A stretch of DNA of 64,000 nucleotides, taken from positions 320,001 to 384,000 of the forward strand of contig CAWCUS010000004.1 of NCBI GenBank assembly GCA_963798845.1, given 5' to 3'. The DNA is from an uncultured Gemmatimonadales bacterium. GTDB lineage: Bacteria; Gemmatimonadota; Gemmatimonadetes; Longimicrobiales; RSA9. The position numbers and the translations under genes were made by a program. The notes under the pieces were generated by a model. It was not told the origin of the DNA and did no database searches. It was given only the letters and a program-made list of their open reading frames with translations. Of this stretch, positions 1 to 64,000 are shown one piece after another (position 1 is the first letter of the stretch; each line of letters starts with the position of its first letter).

Positions 1-293
1 ACCTCGAACACCTCGGCGATATGGCTCTCGAAGGCGGGGCCCGTCGGAGGCTGAAGCTCATAGCGCGTCAGGGCGCACGCCTGCTGGCCCTCCACGATCA
101 CGCTCCTGACCTCCAGCGCGCGCACCATCGCGTAGAAGCGCCCGATCCTCTCCAGACTGGACTGCTTTCCCGCCACGCGCTTGACCGGATCGGTGAAGTT
201 GGTGAAACGCAGATCATCGGACAGGAGATCCTCCCACCGCTCTTTCGTTTTCACCCGGTCGAGAAACTCGAGCACCACGTCCCTTGTCGTCAT
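1..293 (-). CDS. SnoaL-like / NTF2-family protein (runs off window edge)
   Basis: Not in ORF track. Manual translation from ATG 293: MTTRDVVLEFLDRVKTKERWEDLLSDDLRFTNFTDPVKRVAGKQSSLERIGRFYAMVRALEVRSVIVEGQQACALTRYEL...; GGAGAGGGAG RBS upstream; pattern typical of the SnoaL fold. Confidence 0.7.
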   Translation of the reverse strand, partial: MTTRDVVLEFLDRVKTKERWEDLLSDDLRFTNFTDPVKRVAGKQSSLERIGRFYAMVRALEVRSVIVEGQQACALTRYELQPPTGPAFESHIAEVFE

Positions 294-404
294 GAAGCTC
301 CCTCTCCTGGTGTTGCCAGAGGTCTGCACGCCGCCGCCAAACCCGGTCCGGATGCGTTGCGGCGGATCCACTGCTGACCTGCTGGCCGCTGCACCACCCG
401 TACC

Positions 405-540
405 TGCACTGCTCCAGCGCGGCCCCCAGCGCATCCCGGGCGAAATCCTCCGCCAGCCCCACGTCGCCGACGAAGCGAGCGACCCGGGCGATCACCCGGG
501 CCGACTCGATCGGCCAGAAGCATCATGAATCGCAATGGCT
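405..540 (-). pseudogene. Truncated N-terminus of an ECF42-like sigma factor, preceded by a duplicated DGPF/YciI start
   Basis: FWPIESARVIARVARFVGDVGLAEDFARDALGAALEQ resembles the region-2 start of ECF sigmas found next to DGPF proteins; similarity stops abruptly after ALEQ. Confidence 0.65.
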
Positions 541-551
541 TCGCCTTTGGT

Positions 552-914
552 TCACGCCATGTCTTCCAGCGGGCGGATCTCGGAGATGCCCTCGAATCCC
601 GGCCAGTGGCGCCGGTGGAGGTCCATGAACTCCCTGGCGAGCTGTACCGCCTCCTCCATGGTCTCCGTCTCGCACAGCGCGTAGCCTCCCACCACTTCCT
701 TGGCCTCGGCGAACGGGCCATCCGTCACACTGATCTCGCCGTCCGCGAGCCGGACCTGCGCACCCCTGGCCAGGGGCTGGAGCCCGGCGCCGTCCAGGAA
801 GACCCCCTTCTGCGCGGTCTTCTCGATGAACTCGCCCATGGCACCGAACAGGGCCTTCGGGGTGTCGGCCGGGTCGTAGTCCGCCGGGTGCTTGATGAAC
901 ATCATGAATCGCAT
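552..914 (-). CDS. YciI / DGPF-domain protein
   Basis: MRFMMFIK... with VTDGPFAEAKEVVGGY motif and terminal EIRPL; AAGGAAGG RBS. Confidence 0.9.
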   Translation of the reverse strand: MRFMMFIKHPADYDPADTPKALFGAMGEFIEKTAQKGVFLDGAGLQPLARGAQVRLADGEISVTDGPFAEAKEVVGGYALCETETMEEAVQLAREFMDLHRRHWPGFEGISEIRPLEDMA

Positions 915-973
915 GGCTCCGCCTTCCTTCCTCCGGGTCGCGGGCCGGGTTCCTCCCGGCCCTCTACTGTAGC

Positions 974-1000
974 GTCGCACGAGCATAGCGGAAATCGACA
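974..1000 (-). promoter_or_regulatory. Putative ECF42-type promoter (TGTCGA-N17-CGAC)
   Basis: Minus strand reads TGTCGA tttccgctatgctcgtg CGAC about 60 nt upstream of the DGPF gene; resembles the ECF42 target motif. Confidence 0.55.
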
Positions 1001-1216
1001 TCGGGCCGCACAGGGCGCGGCCCTTGCCGCAGGCGCTGACTGGTCCTCGTCGTCGGCAACCGGCGCCCTGGGAGCGGCGGACCGGCAAGCACGGTGGGGA
1101 GTGCTCGAGGGACTGGATCGGAGGCCATGCGACTCACCCGCCAGGCGCCTCCACATCCCCATCCGGAGCGCCCGGATCCTGGCTCGCCACGCGCGGCCGG
1201 GGCATATTGGACCTCC

Positions 1217-3883
1217 ATGCCCGACCTGTCTTCCCGCCTATCCGCTGCCCTGGCCGAGCGCTACCGCATCGAGCGCAAGATCGGCGAAGGGGGTATGGCG
1301 ACGGTCTTCCTGGCCGAAGACCTCAAGCATCACCGGAAGGTCGCGCTCAAGGTCCTCCGGCCGGAGCTGGCGGCGGTCGTGGGCGCGGAGCGCTTCCTGG
1401 CGGAGATCCGCACCACCGCGAACCTCCAGCATCCGCACATCCTCCCGCTCTTCGACTCCGGCGAGGCCGACTCCTTCCTCTTCTTCGCAATGCCCTACGT
1501 GGACGGGGAGGCGCTCCGCCACCGCCTGGAAAAGGAGAAGCATCTGCCGATCGCGGATGCGCTGCGCATCGCGAAGGGTGTGGCCTCGGCCCTGGACTAT
1601 GCCCACCGGCGCGGCGTCGTCCACCGGGACATCAAGCCGGAGAACATCCTGCTCCACGACGGCCAGCCGCTGGTGGCGGATTTCGGCATCGCCCTCGCCC
1701 TGAGCACTGCTGGCGGCTCGCGCGTGACCGAGACGGGACTGAGCGTGGGGACGCCGACGTACATGAGCCCCGAGCAGGCCATGGGCGAGCGAGAGATCGA
1801 CCCCCGGTCCGACATCTACTCGCTGGGCTGCGTGATCTACGAGATGCTGACCGGCGACCCGCCCTTCACGGGCTCCACCGCGCAGGCCGTCGCCGCCCGC
1901 GTCCTCACGGAGGCGCCCCGCCCCCTCTCCACCCAGCGGCACACCATTCCCGCGCACGTGGAGGCCGCGGTGCTGGTGGCGCTCGAGAAGCTGCCGGCGG
2001 ACCGCTTTCCCACCGCGCACGCCTTCGCCGAGGCGCTCGACGGTCCGGCGACGGCGATGCCCCTCGCCATGCGCAGGGCCTCCCGCGTCTGGCCGGGAAC
2101 CGGATGGAAGACCACGCTCCGGAACCCGGTGGTGTGGGTGCTGGCCCTCATCGCGATCCTGGCGGTGGCGGTCGCGTACCGCGGGTGGATCACCGCACGG
2201 GACGGGCGGTCGGATGCCACAGTGCGCTTCACCGTCGACCTTCCTCCCGCGTTCCAGCCCGCGCTCTACGAGCCTCACGGGCCGGCTGTCGCCATCTCGC
2301 CCGACGGGTCCATGGTGGCGTTCCCCGTGGTCGATCCCCACGGACGGCGGCGGATCTTCGTTCGCCGCCTCGACGAGGCGACGGCGAGGCCTCTTCCGGG
2401 GACCGACGGGGGGACCATGCCGGCCTTTTCGGCGGACGGCGCCGTCCTCCTGTTCCAGTCGGCGGGACGGCTCCAGAAGGTGGCGCTCGCCGGGGGCACC
2501 CCTCAGATCCTCGGCGAATACGGATTCGTCCAGTCGGTGACGTGGCCCGCCGGTGGAGACATCATCTACGCGGCCGGGTCGCTCCAGCGACTCAGGCGCG
2601 TATCGCCTTCAGGAGGGGAGCCGCGTCCGGCGGGCGCGCTGGACAGCCTGCGGGGAGAGACTGCGCAGTATTTCCCCGTCGCCCTTCCCGACGGAGAGCA
2701 CGTGCTCTACCAGAGCCGGGGCCGTGGTGCGACCGAGGACGCGCGCATCGGCCTTCTCGACCTGGCCACCGGGCAGGCCCGGCGCCTGGACGTGGCGGGC
2801 ACCTATCCGCTGGGCATGCTGGGGCGCCGCCTGATCTACACGGACCAGGCGGGCACGGTGTTCGCCGTGCCGCTCGACCTCGCATCGGGAAGCGTGAAGG
2901 GCGAACCCGTTCAGGTGGCCAGCGGCGTGGCGACGCTGGACCGGGGTTCGGCCGTGGCGGCGCTCTCGGCCACGGGGACGCTGGCGTACATGGCCGGGAA
3001 CCAGGGAGCGACGGTCGTCCTGGCGAACGCCGAGCGATCGGAGCCGCTCTTCTCGGAAGTCCGCCCGTACTCGTTCCCCCGGTATTCCCCGGACGGAAGA
3101 CGGGTGGCCCTCACCATCACTTCGGGCACCTCGTCCGACATCTGGCTGGGCGACGTCGGATCCGGCACGCTGAAACGTCTCACCAGCGGCGGCACCGTGA
3201 ACGAGCGCCCCGAGTGGTCTCCCGATGGGACCCGCGTCCTCTTCCGCAGGGTGGTCGGCGAGCGTTCTGCCCTGTGGTGGCAGCGCGCGGACGGGACGGG
3301 CCCGGCGTCGCCCCTCGTGGCCGACGCCCGGGCGGACTACTTCGAGGGCGTCATCACTCCCGACGGTCGTGATCTCGTGTACCAGGTGGATACGACGGGG
3401 GGCGACGTCATGGTTCGCGGGCTCGACGGCGACCTCGCTCCCCGTCCGATCGCGAACAGGCGGGCCAACGAGGACCAGGCGCGGGTCTCCCCCGACGGGC
3501 GGTGGGTGGCCTACGTGACGGAGGAGAGCGGCGGCCCCCAGGTGGTGGTGCAGCCGCTCTCGGATCGGGCAGCCAGAGTGCAGGTCTCCACCCGCGGCGG
3601 CACTGAGCCGGTATGGGCGCGCGACGGGCGCCGTCTCTTCTACCGGACCGAGGGCGAGTTCCGGGTGGCGGAAGTGTCCCCCACGCCTACGTTCCACGTC
3701 GTTTCCCGGGCCGACTTCATGGACGACACCTTCCTCCCCTACCCGAACCCCCACGCCAACTACGACGTTGCGCCGGACGGAACCGAGCTCCTGGTGCTGA
3801 AGGGTGAGCCGCAAGCGCTCATCGTGGTGCACGACTGGAAGGCGGAGGTCGACGCCAGACTGCGGCAGGAGAAGGAGCGGTGA
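1217..3883 (+). CDS. Ser/Thr protein kinase with TM segment and C-terminal TolB/PD40 beta-propeller
   Basis: GEGGMATV, VALK, HRDIKPEN, DFG, GTPTYMSPE motifs; hydrophobic segment VVWVLALIAILAVAVAY; repeated SPDG motifs. Confidence 0.92.
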   Translation: MPDLSSRLSAALAERYRIERKIGEGGMATVFLAEDLKHHRKVALKVLRPELAAVVGAERFLAEIRTTANLQHPHILPLFDSGEADSFLFFAMPYVDGEALRHRLEKEKHLPIADALRIAKGVASALDYAHRRGVVHRDIKPENILLHDGQPLVADFGIALALSTAGGSRVTETGLSVGTPTYMSPEQAMGEREIDPRSDIYSLGCVIYEMLTGDPPFTGSTAQAVAARVLTEAPRPLSTQRHTIPAHVEAAVLVALEKLPADRFPTAHAFAEALDGPATAMPLAMRRASRVWPGTGWKTTLRNPVVWVLALIAILAVAVAYRGWITARDGRSDATVRFTVDLPPAFQPALYEPHGPAVAISPDGSMVAFPVVDPHGRRRIFVRRLDEATARPLPGTDGGTMPAFSADGAVLLFQSAGRLQKVALAGGTPQILGEYGFVQSVTWPAGGDIIYAAGSLQRLRRVSPSGGEPRPAGALDSLRGETAQYFPVALPDGEHVLYQSRGRGATEDARIGLLDLATGQARRLDVAGTYPLGMLGRRLIYTDQAGTVFAVPLDLASGSVKGEPVQVASGVATLDRGSAVAALSATGTLAYMAGNQGATVVLANAERSEPLFSEVRPYSFPRYSPDGRRVALTITSGTSSDIWLGDVGSGTLKRLTSGGTVNERPEWSPDGTRVLFRRVVGERSALWWQRADGTGPASPLVADARADYFEGVITPDGRDLVYQVDTTGGDVMVRGLDGDLAPRPIANRRANEDQARVSPDGRWVAYVTEESGGPQVVVQPLSDRAARVQVSTRGGTEPVWARDGRRLFYRTEGEFRVAEVSPTPTFHVVSRADFMDDTFLPYPNPHANYDVAPDGTELLVLKGEPQALIVVHDWKAEVDARLRQEKER

Positions 3884-4000
3884 CCGGGTCGCCGCAAGGC
3901 TGAGTGGTCCGCCCCGGGACCGTCGCCTGCCGCCGCCGCCGGATCATCGTGACCATCGGGTTCGCGGCGGTGGCCATGGCCCGCCGATCGACGGCTGCGA

Positions 4001-4993
4001 TCACCCCATCCCGCCCGGACGCCCGGAGCCGTACGACCCGGCGTCTTCGGGCGGCGGTACCCGGGACGCGTCCCGCCTCGAGCCTGCCTCGTCCGCCGAC
4101 GGCACCGGGCGTCGGCACCAGCCGAGGAGGACGAACGTGGCCGGCGCGACCAGCAGGGCCCACACCCCCGCCACGGTGGCCAGTACCAGGCTCAGGACGT
4201 ACGAGTCCGTCAGCTGGTCGCCCGCGGCGAGGGCGGCAATGCCCACGCCGCCGGTGAGCAGCATCGCGACCCTGCGACCCGGCGACTGCTCCCCTGGCTC
4301 GTACCTCACGAAGCGGTACTCCAGCGGGAGCGCGATGGCGAAGCCGGCGACGAGCCCGCCGGCGCGCCAGCGGTAGGGGTCCTCTCCGAAGAAGAGGAAC
4401 GGGCCGGCGATCACGAAGGCGAGCGCGAGCATGGCGGCGCCCGCGAACAGCGCGAACGGTCGCGCGGTCAGCCACGCTCGAACCGGGGGCCAGATCCACT
4501 GCACCAGGACGACGGCCACGGCCGCGAGCAGGACGGCGCCCACCACATCGCCCACGTAGTGGACGCCGAGATACAGCCGGCTGGTGCCGACCAGGACGGC
4601 GACGGCCGCGGGGATCGCCCACGAGACCCGGCCCTGGACGGCCAGCCAGCTCCACAGCGCCGTGGCCGTGGAAACGTGCCCGCTCGGGAATGACGAGACA
4701 CTGACGTGCTCGTACCTCACCAGACCCGGGGCATCGGGACGCGGCATGCTCACGAGCTGATTGAGGGCCATCTTCAACCCGCCCTCGACGACCACCACCG
4801 CCAGCAGCCCGTAGGCCACCCGGCGGCCCCACATCCAGAGGGCGATGCCGACGGCCAGGATGATCCCCCAGTCGATCCCAAGCAGCGAGAGCGCGATCCA
4901 GGGCTCCGGCCAGCCGAGGCCGAACAAGCGCTGCAGCGCGATGATCGGCCCCGGGTCGAACAGGATGGGGATCTGGGTCACGTCTCCGGTCAC
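4001..4993 (-). CDS. PAP2-family membrane phosphatase
   Basis: K-x6-RP-like KMALNQLVSMPRP, SFPSGH and SRLYLGVHY motifs; GTG start overlaps the upstream stop (GTGA). Confidence 0.85.
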   Translation of the reverse strand: MTGDVTQIPILFDPGPIIALQRLFGLGWPEPWIALSLLGIDWGIILAVGIALWMWGRRVAYGLLAVVVVEGGLKMALNQLVSMPRPDAPGLVRYEHVSVSSFPSGHVSTATALWSWLAVQGRVSWAIPAAVAVLVGTSRLYLGVHYVGDVVGAVLLAAVAVVLVQWIWPPVRAWLTARPFALFAGAAMLALAFVIAGPFLFFGEDPYRWRAGGLVAGFAIALPLEYRFVRYEPGEQSPGRRVAMLLTGGVGIAALAAGDQLTDSYVLSLVLATVAGVWALLVAPATFVLLGWCRRPVPSADEAGSRRDASRVPPPEDAGSYGSGRPGGMG

Positions 4994-5544
4994 GCAGTCG
5001 TGAGGAGCACGCCGGCCAGCAGCGTGGCGGCCCACAGCCAGGCGCTGCGGATGGAGGCGCGGGCGAGCGGCGCCCACTCGTCGTCGGGGGTGGGGCCCGG
5101 ATCGGCGACGGCCGGGGCCGCGGCGTCGCCCGCGTCGTCGTGTCCGCGCGTGGCAAACAGCCGGCCCACGTGCCGTTCCATCACGCGTCCGTTCGCGACC
5201 AGCACCCCGAGGAGGGTCATCTTCACCCAGAAGATCCAGGACGGGAGGAATCTCGGGACGTCCGAGAGGAGCAGGCCGATGCCGGCGAGCATGCCGAGGG
5301 CGAGGCTCGCGAGCACGAACCGGTGAGTCCGGCGCCAGTCACGGAGCGCGCGGATGCGCCGCGTCCGGGACGCTCGTCGGGCTCGAACGATCTTCCGGTC
5401 CGCGCCCAGGGCGAGGCCGGCGGCCGACACGACCGCGGCCAGGTGGCCGTACAGCGCCACGGCCTGTACGGCCGCGCTGCTCCCGTACAGCTCCGCCCAG
5501 GTTTCGACCCATCTCGCCACTGGGGTCACAGCGACCGTCACCAT
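4990..5544 (-). CDS. Hypothetical 4-TM membrane protein
   Basis: Hydrophobic helices, FWVKMTLLGVLVANG motif; coupled to the PAP2 gene. Confidence 0.7.
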   Translation of the reverse strand: MVTVAVTPVARWVETWAELYGSSAAVQAVALYGHLAAVVSAAGLALGADRKIVRARRASRTRRIRALRDWRRTHRFVLASLALGMLAGIGLLLSDVPRFLPSWIFWVKMTLLGVLVANGRVMERHVGRLFATRGHDDAGDAAAPAVADPGPTPDDEWAPLARASIRSAWLWAATLLAGVLLTTA

Positions 5545-5861
5545 GTAAGCCTAAAGAGCGCGGCTGACCGCGCTCAGCCCGCACGGATGCGCCAAAAGCG
5601 CTCTCGCGCGACGAAGCTAGCTGCCGCGCCCGACCCGCGCGACTTTCAATGGCGTGCACGGACGGGCTCGTGTGCGGGCTCGACGCGCCCGGTGAACGGC
5701 CCGAGCACCGAGGGGCCGCGGCCCGTGTGCGCGGCTACCAAACTCTCGCCGAACCCTCCGGGGCAAGTCCGGACTTTCCTCCCCCGACGCGCCGTGGACC
5801 CGTACTTGCACCCGGCTCCCCCAGTTGCACAAGTGCCGCTTCCCGATACAGAGAGGGAACC

Positions 5862-6119
5862 ATGAACATCATCTGGTGGATCGTCGTTGGCCTCGTCGCC
5901 GGTGCCCTGGCCAAGTGGATCATGCCCGGCGACGACCCGGGCGGGATCATCATCACCATCCTGCTCGGCATCGCCGGCGCGTTGCTCGGCGGCTGGATCT
6001 TCACCCTGCTCGGGATCGGCGGCGGGATCGTCGTCACGATCGTGGGCGCCGTCATCGGCGCGCTGATCCTGCTCTGGCTGTACCGGATGTTCACGGGCCG
6101 GCGGCACAGTACGGCCTGA
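5862..6119 (+). CDS. GlsB/YeaQ/YmgE family (transglycosylase-associated) membrane protein
   Basis: MNIIWWIVVGLVAGALAKWIMPG...GIAGALLGG...GAVIGALILL; GAGAGGG RBS. Confidence 0.9.
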   Translation: MNIIWWIVVGLVAGALAKWIMPGDDPGGIIITILLGIAGALLGGWIFTLLGIGGGIVVTIVGAVIGALILLWLYRMFTGRRHSTA

Positions 6120-6432
6120 CGCCGCAGCGCGGGGGTACCCTCCCGCGCGGGATCCGGCGGGGTGTTCCTCCTCGAGCGCCGGGCCGAGGAGGAACGCCTG
6201 GCCGTGGCTGGCCCCGCTCTTCATCACCCGGCGGGACGACAGAGCTGTGGCCAGGTCCGGAGCCACGGCCCCGCAGATCGCCGCCGAGGTGGCCGTGACC
6301 CAGGAGGTCACGACCTGGGCTGAAGTTCCGGACGATCCGGACGAAAGCACTGGCGGCCGTTGATCGGGCACCAGCCTCGCTCGACGACCGAGCGGACTTG
6401 ATTTCGCCACTCCGTCCCGAGAAGCTTCGGAC

Positions 6433-6753
6433 ATGGGCGTCTTCGAGTTCGTCATCATCCTGGTCGCGATCGGCACCCTCGGGAAGGCCGCCGTGGCAGT
6501 CGGCGGGCCGCTCCTGGACCAAACGGGCGAATACCTGCGTGCGTCCGCCGCAGAGCGGCGGGCGCGGCGCGAGAGGCTCGAATCCGGCGCGACGCTTTCT
6601 CCCGACACCGTCGAGGAGCTGGAGCGGCGGCTGACCCGCATCGAGGATCGGCTCGACTTCCTCGAGGAGCTGCGGGCTCCGACGGAGCGGAAGGCGCTTC
6701 ACGGCTCTCCTGCGCACCCGGCTGCCGGCGAGCGAGACGGCCCGGCGGCGTAG
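6433..6753 (+). CDS. Small hypothetical protein (N-terminal TM plus coiled coil)
   Basis: MGVFEFVIILVAIG..., ELERRLTRIEDRLDFLEEL coiled coil. Confidence 0.7.
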   Translation: MGVFEFVIILVAIGTLGKAAVAVGGPLLDQTGEYLRASAAERRARRERLESGATLSPDTVEELERRLTRIEDRLDFLEELRAPTERKALHGSPAHPAAGERDGPAA

Positions 6754-7086
6754 AGCCCGGGTGCCGTCGGCGCGGCCGCGCCGATGATGCCGCCGCTCGC
6801 GGGTTCGCTGGCCACCTTCGTCGGGACCTACCTGATCGCGGACTTCGTGGGGTGAACACCTGCACGCCACCGGCCGCTTCCGTCGGGTCCAGTTCCGCGA
6901 CCCTCCCGCCGGGTGTCCGGTTCCAGACGGCATCGTACCGGGAGCGGACAGCACGCGCGCGGCGGGGGACCATTCTCAGCGCCGGAATTCCGCGTGCCGG
7001 AGCGCTCGGCGAGGCGTCCGGCCGATCGGGCACGCGTCTTCCCTACGGAAGCGCGGCTGAAGCCCGGGACATGCCGAGGAGGACCG

Positions 7087-9471
7087 ATGGGGAGACTGGC
7101 CGATGTGGCGCAGGCGCTCCGGACGCTGCGCCGGCGCCCGGGTCAGAGCGCGGTGGTCGTGCTGATCCTGGCGCTCGGGATCACATCGACGGTGGCGGTC
7201 TACAGCATCGTTTCCGCGGTGGTGCTGCGGCCGCTCCCGTTCGCTTCGCCGGAAGCGCTGGTGCGCGTGCGGCAGACCGACCCGGACAACGGCATCGCGC
7301 TCTTCCAGGGCGCCTCCGGGCCCAGCTTCCAGGACTGGCAGCGCGAGTCCACCACGCTCGTGTCCATGGGGGCGTACTCGGGACCCGGCGGCTCGATCCT
7401 CGCCGCCGCGGGCGAGCCCCGGCGCGTGCAGCGTACCAGCGTGACCGGCGACTTCTTCGGCACGCTCGGCCTGACGCCCGCTCTCGGGCGGCTCCTCCGG
7501 CCCGGAGACACGGAAGCCGGCGCCCCGCGGGTGGCGGTTCTCTCGTCCGGCTTCTGGCAGCGTGAGCTGGGCGGCGCCCCGGACGTGCTGGGCCGCAACC
7601 TGGTGCTGGACGGCGAGTCGTACGAAGTGGTGGGCGTGGCGCGGCCCGGCGGGACGTATCCCGAGGGCACCGCCGTGTGGACGGCCATCCCGGCGGACGC
7701 CGAGTACTTCACGGTCCGCTACGCGCACATCCTCGGCGTGGTGGGGCGGCTCGCGCCCGGCGCGACGGCGGCCACGGCTGAGGACGAGCTGGACGGGATC
7801 CTGGCCGAGGTGCCCGGCTACACGCCCCGCTCGCGTGTGACCGGTCTGAAGGCCGAGATGGTCGGCGACGTCCGCACGCCCATGCTGGCGCTGCTCGGCG
7901 CGGTGGTGTTCGTGCTGCTGGTCGCGGCGGCGAACGCGGGCAACCTGCTGCTGGCGTGGTCGGCCAGGCGGGGAAGGGAGCTGGCGATCCGGAGCGCGCT
8001 CGGGGCGGGGCGTCGCCGGCTGGCGGCGCAGCTCGTCGCCGAGAGCACGCTGCTCGCCCTCGCCGCCGGGCTGCTCGGCACCCTCCTGGCCGCCTGGCTC
8101 CTCGACGCACTCGTGGCGCTCGCCCCCGGCGACCTGCCCCGCGGCGCCGACATCCGCATCGACGCCGCCGTCCTCGCCTTCGCCCTTGCCGTCTCCCTCC
8201 TCACCGGCGTGCTCACCGGCCTGATCCCGGCGCTCCGCGTCCTCGCCCGCGGCCCCGGCGACGGGCTGCGCGACGGGGATGCCAGGGCCGGGAGCCGCTC
8301 CGGCCGGCGGGTGGTCGGCGGGTTCGTCGTCGCCGAAGTCGCGCTCAGCGTCATGCTTCTCTCGGGCGCCGGCCTCCTGGTGCGGAGCTTCCTGCGCATC
8401 ACGGCCGTGGACCCGGGCTTCCGGGCCGAGCACGTGACCACGTTCGAGTTCGCGCTCCCCGGTTACGAGTACGGCGAGCCGTGGCAGCTGCGACGCTTCG
8501 GCGACGGGCTGCTGGAGCGCGTGCGCGCGCTGCCCGGCGTGGAGGGCGCGGCGGTGGGGCAGAACCTCCCGGTGGCCGGATCGAGCATGATCACGCCCGC
8601 GCTGGTGGAGGGGCGGGCCACGGACAACGCGCCGCGCGTGCAGGTGGTCTCCGTTTCAGACGACTACTTCCGCACCATGGGGATGCAGGTCGTGGCCGGA
8701 CGCGCGTTCACGTCCGGCGACGACGGCGGTGCGCCCCCCGTCGCCATGGTGGACGAGGCGTTCGCCCGTCTCTACTTCGACGGCGACGACCCCGTCGGCC
8801 GGCGCGCCCGCACCTACTTCGGCGAGCCGGTCATGCGGGACATCGTGGGCGTGGTGGCGTCGGCCGCCCACGAGTCGCTCACCGAGCCGCCGCAGCCCAC
8901 GTTCTACTACCCGGCCGCCCAGATGCCGCCGGCTTCCGGGCGCCTGGTGGTGCGTTCGACGCTCGCCACCCCCGCGCTGGTGGCCGCGGTCCAGGCGGCC
9001 AGGCGCGAAGTGGACGCCACCGTCCCGTTCGGCGACATCGCCACCATGGAGCAGCTGCTCCAGCGCACCACTGCGGCGCCCCGCTTCTATGCCACCACGG
9101 TGGCCGCGTTCGCGCTTCTCGCCCTCGTCCTCGCCGTCGCCGGGTTCGTCGCCGTCCTGTCCCAGGTGGTCACCCGGCGCCGCCGCGAGATGGGCGTGCG
9201 CCTCGCCGTCGGCGCCCGCCCCGCCGAGCTGGTCGGCCTCGTCGTCGGCTACGGCATGCGACTCACGGCCCTCGGACTCGCCCTGGGCCTCGCCGGCGCA
9301 CTCGCCGTCGGACGGCTCCTCGCCGGACTCCTCTTCGGCGTCGGGCCGGCCGACCCGCTGGTGCTCGGCGGCGTGGCCGCGCTCCTCGCCGGCGTGGCGC
9401 TGCTCGCCGCGTGGGCCCCCGCCCGGCGGGCCGCCGGCACGGACCCCATGGCCGCGCTGCGGGCGGAATGA
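7087..9471 (+). CDS. ADOP-type duplicated ABC permease (MacB_PCD/FtsX x2)
   Basis: LALGITSTVAVYSIV, RELAIRSALGAGR, REMGVRLAVGA, terminal DPMAALRAE; GAGGAGG RBS. Confidence 0.92.
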   Translation: MGRLADVAQALRTLRRRPGQSAVVVLILALGITSTVAVYSIVSAVVLRPLPFASPEALVRVRQTDPDNGIALFQGASGPSFQDWQRESTTLVSMGAYSGPGGSILAAAGEPRRVQRTSVTGDFFGTLGLTPALGRLLRPGDTEAGAPRVAVLSSGFWQRELGGAPDVLGRNLVLDGESYEVVGVARPGGTYPEGTAVWTAIPADAEYFTVRYAHILGVVGRLAPGATAATAEDELDGILAEVPGYTPRSRVTGLKAEMVGDVRTPMLALLGAVVFVLLVAAANAGNLLLAWSARRGRELAIRSALGAGRRRLAAQLVAESTLLALAAGLLGTLLAAWLLDALVALAPGDLPRGADIRIDAAVLAFALAVSLLTGVLTGLIPALRVLARGPGDGLRDGDARAGSRSGRRVVGGFVVAEVALSVMLLSGAGLLVRSFLRITAVDPGFRAEHVTTFEFALPGYEYGEPWQLRRFGDGLLERVRALPGVEGAAVGQNLPVAGSSMITPALVEGRATDNAPRVQVVSVSDDYFRTMGMQVVAGRAFTSGDDGGAPPVAMVDEAFARLYFDGDDPVGRRARTYFGEPVMRDIVGVVASAAHESLTEPPQPTFYYPAAQMPPASGRLVVRSTLATPALVAAVQAARREVDATVPFGDIATMEQLLQRTTAAPRFYATTVAAFALLALVLAVAGFVAVLSQVVTRRRREMGVRLAVGARPAELVGLVVGYGMRLTALGLALGLAGALAVGRLLAGLLFGVGPADPLVLGGVAALLAGVALLAAWAPARRAAGTDPMAALRAE

Positions 9472-9499
9472 CGCCCTTCCGCCGGGCGCTGCGGCCGGC

Positions 9500-11899
9500 A
9501 TGACCGCGCTCCGCGCCGCGATCAGGGTCTTCCGCACCCGTCGACGGTTCGCGTTCTGGACCGCGGCCGCGTACGCCCTGGGCATCGCCGCCGTGACCAC
9601 CGTGTTCTCTCCGCTCGACGACGTCCTCCTCGACCCGCTGCCATGGCCGGCCTCGGGACGGGTGGTCGGAGTGTGGGAGCGCTTTCCGCAGGTGACGGAT
9701 GGCCGCATCCCCGCGGCGCCGGCGAAAGTGGCCGCCTGGCGGGGCGCCACCGACGTGTTCGATGCGGTGGCCGCGTGGCGGCTCGACGACATGGACTTTT
9801 CCGACGCCGGGGAGGGAGCCGGCGATGGCGAGCCGGAGGTCGTCCAGGTGGGGCGTGTCCAGGCCGACCTGTTCCGGCTGCTGGGCATCCGCCCCACTCA
9901 GGGCCGCGGCTTCGCGGCTGGCGAGGATGAGCCTGGTGCCGAGCACGTGGTGGTGCTCACGAACGGCTTCTGGCGCGAGCGCATGGGCGGACGTCGGGAC
10001 GTGCTTGGGCGCACGCTCCGGCTGGCGGGCGAGCCGTTCCGGATCATCGGCGTCCTGCCGCCCGACGAGGCGTTCCCGGCCGACGCCCGCCTCCTGGTTC
10101 CGCTGGCGTTCGACGCGCCGGACAGCCGGGCTGCGCACGCATACCGGGTGCTGGCCCACCTTGCGCCGGGGGTCACATTGGCCCGGGCGCAGGCCAGGGT
10201 GTCGGAGATGGCGGCGGCCGCGGCGTCGGAGTTCCCGGAGACCGACGCGGGGTGGGAGGCCGAGGTGGTCCCGCTCCGCGACCAGCTCGTGGGCGACGTG
10301 CGCGGGCTTCTCCTCCTCTTCTTCGGCGCCGGCGCCCTGGTCTTCCTGGTGGGCGGGGCCAATGGCGCCGGGCTGCTCCTGGCCCGCTCGGCCGGGCGGC
10401 GGCGGGAGCTGGCGCTCCGGGCTGCGCTGGGCGCCTCCCGGCGTCGCCTGGTGGCCGACCTCGCCGCGGAGAGCGTGCTGCTGGCAGCGGTGGGCGGCGC
10501 CGCGGGCTTCTTCCTGGCGTGGGTGGCCGCCGGGGCGATCCGGACGTGGATGCCCCTCCACGTCCCGGGCCTCGCCGGCGGCTCGTTCGACGCCACGGTC
10601 TTGGCGTTCGCCGCGGGCGCCACGCTCCTGGGCGGCCTCGCGTTCGGGCTCCTCCCCGGGCTCCAGGCTTCCGGCACCGGCCCCATGGACGCGTTGCGCG
10701 AGGGGGTCACCGGCACACCCGGGCGCGGCCGCATCCTGCGCGCGGTGGTGGTGGGCGAGGTGGCGCTGGCGGCGCTCCTGCTGGTGGGCGGCGGCCTCTT
10801 CCTCCGGAGCGCGTGGGAAGTGTCGTCCGTCGACCCCGGGTTCCGCCCGCGCGGGCTGCTCACCCTCGAGCTCCGGCCCCCGCGCTGGCGCTACGACAGC
10901 GAAGCCCGCCGCGCCGCGCTCTACCAGGACGTGCTCTCGGCCGTGCAGTCCATGCCGGGGGTCGAGTCCGCGGCGCTCACCAACTACCTGCCCCTCGGCG
11001 GGCGCTCGGACTCCTTCCGCTACCTGGTCGAGGGGCGGCCCGCGCCGGCTTCGCCGGACCTGCAGCTGACGGGCATGCGGGTGGTGAGCCCCGGCTACTT
11101 CGGAACCATGGGAATCCCGCTGGTCTCCGGTCGCGCCCTCACGCCCGGCGACCGCGCGGACGGGGAGCTCGTGGCCGTGGTGAACGGCGCCATGGCACGC
11201 GAGGTCTGGCCCGCCGGCGATGCAGTGGGCGCCCGCGTCAGCATGAACGGTCAGGAAGGCCCTTGGGTGCGCGTGGTCGGCGTGGTCGGCGACGTCCACC
11301 ACGGCGGCCTCGACGAGCCCGCCTCCCCCGAGCTCTTCGTCCCGCTGGCGCAGGAGGTGTGGCCGTTCGCAGCCCTGGTGGTCCGCGCCGGCTCCGATCC
11401 CGCCGCCCTCGCCGCCGCCGTGCGCGACGTGGTCCGCCGCGTCGACCCCGCACTGCCCATCGCCGACGTCCGCACCGGCTCCGGTCTGCTGCGCGCCGCC
11501 ACCGCCCCCTGGCGGGCCCAGGCCACCCTCGTCCTCGTTTTCGCCGCCGCCGCGCTCCTGCTCGCCATCACCGGCGTGTACGGCCTGCTGGCTTGGGTCG
11601 TGGAGCAGCGCATCCCCGAGATGGCCATCCGCCAGGCACTCGGCGCCGCCCGCCGCGACGTGCGCACCCTCGTGGCCCGCGAAGCGCTCCGCCTGGCGCT
11701 CATCGGCGCCGCCCTGGGCCTGGTCGCCGCCGCAGCGCTGTCGGCGCTCGTGCGCACGCTGCTGTTCGGCGTGCGGCCGCTGGACCCGTGGAGCTACGCC
11801 GCAGCGGCTGGGCTGCTCACCCTGGTCGCGCTCCTGGCCGCGCTCGGGCCGGCCAGGCGGGCGGCGCGGACGGAGCCCGCCTCTTCGTTGAGGGTGTAG
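9500..11899 (+). CDS. ADOP-type duplicated ABC permease (second copy)
   Basis: RELALRAALGASR, VDPGFRP, EMAIRQALGA, terminal EPASSLRV. Confidence 0.9.
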   Translation: MTALRAAIRVFRTRRRFAFWTAAAYALGIAAVTTVFSPLDDVLLDPLPWPASGRVVGVWERFPQVTDGRIPAAPAKVAAWRGATDVFDAVAAWRLDDMDFSDAGEGAGDGEPEVVQVGRVQADLFRLLGIRPTQGRGFAAGEDEPGAEHVVVLTNGFWRERMGGRRDVLGRTLRLAGEPFRIIGVLPPDEAFPADARLLVPLAFDAPDSRAAHAYRVLAHLAPGVTLARAQARVSEMAAAAASEFPETDAGWEAEVVPLRDQLVGDVRGLLLLFFGAGALVFLVGGANGAGLLLARSAGRRRELALRAALGASRRRLVADLAAESVLLAAVGGAAGFFLAWVAAGAIRTWMPLHVPGLAGGSFDATVLAFAAGATLLGGLAFGLLPGLQASGTGPMDALREGVTGTPGRGRILRAVVVGEVALAALLLVGGGLFLRSAWEVSSVDPGFRPRGLLTLELRPPRWRYDSEARRAALYQDVLSAVQSMPGVESAALTNYLPLGGRSDSFRYLVEGRPAPASPDLQLTGMRVVSPGYFGTMGIPLVSGRALTPGDRADGELVAVVNGAMAREVWPAGDAVGARVSMNGQEGPWVRVVGVVGDVHHGGLDEPASPELFVPLAQEVWPFAALVVRAGSDPAALAAAVRDVVRRVDPALPIADVRTGSGLLRAATAPWRAQATLVLVFAAAALLLAITGVYGLLAWVVEQRIPEMAIRQALGAARRDVRTLVAREALRLALIGAALGLVAAAALSALVRTLLFGVRPLDPWSYAAAAGLLTLVALLAALGPARRAARTEPASSLRV

Positions 11900-12057
11900 A
11901 CGGCGACGGCCGAATGGAGCGGCGAGGTGAGGTGCGGAAAAGCGGCTCCGCCGGGCCCGTGCCGAAGGCGCGTCCCGCGGCGGAGCAGCGTCCCGCGCCG
12001 ATGGCGTCCCGCGGCGAAGGGCACCTCTGATCCGCGATTGACGGTTCCTCTGCCGCT

Positions 12058-13149
12058 CTACATTCCCCTCCCGGACACCAGGAACATCGCGAAGCTCCCC
12101 AGCCAGTGGCCGCCCTCGTAGTGCTCCCCCGTCACCGCCGCGAGCCCGGCCCGGCGATGCGCGCGTGCCGCGGCGCGGAGGGCGGGGAGCCGGGGGTCGC
12201 CTGACGCGAGGCCGTGGGCGATCCCTTCCAGCATCCACGCCCGGCTCAGGTTCAGCCCGTCCAGGTGGGCGAGCTTCGGGTCGGATGGGTCCGTGACGAC
12301 CGCGGGGGTCAGCCATGCCCCGCCGTCGTCGCGGCGGGGGAGCGTCGGCAGGAACGTGTCGAGCCAGCGGGCGAAATCGACGGGCGTGAGCACGCGTCGA
12401 ACCAGGTCGGCCTCGGCGAGGCAGGGGGAGAGGAAGTCCTGGCCGGATGGCTCGTAGGCGAGCGGGCAGTCGCGGTCCGGGAGGTAGAGGGTCCGCACGC
12501 GCTCATCCACCAGCCGCAGCATGGCCGTGTCGGCGGCGGTCCTCGCCCAGTCGCGGACAAGCCCGAACGCGAACGCGGTCTGGGAGTGCTCGCCCGTGCG
12601 GATCGGGTTCGCCAGCTTCGGCATCCACTCCGTCAGCCGCGCCGCGGCCGCGCGCTCCAGCGGCGCCAGCTTCCGGCTCCACTCCGCCGCCTGCGGGTCG
12701 TCCCACTCCCTTAGCTCGGCGCCCAGCTGGAGCAGCCACGCCAGCCCGTACGGCCGCTCGAAGTGCGCGCGACCCTCGCCCTCGAGGTAGCGGATCTCGC
12801 CGGCGACGTGTTCCGCCGTCAGGCTCGAGTCCAGCGCCGCCCGCGCCCGCGCCGCCATCGGGCTCTCCGGCGCGAGCCGGGCCAGCCGCGCCAGCAGCCA
12901 GTGCCCGTGCACCGAGGAATGCCAGTCGTAGCACCCGTAGAACGCGGGCGTCAGCTCGCGCGGCGGGCGCGCGTCGGCGTCGCTCTGGAGCACGTGCGCG
13001 ATCTGGTTCGGGTACTCCTGGTGCACGCACGCCAGCGCCAGCTCCCCGAAGCGGGCGGCGAACGCGGAGTCGACCGCCTGGGCGGCGGCCGCCGCGGGGG
13101 CGGCGACGACGAGGGCCGCGAGGATGGCGGCGAGTCGGATGTGTCGCAT
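12058..13149 (-). CDS. DUF2891-family secreted protein
   Basis: Signal peptide; FYGCYDWHSSVHGHW, FERPYGLAW, HLDGLNLSRAW, YEGGHWLGSFA motifs. Confidence 0.85.
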   Translation of the reverse strand: MRHIRLAAILAALVVAAPAAAAAQAVDSAFAARFGELALACVHQEYPNQIAHVLQSDADARPPRELTPAFYGCYDWHSSVHGHWLLARLARLAPESPMAARARAALDSSLTAEHVAGEIRYLEGEGRAHFERPYGLAWLLQLGAELREWDDPQAAEWSRKLAPLERAAAARLTEWMPKLANPIRTGEHSQTAFAFGLVRDWARTAADTAMLRLVDERVRTLYLPDRDCPLAYEPSGQDFLSPCLAEADLVRRVLTPVDFARWLDTFLPTLPRRDDGGAWLTPAVVTDPSDPKLAHLDGLNLSRAWMLEGIAHGLASGDPRLPALRAAARAHRRAGLAAVTGEHYEGGHWLGSFAMFLVSGRGM

Positions 13150-13220
13150 GCCGGAGAGTACCCGCCGCCCCCGCCCGGGTCAAAAGCGCACCCACCCGCT
13201 GGCCGGCGAATGCATCCGCG

Positions 13221-14342
13221 TCAGAACGTGAGCCGTATCACCTCTCCCGCGCCCGGAGGAGCGCCGAAGCCGAGCACCGACACGTACAGCGCGCCATCCG
13301 GACCGAACGTCATACCGGTCGGCAGCGGAAGGTCGGACACGATCGGCTCCAACGAGCCGTCCCGCGCCACCCGCACGACGCGGCCGCTGAACGGGGGGCC
13401 CGGGAAGCACGGCGTCGTGGCCGGACACACCGTGGTGTTCTCGAGCGCGTACATTTGCCCGTCATGATCGAACGCCACCCCGACCACCGCTGTCAGGTGG
13501 CCGATCGTCTGGGGGATCTGACCGCTGGGCGTGATGTGCATGATCGTCGATACGCCCGGTATCAGAGGGAAGGTGCCCAGGTTGCCCACGTAGAAGTTGC
13601 CATGGTACGCGATCGCGGTCGGCACGATGTGGCCCATCTTCGCCGAGATGTCCACCACACGGCTCACCGCTCCTCCCGTCGTGATCCGCACCAGCTCACC
13701 GTGGTTCGGCTCCACCGCGTACAGGTCGCCCCGGACCGCGACCATGTCCCACCACGTGCCGTCGGGCTCGAAATCCTCCTCCTCCGGGTTGGCCACGGGA
13801 TGCGCCATCTGGTACGCGCTCAGATCAGCCACCATGTCCCAGCCGCCGTTCCCGTTCACCCGGATCACGCCGTTGGGGACATCCGCAATGCCGTGCGAGC
13901 AGCCCGCACCCGCCAGCAGCGCGTACAGCGTGTTCCCAATGAATTCGACATCCGCCACCCCGCTCACCAGGCTGCCCTGCAGCGGGCTCGTCTGGCTCGA
14001 CGGCAGGTTGTCCACCACCGTCACGGGCACGCCGTTCACGATCTTCGAGATCCGCGCCGTGTACCCGCCCGTGTACGGACCCACCGGCTCGACGACCTGC
14101 GGACACTGCCCCAACGTCGAGTTCGTTCCCCCCGTGCCGCCCTCCGCCACGTACAGGTACCCGTCCGGACCGAAGCTCAGCCCCCGCGGGTTGTCCAGCC
14201 CCGTCGCGTAGGTGCTCATCGACACTTCCGGCGCCTTCGCAAACAAGACGTCCGGCTCGGCCGGCTGCGTCGGCGTCGCCTCGTCGCAGCCTGCGACGGC
14301 AAACGCAAGGAACGAAACAGCAACGGCGTACGTGGTTCGCAT
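13221..14342 (-). CDS. ScyD/ScyE-family beta-propeller lipoprotein
   Basis: Lipobox-like FAVAGC; GLDNPRGLSFGPDGYLYVAEGG and PTGMTFGPDGALYVS repeats. Confidence 0.8.
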   Translation of the reverse strand: MRTTYAVAVSFLAFAVAGCDEATPTQPAEPDVLFAKAPEVSMSTYATGLDNPRGLSFGPDGYLYVAEGGTGGTNSTLGQCPQVVEPVGPYTGGYTARISKIVNGVPVTVVDNLPSSQTSPLQGSLVSGVADVEFIGNTLYALLAGAGCSHGIADVPNGVIRVNGNGGWDMVADLSAYQMAHPVANPEEEDFEPDGTWWDMVAVRGDLYAVEPNHGELVRITTGGAVSRVVDISAKMGHIVPTAIAYHGNFYVGNLGTFPLIPGVSTIMHITPSGQIPQTIGHLTAVVGVAFDHDGQMYALENTTVCPATTPCFPGPPFSGRVVRVARDGSLEPIVSDLPLPTGMTFGPDGALYVSVLGFGAPPGAGEVIRLTF

Positions 14343-14526
14343 ACGATACCTCCGTTTCTCAGGGGAATTGCGGCCCCGCCCCGGCAGCTCCCGGTCCCGG
14401 CTTCATCCGGGCCGATCGGACCAGCGCCATGGGCCGCGAGGTCTCCAGCACGAAGAAGCGGCCGGCGCCGATCCACCGCCTCCTCAGCCCGCGCCGTGGC
14501 GGGGCTACCGCCCAAACTGTGGCGCC

Positions 14527-14546
14527 GTATTGATTGCGACCAATAC
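14527..14546. promoter_or_regulatory. Probable LysR recognition site (T-N11-A palindrome)
   Basis: GTATTG-attgcgac-CAATAC inverted repeat in the AT-rich divergent intergenic region, 44 nt upstream of the lysR ATG. Confidence 0.6.
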
Positions 14547-14589
14547 AAATTCCGACTTGACTAATCACGAAACCTTATTAAATAGCGGT

Positions 14590-15579
14590 ATGGAACTTCG
14601 CCAGCTTCGCTATTTCGTGGCCGTCGCCGAGGAGCTGCATTTCGGGCGTGCGGCGGAGCGGGTGCACGTGGTGCAACCGGCGCTGAGCCAGCAGATCAAG
14701 AAGCTGGAGCGGGAGCTGGGGGTCGTGCTGCTGGCGCGGACGCGCCGGCGTGTCTCGATGACCGAGCCGGGGCGTGCGTTTCTCAAGGAGGCGCGGCGGG
14801 TGCTGAGCCACGCGGCGGCGGCGGTGGAGGCGGCGCGCCGGGCGGCGGCGGGAGAGACGGGGCGCTTGCGGCTGGGCTACGTGGACTGGGCGATCTACCT
14901 GCAGCTGCCGGAGACGCTGCGGGCGTATCGGGAGCGATATCCGGAAGTGGACCTGCAGATTGCGGAGATGGGTCGGGAGGCGCAGCAGGAGGCGTTCAGC
15001 CGGGGCGAGCTGGATGTGGGGCTGTTCGCGTACCGGGAAGGGGAAGGCGATTTCAGTTACGAACGGGTGGTGTCGGATCCGTTGATGGTGGTCCTGCCGG
15101 ATACGCATCGGGCTACGAATCAGGCGCGGGTCCGGCTGGAGACGCTGGCGGATGACCCGTGGGTGTTGTTTCCCAGGGCATTCGGGTCGCGCTACCTCGA
15201 GGTGGTCGTGGCGGCGTGCGCGGCGGCGGGGTTCGAGCCGCGGGTGGCACAGGAGGCCGGCGAGATGAACGCGCTGGCGGCGCTCGTCGGAGCGGGATTC
15301 GGAGTCACGCTGCTGCCGAGCTCGGTGGCGTTGCGGCCAATGGCGAACACCGCGGTGCGTCCGCTGGCGGGCGTCGCGCCCGAGCTGCCCCAGGACGTGG
15401 TGTGGCGGACGCACGAGCTGTCACCGACGGCGGCAGCGTTCGTTGCGCTGGTGCGTGAGCAATGGGATGCGCTGGCGCGCGAGCGGTCGGCACGGGCGGA
15501 TGATGAAGCGGCGGCCGACGTGTCGAGGGCGCTTCGCCGCGTCGGTGAGGAAGCCGGCCATTCCCGGCCGTCGCCATGA
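14590..15579 (+). CDS. LysR-family transcriptional regulator
   Basis: [47 protein letters not shown]; substrate-binding domain. Confidence 0.93.
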
Positions 15580-16217
15580 TCGACGTAGCGCTCATCGAGG
15601 ACAACCGCCTGGTGCGTGAAGGACTGACGACGCTGCTGAACGGCACGGGCGAGTGCCGGATAGCGGCGGCGATGGCCGAGCTGGACATCGCTGTGTTGAA
15701 GGCGGCGGACCCGCACCTCGTTCTGATCAATGTCGGTGCGGGTGACGGGAGCAGCCTGTCCATGGTCCGGATGATGACGCGCGACATCCCGACCGCCCGT
15801 GTGATCATGATGGACCTCCTGCCGGTACCCGGGGAAGTCTCCGATTTCGTGGAAGCCGGGGTGGCCGGTTTCATCATGAAGGACGCCACCCTGGAGGAAC
15901 TGGTCCACACCTTCCGTGCGGTAGCCGGCGGTCAGCGGGTGCTGCCCGACGAGCTCACGTTCACGCTCCTTGCCCGGATCGCGGACGACGCGGCAGCGCG
16001 CGGTGGCGAGCGGGTGGTCGAAGCCGTGCGGATGACGCCGCGGGAGCGGCAGGTGATCGAGCTCATCTCCGAAGGGCTGAGCAACAAGCGGATCGCTTCA
16101 CGGCTCGAGGTCGCGCCGCAGACGGTGAAGAGCCACGTCCGCAACATCATGGAGAAGCTCGCGCTCCACACGCGGCTGCAGATCGCCGCTCATGCCCGCC
16201 CGGATCCCCGTTCATGA
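15576..16217 (+). CDS. NarL/LuxR-family response regulator (atypical receiver)
   Basis: REC fold plus MTPRERQVIELISEGLSNKRIA HTH; the phosphoacceptor position reads LVLINVG (Asn). Confidence 0.9.
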   Translation: MIDVALIEDNRLVREGLTTLLNGTGECRIAAAMAELDIAVLKAADPHLVLINVGAGDGSSLSMVRMMTRDIPTARVIMMDLLPVPGEVSDFVEAGVAGFIMKDATLEELVHTFRAVAGGQRVLPDELTFTLLARIADDAAARGGERVVEAVRMTPRERQVIELISEGLSNKRIASRLEVAPQTVKSHVRNIMEKLALHTRLQIAAHARPDPRS

Positions 16218-16834
16218 CGCGGCCCATCACGGTGGTCGTGGTAGACGACAACCGCCTGCTCCGCGATGGCATCGCGAAGCTGCTCGGAGCCCAGCCGGAC
16301 ATCCGGATCGTGGGAGCCGTGGGGACCGCGGAGGAAGGGTCGGCGCTGGTCGAGCAGATGGCACCGTGCGTCGTGCTGGTGGACGCGGGGTTGGGCGAGC
16401 ACGACAGTCGCGCCTTCATAGAGCAGCTTCGGGAGACGGGTGCCGCTGCGCGCATTGTCGTAATGGGCTTCCTTCCCTCCCATGAGGATGTTCTGGAGTT
16501 CGTGGGCGCGGGAGCCTCCGGGTTCGTGCTGAAGGAGGCGAGCGTGCCCGAGGTGCTGGCCACGATCCGTGCGGTGGCGGCCGGCGAGACCGTGATCCCC
16601 ACCTACCTGGACCGGGCCCTGCTTTCCCGGATCGCGACGGCCGCTGGCCGGGCCGCGCATAGCCTGTCGGGCCTTCTGGCGCAGGAGCGGCAGGTGGTCA
16701 TGCTCATCGCGGACGGGCTGCCGAACCGGGAGATCGCCCGGCGGCTGGAGATCCCGCTCAGCGCGGTCCGCAGCCACGCCGACAACGTCCTCGAGAAGCT
16801 GGCTGTGCAGGCCCGGTCCCCGGACGTCATGTAG
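16214..16834 (+). CDS. NarL/LuxR-family response regulator
   Basis: VVDDN, VVLVDAG, GFVLKE; GLPNREIARRL HTH; ATGA-coupled. Confidence 0.9.
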   Translation: MTRPITVVVVDDNRLLRDGIAKLLGAQPDIRIVGAVGTAEEGSALVEQMAPCVVLVDAGLGEHDSRAFIEQLRETGAAARIVVMGFLPSHEDVLEFVGAGASGFVLKEASVPEVLATIRAVAAGETVIPTYLDRALLSRIATAAGRAAHSLSGLLAQERQVVMLIADGLPNREIARRLEIPLSAVRSHADNVLEKLAVQARSPDVM

Positions 16835-17054
16835 CCAACCCCGCCCGATTCTCTCATCGGTGCTCCGCCGTCCTGACGCTCTCCTCCGGTGAGGAACCGG
16901 CACGTCTACCCCATTCGAGGGATGGCCCCCCTGTACCCCATCCCGGAGATTGCACAGGGACAGGCACGCCAACACTCACGCAGAACGGCAGGATATACCG
17001 GTGAGAACCAAACGATCGGCAGTACCGGAAACGCAGAACCGCGGCGGACTCCGC

Positions 17055-17687
17055 ATGAGGCGCCTGTATTTCGGCTTCACTCTGGGGGCTCTCGTCCTCA
17101 TGCTTGCTTCCGGCTGTGCCTGGAGCAACAAGGCCAAAGGCGCCGTGATCGGTGCGGGCGCGGGTGGGGCGGCGGGGGCTGTCGTGGGCAACGCCACGGG
17201 CTCGACGGTCCGCGGCGCGATCATCGGGGCTGTGGTGGGTGGCGCCAGCGGAGCGGTCATCGGCCACCAGATGGACCAGCACGCCAAGGAGCTGGCCTAC
17301 GACCTTCCCGGCGCGCAGGTCCAACGGATCGGCGAAGGCATCGCCGTGACGTTCCCAGAGGGGCTGCTCTTCCCCTTCGATTCCGACCAGCTCCATTCGG
17401 ACGCGCGTGAGAACCTGCGGCGGTTCGCTGCAAGCCTGGTCAAGTACACGAACACGCGGACTGTCGTGGTGGGGCATACGGATTCGGACGGGAGTGAGTC
17501 GTACAATCAGGCCCTTTCGGAACGGCGTGCCCGGGCGGCAGCGGACTTCATGGCGGCCAACGGCGTGGCGGCTTCGCGCATCAGCGCGGTCGGGAGCGGC
17601 GAGACCGAGCCGATCGCGACCAACGCGACAATCGACGGTCGCAGCCAGAACCGGCGCATCGAGGTCGCGATCTTCGCCGCCAAGTAG
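17055..17687 (+). CDS. OmpA-family lipoprotein with glycine zipper
   Basis: LASGC lipobox, GAVIGAGAGG zipper, GHTDSDG..YNQALSERRA, NRRIEV. Confidence 0.92.
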   Translation: MRRLYFGFTLGALVLMLASGCAWSNKAKGAVIGAGAGGAAGAVVGNATGSTVRGAIIGAVVGGASGAVIGHQMDQHAKELAYDLPGAQVQRIGEGIAVTFPEGLLFPFDSDQLHSDARENLRRFAASLVKYTNTRTVVVGHTDSDGSESYNQALSERRARAAADFMAANGVAASRISAVGSGETEPIATNATIDGRSQNRRIEVAIFAAK

Positions 17688-17794
17688 CGCGAACCGGCTG
17701 ACCCATCCGGCGGGCGGTCGACAATCGGCCCGCCGGCGAGACACGATCCACATCGGTAGTCACCTCGGACACTGGAGCAGAAATGCACGCATCA

Positions 17795-18190
17795 ATGAAG
17801 AGACCTGTCGTCCACCTCGCCGCCCTTCTCCTGGCGCCCCTGTTCTTCATGGCCACTCCGGTCGTGGGCCAGCAGCAGGCCGGGCTCGAGTCCGCGACCC
17901 GGCCTGCGGCGACGGCCGTGGCCCCGGAGGCCTCCTCGATCGTGCCGGGCCCCACGGCCGCGTGGGCGGCCTTCGCCTTCCAGTCCGGCCAGGCGGAGAT
18001 CCTGCAGGCCATGCCAGCGAGCGCGCTGGACGACGCGTACGAGGGCCCCCAGACCCGCAACGTGGCCATGATGATCGTGGGCGCCACGGCCATGGTGGCC
18101 GGCGCCGTGATCGGCGGTGACGCCGGCACCATCATCATGATCGGGGGTGGCGCAGTCGGCATCCTCGGTCTCTGGTGGTACCTCCAGTAA
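17795..18190 (+). CDS. Hypothetical exported/membrane protein
   Basis: Signal peptide and C-terminal hydrophobic hairpin. Confidence 0.65.
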   Translation: MKRPVVHLAALLLAPLFFMATPVVGQQQAGLESATRPAATAVAPEASSIVPGPTAAWAAFAFQSGQAEILQAMPASALDDAYEGPQTRNVAMMIVGATAMVAGAVIGGDAGTIIMIGGGAVGILGLWWYLQ

Positions 18191-18387
18191 GCAGTACCGC
18201 CCGGCTCTCCGGGCGGACCTGGCGGCGGGATGTGCCCCGATCGGGCGATACCGCCGCCGGGTTCGTCCGTTACCGTCGATTCAGGACCAGCGTGTCCTGG
18301 CTCGTCTCGGCGCTCCGGCGCCGCGGACTGCTGATTCTGATCGGGAGAATGGGCGCAGTATCAATGTCGCGCCCGAGGAGTGCCAGG

Positions 18388-18705
18388 ATGAATGCACCGA
18401 CGAATGATCAGGGTGGGAAACCATCCCCGGAGGTCTCACTCTGGGCCTATGCCTACGAGCTGCTGCCGCCCCACGCGGTGCGCCGGATGCAAGCGATCCG
18501 CGCACTGCTGGAGGAAGCGAACGGCGGGGCCGCCCGGGAAGACCGCAGATGGGCCGCGCGCCTCGTCCTGGAGAACCAGGTGACGCACCTGCTCATCGTG
18601 AGTGACACGCCCGAGATGGATCCGGAAATCAACCGCCGGATCGAGGCTGCCCTGAAGGAGCTGGACGTTCGGTATTCCGTTACCCTGCCCATGCCCGTCT
18701 CGTGA
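18388..18705 (+). CDS. Hypothetical protein
   Basis: GC3-biased ORF with GAGGAG RBS; no motif recognised. Confidence 0.55.
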   Translation: MNAPTNDQGGKPSPEVSLWAYAYELLPPHAVRRMQAIRALLEEANGGAAREDRRWAARLVLENQVTHLLIVSDTPEMDPEINRRIEAALKELDVRYSVTLPMPVS

Positions 18706-18757
18706 TGCCGCCCTGGCGTCCGTCGAACTGTGCGACGAGGGGAGCCGGGTATCGCCT

Positions 18758-21245
18758 GTGCCGATGAACCCAACCGGGTGGATAACCGTCCTCACCCTCA
18801 TCGGGTCGGCGCTTCAGGCCGCTCCCGCCCCGGCGCAGGCGGTCCCGGAGAGCAGGGCCGTCCAGGAGGCAGGGGAAGCGCCTGGTCCACGGACTTCCTT
18901 CCAGATCGCCGCTCGAGCCCACATCCTCGAGGACTCGGCGGCGCAAGCCGAGGAGAGGGCCCTTCGTCTGGGGGCCGTGCCGGAGCTGACGACGGACGTC
19001 GTAGCGGCGGAGCGCCGTTTCGCGGAGCTGCGGGCCCTGTTCGACGCCATGACCGGCGCGGACTTCGTCCGGCTGGAGCGTCTTTCGCGGCTCCGAGATC
19101 AGGCGCAGCTGGAGGACGGGCGGCTGGAGGTCGTCCGGGGGCGCCTGGTCGACCGGTTGGAGCAACTCGGCGGCCTCGATGCGGAGTGGACGGACCGCCG
19201 CCAACAGTGGCGGTCGTGGCTTGAGGCGCTGGGTGCGGAAACCGACGGGACGGCGGCCGAGGTGGCGCTGACGGAGGGGCAGGCGAGGGCCGCGCTCGAC
19301 CGGATAGATTCGGTGCTGGAAGCGGCGACGGCCGCGGCGGCCTCCCCGCTGGAGCTCCAGAGTCGTGTGGAGGCGCTACGAGAACGGATCGGCCACCTCA
19401 GCGACACGATCACTGCCATCCAGGCACAGCGCCGGCAGGCCTTGCTGGCGTGGGGGGAGCCAGTTCTCTTTTCCGCTGAGCATCGGGCGCAGCTCCGGGA
19501 GGGGGGGTGGCGGGCGTGGGATCCCGCTGCCGGCATCGAGCTGGACGCGTATCGGACGTTCGCGCGGGACAACCTGGGCATGCTGTTGTTCCACGCGTTC
19601 CTGGCGTTCGTCATCGGAGCAACGGTGCGGCTTGGCCGGCGGGCGGCCGGTCGGGCGGAGGCCGCCGAGTGGTCCGGCCTCCTGGAGCATCCCTGGTCTC
19701 TGGGCCTGTTCGTTTCCGTGCTGGCCGCAATGGGCCGCATCACGCTGGCACCGCCTCTCTGGGATGTCCTGCTGTGGGCCGTCTTCGGGGCCAGCGCCGC
19801 GATCCTCGGCCGTCGCCTGTTCAATGCCCGGGCCGTCCGCCTCATGATCTACCTGGCCGCGGCCTTCTACCCGGCGTTCCTGCTCCTGGAGGTGGGCCAG
19901 CTCCCCGAGCCGGTCTTCCGGGTGGGCCTGGCCCTCGTGGCCGCACTGGCCATCCCACTCTTCCTGCTGCTGGCGTTCCGTCGGCTCCCGGCCGTGGATG
20001 AGGAGTACGGGCCGGAGGATGGTGATCCGGCTCGAAAGTGGCCGCTTCTCGTCGGCGCGGCCGTGTGGGTGGTGGTGCTGGCCTGTTTGGCCCTGGGCTT
20101 CGACGCGCTGGCCCGGTGGACGCTGCACGTGACGGTGATGAGCGGTGCGGTGGCGTATACGGTGATGCTGGGCTTTGCCATCACGGGGGCTGCGGCCACC
20201 ACGTTCACGCGCCTGGACGTGGAGGGTCCGTTCCTGCACCGGGTGGGCGTGTTGCTGGCGCAGCGGCTGCTCCTGATCGTGCGGGTCGTACTCGCCCTGG
20301 CCGGCGTGCTCATCCTCCTTGACGTCTGGGGGTTGACCGGATCGCCGGTGACCACCTGGCAGTGGATCATGGGCGCCGGCTTCACGGCGGGGACGTTCCA
20401 CCTGACCGTCGGCCGGGTGGTGATCGGTGCGCTGGTCGTGTACCTGGCAGTGCTCGTGTCCGGCCTCTTCCGGTCGCTGGTGACCGCCGGCCATGACCCA
20501 CACGGTCCGGCGGGGGCGGGCCGCATGTTCGACCTCGACCCGGGCCTCGGGGCGTCCATCACGCGCCTGGCCCAGTATGCGTTCGTCGCGCTCGGAACCA
20601 TCCTCGCCCTTGGGATCATGGGCTTCCGGCTGCAGAACTTCGCCATCATCACCGGGGCGCTCGGGATCGGCGTGGGCTTCGGGCTGCAGAACGTGGTGAA
20701 CAACTTCGCCAGCGGACTGATCCTGCTTTTCGAGCGGCCCGTGCGCGTGGGCGACGCCGTGGTGGTGGGGGACGTCTGGGGCACGATTCAGAAGATCGGG
20801 CTCCGTTCCACGGTCCTGCTCACCCTGGATCAGTCCGAGAATGATCGTCCCGAATGCTGACCTGGTGTCCGAGAAGGTGATCAACTGGACGCTCACCGAC
20901 TCGAGGGCCCGTTTGTTCCTGCCCCTGGGCGTGGGGTATGGCAGCCCGGTGGCCCGTGTGCTGGAGATCCTGGAGGAAACGGCTGCCGCACACGAGGAGG
21001 TGCTGGAGGACCCGGCGCCCGAGGCTCTGTTCATGAAGTTCGGCGACAGCTCCCTCGACTTCGAGCTCCGGGTCTGGGTGAAGGACGTCCGAAACCGGTT
21101 GCCCATACGAAGCGCGGTGCTCACGGACCTCGACCGTCGGCTGCGGGACGCCGGGATCGAGATCCCCTTCCCACAGCGCGACCTCCACCTGCGGTCGATC
21201 GACCCGGAGGCACTGAAAGCGGTGTTCGATCGGGGCAGCCCATGA
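18758..21245 (+). CDS. MscS/MscK-like mechanosensitive channel, frameshifted near 20840
   Basis: Coiled-coil N-terminus, many TMs, GIGVGFGLQNVVNNFASGLILLFERPVRVGD; continues as IVPN...GVGYGS...FGDSSLDFELRVW...IEIPFPQRDLH after one extra A. Confidence 0.88.
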
Positions 21246-21450
21246 TGCGTTGTAGACGGTCCTTGCGACCGAAGTAGAACAGCACCAGCTCGTGGCTCAC
21301 CCCCGCCTCCGATCGCCACCGCCCGGATCGTCAGGCGCCGGACTCCGTCGCGGCAGGCCAACCGGAACGCCGCCTCCAGCAGCTGCGTGCGGCGGGCCTC
21401 CTCCGGCAAACGTCTCGACCTCTCGTGCTCCCTCAGGCCTGTACCTGACG
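21246..21450 (-). pseudogene. TetR-family regulator remnant (HTH only, frameshifted)
   Basis: RRLPEEARRTQLLEAAFRLACRDGVRRLTIRAVA / SEAGVSHELVLFYFGRKDRL across a 1-nt shift near 21312; no ligand-binding domain. Confidence 0.7.
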
Positions 21451-21486
21451 GACGCCCAGTGTGGGTTGAAGAGGGTTGATTCGTTA

Positions 21487-21502
21487 TTGACCATTTGTCC
21501 AA
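21487..21502. promoter_or_regulatory. Imperfect palindrome, probable TetR-type operator
   Basis: TTGACCA-tt-TGTCCAA in an AT-rich island between the divergent tetR remnant and cheB/R gene. Confidence 0.5.
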
Positions 21503-21605
21503 ATAAGCCTATCATTATTCTGTGGAGCCGGTCAAGGCCAGGGCGCGATCCTCATTCAGGCGCGCCGCCCCGTCTCCTCTACAAACTCGCACCAAAGGCA
21601 TCCGA

Positions 21606-24600
21606 ATGGAGGGCAAAGCCTGGCGAAACGCCCGCCCGGCCCGTGCTCCGCCTCCCGGGTCGAGTTGTGGCCATTGGCGCGTCGGCGGGTGGTCTGAAGG
21701 CGCTCCAGGAACTGGTTCAGGCGATTCCGGCCGACAGCGGCAGGGCGTACGTCGTGATCATGCACCTGGACCCGGATCGGGAGAGCCGGATCGCCGAGCT
21801 CCTTCAGGACCGGGCGCCGATCCCGGTGACGCAGGTCGGGCGCGCGACGGTCGTGGAAGCGGACCACATCTACGTCATCCCACCAGGCCAGGACCTGGAG
21901 ATGAAGGTGATGGACGTGATCAAGCTGCGGGAGCGGGGTGATCGATGGCGACCGGGCGCCGGTGGACCTGTTCTTCCGGACGCTGGCGCGGGAGTATGGT
22001 CCTGAGGCGGTAGGGGTGGTGCTGTCCGGGACGGGAACGGATGGAACGGCGGGGGTGCGGTCGATCCGGGAGGCGGGGGGGATCACGGTGGCGCAGTCGC
22101 CCGGGGAGGCCGATTACGAGGGGATGCCGGCGAGCGCGATCGCCACGGGGCTGATCGACCTGGTGCTGTCGTCGTCCCGGATTCCGACCGAGCTGCATCG
22201 CCTGGACCGGAGGCCGCTGCCGCTGGCGTCAGCGGCGGGCGACGAGCACCTCGAGGACGAATTGGCGCCGGTGTTTGCGGCGGTGCGAGGCGGTACGGGG
22301 CACGATTTCAGCATGTACAAGCGGTCGACGTTGCTGCGTCGGCTGGAGCGTCGTCTGCTGTTCAACGGCTTGGAGACCCTGTCGGAGTATGTGACGCTCC
22401 TCCGGTCGAGCCAGGCGGAGCGCCAGGCGTTGCTGCGGGACCTGCTCATCTCGGTGAGCTCGTTCTTCCGCGATCCCGAGGCCTTCGACGGTCTCGTGCC
22501 GGCGATTGCCGGACTGTTCGAGCACAAGGGGCCGGGAGATACAGTGCGGGTGTGGGTGGTGGGGTGCGCGTCGGGGGAGGAGGTGTACTCCCTCGCCATG
22601 ATCCTGGCGGAGCACGCGGCGACGCTGCTGGATCCGCCCGGGATCCAGGTGTTCGCCACCGACATCGACGAGCGAGGGTATGCGTGGGGCCGGGAAGGCG
22701 TGTATCCGTCGTCGGCCGTGGCGCCCGTGGCGCCGGAGCGGCTGCAGCGTTTCTTCACGAAAGAGCCGGGCGGGTACCGGATCAGCAAGTCGCTGCGAGA
22801 GCTGGTGCTCTTCGCCGTGCACAATGTGTTGCGCGATCCACCGTTCGCGCGGATCGACCTGGTCAGCTGCCGGAACCTGTTCATCTACCTGCAGCCGGAG
22901 GCGCAGCAGCAGGCGCTCGAGACGATGCACTACGCGCTGAATCCGGACGGACTCCTTTTCCTCGGCGCATCCGAATCGGTTGGCGACGGCGGCCTCTTCT
23001 CTGCCGTGGGCGCGCCGGCGAACCGGATCTTCCGCCGCACCCCGGTGCCGAGTCGGCTACCGCGGGTGTCCACGATGGACCCCATGGTGCGGGCGGGCGC
23101 GGCGACGGGTAACGGTGGGGAGGCCCGGCGGGAGGCGTTCTCCTACGGCGCCGTCCACATCCACATGCTGGAGGAGTACGCCGAGCCGAGCGCGGTCGTG
23201 GATGAGCGGTGGGAGGTGGTCCACATGTCGGAAGGTGTGGGCCGCTATCTCCGTCTTCGGGAGGGGGAGCCGAGCCGCCGGGTACTGGACCTGACGAGAG
23301 CCGACCTGCGCATGGCGCTGCGCTCGGCGCTGCACCAGGCCTTCACGAAGGGTGCGGCTACGGCCCGGCGGGTCCAGAGGGACGGGGGTGGCCAGCTACG
23401 GGTCCGGGTCCGGCCGGGCTCTCCGAACGGCATGGGAGGCCGGTTCGCCTTGGTCCTCTTCGAGGAGGTGGACGACGTGCCTGAGGGCGTTCCGGCAGCG
23501 GCGGAGTCCGGGTCGGACCAGTCGAATGCTCGGGACCTCGAGGACGAGCTGCGGCAGACGAGGGAGCAGCTGGAGGCCACGAGTGCATCCTACGAGCACA
23601 CCGTGGCCGAGCTCCAGGTGGTGAACGAGGAGCTGCTGTCCACCAACGAGGAGCAGAAGGCTGCCGCGGAGGAGCTGGAAACCGGGCGTGAGGAGATCCA
23701 GTCCATCAACGAAGAGCTGACGACGATCAACCAGGAGCACCAGAGCACGATCGAGGAGCTGAAGCGCACCAACGGGGACCTGCAGAACCTGATCGAATCG
23801 ACGGAGATCGGCACCATATTCCTCGATCGCGCCATGCGGATCCGCCGCTTCACGCCCGCGGTGGCAGAGCTATTCAATTTCGTGGTCACGGACCATGGCC
23901 GGCCCCTCGCGCACATCACGCACCGGCTGAACTATCCGGATCTGGTGGCGGATGTCGCGCGCGTGCTGGAGTCGCTGGAGCGGCTCGAGCGGGAGGTGAC
24001 CAGCGAAGGCGGCGAGGCCTTCATCGTCCGCATGAACCCCTACCGGTCGGTGGATGGGAAGGTCGATGGCGCGGTCCTCACGTTTTTCGATCACACGGCC
24101 CACCACGCCATGGAGGGTGAGCTGCGAGAGGCCAAGGCCGTGGCGGAGGCGGCGAACGTGGCCAAGACCACGTTCCTGGGGACGCTCTCGCACGAGCTAC
24201 GCACGCCGCTGAGCGCGATCGTTGGCTATGCCGACATTCTCCAGATGGACGGCACGCTCACAGCGGAACAGGGCCACCGGGTCGACCGGATCCGGGCGGG
24301 CGCCGACCACCTGACCGCGATGATCGATGAGCTCCTGAGCTTCACGCGCATGGATGTGGGGCGGGAACGCGTCGAGCGGCAGGCCCTCGACGCCCGGGCG
24401 GTCGCGAGGGAGGCCCACTCCCTCATGGCGCCGGTGGTGGCCGCCAAGGGGCTGGCGTTCACCTTGGAGCTGCCCGACGAGGCCGTGCAGCTCGAGACCG
24501 ACGTGGTGAAGGTGCGCCAGATTCTCATGAATCTGTGCGGAAACGCAGTGAAGTACACCGCCTCGGGCGAGATCCGGCTGCGCGTGTACGGCGACGGCGA

Positions 24601-25003
24601 TCGCATGGTCTTCGAGGTGTCCGATTCAGGGATCGGGATCGCGGCCGAGCACTTCGAACGCATCTTCGAGCGCTTCTGGCAGGTGGACGGAGGCGCGACC
24701 CGCACGTCGGGCGGCCTGGGGGTGGGGCTCGCGGCCGTGCGGGAGTACAGCCGGCTGCTCGGCGGCGATGTCGAGGTGGAGAGCGAGCTGGGCAGGGGCA
24801 GTACCTTCCGTTTCTGGCTCCCCCTCCTGCGAAGGGCAGAGGATGCCCGCGCGGCGGTGAGCCTTCGGGACTCCGCGCCGGCTCGAACCTCCGACAGTGG
24901 AAACGCGCCGGGAGTCCGGCACCGTCGTGGTGGTGCTGACGGGCGACTGGGCGTTGGAGCGCGCCGTCCCCGCCTTCGCCGCGCTCATGGACGAGCAGCC
25001 TGA
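21606..25003 (+). CDS. CheB methylesterase / CheR methyltransferase / PAS / histidine kinase fusion (frameshifted 5' part; both ends uncertain)
   Basis: IGASAGG, HLDP, SGTGTDG (CheB); SFFRD, GCASGEE, ATDID, SCRNL (CheR); coiled coil, PAS; SHELRTPL, NAVKYT, DSGIGI, GLGVGL (HK). Confidence 0.88.
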
Positions 25004-26006
25004 CCTCGACGGGATCCGTTCGGTGCGGTTCGCGAGCGCGGAGCTGGGCGGCTGGGACAGCAGCCTGCTGACCTTCCTGGTCCAGGGCGCGAGGTACTGC
25101 GAAGCCCGCGTCCTGGAGTTCGACGAAGGGGGGCTGCCCGAGGATGTCACCCGTCTCCTGGCGCTGGCCCGGGCGGTCCCGGAGCGGGAGCCCGCCGGCG
25201 CGGAGCCGAGCCCATCGTTCCTCTCGAGGATCGGCGAGAAGGGCCTCTCGGCCTACGGGGATGTCGTCGCCGCCGTCACCTACGGGGGCGAGGTCGCCCA
25301 GAGCATCGGCCGCCTGAGCATGCGCCGCGTCCGGCTCCGCTGGCGGGACTTCTGGGTGGTGGTGCAGTCGAACGGCTCGGGCGCGCTTCCCATTGTCACG
25401 CTGATCGCCTTCCTGGTAGGAGCCATCATCGCCTTCCTGGGCGCCGTGGTGCTGCGGCGCTTCGGCGCCGGCTACTACGTCTCGTACCTGGTCGGCTACG
25501 GGATCCTGAGGGAGATGGGGGCGCTGATGACGGGCATCATCATGGCGGGTCGGACCGGCGCCGCGTTCGCCGCCGAGCTCGGCAGCATGAAGGTCACCGA
25601 GGAGATCGATGCCTTGCGGACCCTGGGCATCTCCCCGGTCGACCACCTCGTCCTGCCTCGCGTGCTCGGCCTCTCGGTGATGATGCCCGTCCTGACCATC
25701 TATGCCGATATCGTGGGCGTTCTGGGCGGACTGGTCGTCGCGGTCACGCTCCTCGACCTCACGGCCACGCAGTTCGTGGGCGGGCTCCTGGGTGTGCTCA
25801 CGCTCGGCAATGCGGTGCTGGGCGTGTTCAAGGGGTCCGTGTTCGGCGTCGTGATCGGCGCTGCGGGCTGCATGAAAGGGCTGCAGACCGGCTCGGACGC
25901 CGGAGCGGTGGGACGGGCGGCCACCTCGGCGGTGGTGCTGGGAATCACCGGGATCATCGTGGCCAACGCCGTGATCGACTGGCTGGCGGCCCTGGTGGGG
26001 ATGTGA
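24897..26006 (+). CDS. mlaE: MlaE-family ABC permease with N-terminal STAS-like domain
   Basis: REMGALMTGIIMAGRTGAAFAAELGSMKVTEEIDALRTLG; VGRAATSAVV; start uncertain. Confidence 0.88.
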   Translation: METRRESGTVVVVLTGDWALERAVPAFAALMDEQPDLDGIRSVRFASAELGGWDSSLLTFLVQGARYCEARVLEFDEGGLPEDVTRLLALARAVPEREPAGAEPSPSFLSRIGEKGLSAYGDVVAAVTYGGEVAQSIGRLSMRRVRLRWRDFWVVVQSNGSGALPIVTLIAFLVGAIIAFLGAVVLRRFGAGYYVSYLVGYGILREMGALMTGIIMAGRTGAAFAAELGSMKVTEEIDALRTLGISPVDHLVLPRVLGLSVMMPVLTIYADIVGVLGGLVVAVTLLDLTATQFVGGLLGVLTLGNAVLGVFKGSVFGVVIGAAGCMKGLQTGSDAGAVGRAATSAVVLGITGIIVANAVIDWLAALVGM

Positions 26007-26794
26007 TGAGCGCTCTCCGGTCTGCGGGCGTGTCAGCGGAGTCATCTCCCATCGAGGTGAAGGACCTGGTCATGTCCTACGGTGCGAACATCATCATGGA
26101 AGGTCTGAGCTTCGCGGTTCGCCGCGGCGAGGTGTTCGTGATCATGGGCGGGAGCGGCAGCGGCAAGAGCACGCTGCTGAAGCACCTGATCGGGCTGAAG
26201 AAACCGACCGAGGGCACCATTCTGTTCGAAGGTGAGGATTTCGTCTCGGCCGGGGAGGAGGCGAGGAAAATGATGCTCCGGCGCATGGGCGTGCTCTTTC
26301 AGAACGGGGCGCTGTGGAGCGGGCTGACGCTCGCGGAGAACGTGGCCCTCCCGCTGGAGGAATACACCAGCCTGCCAGCGGAGGCGATCGGAGAGCTGGT
26401 CTCGCTGAAGCTCGCCCTGGTGGGGCTGCGCGGGTTCGAATCGTTCTATCCCGCCGCCATCAGCGGGGGCATGCGCAAGCGTGCGGCTCTCGCTCGCGCG
26501 ATCGCGCTGGATCCCAATGTACTCTTCTTCGACGAGCCGTCCTCGGGCCTCGACCCGGTCTCCGCCAACCGCCTGGATGACCTCATTTTGCAGCTGAGAG
26601 CGAGCCTCGGCACCACGATCGTGGTGGTGAGCCACGACCTGGCGAGCATTTTCCGGGTGGCCGACCGCGCGCTGTTCCTGGACATCGAGAGTAAGACCAT
26701 GACTGCGCTCGGCAGCCCCGACGATCTGCGGGATGCTCCGCCGAGCGAGGAAGTCCGCCGATTCCTGACCCGAACCAGCGAGGGTGCCGCATGA
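26003..26794 (+). CDS. mlaF: MlaF-family ABC ATP-binding protein
   Basis: GGSGSGKS, ISGGMRKRAALARA, FFDEPSSGLDP, VSHD. Confidence 0.9.
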   Translation: MMSALRSAGVSAESSPIEVKDLVMSYGANIIMEGLSFAVRRGEVFVIMGGSGSGKSTLLKHLIGLKKPTEGTILFEGEDFVSAGEEARKMMLRRMGVLFQNGALWSGLTLAENVALPLEEYTSLPAEAIGELVSLKLALVGLRGFESFYPAAISGGMRKRAALARAIALDPNVLFFDEPSSGLDPVSANRLDDLILQLRASLGTTIVVVSHDLASIFRVADRALFLDIESKTMTALGSPDDLRDAPPSEEVRRFLTRTSEGAA

Positions 26795-27774
26795 GCCTCC
26801 GTGCCAGCCCGACCGCGATCGGGCTATTCATGATCGGCGGGATCGTCCTCGCGGTGGTGGGCGTCGCCACCCTGGCCTCCACCACCCTGTTCGAGGAACG
26901 GTCGACCTTCGTCAGCCTGTTCGAGGAATCGGTGAACGGGCTGGAGCGCGGCGCCCCTGTCAAGTTCCAGGGCGTTCCCGTGGGCACCGTGACGGAGATC
27001 CTGATCCGGATCGACGAGCGGGACAAGACGTTCGAGGTGCCGGTGCAGTACGACGTCGACCTGACGCGCCTCACCACCCGGGCCGGGAAGTACCTCCAGC
27101 TCAACCGGCAGGATGTGCTGAGGCAGCAGATCGCCGACGGGCTCCGGGCCCAGCTGCAGATGGAGAGCATGGTCACCGGGCAGCTCTACATCGAGCTGAC
27201 GTACCGCCCCGACGCGCCGATCGAGTCGGAGACCGCGCTGGCGGAGTTCCCCGAAATCCCGACCACGCCCTCGCTCCTGGCGGCCCTCGGTACGGGCGCG
27301 GGGAGCGTGATGGAGAAGGTTCTCCAGGTCCTGTTCCAGGTCAACCAGCTGCTGAACGAGGTGGACATGCCGGGGATCAACGCCGCCGTGGTGTCGTCGG
27401 CGGAGGCGGTCGAGCGCCTGGTGGATTCTCCCGAGATCCGTGCAGCCGTCCAACAGGTGCCTGGCATGACCGCGCAGGTCAACCAGACGATGGCGGAGGT
27501 GCAGCGGCTGGCCCAACATGCCAGTGCAGCCATCGATCCGCTACAGCTCCAGCTGGAAGGGACGTCCACCGAGATGTTGGCCGCAATGCAGGCGTTGCAC
27601 GGCATGCTGGACGAGATGGCCGGCCTGCTGTCGACGGACTCGGACCTGGGCTACGGACTGCAAGAGACCCTGGCGAGCCTCCGCAAGGCGGCAGACGCCC
27701 TGAGCGTGCTCGCCACATCGCTGGAGCAGAACCCCGACATGTTGATCCGCGGCAAGAAGCCGCCGGAGAATTGA
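26791..27774 (+). CDS. mlaD: MlaD/MCE-domain protein
   Basis: N-terminal TM; ESVNGLERGAPVKFQGVPVGTV; LEQNPDMLIRG. Confidence 0.88.
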   Translation: MSLRASPTAIGLFMIGGIVLAVVGVATLASTTLFEERSTFVSLFEESVNGLERGAPVKFQGVPVGTVTEILIRIDERDKTFEVPVQYDVDLTRLTTRAGKYLQLNRQDVLRQQIADGLRAQLQMESMVTGQLYIELTYRPDAPIESETALAEFPEIPTTPSLLAALGTGAGSVMEKVLQVLFQVNQLLNEVDMPGINAAVVSSAEAVERLVDSPEIRAAVQQVPGMTAQVNQTMAEVQRLAQHASAAIDPLQLQLEGTSTEMLAAMQALHGMLDEMAGLLSTDSDLGYGLQETLASLRKAADALSVLATSLEQNPDMLIRGKKPPEN

Positions 27775-27776
27775 CC

Positions 27777-28424
27777 ATGCGACAGATGAGACGCGCCGTT
27801 CCCCCGCTCGCGCCGCTGCTCCTCGCCCTCACGGGCGGGTGCTTCAGCCTGGCCCGCGAGAGCACGCCTGTCGAGCAGTACGTACTCGGCGGCGTCGCGG
27901 GCGCCGACGCCGGAGCCGCGTCGCTCGACCCGACCGCTCCCGTCATCGGCCTGCGACGCCTGGACCTCGGCGCATATCTGGCCACGCCGGACGTCGTCGT
28001 CCGGCACGGGACACACCGGATCGAGGACTCCGAGTTCCACCGTTGGGGGGAGGACCTGGGCGTGGGGATCAACCGCGCGCTGGCCGCCTACCTGATGACG
28101 CAAGGCGGATTCCGGCGGATCGACGTGGCTCCCTGGGCCGCCGCGACGGCCCACGACTACCTGGTCCAGGTCCGCGTGCTGCACTTCGAGGGCGTGGTTC
28201 CGGAGGCCGGGTCCGGGACGCAGGGAGAGGCCCACGTGCTGGCGGCCTGGGCGGTGATCCGCCCCGGCGGCGGCGCCGTGGTGGCCCGCGGGACCACCGA
28301 TTATCGGCAACCCGGGTGGGCCGTGGGAGACTATCCCTCGCTCGTAGCGCTCCTGGACCGCGGTGTGTTCCGCATTGCGACCGACCTGGCCGAAGCTCTC
28401 GCCAGCCTGCCGGCCGGGTCATGA
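27777..28424 (+). CDS. PqiC-like ABC transport auxiliary lipoprotein
   Basis: Lipobox LTGGC; EFHRWGEDLG; follows the MCE gene. Confidence 0.82.
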   Translation: MRQMRRAVPPLAPLLLALTGGCFSLARESTPVEQYVLGGVAGADAGAASLDPTAPVIGLRRLDLGAYLATPDVVVRHGTHRIEDSEFHRWGEDLGVGINRALAAYLMTQGGFRRIDVAPWAAATAHDYLVQVRVLHFEGVVPEAGSGTQGEAHVLAAWAVIRPGGGAVVARGTTDYRQPGWAVGDYPSLVALLDRGVFRIATDLAEALASLPAGS

Positions 28425-29524
28425 CCGTCGCCTCCGACCTTCGGCTCCGGAAGCTCGAGACCTTCACGTTCCTCGCCTTCGTCCTCCTCGCGACGGGCGT
28501 GTTCTTCTGGACCATCCGCCCGTTCTTCTCTCCGCTGTTCTGGGCGGCGGTGTTCGCACTCCTGTTCCAGGGAATGCACGCGCGCCTGGTGCGACTCTTC
28601 CGCGGCAGGCGGGCCCCGGCGGCGCTCGTGGCGACCATGGCGACGGTCCTGTTCGTCGTGCTCCCGTTCGCCGCCGTGCTCGCGGCGCTGGCGCGGCAGG
28701 GCCTGCTCCTGTACCAGGGTCTCGCTTCCGGGGAGATCAGCGTGCAGGCCCCGATCGACCTGATCGAGCGGTGGCTGCCCGCCGTGGCCGGGCTTCTCGA
28801 GCGGTACGGCGTGGATGTCGAGCAGCTCCGGGTCTCCATGCAGGACGTGGCGGCGCGGGTCACCGGGTCCATAGCCGGATGGGCGCTGACGGCCGGACAG
28901 AACGTGCTGATGATCGCGCTCCTGTTCGGGCTCATGCTCTACCTGCTGTTCTTCTTCTTCCGGGATGGCGGCCGCATCGTGGACCACGTCATGCGGGTCC
29001 TGCCGCTGGGCGAAGACCGCAAGCAGCGCCTGCTTCGGAAGTTCGCCGAGGTCGCGCGGGCCACGGTGAAGGGGACGCTGATCATCGCGGTGGTGCAGGG
29101 GAGTCTCGGCGGGCTCCTGTTCGCCGTCGTCGGCATCCGGACCGCCGTCTTCTGGGGCGCCGTGATGGCGGTGCTGTCGCTGCTGCCCGCCGTCGGGGCC
29201 GGCCTGATCTGGCTTCCCGGGGCCGTCATCCTCTTCGCGGGCGGGCACGTGTGGCAGGCCGTGCTCGTGGTGCTCGGCGGCGTCTTCGTGATCGGGCTCG
29301 TCGACAATCTGCTGAGGCCCATCCTCGTCGGTCGTGACACCAGGACGCCCGACTACATCATCCTCCTCTCCACACTCGGCGGGATCGCGGCATTCGGGAT
29401 GGCCGGCTTCGTCGCCGGCCCCGTGGTCGCTGCACTGTTCCTGGTGGTGTGGGACATGTTCGGCGAGGAGTACGCGGAGAAGACGCTGCTGGCTGAGCGA
29501 CCCGCGCGGGAGCCGGAAGGCTGA
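28421..29524 (+). CDS. AI-2E family transporter
   Basis: VDNLLRPILVG, LSTLGGIAAFGMAGFVAGPVVAAL; ATGA-coupled. Confidence 0.9.
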   Translation: MTVASDLRLRKLETFTFLAFVLLATGVFFWTIRPFFSPLFWAAVFALLFQGMHARLVRLFRGRRAPAALVATMATVLFVVLPFAAVLAALARQGLLLYQGLASGEISVQAPIDLIERWLPAVAGLLERYGVDVEQLRVSMQDVAARVTGSIAGWALTAGQNVLMIALLFGLMLYLLFFFFRDGGRIVDHVMRVLPLGEDRKQRLLRKFAEVARATVKGTLIIAVVQGSLGGLLFAVVGIRTAVFWGAVMAVLSLLPAVGAGLIWLPGAVILFAGGHVWQAVLVVLGGVFVIGLVDNLLRPILVGRDTRTPDYIILLSTLGGIAAFGMAGFVAGPVVAALFLVVWDMFGEEYAEKTLLAERPAREPEG

Positions 29525-29647
29525 CGGGCGAGCCGCAACCGCGCGCCCCTCTCCGCCGCGCGCGCTCCCGGGCGGCCCGCCCGACGTCCTTGTCGCGGTC
29601 TCCATGCGCAGGGCGCGGCAACACACGGGTTGCCGCGCCCTGCTCAT

Positions 29648-30952
29648 TTACCGCAGCAGCCAGGCCCTTCGCCCGAGCAGTCCCCGGACGCTGGCGGGGA
29701 GCCTCCTGCGCGTGGCAGCCGCACCGTGCGTGGCACGGATGCCACTGCCGCCGGGTGCCGGCGTCGCCAGGAACGCGTGGACCTCGCCGGTGCTCTTCAC
29801 GACGGCGAGGCCCGCGATCTGGCCTGCCTGGTTGATGGCGAGGGGGAGGATCACGTACAGGGGGGCGTCCTCGGGGATGAGCTCGTTCAGGTCCGTGTAG
29901 GAGCCGGCCTGCCACAGGTAGCCGCGACAGAATCCGAAGGCCACGTCGCAGGAGGCGCCGACCATCTGGCCGCTGTCGTTGGCCTGGAAGGGCGTGTTCA
30001 CCCGGTCCGTGGGGTCGGAGCTCATCAGCCCGAGATCCTGGATTCCCGTCTGCCGGGTCCACCGGAAGGCGTGCAGGGCCCCGTCAGCGGTGCCTGCCGC
30101 GCCGAAGACCTCGCCCTGGTTGTTCACGGCCGCGGCGAAGCCGCTGATGGGGTCGCCGAGGTCCCCCAGATCGACGGGTGTGCCGTGGTCCCACAGCACC
30201 GCGTGCGCCCCCATTCCGGTTCCGTTGAAGAGGGTGTTCGAGCAGTCGCCGGACGTGCCGACGACCAGTCCTCGCTCGTTGTTCCGGACGGCCATGGCCA
30301 CCTCGTCGCCGGCGAGCGGGGGGAGCACGTGGATCCTGCCCCGCTCCCAGGACACCGCCTGGAAGTGGCTCTTCTGGGGCAGCACGCATGAGTTGTCGAG
30401 GACGCCGTCGTCCGCCAGCCCGACGATCTGGCCCTGGCTGTTCATGGACAGGGCGGCGGCGTTGGTGCCGCCGGGAAGGCCGTCAAGCGGCGTCATCACC
30501 CCGTCCCGCCACAGCGCGGGGCGGCAGGCCAGCGGCGAGTGGAAGCCGCAGAAGTCCTCCTCGAGCGGGTCCACCTGATCGACTTCGGAGAGGATGGAGA
30601 GCTCGGATCTCCCGGCCCGCCCCCCGGCCTGGCTGTTCAACTCCGCGCCGCCGAGGGTGCCGACGTCCGTCGCCCGGCCAGCTGCCCAGCGGAACCCGTG
30701 CTGGTAGCCGCCGGGCACAGTGGCGGCCCCGGCGACGCGGCCGGCGTCGCTGATGTCGAAGGCGATGCTGAAAGCCCCGTCGAAGCCGGCCAATGCGAGG
30801 TCGCCCTGGAGGTCCCGGATCTCGTAGCTGGGCGGCAGCGAGACCGACAGAGCGGCGGGCGAGGCCGAGGGGGCGGACGCGGTGGGACCGTCTCCGACGC
30901 ACGCGGACGCGGACAGGACCAGCACGATCGGGAGAGAGCTGCGAGCACGCAT
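29648..30952 (-). CDS. Extracellular HAF-repeat protein (probable lipoprotein)
   Basis: LSASAC lipobox-like; repeated HAF/HAV-x-W...DLG and NxxGQIVG units. Confidence 0.85.
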   Translation of the reverse strand: MRARSSLPIVLVLSASACVGDGPTASAPSASPAALSVSLPPSYEIRDLQGDLALAGFDGAFSIAFDISDAGRVAGAATVPGGYQHGFRWAAGRATDVGTLGGAELNSQAGGRAGRSELSILSEVDQVDPLEEDFCGFHSPLACRPALWRDGVMTPLDGLPGGTNAAALSMNSQGQIVGLADDGVLDNSCVLPQKSHFQAVSWERGRIHVLPPLAGDEVAMAVRNNERGLVVGTSGDCSNTLFNGTGMGAHAVLWDHGTPVDLGDLGDPISGFAAAVNNQGEVFGAAGTADGALHAFRWTRQTGIQDLGLMSSDPTDRVNTPFQANDSGQMVGASCDVAFGFCRGYLWQAGSYTDLNELIPEDAPLYVILPLAINQAGQIAGLAVVKSTGEVHAFLATPAPGGSGIRATHGAAATRRRLPASVRGLLGRRAWLLR

Positions 30953-31156
30953 CGTGACCTCCGGATAGGGTGGAGAGTGGCGAGACGGGATGACGGGATG
31001 CCGTGTCCATTGTGGGCGTTGTTGCGCGCCTCTAGCTTGGACTGGCGGTATCGGATCGTCTCACACTGGTAGACGCGCGGAATCCCCCCGAATCCTGACA
31101 TCCTCCGGCGGCGCCTCCGGGGAGGAGCCACCCACCGGAAAGCCCCAGAGGGATCT

Positions 31157-31756
31157 ATGGCGGCCACGCAGCAGCAGCACGCGATCACCGTCGTACTCGG
31201 CCAGCTGCGGGCCGGCGCGCCCGGGGCGATGGAGCGCCTGATCCCACTCGTCTACGCCGACCTGGCGCGCATCGCGCACCGGCAGCTCGGGCTCGAAGTG
31301 ACCGGCCACACCCTCTCCACGACCGAGCTCGTCCACGAGGCGTATCTGCGCCTCGTGGACCAGACGCGCGTCCAGTGGGCCGACCGGGCGCACTTCTATG
31401 CCGTGGCCGCGCACGTGATCCGGCGCGTGCTCGTGGACCACGCGCGTCGTCATGGCGCCGCGCGACGGGGTGGGCCGCAGCGGCGGAGCGTCCCGCTAGA
31501 GGTGCTCGAGTCCACCGACGCCGCGAGCCTCACCGCCGGAGAGCGCGCGGACGTGCTCGTGGCGCTCGACGACGCGCTCGATCGGCTCGCCGCCCTGGAC
31601 CCGCGGCAGGCGCGCGTGGTCGAGTGCAGGTTCTTCGGCGGGCTGACCGAGGCGGAGGCGGCGGAAGCGCTCGGCGTCACCGCGCGCACGGTGGCGCGCG
31701 ACTGGGTCAAGGCGCGCGGGTGGCTGTACCGGGAGCTGTGCGATGTCTCCTCCTGA
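31157..31756 (+). CDS. ECF-type sigma-70 factor (kinase-associated type)
   Basis: LIPLVYADL, HTLSTTELVHEAYLRL, RQARVVECRFFGGLT, TVARDWVKARGWL. Confidence 0.92.
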   Translation: MAATQQQHAITVVLGQLRAGAPGAMERLIPLVYADLARIAHRQLGLEVTGHTLSTTELVHEAYLRLVDQTRVQWADRAHFYAVAAHVIRRVLVDHARRHGAARRGGPQRRSVPLEVLESTDAASLTAGERADVLVALDDALDRLAALDPRQARVVECRFFGGLTEAEAAEALGVTARTVARDWVKARGWLYRELCDVSS

Positions 31757-34499
31757 GCACCACCGGGACGCCGGTCGGGCCGCGCTCACCGGACCGAGCC
31801 CGGCGCTCTCGGCCGAACGGTGGCGGGAGGTTCAGCGCGTGGTCGACGGCGCGCTCGACCGCCCGCCGCACGAACGGCACGCGTACCTGGCTGAGGCGTG
31901 CGCAGCGGACGCCTCGCTGCGCACCGACGCCGCGCAGCTGCTGACGGCCTGCGAGCGCGCAGAGCGGGCGAGCGGGCTCTTCGGCGAGCAGGCGATCGCG
32001 TTCGCCGCTCCCCTGCTCGCCGACCTCGCCGCCGAGGACATCGCGGGTGCGGATGAACGTCGGGCGACGCTGGCGGACGCGCTGCGCAGCGCGCTGGCGA
32101 CCCGTTACGCCATCGAGGGCGAGCTGGGGCACGGTGGTATGGCCACGGTGTTCCTCGCGCGAGATCTCCGCCACGATCGGGCCGTGGCGGTGAAGGTCGT
32201 CGAGCCGAACGTCGCGCCCGGGGGGGCCAGGCGGTTCCTGCAGGAGATCCGGACCGCCGCAGGGCTCACGCACCCGCACGTGCTCGGCGTCCACGACTCG
32301 GGCGAGGCGGACGGCCTGCTCTACTTCGTGATGCCCTACGTGGAGGGAGAGACGCTGCGCGCTCGAATGGCGCGTGAGGGAGCGCTCCCGCTCGGGGAAG
32401 CGGTGCGCCTGCTGCGTGAGCTTGCGGACGCGCTCACGTACGCGCACGCGCAGGGAATCGCGCATCACGACCTCAAGCCCGAGAACGTGCTCCTCTCGGG
32501 CGGCCACGCCATCGTCGCCGACTTCGGCATCGCGAAAGCGCTGGCGGCCGCGACCGGAGACGAGTTCGACGCGGGCCTCCTCTCCGCTGCCGCGGTCCTG
32601 GGCACGCCGGGCTACATGGCTCCCGAGCAGGCACTCGGCCAGGGCTCGGCCGACCACCGGGCGGACCTTTACTCTCTCGGCGTGCTCGCGTACGAGATGC
32701 TCGCGGGCGCGCGCCCCTTCGGCTCGTCCCGTGCTCCCGTGCCGGCAGCGCTCCCATCGCTCCGCGCCCGCCGCCCCGACGTGCCGCCCGCCGTCGTCGC
32801 GCTCGTCACGCGGCTCCTCGCCAGGGACCCCGCCGATCGCCCGCAGAGCGCTGAGGCCGTGCTGCACGCGCTGGACGGCATCCTCGTACCGCCGACCGGG
32901 ACCACGACCGGGGCGCGCCGGCGGGTCGTCGCAGCCACCGCGACGCTGCTCGCCCTCGCGGGTGCCGGCGGATACGCTGTGTGGCGCGCGGATGCGACAT
33001 CGGCGGAGCGGCCCGAAACGGCTGTGACGATCAGCGGCGGGAGCCTCGTACCCGGGCGTTCTGCGCTCCAGGGGGTGGCGGTGGTGCCCTTCGCCAGCGA
33101 CGGCGGCTCGCCCGAGGACGACTATGCCATCGTCGGCATGGCCGATGAGCTGGCCCACGCGCTCGCGCGTCTCCCCGGGCTGCGAGTGGCCGGGCGAACG
33201 TCGAGCCACGCCTTCAGGGGGACGGCGGCCGCGCCCCAGGAGATCGGTCGGGCGCTGAACGTCGCCGCCCTTGTCGAGGGCACGGTGCACAGGACGGGCG
33301 ACCGTCTGCGCGTGGCCATGCAGCTGGTGAGCACCGCGGACGGGGCGGTGTTGTGGGACAGCGTCTTCGAGGGCCGCACGGGCGGGGTGCTCGGCCTGCA
33401 GGACGAGCTCGCCCGCGCTGTCGTCGCGGCCCTCGGGGCAGAGCCCGACGGGTTCGTCGGCGACGTTTCGGGCGTGGATCTCGGACGCGGCACCACGGAT
33501 CAGGAGGCGTACGATCTGTACCTGAGAGGCCGCTACCATTTCCTCCTGCGCGGCTCGGACAACATCACCCGGAGCATCGGGTACTACCGGCAGGCGATCG
33601 CGCGGGACCCGTCGTTCGCCCGCGCCCACGCGGGACTGGCGATGGCCTACAGCGTACTGCCGATCTTCCTCCCCGACCCGAGCGACTCGGTGAGTGCGCG
33701 AACAATGGCGAGTGCCGAGCGCGCGGTGGCGCTGGACTCCTCGCTCGCGGACGCGCAGATCGCCCTGGGCGTCGCGCTCGGCGGCCGCCTGCGGTTGCGC
33801 GAAGAACTGGAGCGCTACCGGGCGGCGGTGATCCTGGATCCGTCCTCCGTCACCGGGCACCACTGGCTCGGCCTCAGCCTGCTCAACATGGGTCATACCG
33901 ACGAGGCGATCGTCGAGCTGCGCCACGCGGCGGAGCTCGACCCGCTGGCCCCCACACCGGCGGCCGCGCTCTCGACCACCCTCCTGTGGGCCCGACGGTT
34001 TCCCGAGTCCGCCGCCGCGGCCCGCAGGACGCTCGCGCTCGACTCCACGTTCCGGTTCGCACTCTGGACGCTGGGCGTCGCACAGGCGTTCGGAGGGCAG
34101 CCGGACAGCGCCGTCGTGACCCTCGAGCGCGGTGCACGCCTGCAGCCGGGGGACCCCTGGATCTCCTCCGGTCTGCTCTTCGCCTATGCCGCGGCGGGCC
34201 GCTGGGCCGACGCGCAGCGGCTCCGAGCGCTTCTCAATGGGCCGGGCGGCGATCCATACGGCGGCGCTTTCGCCGCGCTCGGCGACATGGTGTTCGGCGA
34301 CCGGGAGCCGCTCGTGCGGCTGCTGAGCAGCGAGGTGGGGCAGCGCGACTTCATCCGCGCCGGCGGGTTGCTCGGCTGCAATCCGACCTTCGACCCGCTC
34401 TGGGAGGACGCGCGCTTCCGGGCCGCGATGCGCCGCCTCGGGGTGGCGGTCTGCCCGCTCGCGCGGCCGTGGCCCCTGCCAACGCGCCCGGGGGCGTAA
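31743..34499 (+). CDS. Ser/Thr protein kinase with TM, TolB-like and TPR domains
   Basis: GHGGMATV, HHDLKPEN, DFGIA, GTPGYMAPE; VAVVPF...LRVAGRTSS; EAYDLYLRGRY TPRs; overlaps the sigma gene. Confidence 0.92.
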   Translation: MSPPEHHRDAGRAALTGPSPALSAERWREVQRVVDGALDRPPHERHAYLAEACAADASLRTDAAQLLTACERAERASGLFGEQAIAFAAPLLADLAAEDIAGADERRATLADALRSALATRYAIEGELGHGGMATVFLARDLRHDRAVAVKVVEPNVAPGGARRFLQEIRTAAGLTHPHVLGVHDSGEADGLLYFVMPYVEGETLRARMAREGALPLGEAVRLLRELADALTYAHAQGIAHHDLKPENVLLSGGHAIVADFGIAKALAAATGDEFDAGLLSAAAVLGTPGYMAPEQALGQGSADHRADLYSLGVLAYEMLAGARPFGSSRAPVPAALPSLRARRPDVPPAVVALVTRLLARDPADRPQSAEAVLHALDGILVPPTGTTTGARRRVVAATATLLALAGAGGYAVWRADATSAERPETAVTISGGSLVPGRSALQGVAVVPFASDGGSPEDDYAIVGMADELAHALARLPGLRVAGRTSSHAFRGTAAAPQEIGRALNVAALVEGTVHRTGDRLRVAMQLVSTADGAVLWDSVFEGRTGGVLGLQDELARAVVAALGAEPDGFVGDVSGVDLGRGTTDQEAYDLYLRGRYHFLLRGSDNITRSIGYYRQAIARDPSFARAHAGLAMAYSVLPIFLPDPSDSVSARTMASAERAVALDSSLADAQIALGVALGGRLRLREELERYRAAVILDPSSVTGHHWLGLSLLNMGHTDEAIVELRHAAELDPLAPTPAAALSTTLLWARRFPESAAAARRTLALDSTFRFALWTLGVAQAFGGQPDSAVVTLERGARLQPGDPWISSGLLFAYAAAGRWADAQRLRALLNGPGGDPYGGAFAALGDMVFGDREPLVRLLSSEVGQRDFIRAGGLLGCNPTFDPLWEDARFRAAMRRLGVAVCPLARPWPLPTRPGA

Positions 34500-34587
34500 G
34501 CGCGAGGTCAGCCGACCTGGCGGGTGGAGCGGAGCGGCGCCCCCGACCTCGATCTCGTCGCCCGACTCGGAACCCCGAGGCCGGGCC

Positions 34588-37009
34588 TCAGGGCGTCCAG
34601 GACAGGCTCAGCGAGCCGTACCAGCCGGCGTGGTAGGGGGCGGGGATGATGTAGCCGTCGCCGGTGCCGCCGTCCTCCGGGAGGGCAAGCCCCTCGATGT
34701 TCGGGCCGATGAAGAGGAAGGCGTAGTGGGTGCTGTTCGTCAGGTTGTCGGCGCCGGCGAAGACGTCGAGCTTCCAGCGACCGCCGAGCGTGCGCTCGAG
34801 CCCCGCCTTCACGCTCACCAGGTCATAGCCGTCCACCCAGGTGGAGTTGTCGAAGGTGACCGGGACGCGGTCCACCCACCGGTACGTGACGTTGGCGTAC
34901 GCGCCGGCGCGGGTCGCGATGTCGAGCCCGGCGTTGACCGTGTTCTTCGGCACGCGCGGCACCGCGTTGCCCGAATAGTCGACGGTGGCGGGGTCGTCGT
35001 TGCGGTCGCTCGCGAAGTCGACGAACCTGGCGTCCAGGTACGAGTAGGTCACCCACGAGCGGATGCGCGACACCGGCGCCCGGGCGTCGCTCAACGCCAG
35101 CAGGCTGAGCGACAGCTCCGCGCCCCGGTTCCTCTGCTTCCCGGCGTTCGTCGTGTACGTCACGGAGCTGGATGTCGCAGTGACGAGCTTGTCCGTGTTC
35201 TCCAGGTCGAAGAGCGCGAGGCTCCCGGACAGGCGACGCCCGAAGAGGGAGCCCTGCACGCCCACCTCGTACTGAACGGCGCGCTCGGGCTGGAGCGACA
35301 GGTTCACGGACCCGTCGTTCGCCACCACGTTGCCGAGCAGCGGCGGCGTGTAGCCGGAGCCGACGCTGGCGTACGCGGAGACGGGCCCGGCCAGGACCTT
35401 CGCGATGGAGACGCGCGGCGTGAACACCGGGTCGAACGAGCGCGCCTGCACGCTGGCGCTGTCGTAGACCTGCCCATTCCGCAGCATGTTCCGGATCCCG
35501 AACCCGTTCCAGTGCACGCCGGCGCCGGCCGTCAGCCAGGCGCCGCCGGGCAGATCGAACGTCCACTCCGTGAACACCGACCGGCTGGTGGCGTGGTTCT
35601 GCTGGTCCGAGGGCCGCTGCGGCCGCGACGGGATCGGGATGATGAAGACGCCGTTCGTCGTGATGTTCGAGCGCTCCAGGGTGCCTCCCAGCGTCCCGTT
35701 CAAGCCGACGCTGCTGCCGAGCTTCCCCGTGTAGCCGAACACCGTGCGCGCACCGAAGCTGAACTCGGCGTTGTCCGTGACGCCGTGGGCGAAGCGCACG
35801 TCGGAGGTCTGCCCCGACCCGTAGACGGTCGTGCGATTGGAGAAGCGGTCGCCCAGGCGCAGCCGGTCCGTCACACCGGCCTGAAAGCCGTCCACGGCCA
35901 GGTGCGAGTCGTTGGCCAGGTACGCGTCGTTGCTCCTGGCCTGCCGCGCGTACAGGTCCGAGGCGTCGATCTCGCCCGCCAGCTCCTCGAACGACCGGTC
36001 ATACGCGAAGAACGTCGAGATGGTCTGCGAGTCCGCCACGCGGAAGTCGCCCGTGGCCGTCACGTAGTGCTTCTCCGACGCGCTGTGCGGCCGGAACGAA
36101 TCGTACGTCTGCCAGCCGTAGTTCATCGACAGCGCCGAGTGGTCCGTGGCCCGGTCGAAGGTCGTGTTCGTCCGGAGCAGGCCGTACCGCCCCCCGATCA
36201 CCTGCTGGGTCAGACCCCGATCGCCGGGCGCGGGCCGCCTGGTCTGGAACCGCACCGCCCCGCCAATGTAGCTGCCGTACTCCGTCGAATGCAGGGCCCT
36301 TCACGATGTCCACCCGCCCCAGCGTCGAGTAGTCAATGTCGTCCAGGATCGTCACCCCCGCCGCGTCCGTCACCGGGATGTCGTTGATGAACACCCTGTA
36401 GCCGAGCCCGTTCGAGTTCGGGCTGTTCCCGCTCGTGCTCGGGTAGTAGCCCCGGATGGTGATCCGCGCCCCTCCCCACGGCGTCCGCGACTGCATGAAC
36501 ACGCCCGGCTCCGTGTTGACCGACGTCTCCAGCCGGACCTCGTTCCCGCGCTCCAGGTCCTTCGCCGTCAGAACCCCCACCCCCGGCGTGGGTCGGCTCG
36601 TCACGACCTCGATCCCCGGCAACGGCACTGCCGCCGGGACGAGCGACACGTGCAGCACCTGCGACGCGTCCGCCACCGCCACCGTCCTGGCCTGGTAGCC
36701 CACGCTCGACACCGTCAGGCTCGCCACCGCGCGTCTCGCCCGCAGCGTGAACGACCCGTTCTCGTTCGTCACCGTCGCCGTCCGCGTTCCGGGCGCCTGC
36801 ACCGACGCGCCGGCGACCGGCGCGCCCGTCTGCTGGTCGGTCACGGTGCCGTGCAGCAGCGTCTGGGCTCGCAGCGCCGCGGGGAGGGCGAGCCCCAGCC
36901 CGCAGAGGAGGAGCAGCGCCAGGACGGGCGTGGAGCGTGAATGGGCGACGAGCCTTCGCGTGGCGCGCACGGGCGAGGTGCTCCGGTCGGAACTTCCCAG
37001 CCACGTCAT
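34588..37009 (-). CDS. TonB-dependent receptor with carboxypeptidase-regulatory-like N-domain, frameshifted near 36289
   Basis: GTVTD..GAPVAGASV; plug ITIRG...VDIVKGPA; removing one base restores STEYGSYIGGAVRF; barrel ends YGSLSLSWTP. Confidence 0.88.
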
Positions 37010-37034
37010 GGTGCGGAAATCCTGGAGAAGGTTT

Positions 37035-37379
37035 CTACTCGGGGGCCTGAGCCTGCTGGTACTCGGCGCCCAGGTGCTCCGCCAGTCCCCGCATGATCGT
37101 CCCGGCGACGCTCGCCAGGTACTGCTCCGCCCACGCCACCCCCTCGAACTCGGGGAGCGGGTCCACCTCGAGCCCGCCGTCGAGGAATCGGGCCAGCCCC
37201 AGCGGGATACCGCCCTTTCGCATCAGGTCGTTGAGCTTCCGCACCGGCGCGGAATCCGCGGACCACACCATCTCCGTCCGGTCCTCGAAGCCCACCACGA
37301 GCCCCGCCCGGAGAACACCCTCCCCTTGCGCCTTCTCCAACAGGCCGTCGACCAGGTCCTTCGTCGTTCGCTGTTCCAT
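37035..37379 (-). CDS. Hypothetical protein
   Basis: GAGAGGAG RBS, GC3-biased 114-aa ORF. Confidence 0.65.
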   Translation of the reverse strand: MEQRTTKDLVDGLLEKAQGEGVLRAGLVVGFEDRTEMVWSADSAPVRKLNDLMRKGGIPLGLARFLDGGLEVDPLPEFEGVAWAEQYLASVAGTIMRGLAEHLGAEYQQAQAPE

Positions 37380-37904
37380 GACTCCTCTCGTGTTCTGCTC
37401 CCTTCACAGGGGAGCACTTTAACCTCCCGGAGTCGGGCCGTCGACAGTCGCACGGCTTCGAGCGCGACTCGCCTTCGGCCGGAGCGTCCGCGGCTTGAAA
37501 CCCTGCTCGCCGCCTGCGTCGACGGCCCCTGCCCGCTGGTCGCACACGGCCGGGCCGTGTTAGATTCGTGGGCCTCGCCGGAGTTACACGCGGTTCGACC
37601 GCGGCGCCCCGCGCGCCGCGTCGGCTCAACCCCTCCCCGGAGGTGAACGTGGGCGTGCGCCGAGCCTACTGCTCCGCCGTCGACCGGAACGTGCCCGTAG
37701 TCCTGCGAAGAGGCGCCTCGACTCCGCGACGACTCCCGGTGGACCCTCCCGCGGCACTCCGCTGCCTCGACTATCCCACCCGCTGCACCGGTTGGTGCTG
37801 CCCCCTCGCCGCCGCCGAGGAGGCCGATCCGGCCGAAGATGCGGACCCCATGCCCGCCGTGCCCGGTGGGCCGAGGCCGAGCGTTCCCCGAACCGGCTGA
37901 AGCG

Positions 37905-39692
37905 ATGGAGCCGACCGACGTAGGAAATCCCCGGCACTATCATCGGGTCGTCGACTGCCAGTGGGCCTGTCCGGCCCACACGGACGTGCCCGGCTACATC
38001 CGGCTGATCGCCCAGGGTCGGTACACGGACGCGTACATGCTGAACCGGGAGTCGAACGTGTTCCCGGGCGTGCTCGGGCGAACGTGCGACCGTCCGTGCG
38101 AGCCGGCGTGCCGCCGCGGCCGGGTCGATGAGGAGCCCGTGGCCATCTGTCGCCTGAAGCGGGTGGCGGCCGACCTGCGCGACGACGTACGGGAATACCT
38201 TCCGAAGGCGCCAACGGCCAGGAACGGCAGGCGCGTGGCCTGTGTCGGCGCCGGGCCCGCCTCTCTCACTGTCGCCAACGACCTCCTCCCGCTGGGCTAC
38301 GAGGTCACGATCTACGAGAAGACAGAGAAGGCGGGCGGGCTCATGTGGCACAACATCCCCAAGTTCCGCCTCCCACCCGCGGTGCTGAAGGAGGAGATCG
38401 GCTTCATCATCGACATGGGGGTGGACCTCCGGTTGAACACGACGGTCGGCAGCATGAGGGCGCTGCTCGAGGAAGGCTACGACGCCATCTTCATCGGCTC
38501 CGGCGCGCCGCGAGGGAAGGAGCTGGAGCTGCCGGGGCGGTGGGATTCGAAGAACGTCCACATCGGGATCGACTGGCTGGCGTCCGTGGCGTTCGGCCAT
38601 GTCACCTCCGTGGCGCCGCAGGTGCTGGTCATCGGGGTGGGGAACACGGCCATGGACTGCTGCCGCACGGCCCAGCGTCTCGGGGCGACGGACGTGAAGG
38701 TCATGGCGAGGAAGCCCCGGGCATACTTCAAGGCCAGCCCGTGGGAGATGGAGGATGCGGAAGGAGAGGGGGTGGAGATCGTCGAGAACCACTCTCCGAC
38801 GCGGTACGTGGTCGAGGATGGCCGGCTGGTGGGGATGGAGTTCGAGGTGCTCCGGTCGTGGGAGGACGCGGACGGGAAGCTGCACCAGGAGCACGAGCGG
38901 GACGTCGTCGTCGCCTGCGACGCCGTGATCCTCGCCATCGGCCAGGACACGGCGTTCCCCTGGATCGAGCGGGACCTCGGGATGGAGTTCGACGAGTGGG
39001 GCCAGCCCGTGGTGGACCGGGCCACCTACCAGACCACGCGGGCGGAAGTCTTCGCTGGCGGCGATGCAGCCTGGGGGCCCGAGAACATCATCTGGGCGGT
39101 GGAGCACGGCCACCAGGCCGCCATCTCCATGCACCTGCTGTGCGAAGGCCGCGACCTTCACGACCGGCCCGGCTACGGCATGAACCTGGTCACGCAGAAG
39201 ATGGGGCTCCACGAGTGGAGCTACTCCAACTACTACGACGTCGCAGAGCGAACGCCCATGCGCTTCGCGGACCTGGAGAAGCGCCTCGAGGGGCTGGACG
39301 TGGAGGCGGAGCTCGGGTTCGACCTGGCCGGCACGCTGCGGGAGGTGGAGCGCTGCCTCAACTGCGACATCCAGACCCACTTTACGGCGCCGCTGTGCAT
39401 CGAATGCGACGCCTGCATCGACGTCTGCCCCGTGGACTGCCTCACCATCACCTGGAACGGCGACGAGGCCGAGCTCCGCACACGTCTGAAGGCACCGGCC
39501 GAAAACGAGGACCAGCCCCTCTACGCATCGGAGCCCCTGCCCCAGACCGCGCGCATCATGGTCAAGGACGAGGATTTCTGCATACACTGCGGCCTGTGCG
39601 CGGAGCGGTGCCCCACGGCCGCCTGGGACATGCGGAAGTTCGATCTGCTGGTGCCGTACGCGGGAAGGGAAGCGGGGGCGGCGGCGAAGTAG
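37905..39692 (+). CDS. GltD/NfnB-like FAD/NAD(P) oxidoreductase with C-terminal 2x[4Fe-4S] ferredoxin domain
   Basis: CQWACP, GRTCDRPCEPACRR, VGAGPAS, IGVGNTAMD, FAGGD; CIECDACIDVCP and CIHCGLCAERCP. Confidence 0.9.
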   Translation: MEPTDVGNPRHYHRVVDCQWACPAHTDVPGYIRLIAQGRYTDAYMLNRESNVFPGVLGRTCDRPCEPACRRGRVDEEPVAICRLKRVAADLRDDVREYLPKAPTARNGRRVACVGAGPASLTVANDLLPLGYEVTIYEKTEKAGGLMWHNIPKFRLPPAVLKEEIGFIIDMGVDLRLNTTVGSMRALLEEGYDAIFIGSGAPRGKELELPGRWDSKNVHIGIDWLASVAFGHVTSVAPQVLVIGVGNTAMDCCRTAQRLGATDVKVMARKPRAYFKASPWEMEDAEGEGVEIVENHSPTRYVVEDGRLVGMEFEVLRSWEDADGKLHQEHERDVVVACDAVILAIGQDTAFPWIERDLGMEFDEWGQPVVDRATYQTTRAEVFAGGDAAWGPENIIWAVEHGHQAAISMHLLCEGRDLHDRPGYGMNLVTQKMGLHEWSYSNYYDVAERTPMRFADLEKRLEGLDVEAELGFDLAGTLREVERCLNCDIQTHFTAPLCIECDACIDVCPVDCLTITWNGDEAELRTRLKAPAENEDQPLYASEPLPQTARIMVKDEDFCIHCGLCAERCPTAAWDMRKFDLLVPYAGREAGAAAK

Positions 39693-39770
39693 AGGCCCAT
39701 GCACCGCCAATACGCGGACTCCGGGAGCGCCCGCTCCCTCATATCCAGAATGGCCCAATGAGCCCTCCTC

Positions 39771-41621
39771 ATGCCTGAACCACGCGCCAACGATTTCGCC
39801 CTGAAGATCGCAACCGTGAACGGCACCGGCTCCGCCAGCGCCAACGGGCTCCTGATGCAGGCGATCTTCCGGATGGGGATTCCCGTCTCGGGGAAGAACC
39901 TGTTCCCGTCCAACATCCAGGGGCTGCCTACGTGGTACGAGATCCGGGTGAGCGGGAGTGGCTGGACCTCCCGGGCGGAGGCGCCGGACCTGATGGTTGC
40001 GCTGAACCCTGCCACGCAGACTCGCGACGTGGCGGAGGTGCTGCCGGGTGGCTGGGTCCTCCATGACTCCAGCTGGCCGCTGCGCCGCGACACCCTGCGG
40101 GCGGACGTGACGGTGCTGGGAATCCCTTTCGCCCGGTTGTGCAACGATCGGTTCGAGGGTGCCCGCGCGCGGACGCTGCTCCGCAACATCGCCTACCTCG
40201 GTGCTCTCTCAGCGCTGCTGGATGTCGAGCCCGACGTGATCGAGAGCCTCATTACCGAGACCTACGGCCGGAAGAAGAAGCTGTTGGACGCGAACTTCGA
40301 GGCGTTGGCGCTGGGACGGGATGAAGCCCGCTCCCGCTTCGACTGTCCGCTTCCCATCCGGCTCCGACGCCAGGCGTCCAACGACCACGCCATCCTCATC
40401 GATGGCAATACCGCCGCGGCCCTCGGCTGCATCTACGCAGGCGCCACTGTGGTCGGATGGTACCCGATCACGCCCAGCACGTCGCTGGTGGATGCGTTCC
40501 ACGGCTTCGCGCGGCGGTTCCGGGTGGACCCGGAGACGGGGCGATCCCGGGCCGCCATCATCCAGGCCGAGGACGAGCTCGCCGCCGCCGGCATGGTGAT
40601 TGGCGCCGGCTGGATGGGGGCCCGGTCCTTCACCGCCACGAGCGGGCCCGGGATCTCGCTGATGGGCGAGCTCATCGGGCTGGCGTACTACGCCGAGATC
40701 CCGTCGGTCTTCTTCGACATCCAGCGCACGGGCCCCAGCACCGGGATGCCCACCCGGACCCAGCAGGGCGACCTCATGACCGTCGTCTACGCTTCCCACG
40801 GCGACACTCGCCACATCGCCCTGTTCCCGGCCGACCCGGGCGAGTGCTTCGAGTTCGCGGTGTCCGCGTTCGACCTGGCCGAGCGCTACCAGACGCCGGT
40901 CTTCGTGGTTTCCGATCTCGACATCGGGATGAACGACTGGGTGGTGCCACGCTTCCGCTGGGACGACGCCTACGTCCCCGACCGGGGGAAGGTGCTCAGC
41001 GCCGAGGAGCTGGAGGCCGGCGCCCGGGTCGACCGCTACCTGGACGTCGATGGCGACCACGTGCCCTGGCGCACCCTTCCCGGAGACCACCCCCGGGGCG
41101 CCTACTTCACCCGCGGCTCCGGCCACGACAGCCACGCCCGGTATACGGAGGACGCCGACGCCTACCGGGAGGTGGTGGATCGGATCGCCGCCAAGATCGA
41201 CAGCGCCACACGGTCCTCGCCGGAGCCCGAGATCGTGAGCGGGCAGCGAGCCGCCGCGGGCCTGGTCACCATCGGCGGGTGCCGGTCGGCGGTCCTGGAA
41301 GCCCGCGAGCACCTCGCCGGGCGGGGGGTCGAAGTGGACGTGCTGCGCGTGCGCTCGTTCCCGTTCCACCCGTCGGTGCGGACGTTCCTCGAGACCCACG
41401 ACAGGGTGTTCGTGGTGGAGCAGAACCGGGAGGGCCAGCTGCGCAAGCTCCTGGCGGGGGAGACCGGCGTGCCGCTGGCGAGCATGACCTCCCTCCGCTT
41501 CTACGGCGGCCAGCCGCTGTCGGCGGGCCCCGTGGTGCGAGCGTTGCTCGACGACCTGGGGCCCGCGCCCGCACCACCCGACGAGGCCTCCAGGCCTCTC
41601 CAGGCCGCGGCGGGCGAATGA
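39771..41621 (+). CDS. korA: 2-oxoacid:acceptor (ferredoxin) oxidoreductase alpha subunit
   Basis: WYPITPS, QAEDE, ATSGPG, QRTGPSTGMPT, VVEQN. Confidence 0.88.
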   Translation: MPEPRANDFALKIATVNGTGSASANGLLMQAIFRMGIPVSGKNLFPSNIQGLPTWYEIRVSGSGWTSRAEAPDLMVALNPATQTRDVAEVLPGGWVLHDSSWPLRRDTLRADVTVLGIPFARLCNDRFEGARARTLLRNIAYLGALSALLDVEPDVIESLITETYGRKKKLLDANFEALALGRDEARSRFDCPLPIRLRRQASNDHAILIDGNTAAALGCIYAGATVVGWYPITPSTSLVDAFHGFARRFRVDPETGRSRAAIIQAEDELAAAGMVIGAGWMGARSFTATSGPGISLMGELIGLAYYAEIPSVFFDIQRTGPSTGMPTRTQQGDLMTVVYASHGDTRHIALFPADPGECFEFAVSAFDLAERYQTPVFVVSDLDIGMNDWVVPRFRWDDAYVPDRGKVLSAEELEAGARVDRYLDVDGDHVPWRTLPGDHPRGAYFTRGSGHDSHARYTEDADAYREVVDRIAAKIDSATRSSPEPEIVSGQRAAAGLVTIGGCRSAVLEAREHLAGRGVEVDVLRVRSFPFHPSVRTFLETHDRVFVVEQNREGQLRKLLAGETGVPLASMTSLRFYGGQPLSAGPVVRALLDDLGPAPAPPDEASRPLQAAAGE

Positions 41622-41655
41622 GCACGATCCATCATCCACACCGGCAGGGTTGGCC

Positions 41656-42711
41656 ATGAGCTACATCTCGAAACCCCGCATCCGCTTCCCCAAGCTGGAG
41701 ACCAACGGCATCGGCCTCAGCCGCCTGGACTACGAGGGCTCGATGTCCACCCTGTGCGCGGGGTGCGGCCACGATTCGGTGACGGCCGCGATCATCGACG
41801 CCTTCTTCCGGCTCGACATCCCGCCCCACCGGGTGGCCAAGCTGAGCGGGATCGGGTGCAGCGCGAAAACGCCTACCTACTTCCTGGGCACCGCCCACGG
41901 CTTCAACGGTGTCCACGGGCGCATGCCCGCCCTCGCCACTGGGGCCCAGGCCGCCAACGCTGGCCTCACCTACATCGGGATCTCCGGCGATGGCGACTCC
42001 CTCTCGATCGGCCTCGGTCAGCTCTGCCACGCCATCCGCCGCAACGTGGACATGCTCTACGTGCTGGAGAACAACGGGGTGTACGGCCTCACCAAGGGCC
42101 AGTTCTCCGCTTCGGCGGACCTGGGATCGAAGTCGAAGCGCGGGGAGCCGAACCGCCAGAACCCGATCGATCCGGTGTTCCTGGCGCTGACCCTCGGCGC
42201 GACCTTCGTCGCCCGTTCCTTCTCTGGCGACAAGGCCCAGCTCGTGCCGATCCTGGAAGCCGGGATCCGGCATCGCGGCTTCGCACTGGTCGACGTGATC
42301 TCACCGTGCGTCACCTTCAACGACCACGAGGCTTCCACCAAGAGCTACCGCTATACGCGCGAGCAGACCCGACATGTCGTGGAGGCCGACTTCGTGCCCC
42401 TGCGGGCGCCCATTGCCGCGGACTACGGGGAAGGGGAGGTGCGGGATGTGGCCATGCACGATGGCGGCCTCGTCCGCTTCAGGAAGGTGCCCGACGGCTT
42501 CGATCCCACGCGGCGCGATGTGGTCTACCGCTACCTGCGCGAGCGACAGGACGCGGGAGAGGTCCCGACGGGGCTGCTCTTCGTCGACCCCGGGGCGGGG
42601 GACATGCACGAGGTGCTGGGTACCATCGATGAGCCGCTCGTGGAGCTCCCGTTCGACGCGCTATGCCCCGGCGCCGCAGAGCTCGACGCCTTGATGGACC
42701 AGTTCCGCTAG
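41656..42711 (+). CDS. korB: 2-oxoacid:ferredoxin oxidoreductase beta subunit
   Basis: LCAGCG, SGIGCS, HGR, SGDGD, NNGVYGLTKGQ, SPCVTFN. Confidence 0.88.
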   Translation: MSYISKPRIRFPKLETNGIGLSRLDYEGSMSTLCAGCGHDSVTAAIIDAFFRLDIPPHRVAKLSGIGCSAKTPTYFLGTAHGFNGVHGRMPALATGAQAANAGLTYIGISGDGDSLSIGLGQLCHAIRRNVDMLYVLENNGVYGLTKGQFSASADLGSKSKRGEPNRQNPIDPVFLALTLGATFVARSFSGDKAQLVPILEAGIRHRGFALVDVISPCVTFNDHEASTKSYRYTREQTRHVVEADFVPLRAPIAADYGEGEVRDVAMHDGGLVRFRKVPDGFDPTRRDVVYRYLRERQDAGEVPTGLLFVDPGAGDMHEVLGTIDEPLVELPFDALCPGAAELDALMDQFR

Positions 42712-42825
42712 CGAACCTCCCGTATCCGGTGCCGGGATCGCCCGGGATGTCGGCCCGTCCCGTGTGATTCTCGTCGTGGATCCCGCGGCGGGCGCGTCAA
42801 CGGCGGGGAGCCGCTATTCTGCGCC

Positions 42826-43434
42826 ATGCTCCAGTCCATCCTGTTCGCGGGAGGCTACGCCTTCGCGGCCGGGCTCCAGCCAGGGCCACTCCAGGCATTC
42901 CTGCTTTCCCGCACGTTCGCGACGGGGTGGAAGCGCACGCTGCCGGCGGCGCTGGCGCCACTGCTGAGCGACGGACCGATCGCGCTGGTGGTGCTGCTGG
43001 TGGTGGGCCAGCTCTCGCTGCGCGCCCAACAGGGGCTGCGCATGGCTGGCGGCGTCCTGCTCCTCTATCTCGCATGGACGGCGTTTCGGCAGACACGCAA
43101 CGATGCCAGGCCGGACGCTTCGGGCTCGGCACCGCGCACGCTCTTCCAGGCCGTGCTGGTGAACCTGCTCAACCCGAACGCCTACCTGGGCTGGGCGTTC
43201 ATCCTCGGACCCGCCCTGCTGACCGCGTGGCACCGACGACCCGCCGAAGGCATCGCCCTGCTGGTCACCTTCTACGGCGTGCTGGTCACGACGACGGCCG
43301 CGTTCGTCGTGCTCGCCGGCACCGCCCGCTTCCTGAGCCCGCGAGCGCGCCGTGCGCTGCTGCAAATCTCGGCGCTCGTGCTTGCCGGACTCGGGATCTA
43401 CCTGCTCATCGCGGGAGCGCTGTACTTCATCTAG
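42826..43434 (+). CDS. LysE-family translocator
   Basis: PGP motif, GGVLLLYLAW, VNLLNPNAY. Confidence 0.85.
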   Translation: MLQSILFAGGYAFAAGLQPGPLQAFLLSRTFATGWKRTLPAALAPLLSDGPIALVVLLVVGQLSLRAQQGLRMAGGVLLLYLAWTAFRQTRNDARPDASGSAPRTLFQAVLVNLLNPNAYLGWAFILGPALLTAWHRRPAEGIALLVTFYGVLVTTTAAFVVLAGTARFLSPRARRALLQISALVLAGLGIYLLIAGALYFI

Positions 43435-43449
43435 GGGTAGAGAAGACCC

Positions 43450-44403
43450 ATGGAAATTCGACGGCTCGGCAGCTCCGACATACGGATCACTCCCATCGGC
43501 CTCGGATGCTGGCAGTTCAGCGGGGGCGAGGGAATGGCCGGCCGCTACTGGCCCGCTCTCGATCGCGCCACCACCCGGGCCATCGTCGGGGCCGCGCTGG
43601 ACGGCGGCATCAACTGGTTCGACACCGCCGAGGCGTACGGCAACGGGAACAGCGAGCGGGCCCTGAGCGACGCGCTCCGGCACGCAGGCGTGGAGCCGGG
43701 GCAGGTCGAGGTGGCCACGAAATGGATGCCGTTCTTCAGGACCGCCGGCAGCGTCGGCCGCACCATCGACGAGCGGATCCGTTGCCTGAGCCCGTATCCC
43801 ATCGACCTCCACCAGGTGCACAATCCCCACGGCATCCTGTCCACGCAGCGCTCGGTCATGAACGCCATGGCCGACCTGGTCGACAGAGGGCTGGTCGGCG
43901 CGGTGGGCGTGAGCAACTACAGCGAGAAGAAGATGCGTCGGGCCCACCGCCACCTGGCCGAGCGCGGCATTCCCCTGGTCAGCAACCAGGTCAGCTACAG
44001 CCTCCTCGACCGCAGGATCGAGCGGAACGGCGTGCTCGAGGCCGCGAAGGAGCTCGGCATCACGATCGTCGCCTACTCCCCGCTGGCCCAGGGCATTCTC
44101 ACGGGCAAGTTCCACGAGAACCCCTCCCTCATCAAGGACCGGGGCGGGCCACGGCGCTGGCTCAGGGACTTTCGGAAGAAAGGGCTTGAGAAGAGCCGCC
44201 CGCTGATCGATGTGCTGCGGAGGGTCGCCCTGAAGTACGACGCCACGCCCGGACAGGTGGCGCTCCAGTGGCTCGTGCGCGCGCACTCGGACACGGTCGT
44301 GGCGATTCCGGGGGCGTCGACCGTGGAGCAGGCCGAGCAGAATGGTCGGTGTCTGGAGTTCGAGTTGACGGAGAGTGACATCGCGGAGATCGCGGCCAGG
44401 TGA
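43450..44403 (+). CDS. Aldo/keto reductase
   Basis: IGLGCWQF, DTAEAYG, ATK, GVSNY, AYSPLAQG, IPG. Confidence 0.92.
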   Translation: MEIRRLGSSDIRITPIGLGCWQFSGGEGMAGRYWPALDRATTRAIVGAALDGGINWFDTAEAYGNGNSERALSDALRHAGVEPGQVEVATKWMPFFRTAGSVGRTIDERIRCLSPYPIDLHQVHNPHGILSTQRSVMNAMADLVDRGLVGAVGVSNYSEKKMRRAHRHLAERGIPLVSNQVSYSLLDRRIERNGVLEAAKELGITIVAYSPLAQGILTGKFHENPSLIKDRGGPRRWLRDFRKKGLEKSRPLIDVLRRVALKYDATPGQVALQWLVRAHSDTVVAIPGASTVEQAEQNGRCLEFELTESDIAEIAAR

Positions 44404-44535
44404 AGACGGCACATTGGGGGCCTTTGACAGGCGACGACCGGCGGGTCACGTTCTCTGGCATGGCGGCCTGCGGGCGCGCTGACGATGGTCCCCCGGCGGG
44501 TGCGCCTCCACGCACCTTCATCTGGGGAGGACTTC

Positions 44536-44748
44536 ATGCCCGAGAGCGTCTACAAGGTCATCGAGCTGGTCGGCACGAGCACCGAGTCGTGGGAGAAGGC
44601 CGCGGTCGCCGCGGTGGAGCGGGCGGCGCAGAGCCTGGAAGACCTGCGGATCGCCGAGGTGGTCGAGCAGGACCTCCAGATCGAGGGCGGAAAGGTGCGG
44701 GCCTACCGCGCCAAGGTGAAGGTGTCGTTCCGGTACAAGGGGGACTGA
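44536..44748 (+). CDS. Dodecin-family flavin/nucleotide-binding protein
   Basis: SVYKVIELVGTSTESWEKAA...YRAKVKVSFRY; GGGGAGG RBS. Confidence 0.9.
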   Translation: MPESVYKVIELVGTSTESWEKAAVAAVERAAQSLEDLRIAEVVEQDLQIEGGKVRAYRAKVKVSFRYKGD

Positions 44749-44817
44749 CGCCCGTGTAGGGGGGCGTCGCCTCAGGTCGGAAGCTGCGCCGTCAGCAGGT
44801 CCCGAAGGGAGGGAGTC

Positions 44818-45090
44818 ATGCCTGACCGCGTGCGCGCGCATGACACGCTCGCCATCGCCGGGCTGCACCACGGCTTCTTCGAGGCGCTCCAGGGGAATCG
44901 GGCCACCGGCGGTCTGTTGATCGCCTCCATCGGCCCCGAACCACGTTCGGTGGCAGTACGGCACCGACGGGGCGTTCACGCCGCGCGGCCCGAATCTCCC
45001 TGAGCCGGTAGCGCGCGGCGTGGTGCGGGACCTCGACGCCGGTGTGCCCGTGTTCAACGTCCGCACCATGGACGACGCGCTGCCCGCATC
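44818..45090 (+). pseudogene. Gene remnants (membrane protein N-terminus plus ADOP permease fragment)
   Basis: RBS plus MPDRVRAHDTLAIAGLHHGFFEALQGNRATGGLLIASIGP that decays; then VVRDLDAGVPVFNVRTMDDAL resembling ADOP segments (compare VVRRVDPALPIADVRT near 11430). Confidence 0.5.
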
Positions 45091-45115
45091 CAGGCGGGCA
45101 CGCGGGAGAACAACC

Positions 45116-45145
45116 TTGTTGCGCCTCCGGGCTGGCAGATACAAT
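45116..45145 (+). promoter_or_regulatory. Candidate sigma-70 promoter of the RiPP cluster
   Basis: TTGTTG-N18-TACAAT about 46 nt upstream of the PqqD ATG. Confidence 0.3.
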
Positions 45146-45191
45146 GAAGCCGTTCTCCTCGCATGGCCACCCGAACCGGCACCGGCAGACG

Positions 45192-45461
45192 ATGGTAGAC
45201 CTGGAGCGACGCCCTCGCCCTCACGATCGGGTCGTGACGCAGGAGGTCGAGGACACCGTGGTCCTGCTGGACCCGACCAGCGGGGAGTACTTCTCGCTCT
45301 CCGACACCGGCCGGCGCGTCTGGCAGCTCTGCGACGGCACGAGGGCCGCGAGCGAGATCTGCGAGGCCCTGGCGCGAGAATACGATGCGCCCCTGCCGGT
45401 GATCCAGGAGGATGTCCTGCAGCTTCTTTCCGAGCTGATGGACGCGCGACTCCTGGTATAG
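45192..45461 (+). CDS. PqqD-family RiPP recognition element (lasso B1-like)
   Basis: EVEDTVVLLDPTSGEYFSLSDTGRRVWQLCDG...EICEALAREYD...DVLQLLSELMDARLL, typical PqqD/RRE pattern. Confidence 0.9.
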   Translation: MVDLERRPRPHDRVVTQEVEDTVVLLDPTSGEYFSLSDTGRRVWQLCDGTRAASEICEALAREYDAPLPVIQEDVLQLLSELMDARLLV

Positions 45462-45468
45462 GGACCCG

Positions 45469-45945
45469 ATGCGGGCAGGCGTCGCACCGCGCCGTCTGAG
45501 GGCGGCCGCTCTGTCGGCCCGGGTCATGGCCGTCGCTACGGCCGTGCCCCTGCTCATGCGCCTCCCGCTTCCCCGGCTGGCTCGCCTGCTGGACCGGGCG
45601 ACCCGCCGTTCAGCGCCCTCCGAAGATCCGGAGCGCTCAGCCGGGCGCATCGCGGAGTGTTACGACCATCTTGCCGCCAACGGCTTCGTTCTCCGGCCCG
45701 GCTGCGTCACACGCGGCCTCACCCTCTTCTTCTTTCTGCGCCGCGCCGGCCTGGACGTCCAGCTCGTGTTCGGGATCGGTCGACCCAGGGGGGAGATGGT
45801 CGGGCACTGCTGGCTGGAACGAGCTGGAGCACCGTATCTCGAGCGCCGTGATCCGCGCCCACTTTACGCGGAGACCTACCGCCTTCCGTTGTCGGCGCCA
45901 CGACCGCCACAACCGATGCGGCCCCGGGCGCCGGGGGTGGAATGA
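45469..45945 (+). CDS. Lasso peptide B2-type transglutaminase-like leader peptidase
   Basis: GCVTRGLTL...LVFGI...GHCWLE (catalytic Cys and His of the B2 family). Confidence 0.88.
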   Translation: MRAGVAPRRLRAAALSARVMAVATAVPLLMRLPLPRLARLLDRATRRSAPSEDPERSAGRIAECYDHLAANGFVLRPGCVTRGLTLFFFLRRAGLDVQLVFGIGRPRGEMVGHCWLERAGAPYLERRDPRPLYAETYRLPLSAPRPPQPMRPRAPGVE

Positions 45946-46919
45946 CCCACTGCTACGGTCTGGCGGATGTCTCGTTCTCGGTGCAGGCCGATTCCGCCGA
46001 AGTCGTCGAGCTGCTGGACAGGCGGCTGAGGATCCTGCGGGCGAAGGGCGACGCCGGCCCCGCTCTGGTGCTGCGCTTGTCTCCGACCGTCCCGCCTCTG
46101 GCGGATCCGACGGGAGCTCTGGACGACCTGCGGACGGTGTACGACCCGCCGGCCGGGGAGGTGCTGTATTCGGAATCTTCCGATCTCCTCGTCCTGCGCC
46201 AGTCCGGCAGGGACCGGGGGTGGAGCGCGCCCCGGCGCCGCTGCGCGTGGATCGACCCGGGCGACGACGCCGGCAGCCGGTGGCGGGCGACCCATCCACT
46301 TGCGACGCTCTGCCTGTCCGAGCTCCTACGTTCGCAGGGCCTCTTCCCGGTCCACGCCGCCGCGCTGTCCCTCGACGGGAGAGGACTGCTGGTCGCAGGG
46401 AGAAGCGGCTCAGGGAAATCGACCCTCGCGCTCGCGCTCCTGAGGGCCGGGTTCGGTTTCCTCGGAGATGATACGTGCTTCGTCCGTGCCGAGCCCGGGG
46501 GCATGACGGTCTACGCGTTTCCGGACGAGATCGACGTGGCGGACGCCACCGTCCGCATGTTTCCGGAGCTCGAGCCCCTTCTGGAACGCCCCCGCCGCCC
46601 CGGTGCCGCCAAGCGCCCCCTTCTGCCGGAGGAGGTGTATCCGGTCGACTTCGTCCTTCACTGCCGCCCGGACATCCTGCTGTTCCCGGTGAGGGAGAGG
46701 GGGACCAGCCGACTGGAGCCGATGAGCGCGACAGCCGCCCTGCTGGAGCTGGCGCCCGGCATCCTGCTCACGCACCGGACCCGGGCGCAGGCCCACCTCG
46801 ACGCCCTCGGCACGCTCGTCGCCGGGAGCCGGTGCTTCCGGCTGTTCGCCGGGCAGGACTTCGAAGCGTTGCCGGAGCGGCTGGCCGGGCTCCTGGACCG
46901 GGAGCGAAAGGAACCATGA
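45942..46919 (+). CDS. HPr-kinase-like P-loop kinase
   Basis: PVHAAAL, GRSGSGKST Walker A, FLGDD; ATGA-coupled. Confidence 0.85.
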   Translation: MTHCYGLADVSFSVQADSAEVVELLDRRLRILRAKGDAGPALVLRLSPTVPPLADPTGALDDLRTVYDPPAGEVLYSESSDLLVLRQSGRDRGWSAPRRRCAWIDPGDDAGSRWRATHPLATLCLSELLRSQGLFPVHAAALSLDGRGLLVAGRSGSGKSTLALALLRAGFGFLGDDTCFVRAEPGGMTVYAFPDEIDVADATVRMFPELEPLLERPRRPGAAKRPLLPEEVYPVDFVLHCRPDILLFPVRERGTSRLEPMSATAALLELAPGILLTHRTRAQAHLDALGTLVAGSRCFRLFAGQDFEALPERLAGLLDRERKEP

Positions 46920-48190
46920 TGAGCGCGTCGCCCGTCAGCAGCTTCTCGCCGGTTGGCGCCCTCCTGGACGTCCTCGCCTTCGCGCCCTCGGGGCGCTCGC
47001 GGCCGCCACGGTCGCCCCTCGAATGGAGGCTGCTGATCCGCGCGGCGGAGCGGACCGAGCTCGAGCCCATGCTGTACCATGCGCTCACGGCGTCCGGAGC
47101 CAAGCAGGAGAGGTCGGTGCCTGAGGAAGCGCGCGCACACCTCCAGGCATTGTACGGGCGGAGCGCCCTCCGCAACGGGTTGATTCTGAACGCGTTGCAG
47201 GAGGCGCTACGGGCTTTGGATGACGCGGGTGTCGACGTCGTGGTCCTCAAGGGCGCATACCTCGCAGGCGCCGTATACGATTCCCCCGCTCTCCGTCCCA
47301 TGAACGACGTGGACATCATGGTCCGCAGATCGTCCGTCGATCGGGCCGTCCGGACCCTGCGGGACACCGGCTGGGCAGAGAGGGAAGAGGCAGGAGGGAC
47401 CCGCAAGCACCACGTGCCGGCATTCGACGGCCCGGGTGGTACTCTTCTCGAGCTTCACTGGACGCTGGAGCTGCCGTCGGCCCCGTTCGTGCTGGATATC
47501 GAGGGCGTCTGGGACCGATCCGTCGCAACGTCCCTGGCCGGTGCGCCTGCCCGATGTCTGGCGGTAGAAGATCTCCTGCTGCACCTGAGCCTGCACGCCG
47601 GCTATCACCACCGCTGGGGCGAGACGGTGCTCACGGAGCTCCCGCTCCGCTGGGTGTTCGACGTCGCGCTGGTCCTGGACCGGCTCGGCCCCACCATCGA
47701 CTGGCCTCGGCTCAGCCACCGGGCTCGCGCCTGGCGCGCATCCAGCTTCCTGTACTGCGCGATCTCCCTCGCCGCGGCGTTGTTCTCGGTATCCACGGCG
47801 GAGGGCGCGCTCGATGGGATCGACCACACGCCCGAGGACGAGCGGATCGTCGCCGTTCTCGAACGTCTGCTCGGCACGGACACCCGCGCCACGGCGCCTC
47901 ACGCGTTACGAGCCTGGCGGCGCAGCGACAGTGCGGGCGAAGGGGCGCGCGCCATCCTCCGCTCGATCTTCCCGCGCCCCGGCCGGATCGCCCAGATGTA
48001 CGGTCTGCCACCGGGCAGCCGCCGGGTCTGGCTCCTCTATCCCGCACGCGTGGTCGACCTGATCGTGCGACGCGGCGCGAAAGCGTTCGGCCTGATCGTC
48101 CGGACCCCGCGCGGGCGGGAGCTCCTGGAGCGCGAATCCGCCAAGCGCATGGTGGCGCAGTGGGTCGACTCCGCCACCCCCCGTGACTGA
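46916..48190 (+). CDS. Nucleotidyltransferase family protein (NTP_transf_5-like)
   Basis: VVLKGAYLA...RPMNDVDIMV...ELHW...EDLLLHLSLH; ATGA-coupled. Confidence 0.85.
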   Translation: MMSASPVSSFSPVGALLDVLAFAPSGRSRPPRSPLEWRLLIRAAERTELEPMLYHALTASGAKQERSVPEEARAHLQALYGRSALRNGLILNALQEALRALDDAGVDVVVLKGAYLAGAVYDSPALRPMNDVDIMVRRSSVDRAVRTLRDTGWAEREEAGGTRKHHVPAFDGPGGTLLELHWTLELPSAPFVLDIEGVWDRSVATSLAGAPARCLAVEDLLLHLSLHAGYHHRWGETVLTELPLRWVFDVALVLDRLGPTIDWPRLSHRARAWRASSFLYCAISLAAALFSVSTAEGALDGIDHTPEDERIVAVLERLLGTDTRATAPHALRAWRRSDSAGEGARAILRSIFPRPGRIAQMYGLPPGSRRVWLLYPARVVDLIVRRGAKAFGLIVRTPRGRELLERESAKRMVAQWVDSATPRD

Positions 48191-48345
48191 CCTGTCGGCG
48201 CCACGACATTGTTGCTTGCCTTCGACATGGAACGGGATCCGGAAGCACCTCGACCTCGTGCGCGGTGCGAGCCGCCCTCGGGAACAGGACTTGCGGCCAC
48301 CCCCTCGTCCACCTGCCGTCCGACCATCCACACGGGAGGCTGTCC

Positions 48346-48426
48346 ATGAGGACCCGCAAGCGGTACGTCAAGCCGCAGCTGCGTCGCCTGGGACTGCTCC
48401 GGCGCCTGACGCAGTTCACCTTCTAG
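48346..48426 (+). CDS. Lasso-leader-type RiPP precursor peptide, 26 aa (MRTRKRYVKPQLRRLGLLRRLTQ-FTF)
   Basis: Not in ORF track. GGGAGG RBS at 48334-48339; YxxPxL-xxx-G-xxxxx-T leader motif; directly downstream of the RRE/B2 cluster; followed by a hairpin. Confidence 0.85.
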   Translation: MRTRKRYVKPQLRRLGLLRRLTQFTF

Positions 48427-48447
48427 CGGTCCCTGCGATCCGCTCCA

Positions 48448-48487
48448 TTCAGCGCCCCCGGCAAATGGACCGGTCGGGGGCGCTGAA
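48448..48487. terminator. Strong hairpin after the precursor (terminator or transcript stabiliser)
   Basis: TTCAGCGCCCCCG ... CGGGGGCGCTGAA 13-bp perfect stem between convergent genes; no U-tract. Confidence 0.6.
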
Positions 48488-48545
48488 CCATTCAGGCGAC
48501 GACGTTGCCGTCCTCCGCCCATTCCGGCGGCCGGGTGGTGGCCGC

Positions 48546-48938
48546 TCAGGTCCCGGACACGCGGGCGAAGCCGGCGTCGGGGTGCCGGTGAACGGAAACG
48601 GTGGCGTTGCCGAGGGCGCGGGCCTTGGCGTTGAGCCGCTCGACGACGTCATCGTCGACGTCGCCGAAGACGGAGATGGAGAGGATGTCGAGGAGGTCGC
48701 CGAATCTGCGGAACTCATCGTCGCCGACGGTCATGTGGTGGGCCAGGGCGGCGGAGTCCGGGTGCTCGCTGATGACCGTCATCTCGCGCCGCTGGTCGTC
48801 GACGAAGAAGCGGTAGGAGAGAACGTGGGGGTTGTTGGCACGGATGAAGGCGGACAGGCGCTCGATGGCCGGCCGGAGTTCGGGCAGCCGTCCCTGACGG
48901 ATGCGCGAGCGGTCGATGTAGAGTATGGGTGTGTTCAT
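48546..48938 (-). CDS. Hypothetical protein (dimeric alpha+beta barrel / ABM-like)
   Basis: SYRFFVD...EHPDSAALAHH...VFGD pattern; 130 aa. Confidence 0.65.
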   Translation of the reverse strand: MNTPILYIDRSRIRQGRLPELRPAIERLSAFIRANNPHVLSYRFFVDDQRREMTVISEHPDSAALAHHMTVGDDEFRRFGDLLDILSISVFGDVDDDVVERLNAKARALGNATVSVHRHPDAGFARVSGT

Positions 48939-48951
48939 GGCCGCATCCGCC

Positions 48952-50361
48952 TCAGGTGGGTGTGCGGGCGGCGGCCGCGGTGTCGGGCACGCCGCTCGGG
49001 TCGAAGAGCCGGGAGGCGAGGCGCTCGGCCTGTGCGCGGATCTCCGGCACGCCCAGCACTTCCCAGAGCAGCCCCTTCATGGTGGAGCCGAGCGTGAAGA
49101 GGACAGTCGAGGCGCGGCCGTCTCGGCTCACGACGGCGCCGCCAGGCCGGGCGTCCATCCCGATGCCGGCCGGGCCCGGGCGGATGAGGCCGCGCCGCAG
49201 GAGGTTGGGTACGAGGCCGTCTTCCACTCGCCGGTAATCGGTCTCCGGGCCGATGCAGTTGATCACCCGGGCAGCGAGCTCCCCCACTTCCCGTTCCTGG
49301 CCTCGCGGAGTGTAGCGAACGTCGAGCACGTCGCCCTTGTCCACCATGTCCCGAACGCGACCGGCCACGACCCGGAGGCGGCGCTGGTCCACCATTGCCT
49401 GGACCCGGGCCTGGCTCTCGGGAGGGATGCGGCTGCGGATGCGCTCCCAGTACCGGAACGCGTGGCGCAGGAACCGCCGCTTCTCCGCTTCCGGCAGACC
49501 GCCCCAGACCGACTGGGTGTCCGGCCGCAGTGAGTCGATCACGGCCCGGGGGTCGACGCCCGCCGCTTCGGCCCGGCGCACGTGTGTGCGGATGGTGCGG
49601 AGGACGCTGCGGACGCGGGTGGCGCCGTCGAGCTCGGCGAAGTACGACGGGTACTCGTCGCGCTGCGTCGGGTGCGGCAGCGGCAGGAGGCCTCGGCGGG
49701 AAATGGCCGTGATGCGTCCGGTGTGGCCGCGCCGCCCGAGCACGAGCGCGAGGTCGACCATGGTCTGTCCGGTCCCGATGAAGACCACGGGCTCGCCGGG
49801 GCCGACGTCGTCGAGCGTGCCCGGGTGCCATGGGTCGCGGGCGTAGCGCCCGCTCGCCAGGACGGCCGGGTCCCGGACCGGTGGATGGCGGGGCGGGAGG
49901 TTGCCGAGGGCGAGGACGACGCGGTCGGCCCGGACCTCGTCGCCCGTTTCGATCCGCAGCGTGGCGCCGCGGGTCCCGACTTCGAGATCGACGACTTCGG
50001 ACGAGGCCTCCTCCAGCTTCACCCCGCCGTCGCGCCGTTCGGCCGCTTCTCCGAGAAGCTCGAAGACGTACTCGCGAAGGAGGCGGCGGGGGAGGAAGTC
50101 ACCGGGCTCGGCCCGTCGTCCCCGGGCGGCGACCCAGCGCCGGAACGCATCCGGGTCGTCCGAGGTGGGGCCCATGAGCTCCGCCGGAACGTTGAGCAGG
50201 GGCTCGTCGGAGTCGCCCGAGTAGGCGGGCCCCATGGAGCCGGGCCGCCCGCGGTCGTAGAGGCGGATGTGAGTCCTGCGGCCGGGCGGCGCGAGTCGGA
50301 GCAGGTTCAGCGCGACGAGTCTGCCGGAGAGGCCTCCTCCGACAATGGCGATGCGGAGCAT
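48952..50361 (-). CDS. FAD/NAD(P)-binding protein
   Basis: IAIVGGGLSG, LLNVPA..M, IGTGQTMVD, SRRGLLP, INCIGP. Confidence 0.85.
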   Translation of the reverse strand: MLRIAIVGGGLSGRLVALNLLRLAPPGRRTHIRLYDRGRPGSMGPAYSGDSDEPLLNVPAELMGPTSDDPDAFRRWVAARGRRAEPGDFLPRRLLREYVFELLGEAAERRDGGVKLEEASSEVVDLEVGTRGATLRIETGDEVRADRVVLALGNLPPRHPPVRDPAVLASGRYARDPWHPGTLDDVGPGEPVVFIGTGQTMVDLALVLGRRGHTGRITAISRRGLLPLPHPTQRDEYPSYFAELDGATRVRSVLRTIRTHVRRAEAAGVDPRAVIDSLRPDTQSVWGGLPEAEKRRFLRHAFRYWERIRSRIPPESQARVQAMVDQRRLRVVAGRVRDMVDKGDVLDVRYTPRGQEREVGELAARVINCIGPETDYRRVEDGLVPNLLRRGLIRPGPAGIGMDARPGGAVVSRDGRASTVLFTLGSTMKGLLWEVLGVPEIRAQAERLASRLFDPSGVPDTAAAARTPT

Positions 50362-50583
50362 GGGGTCGCCCCCGGGCTCGAGTCGTGGTGGCGGGTGGCT
50401 GCGGACCCGAAGTGTGTGGTCGGGGCGTGCGCGAGGTCAAGTGGCACGCCTGGCCGATCACCCCCCGACCGGTGCCGGAGTCCACGTCGCGGAGCGCCGA
50501 CGCCGCCGCGGCCCCGTGGATTCCGGCACGGCTCGCCCTTTTGGGGTCTTGACGCGCGCCGGGCGGGTGGCCGGAGCGGGCCA

Positions 50584-50613
50584 TTGACGCCGCGCGGACG
50601 ACGTCGTTAACCT
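50584..50613 (+). promoter_or_regulatory. Candidate sigma-70 promoter
   Basis: TTGACG-N18-TAACCT upstream of the glycosyltransferase. Confidence 0.4.
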
Positions 50614-50670
50614 TGCCGCGGCCGCAGGACCCTCCCCGCTGCTCAGAGCCAAGTCCCGGACGGTAAGGCC

Positions 50671-52035
50671 TTGATCTCCATCATCGTGCGAACGAAGAAC
50701 GAGGAGCGCTGGATCGGCTCGTGCCTCGAGGCGATCGGTCGCCAGACCCGCACCGATTTCGAGGTCGTGCTGGTCGACAACGAAAGCAGCGACAGGACGG
50801 TCGCGAAAGCGCTCCAATATGGCGTGAGATTGGTGTCGATCCCGGAATTCAAGCCAGGCGCTGCGATCAATCGGGGAATCGAGGCGGCCGACGGCGACGT
50901 CATTGTGTGTCTATCGGGACACTGCATCCCGGTCGACGAGCACTGGCTGGCGAACCTGGTCGCCGGTCTCGACGACGAAACCGTTGGCGGTGTCTACGGA
51001 AGGCAGGAGCCCCTGGCCTTCACACCGGATCTCGACAAGCGCGACCTCCTGATCACGTTCGGGCTCGACCCGCGGGTCCAGGTAAAAGACAGCTTCTTCC
51101 ACAACGCGAACAGCGCCTTCCGCAAGTCGACCTGGGAAAGGTTCCCCTTCGACGAGGAAGTGTCCAACATCGAAGACCGCATCTGGGCGAGTCAGGTCCA
51201 GGGCGCGGGGATGAAGATCCTCTACGAGCCCGACGCGAGCGTCTATCATCACCACGGGATCCACCACAGCGGTGATCGTGTGCGCTGCGGCAATATCATC
51301 CGGATCCTGGACACGACGGGTCAGGAAGGGGTTCGCACCGCCGACAACAAGATCGATGCGCGGACTCTCAACACGGTGCTGGTGATCGCCGTGCGCGAGG
51401 AGGGGCTGAGACGACTCGGAGACAGGCCGCTCTACGAATACGCCATCGAACACGCCAGGTGCTCCGAGCTCGTGCGCACGATCGTGGTCTCGACCGACAG
51501 CCCGAGCGTGGCAGCCGAAGCCTCCGCGGCCGGGGCGGATCTGGTGCTGACGCGAGAGGAGGAGGAATCGCGCTTCGACGTCATTCTCGAGCTGATGATG
51601 CAGTCCTCGCTGCACAAGCTGGAGGACCGGGGCATCATTCCCGACATTCTCGTGATGCTCGAGACGACGTTCCCGTTTCGGGACCCCACGCTCATCGACA
51701 AGCTTATCTACCAGTATGTCGAGGGCGGCTTCGACACGGTGATTCCGGCGCGGATCGAGTTCAACTCCTGCTGGATGGAGGAGGAGGGCGCCTACCGCCG
51801 CGTCGACGAAGGGTACGTCGCGAGGCAATTCAAGAAACCCTTCTATACGGGTCTCAAGGGCCTCTGTTGCGTGTGCTCTCCGGCCACCGTCCGGCAGGGC
51901 CAGCTGTTTGGCGAGAACGTCGGGCTCTACAAGCTGACCGACGCGGTCCATTCGATCGAGGTCCGGTCCGATGACGACGTCGCCCTGGCCGAGACGGTCA
52001 TGGCGAGCCCCCTGTTCGCGACTCGCGTCGGGTAG
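50671..52035 (+). CDS. GT2 glycosyltransferase fused to an acylneuraminate cytidylyltransferase-like domain
   Basis: ISIIVRTKNEE, VDNESSDRT, IED (GT2); LGDRPLYEYAIEHA, IVVSTDS, LETTFPFR, SIEVRSDDD (NeuA/KdsB-like); TTG start. Confidence 0.8.
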   Translation: MISIIVRTKNEERWIGSCLEAIGRQTRTDFEVVLVDNESSDRTVAKALQYGVRLVSIPEFKPGAAINRGIEAADGDVIVCLSGHCIPVDEHWLANLVAGLDDETVGGVYGRQEPLAFTPDLDKRDLLITFGLDPRVQVKDSFFHNANSAFRKSTWERFPFDEEVSNIEDRIWASQVQGAGMKILYEPDASVYHHHGIHHSGDRVRCGNIIRILDTTGQEGVRTADNKIDARTLNTVLVIAVREEGLRRLGDRPLYEYAIEHARCSELVRTIVVSTDSPSVAAEASAAGADLVLTREEEESRFDVILELMMQSSLHKLEDRGIIPDILVMLETTFPFRDPTLIDKLIYQYVEGGFDTVIPARIEFNSCWMEEEGAYRRVDEGYVARQFKKPFYTGLKGLCCVCSPATVRQGQLFGENVGLYKLTDAVHSIEVRSDDDVALAETVMASPLFATRVG

Positions 52036-52049
52036 GGAGCGGCCTCGGG

Positions 52050-53027
52050 ATGCATCGTCTCGGCATCGTCGGTCTCGGTCACGTGGCGGCGCACCAGGTC
52101 GCCGCGCTCGCCCACGGCGAGGCACTCGAGCTGGTGGCGGTATGTGACCCTGACGGAGAGCGCCTGGCCGTGCTCGGTGAGGATCGGAAGACGTACACCG
52201 ACATCGCCGACATGTTGTCGGAGTCGGACCTCGACGTCGTCATGGTGGCCACACCCAATCATCTGCACGTGCAGCACGGCATCCAGGTGCTGGAGGCGGG
52301 CAAGTGGCTCGTAATGGAAAAGCCCCTGGCCGAGACGCAGGCCGGTTTCGACGCCGTCGCACGGGCCCGGGAGCGGTGTGGAGGACACTGCACCATCGCG
52401 TTGCACGCCGCGTTCGGGCAGGAGGTCGAGTGGTTCTGCCGATCCGGGACGAGGCAGGAGCTCGGGGCCGCTGAAATCGACTCGTTCACGGGCCAGTTCT
52501 ACGATCCCTACTTCGAGAACGGACGTTTGCAGGCCCGGGCCCTCTCCCTGGGTGGGGCGTGGATGGACAGTGGGATCAACGCGCTCAGCGTCATCGCGCG
52601 CATGCTCCCGCTCGAGCGCCTGGTGGTGCGCGACAGCCGCATGACGCGCGTCGCCAACGTGGACTGCACCGAAGTGCAGGGCACCGTGGACTTCGAGGTC
52701 CGCAACGGAGACTTCGTGGGGTCGGGGCGCATCGACACCAACTGGACGCTCGGGCGCGACATGAAGGTCACGACGGTTCGCCCGCGCGGGTCCGACAGGA
52801 GGATCATCCTCGACCACTCCGCCCAGCAGGTTCGAGTCCGGTCGCCTGAAGGCGAGGAGGTCGTCTTCGCGTGCGGCAACGGACTGCCTCGACTCACCAA
52901 CCACTACATCGGCGTCTTCGGCAATGTGGCACGGCAGCTCGAAGTGGGCCAGGACAATTTCGAACTCGCCAGGGCGTTGCACGGCCTGCTGTACGAGGCC
53001 GAGGGTCGCCAGGCGCCCACGTTCTGA
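52050..53027 (+). CDS. Gfo/Idh/MocA-family oxidoreductase
   Basis: GIVGLGHVA, VATPNHLH, MEKPLA, GGAWMDSGIN. Confidence 0.88.
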   Translation: MHRLGIVGLGHVAAHQVAALAHGEALELVAVCDPDGERLAVLGEDRKTYTDIADMLSESDLDVVMVATPNHLHVQHGIQVLEAGKWLVMEKPLAETQAGFDAVARARERCGGHCTIALHAAFGQEVEWFCRSGTRQELGAAEIDSFTGQFYDPYFENGRLQARALSLGGAWMDSGINALSVIARMLPLERLVVRDSRMTRVANVDCTEVQGTVDFEVRNGDFVGSGRIDTNWTLGRDMKVTTVRPRGSDRRIILDHSAQQVRVRSPEGEEVVFACGNGLPRLTNHYIGVFGNVARQLEVGQDNFELARALHGLLYEAEGRQAPTF

Positions 53028-53036
53028 AGCTCGATC

Positions 53037-54221
53037 CTAGCCCTTCCCGAGCAGCCGCCCGAGAACGCGCTTCACGAACCGGGAAGCGACCACGAGACCG
53101 GGCAGGGGATCGTACCAGCGGAACCACTGGCCGCTCCTTGGCCGGAAGAGCAGCGCAACCTCCGTCGCCAGGATGCGCAGGAGCGGTACGCCGTCTTTGC
53201 GCATGGACCGGATGTCCGTGTACGCATTGTGGAAGTACAGTCCTTCGCGCTGGCTGCTTCCCGAACGCGAAGCCGGCTCGCCGGCCGCGATCCGGTAGGT
53301 GTTCCACACTGTGGGAAGACCGCACGCTTCGTCGAAACCCACCTCGCCGCCGATCCGGGGGTTCAGCTCGATGTACTTGAACATCCCGTCGCGCTCGTCC
53401 CATCGGTACTCGATGCCGACATGGCCCACGTAGTTCAGGGCTTTCCCGAGGTCGGCCGCGAGCGTGAGGATGTCCTGGTTGACGCGGCTGATCGAGAAGG
53501 TGCTGGTCCCGAAGTGAGGCGGCATGGTCCGCAGCTTCTGGCGCACCAGGCAGTCGAGCAGCTCCGAGTTTTCGTCGAACGTGCCGGAGCACACCCACGA
53601 GTTGTCGTCGCGCCCGGGGATGATCTCCTGGGCGAGCAGGACTGGGAGGGCGTGGCCCCAGTCGTCGTAGAATCGCTGCAGCTCGTCCGCATCCTTCGCC
53701 GTCTGGACCTTCTCGGGGAAAACGGACCGCACGGCGAATGAATGGGGCTTGAAGATGATGGGGAACCGGAGCTGTCGAGAGAGCTCCTCCGGATGGGACG
53801 GCAGCTCGCGAATCGTCTTCGGGATGGCGAATCCGAGTGATTCGATGAGCGCGGTCTCCTTTCGCTTGTCGTTGAGCGCGTCCACCATCTCTCGCGGAGG
53901 CAACCTGAAGCGGAACCGCTTCCCGAGCTCCTCCTCGTTGGTGGACACCAGGGACACGAGCAGGTCGGAGGTGAAGAGCAGCACCGTCCCCTCGCCAGGA
54001 AGGCTCCGCAGGAGATTCAGGATCTCCCGCTCCTTCACGGCGACCTCATCCGCGTCACCGGGCACGACGTACTTCCTGACCGGATAACGCGAGTGCAGCA
54101 CGGGGTCGGTCTCGTCGAAGGCGATGGCGGTGACGCGGACCCCGCGGCGCGCGAGGGACCGGACCGTGCCGAGCCCACCGGGGCCGTGCGACACGACGAG
54201 CGCTGGCGGTAACGTGGCCAA
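53037..54221 (-). CDS. ATP-grasp carboxylate-amine ligase (D-aspartate ligase-like)
   Basis: LGTVRSLARRGV, FPIIFKP, AQEIIPG, IEYRWDERDGMFKYIELNPR, DPLPG. Confidence 0.82.
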   Translation of the reverse strand: MATLPPALVVSHGPGGLGTVRSLARRGVRVTAIAFDETDPVLHSRYPVRKYVVPGDADEVAVKEREILNLLRSLPGEGTVLLFTSDLLVSLVSTNEEELGKRFRFRLPPREMVDALNDKRKETALIESLGFAIPKTIRELPSHPEELSRQLRFPIIFKPHSFAVRSVFPEKVQTAKDADELQRFYDDWGHALPVLLAQEIIPGRDDNSWVCSGTFDENSELLDCLVRQKLRTMPPHFGTSTFSISRVNQDILTLAADLGKALNYVGHVGIEYRWDERDGMFKYIELNPRIGGEVGFDEACGLPTVWNTYRIAAGEPASRSGSSQREGLYFHNAYTDIRSMRKDGVPLLRILATEVALLFRPRSGQWFRWYDPLPGLVVASRFVKRVLGRLLGKG

Positions 54222-54359
54222 GTGGATTCGTGTTGGACGGGTGACGAGAACAGGAACTCCAAACCCCGCCTCGGGCGGTCGGAAGGATGGGTGAGAGTGG
54301 TTCAGCGGGTCAAGTAGTAGTGAACGGGGGGGCGAGCACCACCCGTCTGGCCGGACGGA

Positions 54360-55388
54360 TCAGCGGCTGAGGCGCTCGAGTCTCTCGTATGGCTCCGAAG
54401 CCCACTTCGAGACCAGGTCTCGTTGCCGTGCGGAGAGCTCGGGCACCGGACGCTCCTTGAACGCGGCCTTTGGCCGCTTGGCATCCTTCGTCGTCAGAGC
54501 GAAGACCCGCTCGAAACCTTCGTCACCAAGATCGAGCCCGAAGAACTCGAGCACTCTTCGCAAGTATTCGGGCCGGGTCAGGTTCCGATAGTTGAGGAGC
54601 TTCAAGCCACGTGCGCTGTGGCTCGCGGCGATCTCGTAGTGAGTTCCGATCACGCGTGCCGCATACTCGTCCACCGACATCCGATCGATCGAGGCGGCGT
54701 CAATTCTCACGAACCCCGCCGCCAGCTGCGGAGCCCGCTTCATCTCCAGCCATGCACAACCGCCTCCGTGGATCACCTTTTGAAAGACCTCACACGGGTC
54801 ACGATAGAGATACAGCATGGGCACGTCGGGAAAGGAAGCCTCGAAGACGTCGAGCTTGCCCGCGTGTGGGCTCGGGAACTTCACGAAGAAATGCTTCTCG
54901 TTCCCGGTATAGGCACGCCCCAGAGCCTTGACACCACCGTGGAGGCGCCGGCGCATCACTTCGACCGACTCGCCGGACAGGGCAGCCGTGAACACCGGCG
55001 GTTCCCCGAGAGCCAGGCTGCCCGGTACCGCGCCGAGGACGTGCCGCAGAAGAGTCGATCCACATCGAGATATGTGGAACACGAACCCCGACGGCGGAAT
55101 CCCGTGCGTAACCTGATCGACCGCCTCCAGGGCTTCCATTCGGGTGATTCGAACGTTCGCATTCGAGCTGGCGATACGGCGCCCGAAGTCTCCCCTGGCG
55201 AAAGGCTTCGTGAACTGCTCCCCTTGCATGTCGACCCAGACGAGGCGCCCCCACAGCAGGCGGTACGGAGCCCACATGCGACCCCCATCGTCCAGCGGCG
55301 GCGGTCTGTTCGACGAAAATGTGAGCTCGGCCCAGCCGTGGCGCGCGACAGCCCGTCGCAGGTTCCAGCTCAGCTTCCAGTTCGGCAT
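54360..55388 (-). CDS. Sulfotransferase-like P-loop protein
   Basis: FVFHISRCGSTLL (5'-PSB-like) and YLYRDPCEV (3'-PB-like); AGGAGGAAGGAG RBS; start uncertain. Confidence 0.7.
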   Translation of the reverse strand: MPNWKLSWNLRRAVARHGWAELTFSSNRPPPLDDGGRMWAPYRLLWGRLVWVDMQGEQFTKPFARGDFGRRIASSNANVRITRMEALEAVDQVTHGIPPSGFVFHISRCGSTLLRHVLGAVPGSLALGEPPVFTAALSGESVEVMRRRLHGGVKALGRAYTGNEKHFFVKFPSPHAGKLDVFEASFPDVPMLYLYRDPCEVFQKVIHGGGCAWLEMKRAPQLAAGFVRIDAASIDRMSVDEYAARVIGTHYEIAASHSARGLKLLNYRNLTRPEYLRRVLEFFGLDLGDEGFERVFALTTKDAKRPKAAFKERPVPELSARQRDLVSKWASEPYERLERLSR

Positions 55389-55749
55389 GGCCGTTCTCCT
55401 TCCTCCTGCGGCTGACCGACCGACATTATTGGATCTTGCCTCTCCGCTGGTGTCAGTGAGACCCTCTATACTACGGCCGCCGTGGCGATTCGCTGAAGTG
55501 TGGTCGGATACTCGCGGCCCGCCCGGTGCCAACTGCTGCCGCCGGCGGACGGGATCAGAGTTCGCCGCGGTCCCGCGAGAACTGTGCCCGGCCACCTCAG
55601 GATCGTCCGCCTTTCCTCTTGTCCATCTGAAGGAGGAGGCCGACTCCTGTCCAGATCCCGGCGCGAACTGGATCGGCCCGTTGGGGCGCCTGCGGCGTGA
55701 CCGCAGGTCGACTCCCGCCTGAGACGGTAGAGGTGGCGTGTTCGCGCGG

Positions 55750-57246
55750 TCAGGCGGGCACGGGTGGGCCTGCCGCCTCGTCGGCCGCTGGGGTTCCGAC
55801 CCTGGCCGTACGTGGCGTGGCGACGGTCACGATGGTCGTCACGAGGACGTTCACTGCCAGGGCGACGAACCCGACGTTCAGATCCTTCACCAGCTGGGGC
55901 GCGGTGGGCAGGAGGCTGGCAACGGAGGCGCCGGTGAGCGACAGGTAGGCGACGACCACCTCGCCTGCCACGATCCCGGCGAACGCCCCCGCCGTGCTCG
56001 CCCGCGGGCGCCGGCCGAGGCTGAGCACGAGGGCGGGGAAGAGCTGGGTGACGAAGTTGTAGCCCATGAGCAGGAGGGCGACGATGGCTTCGCCACCGCG
56101 GAGGGCCAGAAGCGCGCTGACGAGCGCCACGAGCGGCACGAGCCCGCGGGCGAGGAGCACGACGGTGCGCTCGGACGTGGCGGGGGCGATGCCGCGGTAG
56201 ACGTTCTGAGCCAGAATGGTAGCGGCCGTGATGAGGATCATGGAGCCGGGCACGAGCGCAGTGAGCAGCCCCGCGCCGCCGATCACGCCCACCACCCATG
56301 GGTCGAAGGTGATGCTGGAGATGCGCAGAAGCGAGAGGTCGGCGTCGGCGCCCTCGAGCCCCGGGACCACCAGGATGGCGGCGAAGCCCACGAAGAAGAC
56401 GAACAGGATCACCAGCTGGTAGAGCGGGAGGAGCACCGCGTTCCTCCGGAACACGTTCTCGTCCCGCGCGGTGTAGACGCCGGCGAAGAACTGCGGCCAC
56501 ATGTAGAAGCCGAGCGACGTCAGGATGACGGTGGAGATGAACCAGGCGGGGCTCATCCCGCTGGGCGCGAGGGTGAGGAAATCGGGGCTGGCGTGTTCCA
56601 CGGCCCTGAACATCTCCGCGTAGCCGCCATAGTAATGCCACGGAAGGTACACGCCGAGGGCCACCGCGACCGCGAGGATCAGGACGTCCTTCAGCGCTGC
56701 GGTCCACGCGGAGCCCCGCACGCCGGAGACCACGACGTAGGCCACGAGCGCGGCGCTCCCGGTCCACACGGCAGTGGTGGGGGAGATGCGCCCGTAGGAG
56801 GCCTCGGACACGATGATCCCGAGCCCTTTCAGCTGAAGCACCAGGTAGGGCACCAGCGCGGCCACGCTCACCACCGCCACCAGCACGCCGAGAGAGCGGC
56901 TGTCGTACTTGGCGACGAAGAAGTCGGCCTGCGACACCAGGCGCCGCTCGCGTGCGTACCGCCACACCGCCGGCAGCAGGAAGTAGGAGAACGTGTAGGC
57001 CACGGCGCCGTAACACAGGATGTAGAAGGCGGGCGCTCCTTTCCCGTACGCCCAGCCGCTGCCGCCGAGGAAGGTGAAGGTCGTGTAGATCTCGCCGGCC
57101 AGGAGCAGGAAGACGAAGAGGGTGCCGAAGCCGCGGCCGCCGACGCTCCACTCCTCCAGGTTCATCTCGTGACCCCGGCGCGCGAGGAGCCCGAGGGCCA
57201 CCGCCACGACGAAGACGAGCGCGAGCACCAGCAGCGCACCGGTCAC
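55750..57246 (-). CDS. Sodium:solute symporter family protein
   Basis: EWSVGGRGFG, AGEIYTTFTFLGGSG, about 13 TM segments. Confidence 0.9.
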   Translation of the reverse strand: MTGALLVLALVFVVAVALGLLARRGHEMNLEEWSVGGRGFGTLFVFLLLAGEIYTTFTFLGGSGWAYGKGAPAFYILCYGAVAYTFSYFLLPAVWRYARERRLVSQADFFVAKYDSRSLGVLVAVVSVAALVPYLVLQLKGLGIIVSEASYGRISPTTAVWTGSAALVAYVVVSGVRGSAWTAALKDVLILAVAVALGVYLPWHYYGGYAEMFRAVEHASPDFLTLAPSGMSPAWFISTVILTSLGFYMWPQFFAGVYTARDENVFRRNAVLLPLYQLVILFVFFVGFAAILVVPGLEGADADLSLLRISSITFDPWVVGVIGGAGLLTALVPGSMILITAATILAQNVYRGIAPATSERTVVLLARGLVPLVALVSALLALRGGEAIVALLLMGYNFVTQLFPALVLSLGRRPRASTAGAFAGIVAGEVVVAYLSLTGASVASLLPTAPQLVKDLNVGFVALAVNVLVTTIVTVATPRTARVGTPAADEAAGPPVPA

Positions 57247-57479
57247 GGGAGCGGCTCCCCGCGCGCGGCGCGGCGCCGGTCGAGCCAGTAGATCAAGGCG
57301 AGCACCGCCGAGGTGCCCACGACCCAGGCGAGTATCCAGAAGAGCAGGAAAGGAAGTCCGAGCACGTAGGGCTCGGTTCGGTTGGCGAAGGGAATCCCGC
57401 CCAGCATGGCCACCGGGGGGACCAAAGCCAGGGCATGGTAGGCGCGGAGTCCCCGGATCCCGCGGCCCGGGTCAACCAT
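57243..57479 (-). CDS. DUF3311-family small membrane protein (symporter partner)
   Basis: PFANRTEPYVLGLPFLLFWILAW; GTGA-coupled to the symporter. Confidence 0.85.
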   Translation of the reverse strand: MVDPGRGIRGLRAYHALALVPPVAMLGGIPFANRTEPYVLGLPFLLFWILAWVVGTSAVLALIYWLDRRRAARGEPLP

Positions 57480-58662
57480 CGTCGTTTCCACGCAGGAATT
57501 CGAGCGCGGCGGCCACGAACACGCGCGTGCCGTGGTCGAGGGCCCGCTCGTCCACGTCGAAGCGCTCGTGGTGGTGCGGGTGCACGATCCCGCGCTCCTC
57601 GTTGCGCGCGCCGATGAAGAAGAACGCCCCTGCGGCGGCCTGCTGGTATGCGGAGAAGTCCTCGCCGCCCATGACGGGTGTGGCTTCCACCAGCACGTCC
57701 TCGCCCAGGGCCGCGACCACGGCGCGGCGCAGGAGGTCGCTGGCGTCGTCGTCGTTGATCACCGGCCGGTAGCCCATCTCGTAGGCGATCTGGAAGCCAG
57801 CTCCGTGCGCGGCCGTGACGCCGTCGATCACACGGCGCATCAGCTCCGGCATCCGTTCGCGCAGCTCCGCGTCGAACGTCCGCACCGTCCCTTCCATCAC
57901 CACTTCGCCGGGTATGACGTTGTTCGTGGTGCCGCCCGCGATGCGTGTCACGGAGAGCACCGCCGGCTCGAGGGGGTCCACGTTGCGCGCCACGACGTGC
58001 TGCAGGTTGGTCACGACCTGCGCCGCCACCGCGATGGCGTCGACCGTCTCGTGCGGCAATGCCGCGTGTCCGCCACTCCCGCGAATGGTGACGACGAAAG
58101 TGTCGGGCGCGGCCATGAATGGCCCCGCCTTCACCCCGATCTTCCCGAACCCGAGCGGGAGCCACAGGTGGGCGCCGATCACCAGATCCACTCCCTCCAT
58201 GACGCCGGCGTCCACCATCTCCTGGGCGCCGCCGGGGAACAGCTCCTCGGCGTGCTGGAAGAGAAATCGGACCTCGCCGGCGAGCTCCCCCCGGCGCGAC
58301 ACCAGCACCTTGACGGCGCCCAGGAGCATGGCGGTGTGGCCGTCGTGCCCGCATGCGTGCATGACCCCTGGATTCGTGGAGACGAAGTCATGGGTGTTGC
58401 GCTCGTGGATCGGCAGCGCGTCCATGTCCGCGCGGATGGCGAGCACGGGGCCGGGCCTCGCTCCTTGCAGCCGCGCCATCACGCTGGTGGGCGTGGGGCG
58501 GGAGATCTCCAGCGCCCCGAATCCCGCCAGGGTCTCGGCCACGAACGCCGCTGTGCGCTCCTCGTGGAACGACAGCTCGGGATGGCGGTGGAGGTGACGG
58601 CGCCACTCGATCACCGTGTCGCGCACCGAATCCGGGGTCTCTACGGGCTGAAGCGTGGCCAT
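57472..58662 (-). CDS. M20D-family amidohydrolase
   Basis: RRHLHRHPELSFHE, RADMDALP, MHACGHDGH, FQHAEE, GGHAA, GGEDF, HPHHHERFDVDE. Confidence 0.92.
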   Translation of the reverse strand: MATLQPVETPDSVRDTVIEWRRHLHRHPELSFHEERTAAFVAETLAGFGALEISRPTPTSVMARLQGARPGPVLAIRADMDALPIHERNTHDFVSTNPGVMHACGHDGHTAMLLGAVKVLVSRRGELAGEVRFLFQHAEELFPGGAQEMVDAGVMEGVDLVIGAHLWLPLGFGKIGVKAGPFMAAPDTFVVTIRGSGGHAALPHETVDAIAVAAQVVTNLQHVVARNVDPLEPAVLSVTRIAGGTTNNVIPGEVVMEGTVRTFDAELRERMPELMRRVIDGVTAAHGAGFQIAYEMGYRPVINDDDASDLLRRAVVAALGEDVLVEATPVMGGEDFSAYQQAAAGAFFFIGARNEERGIVHPHHHERFDVDERALDHGTRVFVAAALEFLRGNDDG

Positions 58663-58968
58663 GGGATGCGGGGGTGCGGGGTGTGGATGTGGGCAGCGGG
58701 AGAATGACGCCGCCGGCTCGGGCGAGTCAAGGAGCGGCGGACGCCAGGGGGAGGCAGGTGTGGTTACCCCGCGTCGACCGTTCGGAGGGAGGGGCCTGCC
58801 GCCGCCGAGACCATCCTTGCGGAACCGGCACGCGATCCTCATCCATAGAGGTGTCGGACCAGTCCGGTCGGGGTGCGCACGCGTTCGCGGCTCTCCCCGA
58901 TCATTTGCGTTCAGGGCGCGACGAAACCGTCGCCGCGTCAGGTGCCCGCTCCTCTTTCCCTGCCCCTC

Positions 58969-60009
58969 ATGGCGGATGCCAACCGGCCGAGCGCAGCCCG
59001 ACCCGCCGCAGGCGCTTCCCTGGTGTCCGCGCTCCTGCTCGTCCTGCTGGTGGCCGCGCTGAATCTCTGGTTGAACCGTCACTTCGGCATCGGACTCGAC
59101 AGTCCGGGGGAGCTCGTGCCGGCGCTGGGCGCCATCGGTCTCGCCTGGGGGCTCGTGGGCCGGCTCGTCGGAAAGGACGATCTCGACGAGGTGAGCCAGA
59201 GGACGCGGACCACGGTACGCCGGTTTCTCCTGAGCCCCGCCATGATCGTCGTTCTCTGGGCGGCGTTCGCGGTCGCCGTCCTGCTCTGGTCATCGGTCAC
59301 GGTCGTGGCCGAATCCGGCGCGGAAGGGCTCACCGTGTCGTTGAGCCCGCTGAACTCGGGCTCAGCGGCCGAACCCGTTGGCGCCGGGGTCGCCGGCGAC
59401 GATTCCGGGGCAGCCGCGACCGGCCGCGAGGTCCGCAGGAAATCGGGAAAGGGAGTGGTCCGATTCGGCGTGACGACCAGTGCACTCGCCGGCCCCTATC
59501 TCGTACGGGCGGATGGGTATCAGGGTGCCATAGCGGAGGCATCGCCGCTTCTGGGTGCCCGCGTCGTGCTGGGAACCGACGTCGCACGCGCGCCGGCGCT
59601 GCTGATTCGGCCCGACGAGGCCTTGCTGGAGCGGCTTCGGGCGGGAGGCCGACTGGAGGTGTATCGCCGCCGTGGCGGCCATGTCGATTCCCTCGCCCTC
59701 GTCGTTGGGCCCACAGCCGGCAGCTTCCTGGTCGGGCGCAGGCACATTCCCCTGAGCGGGCGTGCCGCCGAGTGGGAGCGCGAGCTTCTCGCCGCAGGCG
59801 TCACGGACAGTCAGCTGCGCAACCGCCACATCATCGATTGGCGCCGTCCGCTCGCGCTCGACGCCTCCGGTCAGCTGGCGGCCGGGGATACCGTGATCGT
59901 TCGGGTGGTGGCTCTCTCGACGAGCGTTTCGGGCAGCGAGGAGATCGTGCTGGGCGGCGAGGAGGTCTCCGACCTGTTTCTCCGCCGGATCCCGGAGGAT
60001 GCTCCATGA
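58969..60009 (+). CDS. Hypothetical membrane protein (3 N-terminal TMs plus soluble domain)
   Basis: Hydrophobic segments then a beta-rich domain; ATGA-coupled to the next gene. Confidence 0.65.
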   Translation: MADANRPSAARPAAGASLVSALLLVLLVAALNLWLNRHFGIGLDSPGELVPALGAIGLAWGLVGRLVGKDDLDEVSQRTRTTVRRFLLSPAMIVVLWAAFAVAVLLWSSVTVVAESGAEGLTVSLSPLNSGSAAEPVGAGVAGDDSGAAATGREVRRKSGKGVVRFGVTTSALAGPYLVRADGYQGAIAEASPLLGARVVLGTDVARAPALLIRPDEALLERLRAGGRLEVYRRRGGHVDSLALVVGPTAGSFLVGRRHIPLSGRAAEWERELLAAGVTDSQLRNRHIIDWRRPLALDASGQLAAGDTVIVRVVALSTSVSGSEEIVLGGEEVSDLFLRRIPEDAP

Positions 60010-60920
60010 ACTGCACAGTCCTCGCGCTTGCCGTGGCGCTTCTCATCCCGCTGGCAGCCGAAGCGCAGAAGCCGCGCGTGCAGGTCGAGTTCGACGTCGC
60101 CGAGTCGGACTACGTAGACCTCTTCACGCCCGCCGGCCTCGACTCTCTGAGACGGGACGCCGCCCGCCTGATCGCGGACACGCTCGAGGCGCGCCTGCCC
60201 GTGCTGGAGGTCACGACGGCGCCGCCCGCCGACTACCGGCTGGTCGTCACGGTCGACCGCCAGGACAGTGCCGGCGTGAGCCCGCTCCAGCTCGACCGTG
60301 GCCTGTACGTGCAGCTCGTGGGGCCGGACAGTTCGACGACGCGCTCGTGGTGGACGCTGTTCCGCCCGGGCGGCGGCACGGGTACAGGCCTGGTGGTGGC
60401 AGGCGTGCCCGTCCGCCGGACCTTCCTCGAGCAGCTCCGGATCTCGCTGATCAAGGCCGACTTCGACGACCTCGTCGAACGCCACCTTTCCCGCGTTCCC
60501 ATCGCCCGGAGCGCACGACGGCTCGACGCCCCGGCGCCGCTCGGTTTCGGCTGGGTGGCGCCGGTCGTGCGCGATTCCCTCTGCCTCGCCCGGGGCAATC
60601 CCGTGCGCGTGCTCGTCCTCGTGCCCAACCCGCTGGACACGGTGCCCGATCGCCGGCTTTACCTCGCCACGTTGAGAAGCGACTTCGACGCGACCCGCCT
60701 CTTCGGGGATCCGCCTCCGCAGGAATGGAGGGCCCTGACGGGAGGCGTGTTCGCAAAGCCGGAGCCGTCCGACCAGCCGGATCTCGGATTCGTGCAGAGC
60801 GACACGTCCGTGGTGGTGACCGGGATCTTCCTGCTGCAGTACGACCCGGCGGGGCGGGATCTGTGCAGGCGGGTACCGACGCCGACCGAGGCGGAAGCGC
60901 GTCCGGGAGGCGGATCGTGA
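60006..60920 (+). CDS. Hypothetical exported protein
   Basis: Signal peptide MNCTVLALAVALLIPLAAEA; GGAGG RBS. Confidence 0.7.
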   Translation: MNCTVLALAVALLIPLAAEAQKPRVQVEFDVAESDYVDLFTPAGLDSLRRDAARLIADTLEARLPVLEVTTAPPADYRLVVTVDRQDSAGVSPLQLDRGLYVQLVGPDSSTTRSWWTLFRPGGGTGTGLVVAGVPVRRTFLEQLRISLIKADFDDLVERHLSRVPIARSARRLDAPAPLGFGWVAPVVRDSLCLARGNPVRVLVLVPNPLDTVPDRRLYLATLRSDFDATRLFGDPPPQEWRALTGGVFAKPEPSDQPDLGFVQSDTSVVVTGIFLLQYDPAGRDLCRRVPTPTEAEARPGGGS

Positions 60921-62986
60921 GGGCCGCGTCGGTGTTGGTGCGCGCATCGGTGGGGCTGGGTCTCCTCGTCGCCCGCTCTCCCGCGCACGCTCAGGAAGCC
61001 GTGATGACCTACGAACGGGCGCGGGACGTCTCGCAGGAGGCGGTGCGGCTGATCGAGACGGCGGGGGCGGAAGCCGCCGAGGCCCGGCTGGCCGAGACGC
61101 TGGTCTGGTGCCCGCCAGCGCCGGAGGGGAGCGAATGTCGCCGCCCGCTCCTGTACGCCCTCGGCTACGTGTACCAGAAGGACGCCGGGTTGCGGCCGGA
61201 AAGGCGCGACAGCCTGCTGGGCGTGGCGTTCGAACGGTTCCGCGACGTGTTCGAGGAGAACCCGGATTTCCAGCCAGCCCAGGAAGCGCTCGCGGCAATC
61301 TCGCGGCAGTCGCCGCACGAGTCGTTCGAGCCCACTCTGCGGAAGATGGCGGGTCAGGACGACACCGGTCGGCAGTACGTTCTGCTCGGCGACTACTACA
61401 GCGACCCGGAGGTACAGCGACCGAAGCAGGCGCTCGAAGCGTACCGTCGCGCCATGGAGCTGGCGCCCGCGGACGAGCGGCCGGTGCGTCGCATCATCGA
61501 TCTGTTCCGCGACACTCCCGAGACGCAGCTCGGGAGCCCGGAGCTGGACTCTCTGCTCACCGACCAGCTGACGGTGCGGTTCCCACGCCTCGCGGCGGAG
61601 GGTCGGCTCGTGTTCATGAAGCGTGTCTACCACCGGAACCCGGAGCGCGCCGCGGCCGCAGTCCCGGACTGGCTCGCGGCGCACGCCGCGGCGGACGGTG
61701 TTCAGCCCGCGCTCGCCAGCGAGATGCCCAGCGACTGGACCGTCGACCCGTTCCCGGAACTGCGAGCGTTCCTGGCCGATCCCGCCGCGACCCAGCGCTC
61801 CGATTGGTGGCTCCGTGACGGCGAGAGGCGGGAGGCGTTCGCCCGCGCTGCGCTCGATCTCGGACGGTGGGCTCTCGGGCGTGAGGGGCCGGTTGCGGCG
61901 GAGCGCGTCTGGACAACCGGTCTCGACGTGGCGCAGCCCGGATCGGCGAGCTGGCTGCGGATCACGGCCGGGCTGGCCGAGTTGTACGAGAAGGCGCCCG
62001 TCGTCGATCCATCGGGCGAGAAGATGCGAGCGCTGGAGCGGGTGCTCTTCGACCGCAAGGGCGAGGCGATCGGACGCGGCGACTTCCCCGCGATGCTGAG
62101 ATTCCACGGCACACTCGGGCAGATCTACGCGCGGCGCGGCGACTGGGGGTCGAGCGGCAATCCGCGCAGCGCCATCTTCCAGCTCGAGCACGCGCTGGAC
62201 GCGGCGAGGCGCGGCGCGCTCCGCGAGCCCCTTCCGGCGCTGCGGCGGTGGCTGGCCGTGGCCTACGAGCGCACCGACTCGGCCGACCGTGCTGCGCTGA
62301 TGTACGCCGAGGCCGCCGCCGACTACCTGGATGTGGACGACCTCGCAGGCGCGGACAGCGCACTCGCTCGGTCGCGTGAGCTCGGCCGCGCGCGCGCCCC
62401 GCAAGCGCGCACGCGCGCGGTCACCGAGTGGCTGCGCCGGCGCAGAGCCGCGCTCGACGGCAAGTGCGACTCGGCCATGGTAGCCGGGCTCCGCCCTTTG
62501 ACCAGCGATACGCTCCCCTCGGCGTTCGAGGAGCGGCAACGATTCAGGACGTTCGCCGACTGCTCGGGGCGTGTGAGGATCGGCGCGCCCGAGCTCGCCG
62601 CTGAAGCGCTGCGCGCGGCTCTGCGTTCCGAAACGCCGCTCGTGGGTCTGGGCGATCTGGTCAGGATCGATGAGGCCCGGAGGCGCGTGTACGGAAGCTT
62701 CGGTCAGATGGTCGGTCCGGTCGGGGTCGGCGTCGCTGCTTCCGCCGGGGACATCGGTGCGGTCGTGACGCTGCCCGAGGATGGTCGCACTCTGGATCTC
62801 GCCTTTCCGCGTGTTGATGCGCTCATCGCCGCGGAACTGGTCCGGGCGCTGAGACCATCGGAGCGGCCCGTGGGAGCGCTCCGGCTGCGTGTGCAGGACG
62901 GGCAGGTCACGGTGATCGATCCCGGCGCGCTCACGCGGTCCGAGCTTCAGGCGCTGATCTCGACGGCAGGCGGCAGACCGAACTGA
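60917..62986 (+). CDS. Exported TPR-like helical repeat protein
   Basis: Signal peptide ending AHA-Q; TPR-like YVLLGDYY..ALEAYRRAMELAP, LGQIYARRG. Confidence 0.7.
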   Translation: MRAASVLVRASVGLGLLVARSPAHAQEAVMTYERARDVSQEAVRLIETAGAEAAEARLAETLVWCPPAPEGSECRRPLLYALGYVYQKDAGLRPERRDSLLGVAFERFRDVFEENPDFQPAQEALAAISRQSPHESFEPTLRKMAGQDDTGRQYVLLGDYYSDPEVQRPKQALEAYRRAMELAPADERPVRRIIDLFRDTPETQLGSPELDSLLTDQLTVRFPRLAAEGRLVFMKRVYHRNPERAAAAVPDWLAAHAAADGVQPALASEMPSDWTVDPFPELRAFLADPAATQRSDWWLRDGERREAFARAALDLGRWALGREGPVAAERVWTTGLDVAQPGSASWLRITAGLAELYEKAPVVDPSGEKMRALERVLFDRKGEAIGRGDFPAMLRFHGTLGQIYARRGDWGSSGNPRSAIFQLEHALDAARRGALREPLPALRRWLAVAYERTDSADRAALMYAEAAADYLDVDDLAGADSALARSRELGRARAPQARTRAVTEWLRRRRAALDGKCDSAMVAGLRPLTSDTLPSAFEERQRFRTFADCSGRVRIGAPELAAEALRAALRSETPLVGLGDLVRIDEARRRVYGSFGQMVGPVGVGVAASAGDIGAVVTLPEDGRTLDLAFPRVDALIAAELVRALRPSERPVGALRLRVQDGQVTVIDPGALTRSELQALISTAGGRPN

Positions 62987-63337
62987 GCGGCGTCCCCGCC
63001 TGAACACGTCTCGTTGCGCGCGACGCCGCGCGGGTGCCAGAAGACATCCTTGGCATCACGCCGGTCAGCCATTACCCTTGCTGTGGCGTGAGCGGATCCA
63101 CACGGCGATTCACGAGCATTCGACGCCGGTCCTCCGCCGGCGCCGACCACGACGGCGGTGCCCCGTGCCGATCGGAAGCGGGCCCCGCAACGGCAGTCCA
63201 TAGATAGAGCCGCACCTCCCCGACATCGCTCGATCCCCGATCATCCGGGTTGGCCGCCGCACGGCAGCCGGTCGGGCGGATCGCGCACTTCCTCCGAGGT
63301 CCAGCGAGTGGATCACGCACCACCGACGGCTGCGGCC

Positions 63338-64000
63338 ATGCCGCGCCCGGCACATCGGATCGCCACACGCGTCGGAGCGGCGGCGCTGCTCGCGCTGCCC
63401 GCTTCCGTCCTCGCTCAGGCCGGTCTCGATTCCGCGTCGGCGGAGCCGTACCGGCTGGACGCGCTCGTGGTCGTGGCAGAGCGCCATGCGACGACGCTCC
63501 GCAGCACGGTCACGGCGACCAGCCTGCTCACGCGGGCCGATCTGGACGCCCTTCCGGCGCGCACCCTCGCCAATGCCCTCGGGAGCGTGCCCGGCCTCAT
63601 CTTCGTCGAGCAGGATGGCTCCGGTCGGATGCCGCTGGCGATCGCGCGCGGCTTCTTCGGCGGCGGCGAGACCTCGTACGTGCTGGTCACGGTGGACGGC
63701 GTGCCGGCGAACAATGGCCGGACCGGGCTCGTGGAGTGGAGCCGGATCCCGCTCGACGAGATCGAGCGCATCGAAGTGCTTCGAGGCTCCGCCTCCGCTT
63801 CGTACGGCGACGCCGCGCTCGGGGCCGTGATCAACGTCGTGACACGCCGCCCGGCCCAGCCGGACAGGGTCTCCGGCCGGGCGGCTATGTCCGCTTCGTC
63901 GTGGAGTGGCGGGAGTGCGCGCGCGTCGGTCGGCTCCGGGCTCGGCGCCGCCGCCGTGGGGGCGACGATCGACTATGATCGGGACGACGGCTTCCGGGAG
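63338..64000 (+). CDS. TonB-dependent receptor (N-terminal plug; runs off window edge)
   Basis: Manual translation: signal peptide, LDALVVVAER TonB box-like, VPGL, ARGFFGG, VTVDGVP, IERIEVLRGSASASYGDAALGAVINVVT. Confidence 0.88.
   Translation, partial: MPRPAHRIATRVGAAALLALPASVLAQAGLDSASAEPYRLDALVVVAERHATTLRSTVTATSLLTRADLDALPARTLANALGSVPGLIFVEQDGSGRMPLAIARGFFGGGETSYVLVTVDGVPANNGRTGLVEWSRIPLDEIERIEVLRGSASASYGDAALGAVINVVTRRPAQPDRVSGRAAMSASSWSGGSARASVGSGLGAAAVGATIDYDRDDGFRE

Follow-up and report, generated by a model that had tools for sequence, protein, structure and literature searches.

What does a set of lasso-peptide maturation enzymes make when no cyclase accompanies it and its apparent substrate ends three residues after the leader? 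This question is raised by positions 45192-48487 of a 64,000-nucleotide stretch of DNA from an uncultured Gemmatimonadales bacterium (the window), where genes for a PqqD-type RiPP recognition element (RRE), a lasso-type B2 protease, an HprK-like kinase and a PF14907 nucleotidyltransferase are followed by a 26-residue ORF and a hairpin (Table 1). Lasso B1 and B2 proteins are treated as lasso-peptide markers, and mining tools demand an adjacent cyclase. According to the original prediction, the leader-handling module has been repurposed here for a tiny linear peptide, as a candidate new RiPP class.

The operon and its precursor gene

The four genes, the small ORF and the hairpin were all recovered as predicted, by Pfam and NCBIfam matches and by folding, and the proposed ATGA coupling of the last three genes is present at both the B2/kinase and kinase/nucleotidyltransferase junctions; the gap between PqqD and B2 is 7 nt. 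Each operon enzyme is a single copy in the genome, as is the precursor, and the ORFs of the operon are all full length relative to their homologues.

Table 1. Features of the locus, with positions in the window
Feature	Position	Strand	Evidence
PqqD-family RiPP recognition element (lasso B1-like), 89 aa	45192..45461	+	PF05402, E 1.9e-21
Lasso-type B2 cysteine leader peptidase, 158 aa	45469..45945	+	PF13471, E 7e-14
HprK-like peptide kinase (putative), 325 aa	45942..46919	+	PF07475, 29.3 bits, cut-off 33.3
Nucleotidyltransferase PF14907 (NTP_transf_5), 424 aa	46916..48190	+	E 2.6e-59, 201 bits
Terminator-like hairpin, weak, T-rich tail, directly 3' of nucleotidyltransferase stop	48193..48208	+	Consensus scan
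Shine-Dalgarno-like GGGAGG	48334..48339	+	6 nt upstream of precursor ATG
26-aa precursor MRTRKRYVKPQLRRLGLLRRLTQFTF	48346..48426	+	ORF; family HMM match
GC-rich hairpin, 15 bp, no T-run	48448..48487	+	Fold of 48424-48500

Among solved proteins, the PqqD family profile matches the lasso B1 protein TbiB1 best (E 1.2e-18), PqqD proper coming behind it, and the Tyr of the GxY motif, invariant among 23 homologues, aligns with the corresponding Tyr of TbiB1 and TfuB1. The best NCBIfam match of this protein, lasso_PqqD_Strm, reaches 50.7 bits, below the cut-off of 70. The B2 protein passes the NF033537 lasso_biosyn_B2 model (61.6 bits, cut-off 33), and 23 homologues all have its residues C79, H113 and E125. 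The kinase profile matches solved HPr kinases (E 2e-6), with an invariant P-loop (G156, G158, K159 and T161) and D176-D177 in 34 homologues; K112-G113, D131-x-D133 and H181 of the nucleotidyltransferase are likewise invariant (21 homologues). A natural B2-kinase fusion (P0035, 507 aa) indicates functional coupling of these two enzymes. In addition, none of the cut-offs of TIGR04352, TIGR04355, TIGR04353 and TIGR04249 (HPr-rel-A / HprK-related kinase B, SynChlorMet cassette) was reached: the HPr-rel-A and HprK-related kinase B models, whose cut-off is 200, gave 43.9 and 48.6 bits, while PqqD_rel_X gave 28.7 against 35 and ScmC 26 against 125. Complex prediction with the PqqD and B2 alignments and the 26-residue peptide, which is shorter than the calibrated length of the method, scored 0.88, compared with 0.78 for a control in which B2 was replaced; we count this as evidence in neither direction.

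The precursor gene starts 155 nt past the nucleotidyltransferase gene and beyond the weak terminator-like site, and it may therefore be transcribed separately from the operon. The stem of this site is 5 bp, and the two terminator-like sites found in the region do not differ significantly from the 1.2 expected. Further downstream, the 77 nt of 48424-48500 fold with -38.9 kcal/mol (z -3.72), a stability reached by 0 of 200 shuffles, and the hairpin contained there may be a terminator used jointly with the convergent gene at 48546-48938 on the minus strand.

Cyclase search in the genome and in related loci

No lasso cyclase had been seen in the 64 kb, and this holds for the whole contig, in which a PF00733 profile search found no Asn_synthase, as well as for the whole genome (4.26 Mb in 6 contigs, 96.3% complete), where the four PF00733 matches are two AsnB, MnmA and GuaA (GMP synthase). 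Both AsnB proteins are of the glutamine-hydrolysing type, scoring 443 and 361 bits with TIGR01536 (cut-off 267) and beginning with MCGI. The peptide itself is also short of what ring formation requires, namely 7-9 residues closed on Asp or Glu: only F-T-F follows the T-x junction, with no acidic residue. Overall, the locus has the PqqD-family RRE, the B2 peptidase and the leader spacing of a lasso cluster, and lacks the cyclase and a core of ring length.

A search with the kinase profile, which has 250 relatives at E<=1e-10, led to 78 related loci in about ten phyla. An Asn-synthase-like ORF lies within 7 kb in one of them, and that ORF is AsnB-like; among 88 large ORFs of 19 related loci, PF00733 matched none. 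Lasso-cyclase-like Asn_synthase genes could be found at other places in two related genomes, which served as a positive control. Homologous clusters with a cyclase and long Asp/Glu-containing cores, which the original prediction had named as the sign of a decayed lasso locus, were thus not found. In such a case, a former paeninodin- or Bsf-type cluster would have shed the cyclase and the greater part of the core and would be non-functional. The gene set indeed equals that of a phosphorylated lasso cluster, as described in PMC6993621, minus C and D, and the B2 protein passes the lasso B2 model. However, the cyclase-less set and its three-residue tail recur in about ten phyla with a peptide that is under purifying selection, the catalytic residues are invariant and the ORFs are of full length, so that we consider decay very improbable and have rejected it.

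A recurrent family of short precursors

The proposed search of homologous neighbourhoods, seeded here with the kinase, yielded short Y..P.L..LG....T.F[ST]F-stop ORFs in 63 of the 78 loci, and the 26-residue ORF of the window is the sole match of the peptide HMM in its genome (E 1.7e-9; next best 0.4), both in agreement with its assignment as a precursor. The 70 peptides of the family set come from 63 loci and the window. The window's peptide combines a lasso-type leader (Y-17, P-14, L-12, G-8 and T-2) with the three-residue tail F-T-F. Exact lasso leader spacing (Y-17, P-14, L-12, T-2) is found in 66 of the 70 peptides, and an [F/L]-[S/T]-F-stop ending also in 66, the tails being FSF in 58, LSF in 6, FTF in 2, VYF in 1 and longer in 3. 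Thr at +2, the state in the window, accordingly occurs in 2/70 peptides, and most relatives have Ser. L-6, R-5 and F+3 (64/64) do not vary, and none of the three was demanded by the search pattern. Codon entropy of the precursor is 1.19 bits at position 3, against 0.56 at position 1 and 0.40 at position 2; judged from its codons, the precursor is under purifying selection across about ten phyla.

The peptide, PqqD, B2 and kinase occur together in 59 of the 78 loci, and B2 is kept in 68; single-sequence phmmer detected the nucleotidyltransferase in 47 of the 78, and Pfam in 14 of the 19 loci scanned with it. Members of the set are distributed over Gemmatimonadota, Acidobacteriota, Chloroflexota, Actinomycetota and other phyla, with precursors of 23-26 aa, and in a quick kinase tree, whose deep branches are unsettled, the window groups with two Gemmatimonadaceae loci (L035 and L039; SH-aLRT 97). 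Of seven precursors sought in a collection of 15 billion proteins, one was found, unnamed. Because these precursors are almost never called as genes, the family is invisible to current annotation.

The leader block RRLGLLR is strongly conserved across the family, more than RRE binding by itself would appear to need, and the leader may therefore itself be functional. This would suggest that the long part is the product, either as the whole modified 26-mer or as a released cationic amphipathic leader, KRYVKPQLRRLGLLRRLTQ, with the F-S/T-F tail as a handle for modification or timed cleavage. Unusual invariance of the leader across phyla (L-9, G-8, L-7, L-6, R-5) is in line with such a role, as are two divergent Verrucomicrobiota relatives with long tails, which retain the YRKPxLRRLG head and have lost the T-x-3-residue layout, and the size of the product is constrained by neither exporter nor cyclase. 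However, F+1, S/T+2 and F+3 with the stop are conserved like the leader, the widely retained B2 is intact with invariant Cys and His, and the leader is discarded in all characterised relatives described in PMC13381572 and PMC10368454, which makes a long-part product unlikely.

Proposed maturation and relation to known systems

Our preferred reading, in which we have slightly more confidence than doubt, is that the locus is intact and belongs to a conserved offshoot of the phosphorylated lasso pathways that has no cyclase, with a dedicated 26-residue substrate and a decorated Phe-Thr-Phe as the product. The gene identities, the intact catalytic residues, the absence of a cyclase and a peptide conserved down to the exact spacing of its leader are observed features of the locus and its relatives. 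The chemical steps, their order, the phosphosite, the cleavage bond and the role of the product we infer as follows. The PqqD-type RRE would bind the YxxPxL leader; in the account of PMC10368454, Y-17, P-14 and L-12 are B1 recognition residues, and Thr-2 is a B2/RRE determinant. The HprK-like kinase, aided by the RRE, would phosphorylate the hydroxyl at core +2 (Thr here, Ser mostly), perhaps repeatedly, and both BsfK (PMC10368454) and LppK (PMC13381572) are described as phosphorylating a Ser3 close to the leader junction with the help of an RRE. LppK is, however, reported to be inactive on an S3T variant (PMC13381572), which, in view of Thr+2 in the window, counts against phosphorylation of this residue. 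The PF14907 nucleotidyltransferase would extend the +2 phosphate, either with a hexose, as with PsmN, which the hexose on phosphate requires according to PMC6993621, or with a nucleotide. The B2 cysteine peptidase would cut after Thr(-2)-Gln(-1), and with no ring formed, the product would be a leader-free decorated Phe-Thr-Phe tripeptide. Against a tripeptide product we count that an exporter is absent from the operon and not conserved in relatives: no ABC transporter was found among the window genes scanned from 31.7 to 59.1 kb, and no conserved transporter in 19 related loci. As to the predicted repurposing of the leader module, the missing cyclase and the recurrent short ORFs bear it out, and the modified Phe-Thr-Phe is what the proposed steps would yield.

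The nearest published system is that of the linear polyphosphorylated peptides (LPP) of Bacillota (Popov 2026; PMC13381572). As described in this source, LPP clusters are also cyclase-less and have a stand-alone RRE, a kinase of the HprK-like type, an NTP transferase and a YxxP leader motif; their phosphorylated Ser3 lies near the leader junction, and a linear product is proposed in both cases. In contrast, their leader peptidase is a SipW-like signal peptidase (LppS) instead of B2, they have an MsbA-like exporter, which the window operon lacks, and their precursors are 35-200 aa long with YxxPxVLxHQxIxFETxxS, whereas the window's has 26 aa, YVKPQLRRLGLLRRLTQFTF. LPP are reported in Bacillota alone, unlike the present set with its many phyla. 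The candidate new class suggested by the original prediction is therefore distinct in its B2 peptidase and tripeptide core, but has its RRE, kinase and nucleotidyltransferase in common with LPP.

The clusters of paeninodin, pseudomycoidin (PMC6993621) and Bradymonas bsf (PMC10368454) are similar in having B1, B2, a kinase K and a nucleotidyltransferase N, and, by the accounts in these two sources, a leader with Y-17/P-14/L-12 and a -2 residue that governs cleavage, the kinase acting on the precursor with the help of B1. A macrolactam synthetase C is also part of these clusters, an ABC exporter D is usually present, and their cores have the length for a ring of the Gly1-Asp8 type; the window lacks all three. 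A second cyclase-less family in the same phylum, Kin-PqqD-B2-(NT) (loci L113-L132), has the same enzyme set, the leader spacing [FW]xxPxL...T-x and often Ser at core +2, with an Asn-synthase-like ORF within about 8 kb in 0 of 20 loci. It differs in its kinase-first order, in a kinase that is <=37% identical to the window's, and in variable cores of 6 to about 50 residues, whereas the window's family has a fixed tripeptide. Its precursors were found by a [FYW]xxPxL(9)T scan; matches of a Gly-requiring pattern in high-GC frames of these loci were discarded as spurious.

In PQQ and mycofactocin biosynthesis, a PqqD-type RRE steers the enzymes to a precursor that is very short and contributes only a few residues to a small-molecule product, and no exporter is needed. 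Their chemistry is of the radical-SAM and oxidative kind, whereas the window pathway would use phosphorylation, nucleotidyl or glycosyl transfer and B2 cleavage; no rSAM gene is present in the window operon, and its PqqD stays below the cut-off of the PQQ equivalog (TIGR03859, 42.8 bits against 46). A leader similarity to PQQ is stated in PMC13381572.

Our literature search found no description of a cyclase-less tripeptide-core family. Searches with the sequence motifs of the peptide returned nothing about peptides of this kind, one of the two matches for NTP_transf_5/PF14907 concerns phosphonates, and none of the papers on phosphorylated tripeptide RiPPs with PqqD and a leader peptidase describes the set. 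The main texts of RRE-Finder (PMC7470986) and of a 2025 RRE survey (PMC12710340) make no mention of kinase, HPr or nucleotidyltransferase, and their supplements could list such clusters.

In 56 of the 78 loci, the peptide gene shares its locus with one that encodes a secreted protein, all of these proteins having a common C-terminal two-beta-sandwich module; loci with several copies repeat this pairing, L090 three times. Pfam gave no family for this module at cut-off, and Foldseek against the PDB gave generic CBM/Ig-like matches with TM about 0.3. The secreted protein was not found in the window's genome, and this absence counts against the completeness of our preferred explanation. Some of the related loci are embedded in polysaccharide genes (Polysacc_synt, Wzy_C, Wzt and GDP-mannose dehydratase). 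Such neighbours would fit a peptide that acts as a carrier, in that an activated phospho-(nucleotidyl/glycosyl) group on Ser/Thr+2, or the tripeptide bearing it, would be moved to another acceptor, for instance a glycan or the secreted protein, and the peptide consumed stoichiometrically; LPP and paeninodin clusters are placed in capsule loci by PMC13381572, and PsmN may, according to PMC6993621, produce a substrate for other transferases. However, the enzyme set has no conserved transferase or ligase beside it in the related loci, the window's genome lacks the secreted protein yet keeps all enzymes intact, and the fold matches of the module are generic, and we regard the carrier role as improbable. 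It is possible, if doubtful, that the tripeptide of our preferred reading is the smallest leader-dependent RiPP product known, Phe-Ser/Thr-Phe with a phosphodiester-linked nucleotide or sugar on its hydroxyl, which would serve as an activated donor or ligand working with the family of secreted two-beta-sandwich proteins and not as an antibiotic, for example in tagging or anchoring these proteins or envelope glycans, the present genome keeping the small-molecule half.

Recurrence in about ten phyla points to a modified peptide of very small size that is not yet described, made by a small system of four enzymes and a 26-mer. If our preferred reading is true, the leader-handling module would be a portable unit, in which recognition, removal, phosphorylation and nucleotidyl or glycosyl transfer are kept and the cyclase is dropped. 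Furthermore, the linear phosphopeptides, whose description dates from 2026 and is confined to Bacillota, would be a single case within a far wider group that is mainly Gram-negative and uncultured. Finally, a three-residue core would be an extreme among RiPPs, and peptide natural products would then be less clearly set apart from small molecules derived from peptides, for example PQQ and mycofactocin.

A four-gene operon and its precursor ORF

The four-gene operon, its ATGA couplings, the small precursor ORF and the hairpin of the original prediction proved correct in every detail, down to the genes, their junctions and their positions (see table). The DNA around the operon has a G+C content of ~70%. 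The ATGA overlaps fall at the B2/kinase and the kinase/nucleotidyltransferase junctions, and 155 nt separate the nucleotidyltransferase gene from the precursor ORF, which may lie on a transcript of its own. In the genome, PqqD, B2, such a kinase, such a nucleotidyltransferase and such a peptide occur once each. No exporter was found in the operon (window genes scanned from 31.7 to 59.1 kb), and none is conserved in 19 related loci.

Features of the operon and its surroundings
Feature	Position	Strand	Evidence or remark
Dodecin gene	44533-44748	+	Immediate upstream flank; adjacency not conserved in related loci
PqqD-family protein	45192-45461	+	PF05402, E 1.9e-21
Transglutaminase-like protein, lasso B2	45469-45945	+	NCBI lasso B2 model 61.6 bits, cut-off 33
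P-loop protein, 325 aa, HPr-kinase-like	45942-46919	+	PF07475 weak, 29.3 bits, under cut-off 33.3
PF14907 nucleotidyltransferase	46916-48190	+	201 bits
Precursor ORF, 26 codons, MRTRKRYVKPQLRRLGLLRRLTQFTF	48346-48426	+	GGGAGG 6 nt upstream of ATG
GC hairpin, 15 bp	48448-48487		3' of precursor ORF; z -3.72
ABM-like and FAD/NAD(P)-binding proteins	48546-50361	-	Convergent, downstream; adjacency not conserved in related loci
Family-2 glycosyltransferase/cytidylyltransferase fusion (PF00535 + PF02348)	50671-52035	+	2 kb downstream of operon; followed 3' by a GFO/IDH/MocA oxidoreductase gene, then an ATP-grasp-like gene

A family of short precursors with a three-residue tail

Of 7999 candidates scored, 250 are related to the window kinase at E<=1e-10, with 40-52% identity over nearly the full length. 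In one of them, a metagenome protein of 507 aa (P0035), a B2 peptidase domain (PF13471) is naturally fused to the kinase, which shares 43% identity with the window kinase across 98% of its length. A kinase profile built from 34 relatives and run on one-genome-per-species contigs yielded 78 loci, the majority in Thermoanaerobaculia and other Acidobacteriota and the remainder in Gemmatimonadota, Chloroflexota, Thermomicrobiota, Armatimonadota, Deinococcota (Meiothermus), Verrucomicrobiota, Actinomycetota, Pseudomonadota and Entotheonella. Thermoanaerobaculum relatives are represented, too. The expectation that short F[ST]F-stop ORFs would recur in homologous neighbourhoods was borne out in these kinase-seeded loci, as a pattern scan found a short precursor ORF in 63 of the 78, and several of the other 15 are truncated by a contig end. 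PqqD is present in 72 loci, B2 in 68 and the nucleotidyltransferase in 47, the last an underestimate from single-sequence phmmer (Pfam: 14 of 19 loci), and the full set of peptide, PqqD, B2 and kinase in 59. The commonest order is peptide-PqqD-B2-kinase-nucleotidyltransferase; the peptide lies downstream in the window and in one further locus (L070). In a quick tree, the window kinase groups with two Gemmatimonadaceae loci (SH-aLRT 97). Judged from this sequence conservation, the window operon is part of a conserved system. A decayed locus, the alternative reading, is contradicted by the recurrence of the gene set and the short ORF across the 78 loci.

Most of the 70 peptides collected, 52 of them distinct, have 23-26 residues. 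They end in FSF (58), LSF (6), FTF (2, in L036 and in the window), VYF (1) or longer tails (3). The leader, numbered negatively from the core, is unusually invariant. The exact spacing Y-17, P-14, L-12, G-8, T-2 is kept in 66 of 70 peptides, and L-6, R-5 and F+3, which the search pattern did not demand, are invariant in 64 unique DNA versions. Entropy at codon positions 1, 2 and 3 is 0.56, 0.40 and 1.19 bits, and this pattern indicates that the ORF is translated and under purifying selection; the 30-nt flanks on its two sides have 1.46 and 1.83 bits. In Verrucomicrobiota relatives (L093, -, ORF end near 5863; L096, +, end near 2140), the YRKPxLRRLG head is kept and the tails are long, one of them terminating in ...GGISF.

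In Thermoanaerobaculia (L044:1409-3779, L059:1227-3549, L063:851-3493 and about 20 more loci), the cluster encoding the [F/L]-[S/T]-F-stop peptide (FSF cluster) has, 2-5 kb upstream, a SynChlorMet-like cassette made up of radical SAM/SPASM, HprK-like, PqqD and again radical SAM/SPASM genes. In a Meiothermus MAG (L104:11408-14029, -), a DnaB helicase gene is split by a LAGLIDADG-containing intein.

A secreted protein adjoins the peptide gene in 62 of 78 loci (e.g., L035:4240-5958, L061:4371-5849, L090:2140-6154). The N-terminal domains of these companions vary (DUF3344-like, ice-binding-like, Big_1), and a C-terminal module of ~190 aa is common to all; it matched no Pfam family and is predicted to form two beta-sandwiches (pLDDT 94.5), with generic fold matches only. 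A search of the window's genome did not detect this module. Where a locus has several peptide genes, the protein-peptide pair recurs with them, three times in L090, and it is mainly because of this pairing that a model in which the peptide acts as a carrier or ligand is kept alive.

Search for a lasso cyclase

The absence of a lasso cyclase from the window extends to the 96.3%-complete genome. Four proteins of the genome (4.26 Mb, 6 contigs) matched Pfam Asn_synthase, all encoded on contigs other than the window's and all assigned to other enzymes. Two are glutamine-hydrolysing asparagine synthases (AsnB; TIGR01536 443 and 361 bits, cut-off 267) that begin MCGI and on which lasso-cyclase models score far under their cut-offs; the other two, both below threshold, are MnmA and GMP synthase.

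Nor do homologous clusters regularly carry a cyclase, the outcome that would have favoured a decayed lasso locus. A phmmer scan with the two AsnB queries, covering every ORF of 70 aa or more within 7 kb on each side of the 78 loci, matched a single ORF, at the edge of L109, whose best NCBIfam match is AsnB rather than a cyclase. Asn_synthase was likewise not found among the 88 ORFs of 330 aa or longer that were scanned with Pfam in 19 diverse loci (of 117; the other 29 were already classified kinase or secreted-protein ORFs or antisense frames). Five whole genomes with such loci were also considered: the Meiothermus MAG is without Asn_synthase, on the closed chromosomes the nearest one is ~37 kb from the locus, and in two Gemmatimonadaceae MAGs the Asn_synthase genes are on contigs not matched to that of the FSF locus. 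Two of these MAG matches look, by sequence, like true lasso cyclases, so such genes are detectable where present. Tandem Asn_synthase genes with lasso or macrolactam cyclase models as best NCBIfam matches occur at L140, L142 and L143 (genomes G402 and G401, hosts of L039 and L035); they probably mark genuine lasso clusters, located elsewhere than the FSF cluster that each of the two Gemmatimonadaceae genomes holds.

Proposed maturation and relation to other systems

The window RRE, its PqqD-family protein, keeps the GxY tyrosine; TbiB1 and TfuB1, two lasso B1 proteins, have a Tyr at the aligned position, and PqqD proper lacks it. Contact between a B1 tyrosine, perhaps the equivalent one, and Thr(-2) has been suggested (PMC10368454). 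Among the catalytic residues, intact and invariant are the kinase P-loop and D176-D177, mutation of the equivalent pair killing the pseudomycoidin kinase PsmK (PMC6993621), Cys79 and His113 of B2, and G113 and D131-x-D133 of the nucleotidyltransferase, matching D134/D136, the mutated pair of PsmN. PsmK polyphosphorylates its precursor ahead of cyclisation, and a hexose on the phosphate depends on PsmN (PMC6993621). In the Bradymonas lasso cluster, BsfK phosphorylates core Ser3, and BsfB1 accelerates the reaction and aids leader removal by BsfB2 (PMC10368454); LppK, of the linear polyphosphorylated peptides (LPP) of Bacillota, polyphosphorylates Ser3, and precursor without phosphate is cleaved poorly (PMC13381572). 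By analogy with PsmK/PsmN, Bsf and LppK, we infer that the RRE would bind the leader, the kinase would phosphorylate Thr/Ser+2, the phosphate would be decorated, and B2 would cut after T-x to release a decorated tripeptide. Calculated [M+H]+ values for Phe-Thr-Phe are about 414.20 without modification and about 494.17 with one phosphate. Caution is called for on several points: LppK does not accept Thr for Ser (PMC13381572), and the window peptide is one of only two with Thr at core +2; the lack of an exporter, the invariant leader and the possible separate transcript of the precursor are further caveats.

The nearest published system is the LPP family (PMC13381572), which shares the RRE, kinase, nucleotidyltransferase and lack of a cyclase but differs in its SipW-like peptidase, exporter, precursor length and motif, and is reported as restricted to Bacillota, whereas the window family occurs in other phyla. 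No description of a B2-dependent tripeptide family was found in the accessible literature; subscription-only papers or supplements could hold one.

In the same phylum, 56 of 401 genomes, counting the unpublished genome G157, have more distant kinase relatives (<=37% identity, E<=1e-10), which lie in kinase-PqqD-B2-(NT) sets (L113-L132, e.g., L122:7231-10547). Each set has one or two precursors with leaders of the form [FW]VxPxL...T[LQ] and variable cores, often with Ser at +2 (example VSGTAGSPIRPSSNQNQQ). By phmmer only, none of the 20 loci examined has an Asn-synthase-like ORF. On this evidence the tripeptide family is the branch with the smallest core within a wider group that lacks the cyclase.

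Follow-up and report, generated by a model that had tools for sequence, protein, structure and literature searches.

A lasso-type leader with a predicted three-residue core, encoded beside a cyclase-less enzyme cassette

A gene of 26 codons in the window, by which we mean the whole 64,000-nucleotide stretch of DNA analyzed here, encodes a lasso-type leader followed by a predicted core of only three residues, Phe-Thr-Phe. It is accompanied by genes for a PqqD-type RiPP recognition element (B1), a lasso-type leader peptidase (B2), an HprK-like peptide kinase (K), and a PF14907 nucleotidyltransferase (N). We are highly confident that it is a real, selected precursor-type gene tied to these four enzymes. 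With considerably more reserve, we lean toward the view that it is the genuine precursor of a cyclase-less pathway that descended from phosphorylated lasso machinery and would yield a modified Phe-Thr-Phe.

A 26-codon gene with a lasso-type leader

The open reading frame (ORF) at positions 48346 to 48426 of the plus strand translates to MRTRKRYVKPQLRRLGLLRRLTQFTF-stop, and a Shine-Dalgarno (SD) motif, GGGAGG (48334 to 48339, plus strand), lies 6 nt 5′ of its ATG at 48346. An earlier note on this DNA had pointed out both the ribosome binding site and the ORF, and had described the product as a complete lasso-type leader with a cut predicted after Q23 and a core of Phe-Thr-Phe alone. The spacing agrees with that description exactly. 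When Q23 is set as position −1, residues Y7, P10, L12, G16, and T22 fall at −17, −14, −12, −8, and −2, the same spacing that is given for B1/B2 recognition in the cited part of the report on Bsf-type peptides (PMC10368454). The predicted leader (M1 to Q23) occupies 48346 to 48414, the putative core 48415 to 48423, and the TAG stop codon 48424 to 48426, all on the plus strand. The note had also called the leader very basic and free of acidic residues, and the 26-residue peptide indeed contains nine Arg/Lys and no acidic residue.

Several features set the peptide frame apart from its surroundings. Its GC3 is 0.93, compared with 0.65 to 0.69 in the long ORFs that overlap it; these ORFs, on either strand, had no Pfam match and a GC3 of the noncoding type. 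A pattern made from the leader alone matched once in the window and in none of 100 shuffled versions, and when all six frames of the complete genome were scanned, 10 strings fit the loose motif, among which MRTRKRYVKPQLRRLGLLRRLTQFTF alone resembles a leader peptide. Between the peptide gene and a convergent ABM-like gene (48546 to 48938, minus strand) lies a GC-rich, 15-bp hairpin (48448 to 48487). Its folding energy of −38.9 kcal/mol (z = −3.7) was equaled by none of 200 shuffles. Contigs from two DNA runs matched the window perfectly where they aligned; the stretch from 48351 to 48494 lies outside their coverage.

A fixed C-terminal end in a dispersed peptide family

The leader alone (Y..P.LRRLGLLRRLT) was back-translated into a DNA pattern, which left the tail free and, when run over the metagenome collection, matched 33 loci. 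At these loci, the identical leader is imposed by the pattern and has no bearing on selection. The small ORF ends in [RKS][FY][TS]F at all 33 loci, and the stop codon directly follows that Phe in 32 of them. A further relative was present in a genome of another genus of the same family (G009), where AAGGAGG precedes a GTG start and the product reads ..RRAYRKPHLRRLGLLRRLTRFTF-stop, with the end ...RLTRFTF. A hairpin, B1, and B2 lie 3′ of the G009 peptide gene, and its kinase gene and a PF14907-like gene are located on a second, overlapping contig. Across the 35 members (the 33 loci, the window, and G009), the predicted cores are FTF in 23, FSF in 9, and YTF in 3; the family form is therefore [FY][TS]F, with Thr (26 members) or Ser (9 members) at core position 2 and aromatic residues on both sides. 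This interchange suggests that the hydroxyl group is the conserved feature and points to hydroxyl-directed modification.

The position of the stop codon is kept in 34 of the 35 members, much more often than chance would allow, with TAG, TAA, and TGA all in use, and both ACC and ACG serve as Thr codons. An ATG or GTG stands behind an SD-like motif in 33 members, and the remaining two end at contig edges. The family peptides are 23 to 34 residues long, carry Arg at position −1 in most relatives (Gln in the window), and come from high-GC (64 to 76%) genomes and metagenome contigs. The relatives' kinases at the metagenome loci are 31 to 50% identical to the window kinase. A fixed end, interchangeable stop codons, and diverged kinases together read as the signature of selection on the C terminus of the peptide. 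The sole member without a stop after the tripeptide, at locus L141 (5043 to 5138, plus strand), has seven residues more (..RLTRYTFSPVFPDM); B1 and B2 are apparently fused at this locus, and genes for proteins with an Ig-like domain flank the peptide gene on both sides.

The window and G009 peptides are 73% identical, compared with 43% for the two kinases. This difference, the nine Arg/Lys without an acidic residue, and the frequent location of the loci among polysaccharide and surface-protein genes would fit a different product, namely, the 23-residue, Arg-rich, amphipathic N-terminal part (..LRRLGLLRRL..), acting for example by binding membranes or polyanions. FTF, perhaps phosphorylated, would then serve as a cap, and the molecule would stay inactive until B2 removes it. 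We judge this improbable, since the conserved positions are the B1/B2 recognition positions, which is a sufficient explanation of their conservation, and since most of the leader invariance is imposed by the search pattern. We also know of no precedent for such a use of a lasso-type leader.

When the DNA from 48150 to 48560 was compared with 40 relatives, the sole relevant match was the peptide stretch of G009. A peptide search of 401 genomes of the class gave, besides the window, weak matches (best E value, 0.005), and those among them that carry the leader motif are ordinary lasso-type precursors with long cores. When the ORF was read with an N-terminal extension and searched at the protein level, no candidates were returned, as genes so small are seldom called. 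A relaxed leader pattern, which does match the window, had no match in the five genomes behind loci L050, L051, and L053 to L055. A kinase orthologue at an E value of ≤1e-20 was present in only 2 of the 73 genomes of the window's family, those of the window and G009, and the distribution within this family is patchy.

The B1-B2-K-N cassette

The four enzyme genes are tightly packed on the plus strand and are separated from the peptide gene by a 155-nt spacer downstream of N. B1 (45192 to 45461, or possibly from an ATG at 45144) matched the lasso_PqqD model NF033530 at 5.7e-13 with 48.9 bits, below the 70-bit cutoff, and TIGR04353 at 6.5e-6 with 27 bits against a cutoff of 35. A profile of 11 family B1 proteins matched TbiB1 (5v1u/5v1v) over its full length at an E value of 4.9e-21 and TfuB1 at 3e-7. 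B2 (45469 to 45945), a transglutaminase-fold Cys protease by its matches, scored 61.6 bits on NF033537 (lasso_biosyn_B2; cutoff, 33) and 7e-14 on PF13471. All 12 of the aligned FTF-linked B2 proteins retain the Cys (GC[LV]TRG), His (GHCW), and Asp (DPR) motifs.

The start of K (45942 to 46919) overlaps the B2 stop codon (ATGA). K matched PF07475 at 7.6e-7 with 29.3 bits (below the cutoff of 33.3), TIGR04355 at 6e-13, and TIGR04352 at 1.5e-11, the last two also under their cutoffs. The P-loop G-x-G-K-[ST] and a DD motif are invariant across 28 relatives. In an exhaustive search of a library of 1.84 billion proteins, the kinase family had 213 representatives at an E value of ≤1e-30 and 2,076 at ≤1e-10. 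N (46916 to 48190), whose start overlaps the K stop codon, scored 200 bits on PF14907 (NTP_transf_5; 5.5e-59) and is directly followed by a small terminator-like hairpin (48193 to 48208, plus strand; a consensus match only). Among solved structures, the kinase had weak P-loop matches to HPr kinases only, and no relative was found for N or B2. With the B2 and kinase motifs intact and a B1 profile that matches TbiB1, the enzymes look functional as judged from their sequences.

The cassette contains no exporter, no ABC transporter was found among the ORFs scanned around it, and no S26 peptidase was found by Pfam among the ORFs of 41.6 to 54.2 kb; B2 would take that role. A few kilobases downstream, between 50671 and 54221, the window carries a sugar-related gene set consisting of a GT2 glycosyltransferase fused to a cytidylyltransferase domain (50671 to 52035), a GFO/IDH/MocA oxidoreductase (52050 to 53027), and an ATP-grasp protein (53037 to 54221, minus strand), reminiscent of the polysaccharide genes that accompany related peptide systems.

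In a tree of 25 kinase sequences, a branch with 100/100 support parts 21 cyclase-less kinases from 4 cyclase-linked ones. The 15 FTF-linked kinases form no clade of their own relative to the six other cyclase-less kinases in this tree. Pairs of kinase and PF14907 genes without a cyclase, mostly without B2 and some with PqqD, also occur in the collection of genome contigs (L050 to L058, L060 to L072, and others), in records from Deinococcota, Nitrospirota, Acidobacteriota, and Pseudomonadota. A scan of that collection with the kinase alignment yielded mostly distant K/N cassettes and no FTF-type peptide among the matches listed.

Absence of a lasso cyclase

The earlier note had held that the peptide cannot form a ring. 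The predicted core has neither Asp nor Glu, offers no acceptor at positions 7 to 9, and leaves no tail to thread, and neither the window nor its genome (4.26 Mb in six contigs, 96% complete) yielded a lasso cyclase. The two PF00733 matches in the genome are both ordinary glutamine-hydrolyzing AsnB proteins in sugar-transferase neighborhoods. They scored 443 and 361 bits on TIGR01536, above its cutoff, and 187.7 and 153.2 bits on the lasso cyclase model, against a cutoff of 525 bits. One of the two genes (G000:C2:790318-791370; L009, 6590 to 8415) contains one in-frame TGA, which could reflect a frameshift or an assembly error or mean that the gene is broken. A cyclase from a genome of the same family (G041), used as a tblastn query, had no match at any of the 33 metagenome loci. 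Likewise, no Asn_synthase was found among the ORFs scanned at 13 loci, for which the ORFs were picked by a GC3 heuristic and coverage is incomplete.

The G041 genome carries a canonical kinase-type lasso cluster on the minus strand (L047, G041:C19:36000-52000; ∼2230 to 10150). It comprises a precursor with an approximately 45-residue core ending in ..NRS, B2, an HprK-like kinase, an ABC-2 permease, an Asn-synthase-type cyclase of 655 amino acids, and a PF14907 protein, and it is a full-length counterpart of the window's cyclase-less set. Arrays of three to four neighboring lasso-type precursor genes were observed in three other genomes, on one strand in G373 (L012/L048) and G129 (L013/L049) and on both strands in G069 (L037). 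Their leaders follow Y.xPxL..(F/L)G..R.LT, and their cores are 30 to 45 residues long and contain Cys, many ending in Ser, Pro, or Asp. The G129 precursor set has an Asn-synthase-like gene beside it.

A core that cannot form a ring, a genome without a cyclase, and a complete cluster in a genome of the same family are what would be expected if the window gene were a decayed or truncated lasso precursor, or if an assembly indel hid a longer core. The earlier note had voiced the latter as a caveat, in which a one-base indel would conceal a core with Asp8, and had asked whether the stop is conserved in relatives. The same end residue is found in 34 of the 35 members, with three different stop codons and beside kinases so far apart in sequence that the divergence must be deep. 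Moreover, the B2 motifs are intact throughout, and SD motifs and a coding-type GC3 are present. We consider decay or a hidden core extremely improbable, and regard this reading as refuted by the comparative data; the caveat thus falls. The main points of the note are supported, and the short leader-plus-tripeptide architecture recurs in G009 and in 32 of the 33 metagenome loci, with the same apparent end point.

Linkage of the peptide to the enzymes and to surface proteins

At least one of B1, B2, K, and N lies beside the peptide gene in 15 of the 33 metagenome loci, as determined by tblastn with the window proteins as queries. The arrangement varies. With A denoting the peptide gene, the order is A-B1-B2-K-N in G009, L131, L137, and L146; B1-B2-K-N-A in the window and L142; N-B1-B2-K convergent with A in L115, L140, and L143; K-A-B1-B2-N in L117; and K-N-B1/B2-x-A in L141. 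The linkage thus survives rearrangement into five gene orders, which argues for a shared function of peptide and enzymes. In L120 (8801 to 11383), a gene with an Ig-like domain is located inside the cassette, between B2 and the kinase gene, and no PF14907 gene was detected there by tblastn.

None of the four enzymes was found in the contig sequence of the other 18 loci, 12 of which are contigs of 1.1 to 2.4 kb. The remaining six (L126, L128, L129, L130, L133, and L138) extend for approximately 1.0 to 8 kb on each side of the peptide gene. In L126, the peptide gene and an upstream domain gene lie between a gene for a complete 2-oxoacid dehydrogenase E2 and a fragment encoding 163 residues of an E2 catalytic domain (3952 to 5247 and 8169 to 8657), and the block looks as if it had been inserted.

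A gene for a large, secreted-looking protein lies directly upstream of the peptide gene on the same strand at 25 of the 34 nonwindow loci, with a gap of 2 to 108 nt (424 nt in L141). These surface proteins are of beta-helix, Big_1/IgGFc-binding, or NHL-like type and have in common an Ig-like domain of approximately 90 residues. It forms the C terminus of most of them, has a Cys close to either end, and follows the consensus ..TTPPSC..TG..GPPKQ..V.D..SGL...NGSV...TATK.NQ...WSF.A.DWAG...C. Examples are encoded in L115 (8121 to 9458, minus strand), L143 (6613 to 7920, plus strand), L129 (8091 to 9758, minus strand), L141 (3050 to 4618 and 5822 to 7732, both plus strand), and G009 (L040, 660 to 3332, minus strand). 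The domain matched no Pfam family at an E value of ≤0.001. It is predicted to fold as a seven-strand beta-sandwich (pLDDT, 79), for which the Atlas points weakly to Big_13/Big_3_2 clusters (score, 0.90) and a Foldseek search of the PDB gave no match at ≤0.001 (best E value, 0.059; TM score, 0.43). The domain-bearing loci often also encode PBP_like_2 proteins and an initiating sugar transferase (PF02397), and a common operon there consists of the PF02397 sugar transferase, a PBP_like_2 protein, the domain protein, and then the peptide.

At these 25 loci, the surface-protein gene is a closer neighbor of the peptide gene than the enzyme genes are. This pairing is left unexplained by a mechanism that ends in a free tripeptide, and it counts against that mechanism. 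It would be accounted for if the peptide were a free-standing leader that acts in trans, occupying B1 and thereby switching on B2, the kinase, and the transferase or directing them to another substrate, such as the surface proteins encoded upstream. In a variant of the same idea, the peptide itself would be handed to the surface proteins. In either case, F-[TS]-F would only fill the active site or serve as a handle. The six long loci that have the surface-protein pairing and no B1, B2, K, or N in their contig sequence also suit a leader in trans, as does a three-residue core, which is very small for a product. We nevertheless hold this explanation to be unlikely. The window genome has no homologue of the Ig-like domain (tblastn at 1e-4), and the domain is likewise missing from the compact operons L117, L131, L142, and L146; the unit of peptide and enzymes can therefore stand alone, as a five-gene operon. 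The strict [FY][TS]F tail with its T/S interchange, in addition, resembles a substrate site, and a leader gene that works in trans is not known to us from any lasso-type system.

Proposed pathway and its meaning

We return to the preferred reading, in which the gene encodes the precursor of a modified tripeptide. By analogy with characterized relatives, B1 would bind the part of the leader that contains Y-17, P-14, and L-12. The HprK-like kinase, aided by B1, would phosphorylate core position 2 (Thr25 here and Ser in a quarter of the relatives), and the PF14907 transferase might extend the phosphate, for example, with a sugar. B2 would cut after residue −1 (residue 23), two residues past Thr-2 in the numbering used here, and a modified linear Phe-Thr-Phe would be released without ring formation. 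As described in the cited parts of the respective reports, BsfK phosphorylates core Ser3, with B1 accelerating the kinase and assisting B2 (PMC10368454); in linear peptides, LppK attaches as many as four phosphates to core Ser3, and the LPP recognition element presents the peptide to the leader peptidase, which cuts the unphosphorylated precursor poorly (PMC13381572). In pseudomycoidin, the phosphate is extended with hexoses by PsmN, which is of the PF14907 type (PMC8498205).

Other observations count against this mechanism. LppK failed to phosphorylate an S3T variant (PMC13381572, part cited), whereas Thr is the candidate acceptor in 26 of the 35 cores here, and the paeninodin kinase is described as requiring a C-terminal Ser (PMC8498205, part cited), whereas the C-terminal residue here is Phe. 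The lack of an exporter in the cassette and the 18 of 33 loci without any of B1, B2, K, and N count against it as well.

In the literature searched, which included the peptide string as a query, no report was found in which a lasso-type leader precedes a core of three residues or in which a B2-containing cassette lacks a cyclase. We describe the system as a putative lasso-derived linear phosphopeptide pathway with an exceptionally small core; its output is probably a tiny modified linear peptide and not a lasso. More speculatively, it may represent a RiPP class of its own, whose core would be smaller than any other known from lasso-derived machinery. In such a class, a leader of approximately 20 residues would give rise to a phosphorylated, perhaps glycosylated or nucleotidylated, Phe-Thr/Ser-Phe that is tied in most carriers to Ig-like-domain surface proteins and polysaccharide loci by attachment, priming, or signaling. 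This broader proposal is tentative, and we would not call it probable.

Leader recognition by B1 and cutting by B2 are usually viewed as serving a cyclase. Here, B1 and B2 have long been kept in many lineages without one, next to a three-residue core. If the product is a phosphorylated or decorated tripeptide, the linear phosphopeptides, described in 2026 from Bacillota only, would extend to other phyla with a different protease. The peptide would also offer a minimal, easily synthesized substrate for working out the function of PF14907 transferases, and genome mining keyed on cyclases and on ORFs of >30 codons would be missing a whole family. The link to surface-protein and polysaccharide genes provides a handle on the biological role of these phosphopeptides.

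Comparison with known systems

Haft's "HPr-rel-A system" (TIGR04352 kinase, TIGR04353 PqqD) comprises the same three protein types. The window K and B1 match its models weakly (43.9 bits against a cutoff of 200 and 27 against 35, respectively). Cassettes of kinase and PF14907 genes without a cyclase are widespread among the matches listed, and a search of five genomes of this kind turned up no FTF-type peptide.

The closest parallels lie with the LPPs (LppA/K/B/S/D/N) of Bacillota (Popov et al., Nat Commun 2026, PMC13381572), as far as the cited part of that report describes them. Neither system has a macrolactam cyclase, and both combine a discrete RiPP recognition element that reads a YxxP leader with an HprK-like kinase and a PF14907-type NTP transferase. 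A hydroxyl residue lies near the cut site in each (the LPP phosphate is on core Ser3, and core position 2 is Thr or Ser here). Both are patchily distributed and frequently placed among polysaccharide genes, and the polysaccharide genes near the domain-bearing loci echo the capsular-polysaccharide setting reported for LPPs (PMC13381572). The differences are equally concrete. The LPP leader peptidase is the SpI/SipW-like serine peptidase LppS (S26), whereas a lasso-type B2 Cys protease is encoded here. LPP precursors have 35 to 200 residues, and the core of the one studied has 45, compared with 23 to 34 residues and a predicted core of three here. The leader motifs are YxxPxVLxHQxIxFETxxS and YxxPxLRRLGLLRRLTx, respectively; LPP clusters include an MsbA-like exporter, which the window cassette lacks; and LPPs are reported from Bacillota alone, whereas the FTF family is found in high-GC genomes and contigs.

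The Bsf-type phosphorylated lasso peptides of Bradymonas sediminis (Duan et al. 2023, PMC10368454, part cited) likewise have split B1/B2 proteins, an HprK-like kinase, an N gene in some clusters, and a Y-17/P-14/L-12 leader. The kinase target in Bsf is a core residue beside the cut site (Ser3), modified with the aid of B1, and the same is presumed for the window peptide. However, Bsf has a cyclase, a ring-forming Gly1...Asp8 core, and Ile at −2, whereas the FTF system has no cyclase, no acceptor, and Thr at −2. Paeninodin and pseudomycoidin also combine split B1/B2 proteins with tailoring by a kinase and a nucleotidyltransferase; they differ, according to the part of the report cited (PMC8498205), in being threaded lassos made by a cyclase, in coming from Bacillota, and in having kinases that need a C-terminal Ser.

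The FTF system thus has the lasso-type leader, with Y-17/P-14/L-12 and Thr-2, the PqqD-family B1, and a B2 with Cys, His, and Asp, and it departs from lasso systems in the absence of an Asn-synthase-like cyclase and of a core with an Asp/Glu acceptor. From LPPs it departs in peptidase type, precursor type, exporter, and taxon. Judged by its genes, it appears to work like a phosphorylated lasso or LPP pathway, yet it is a member of neither.
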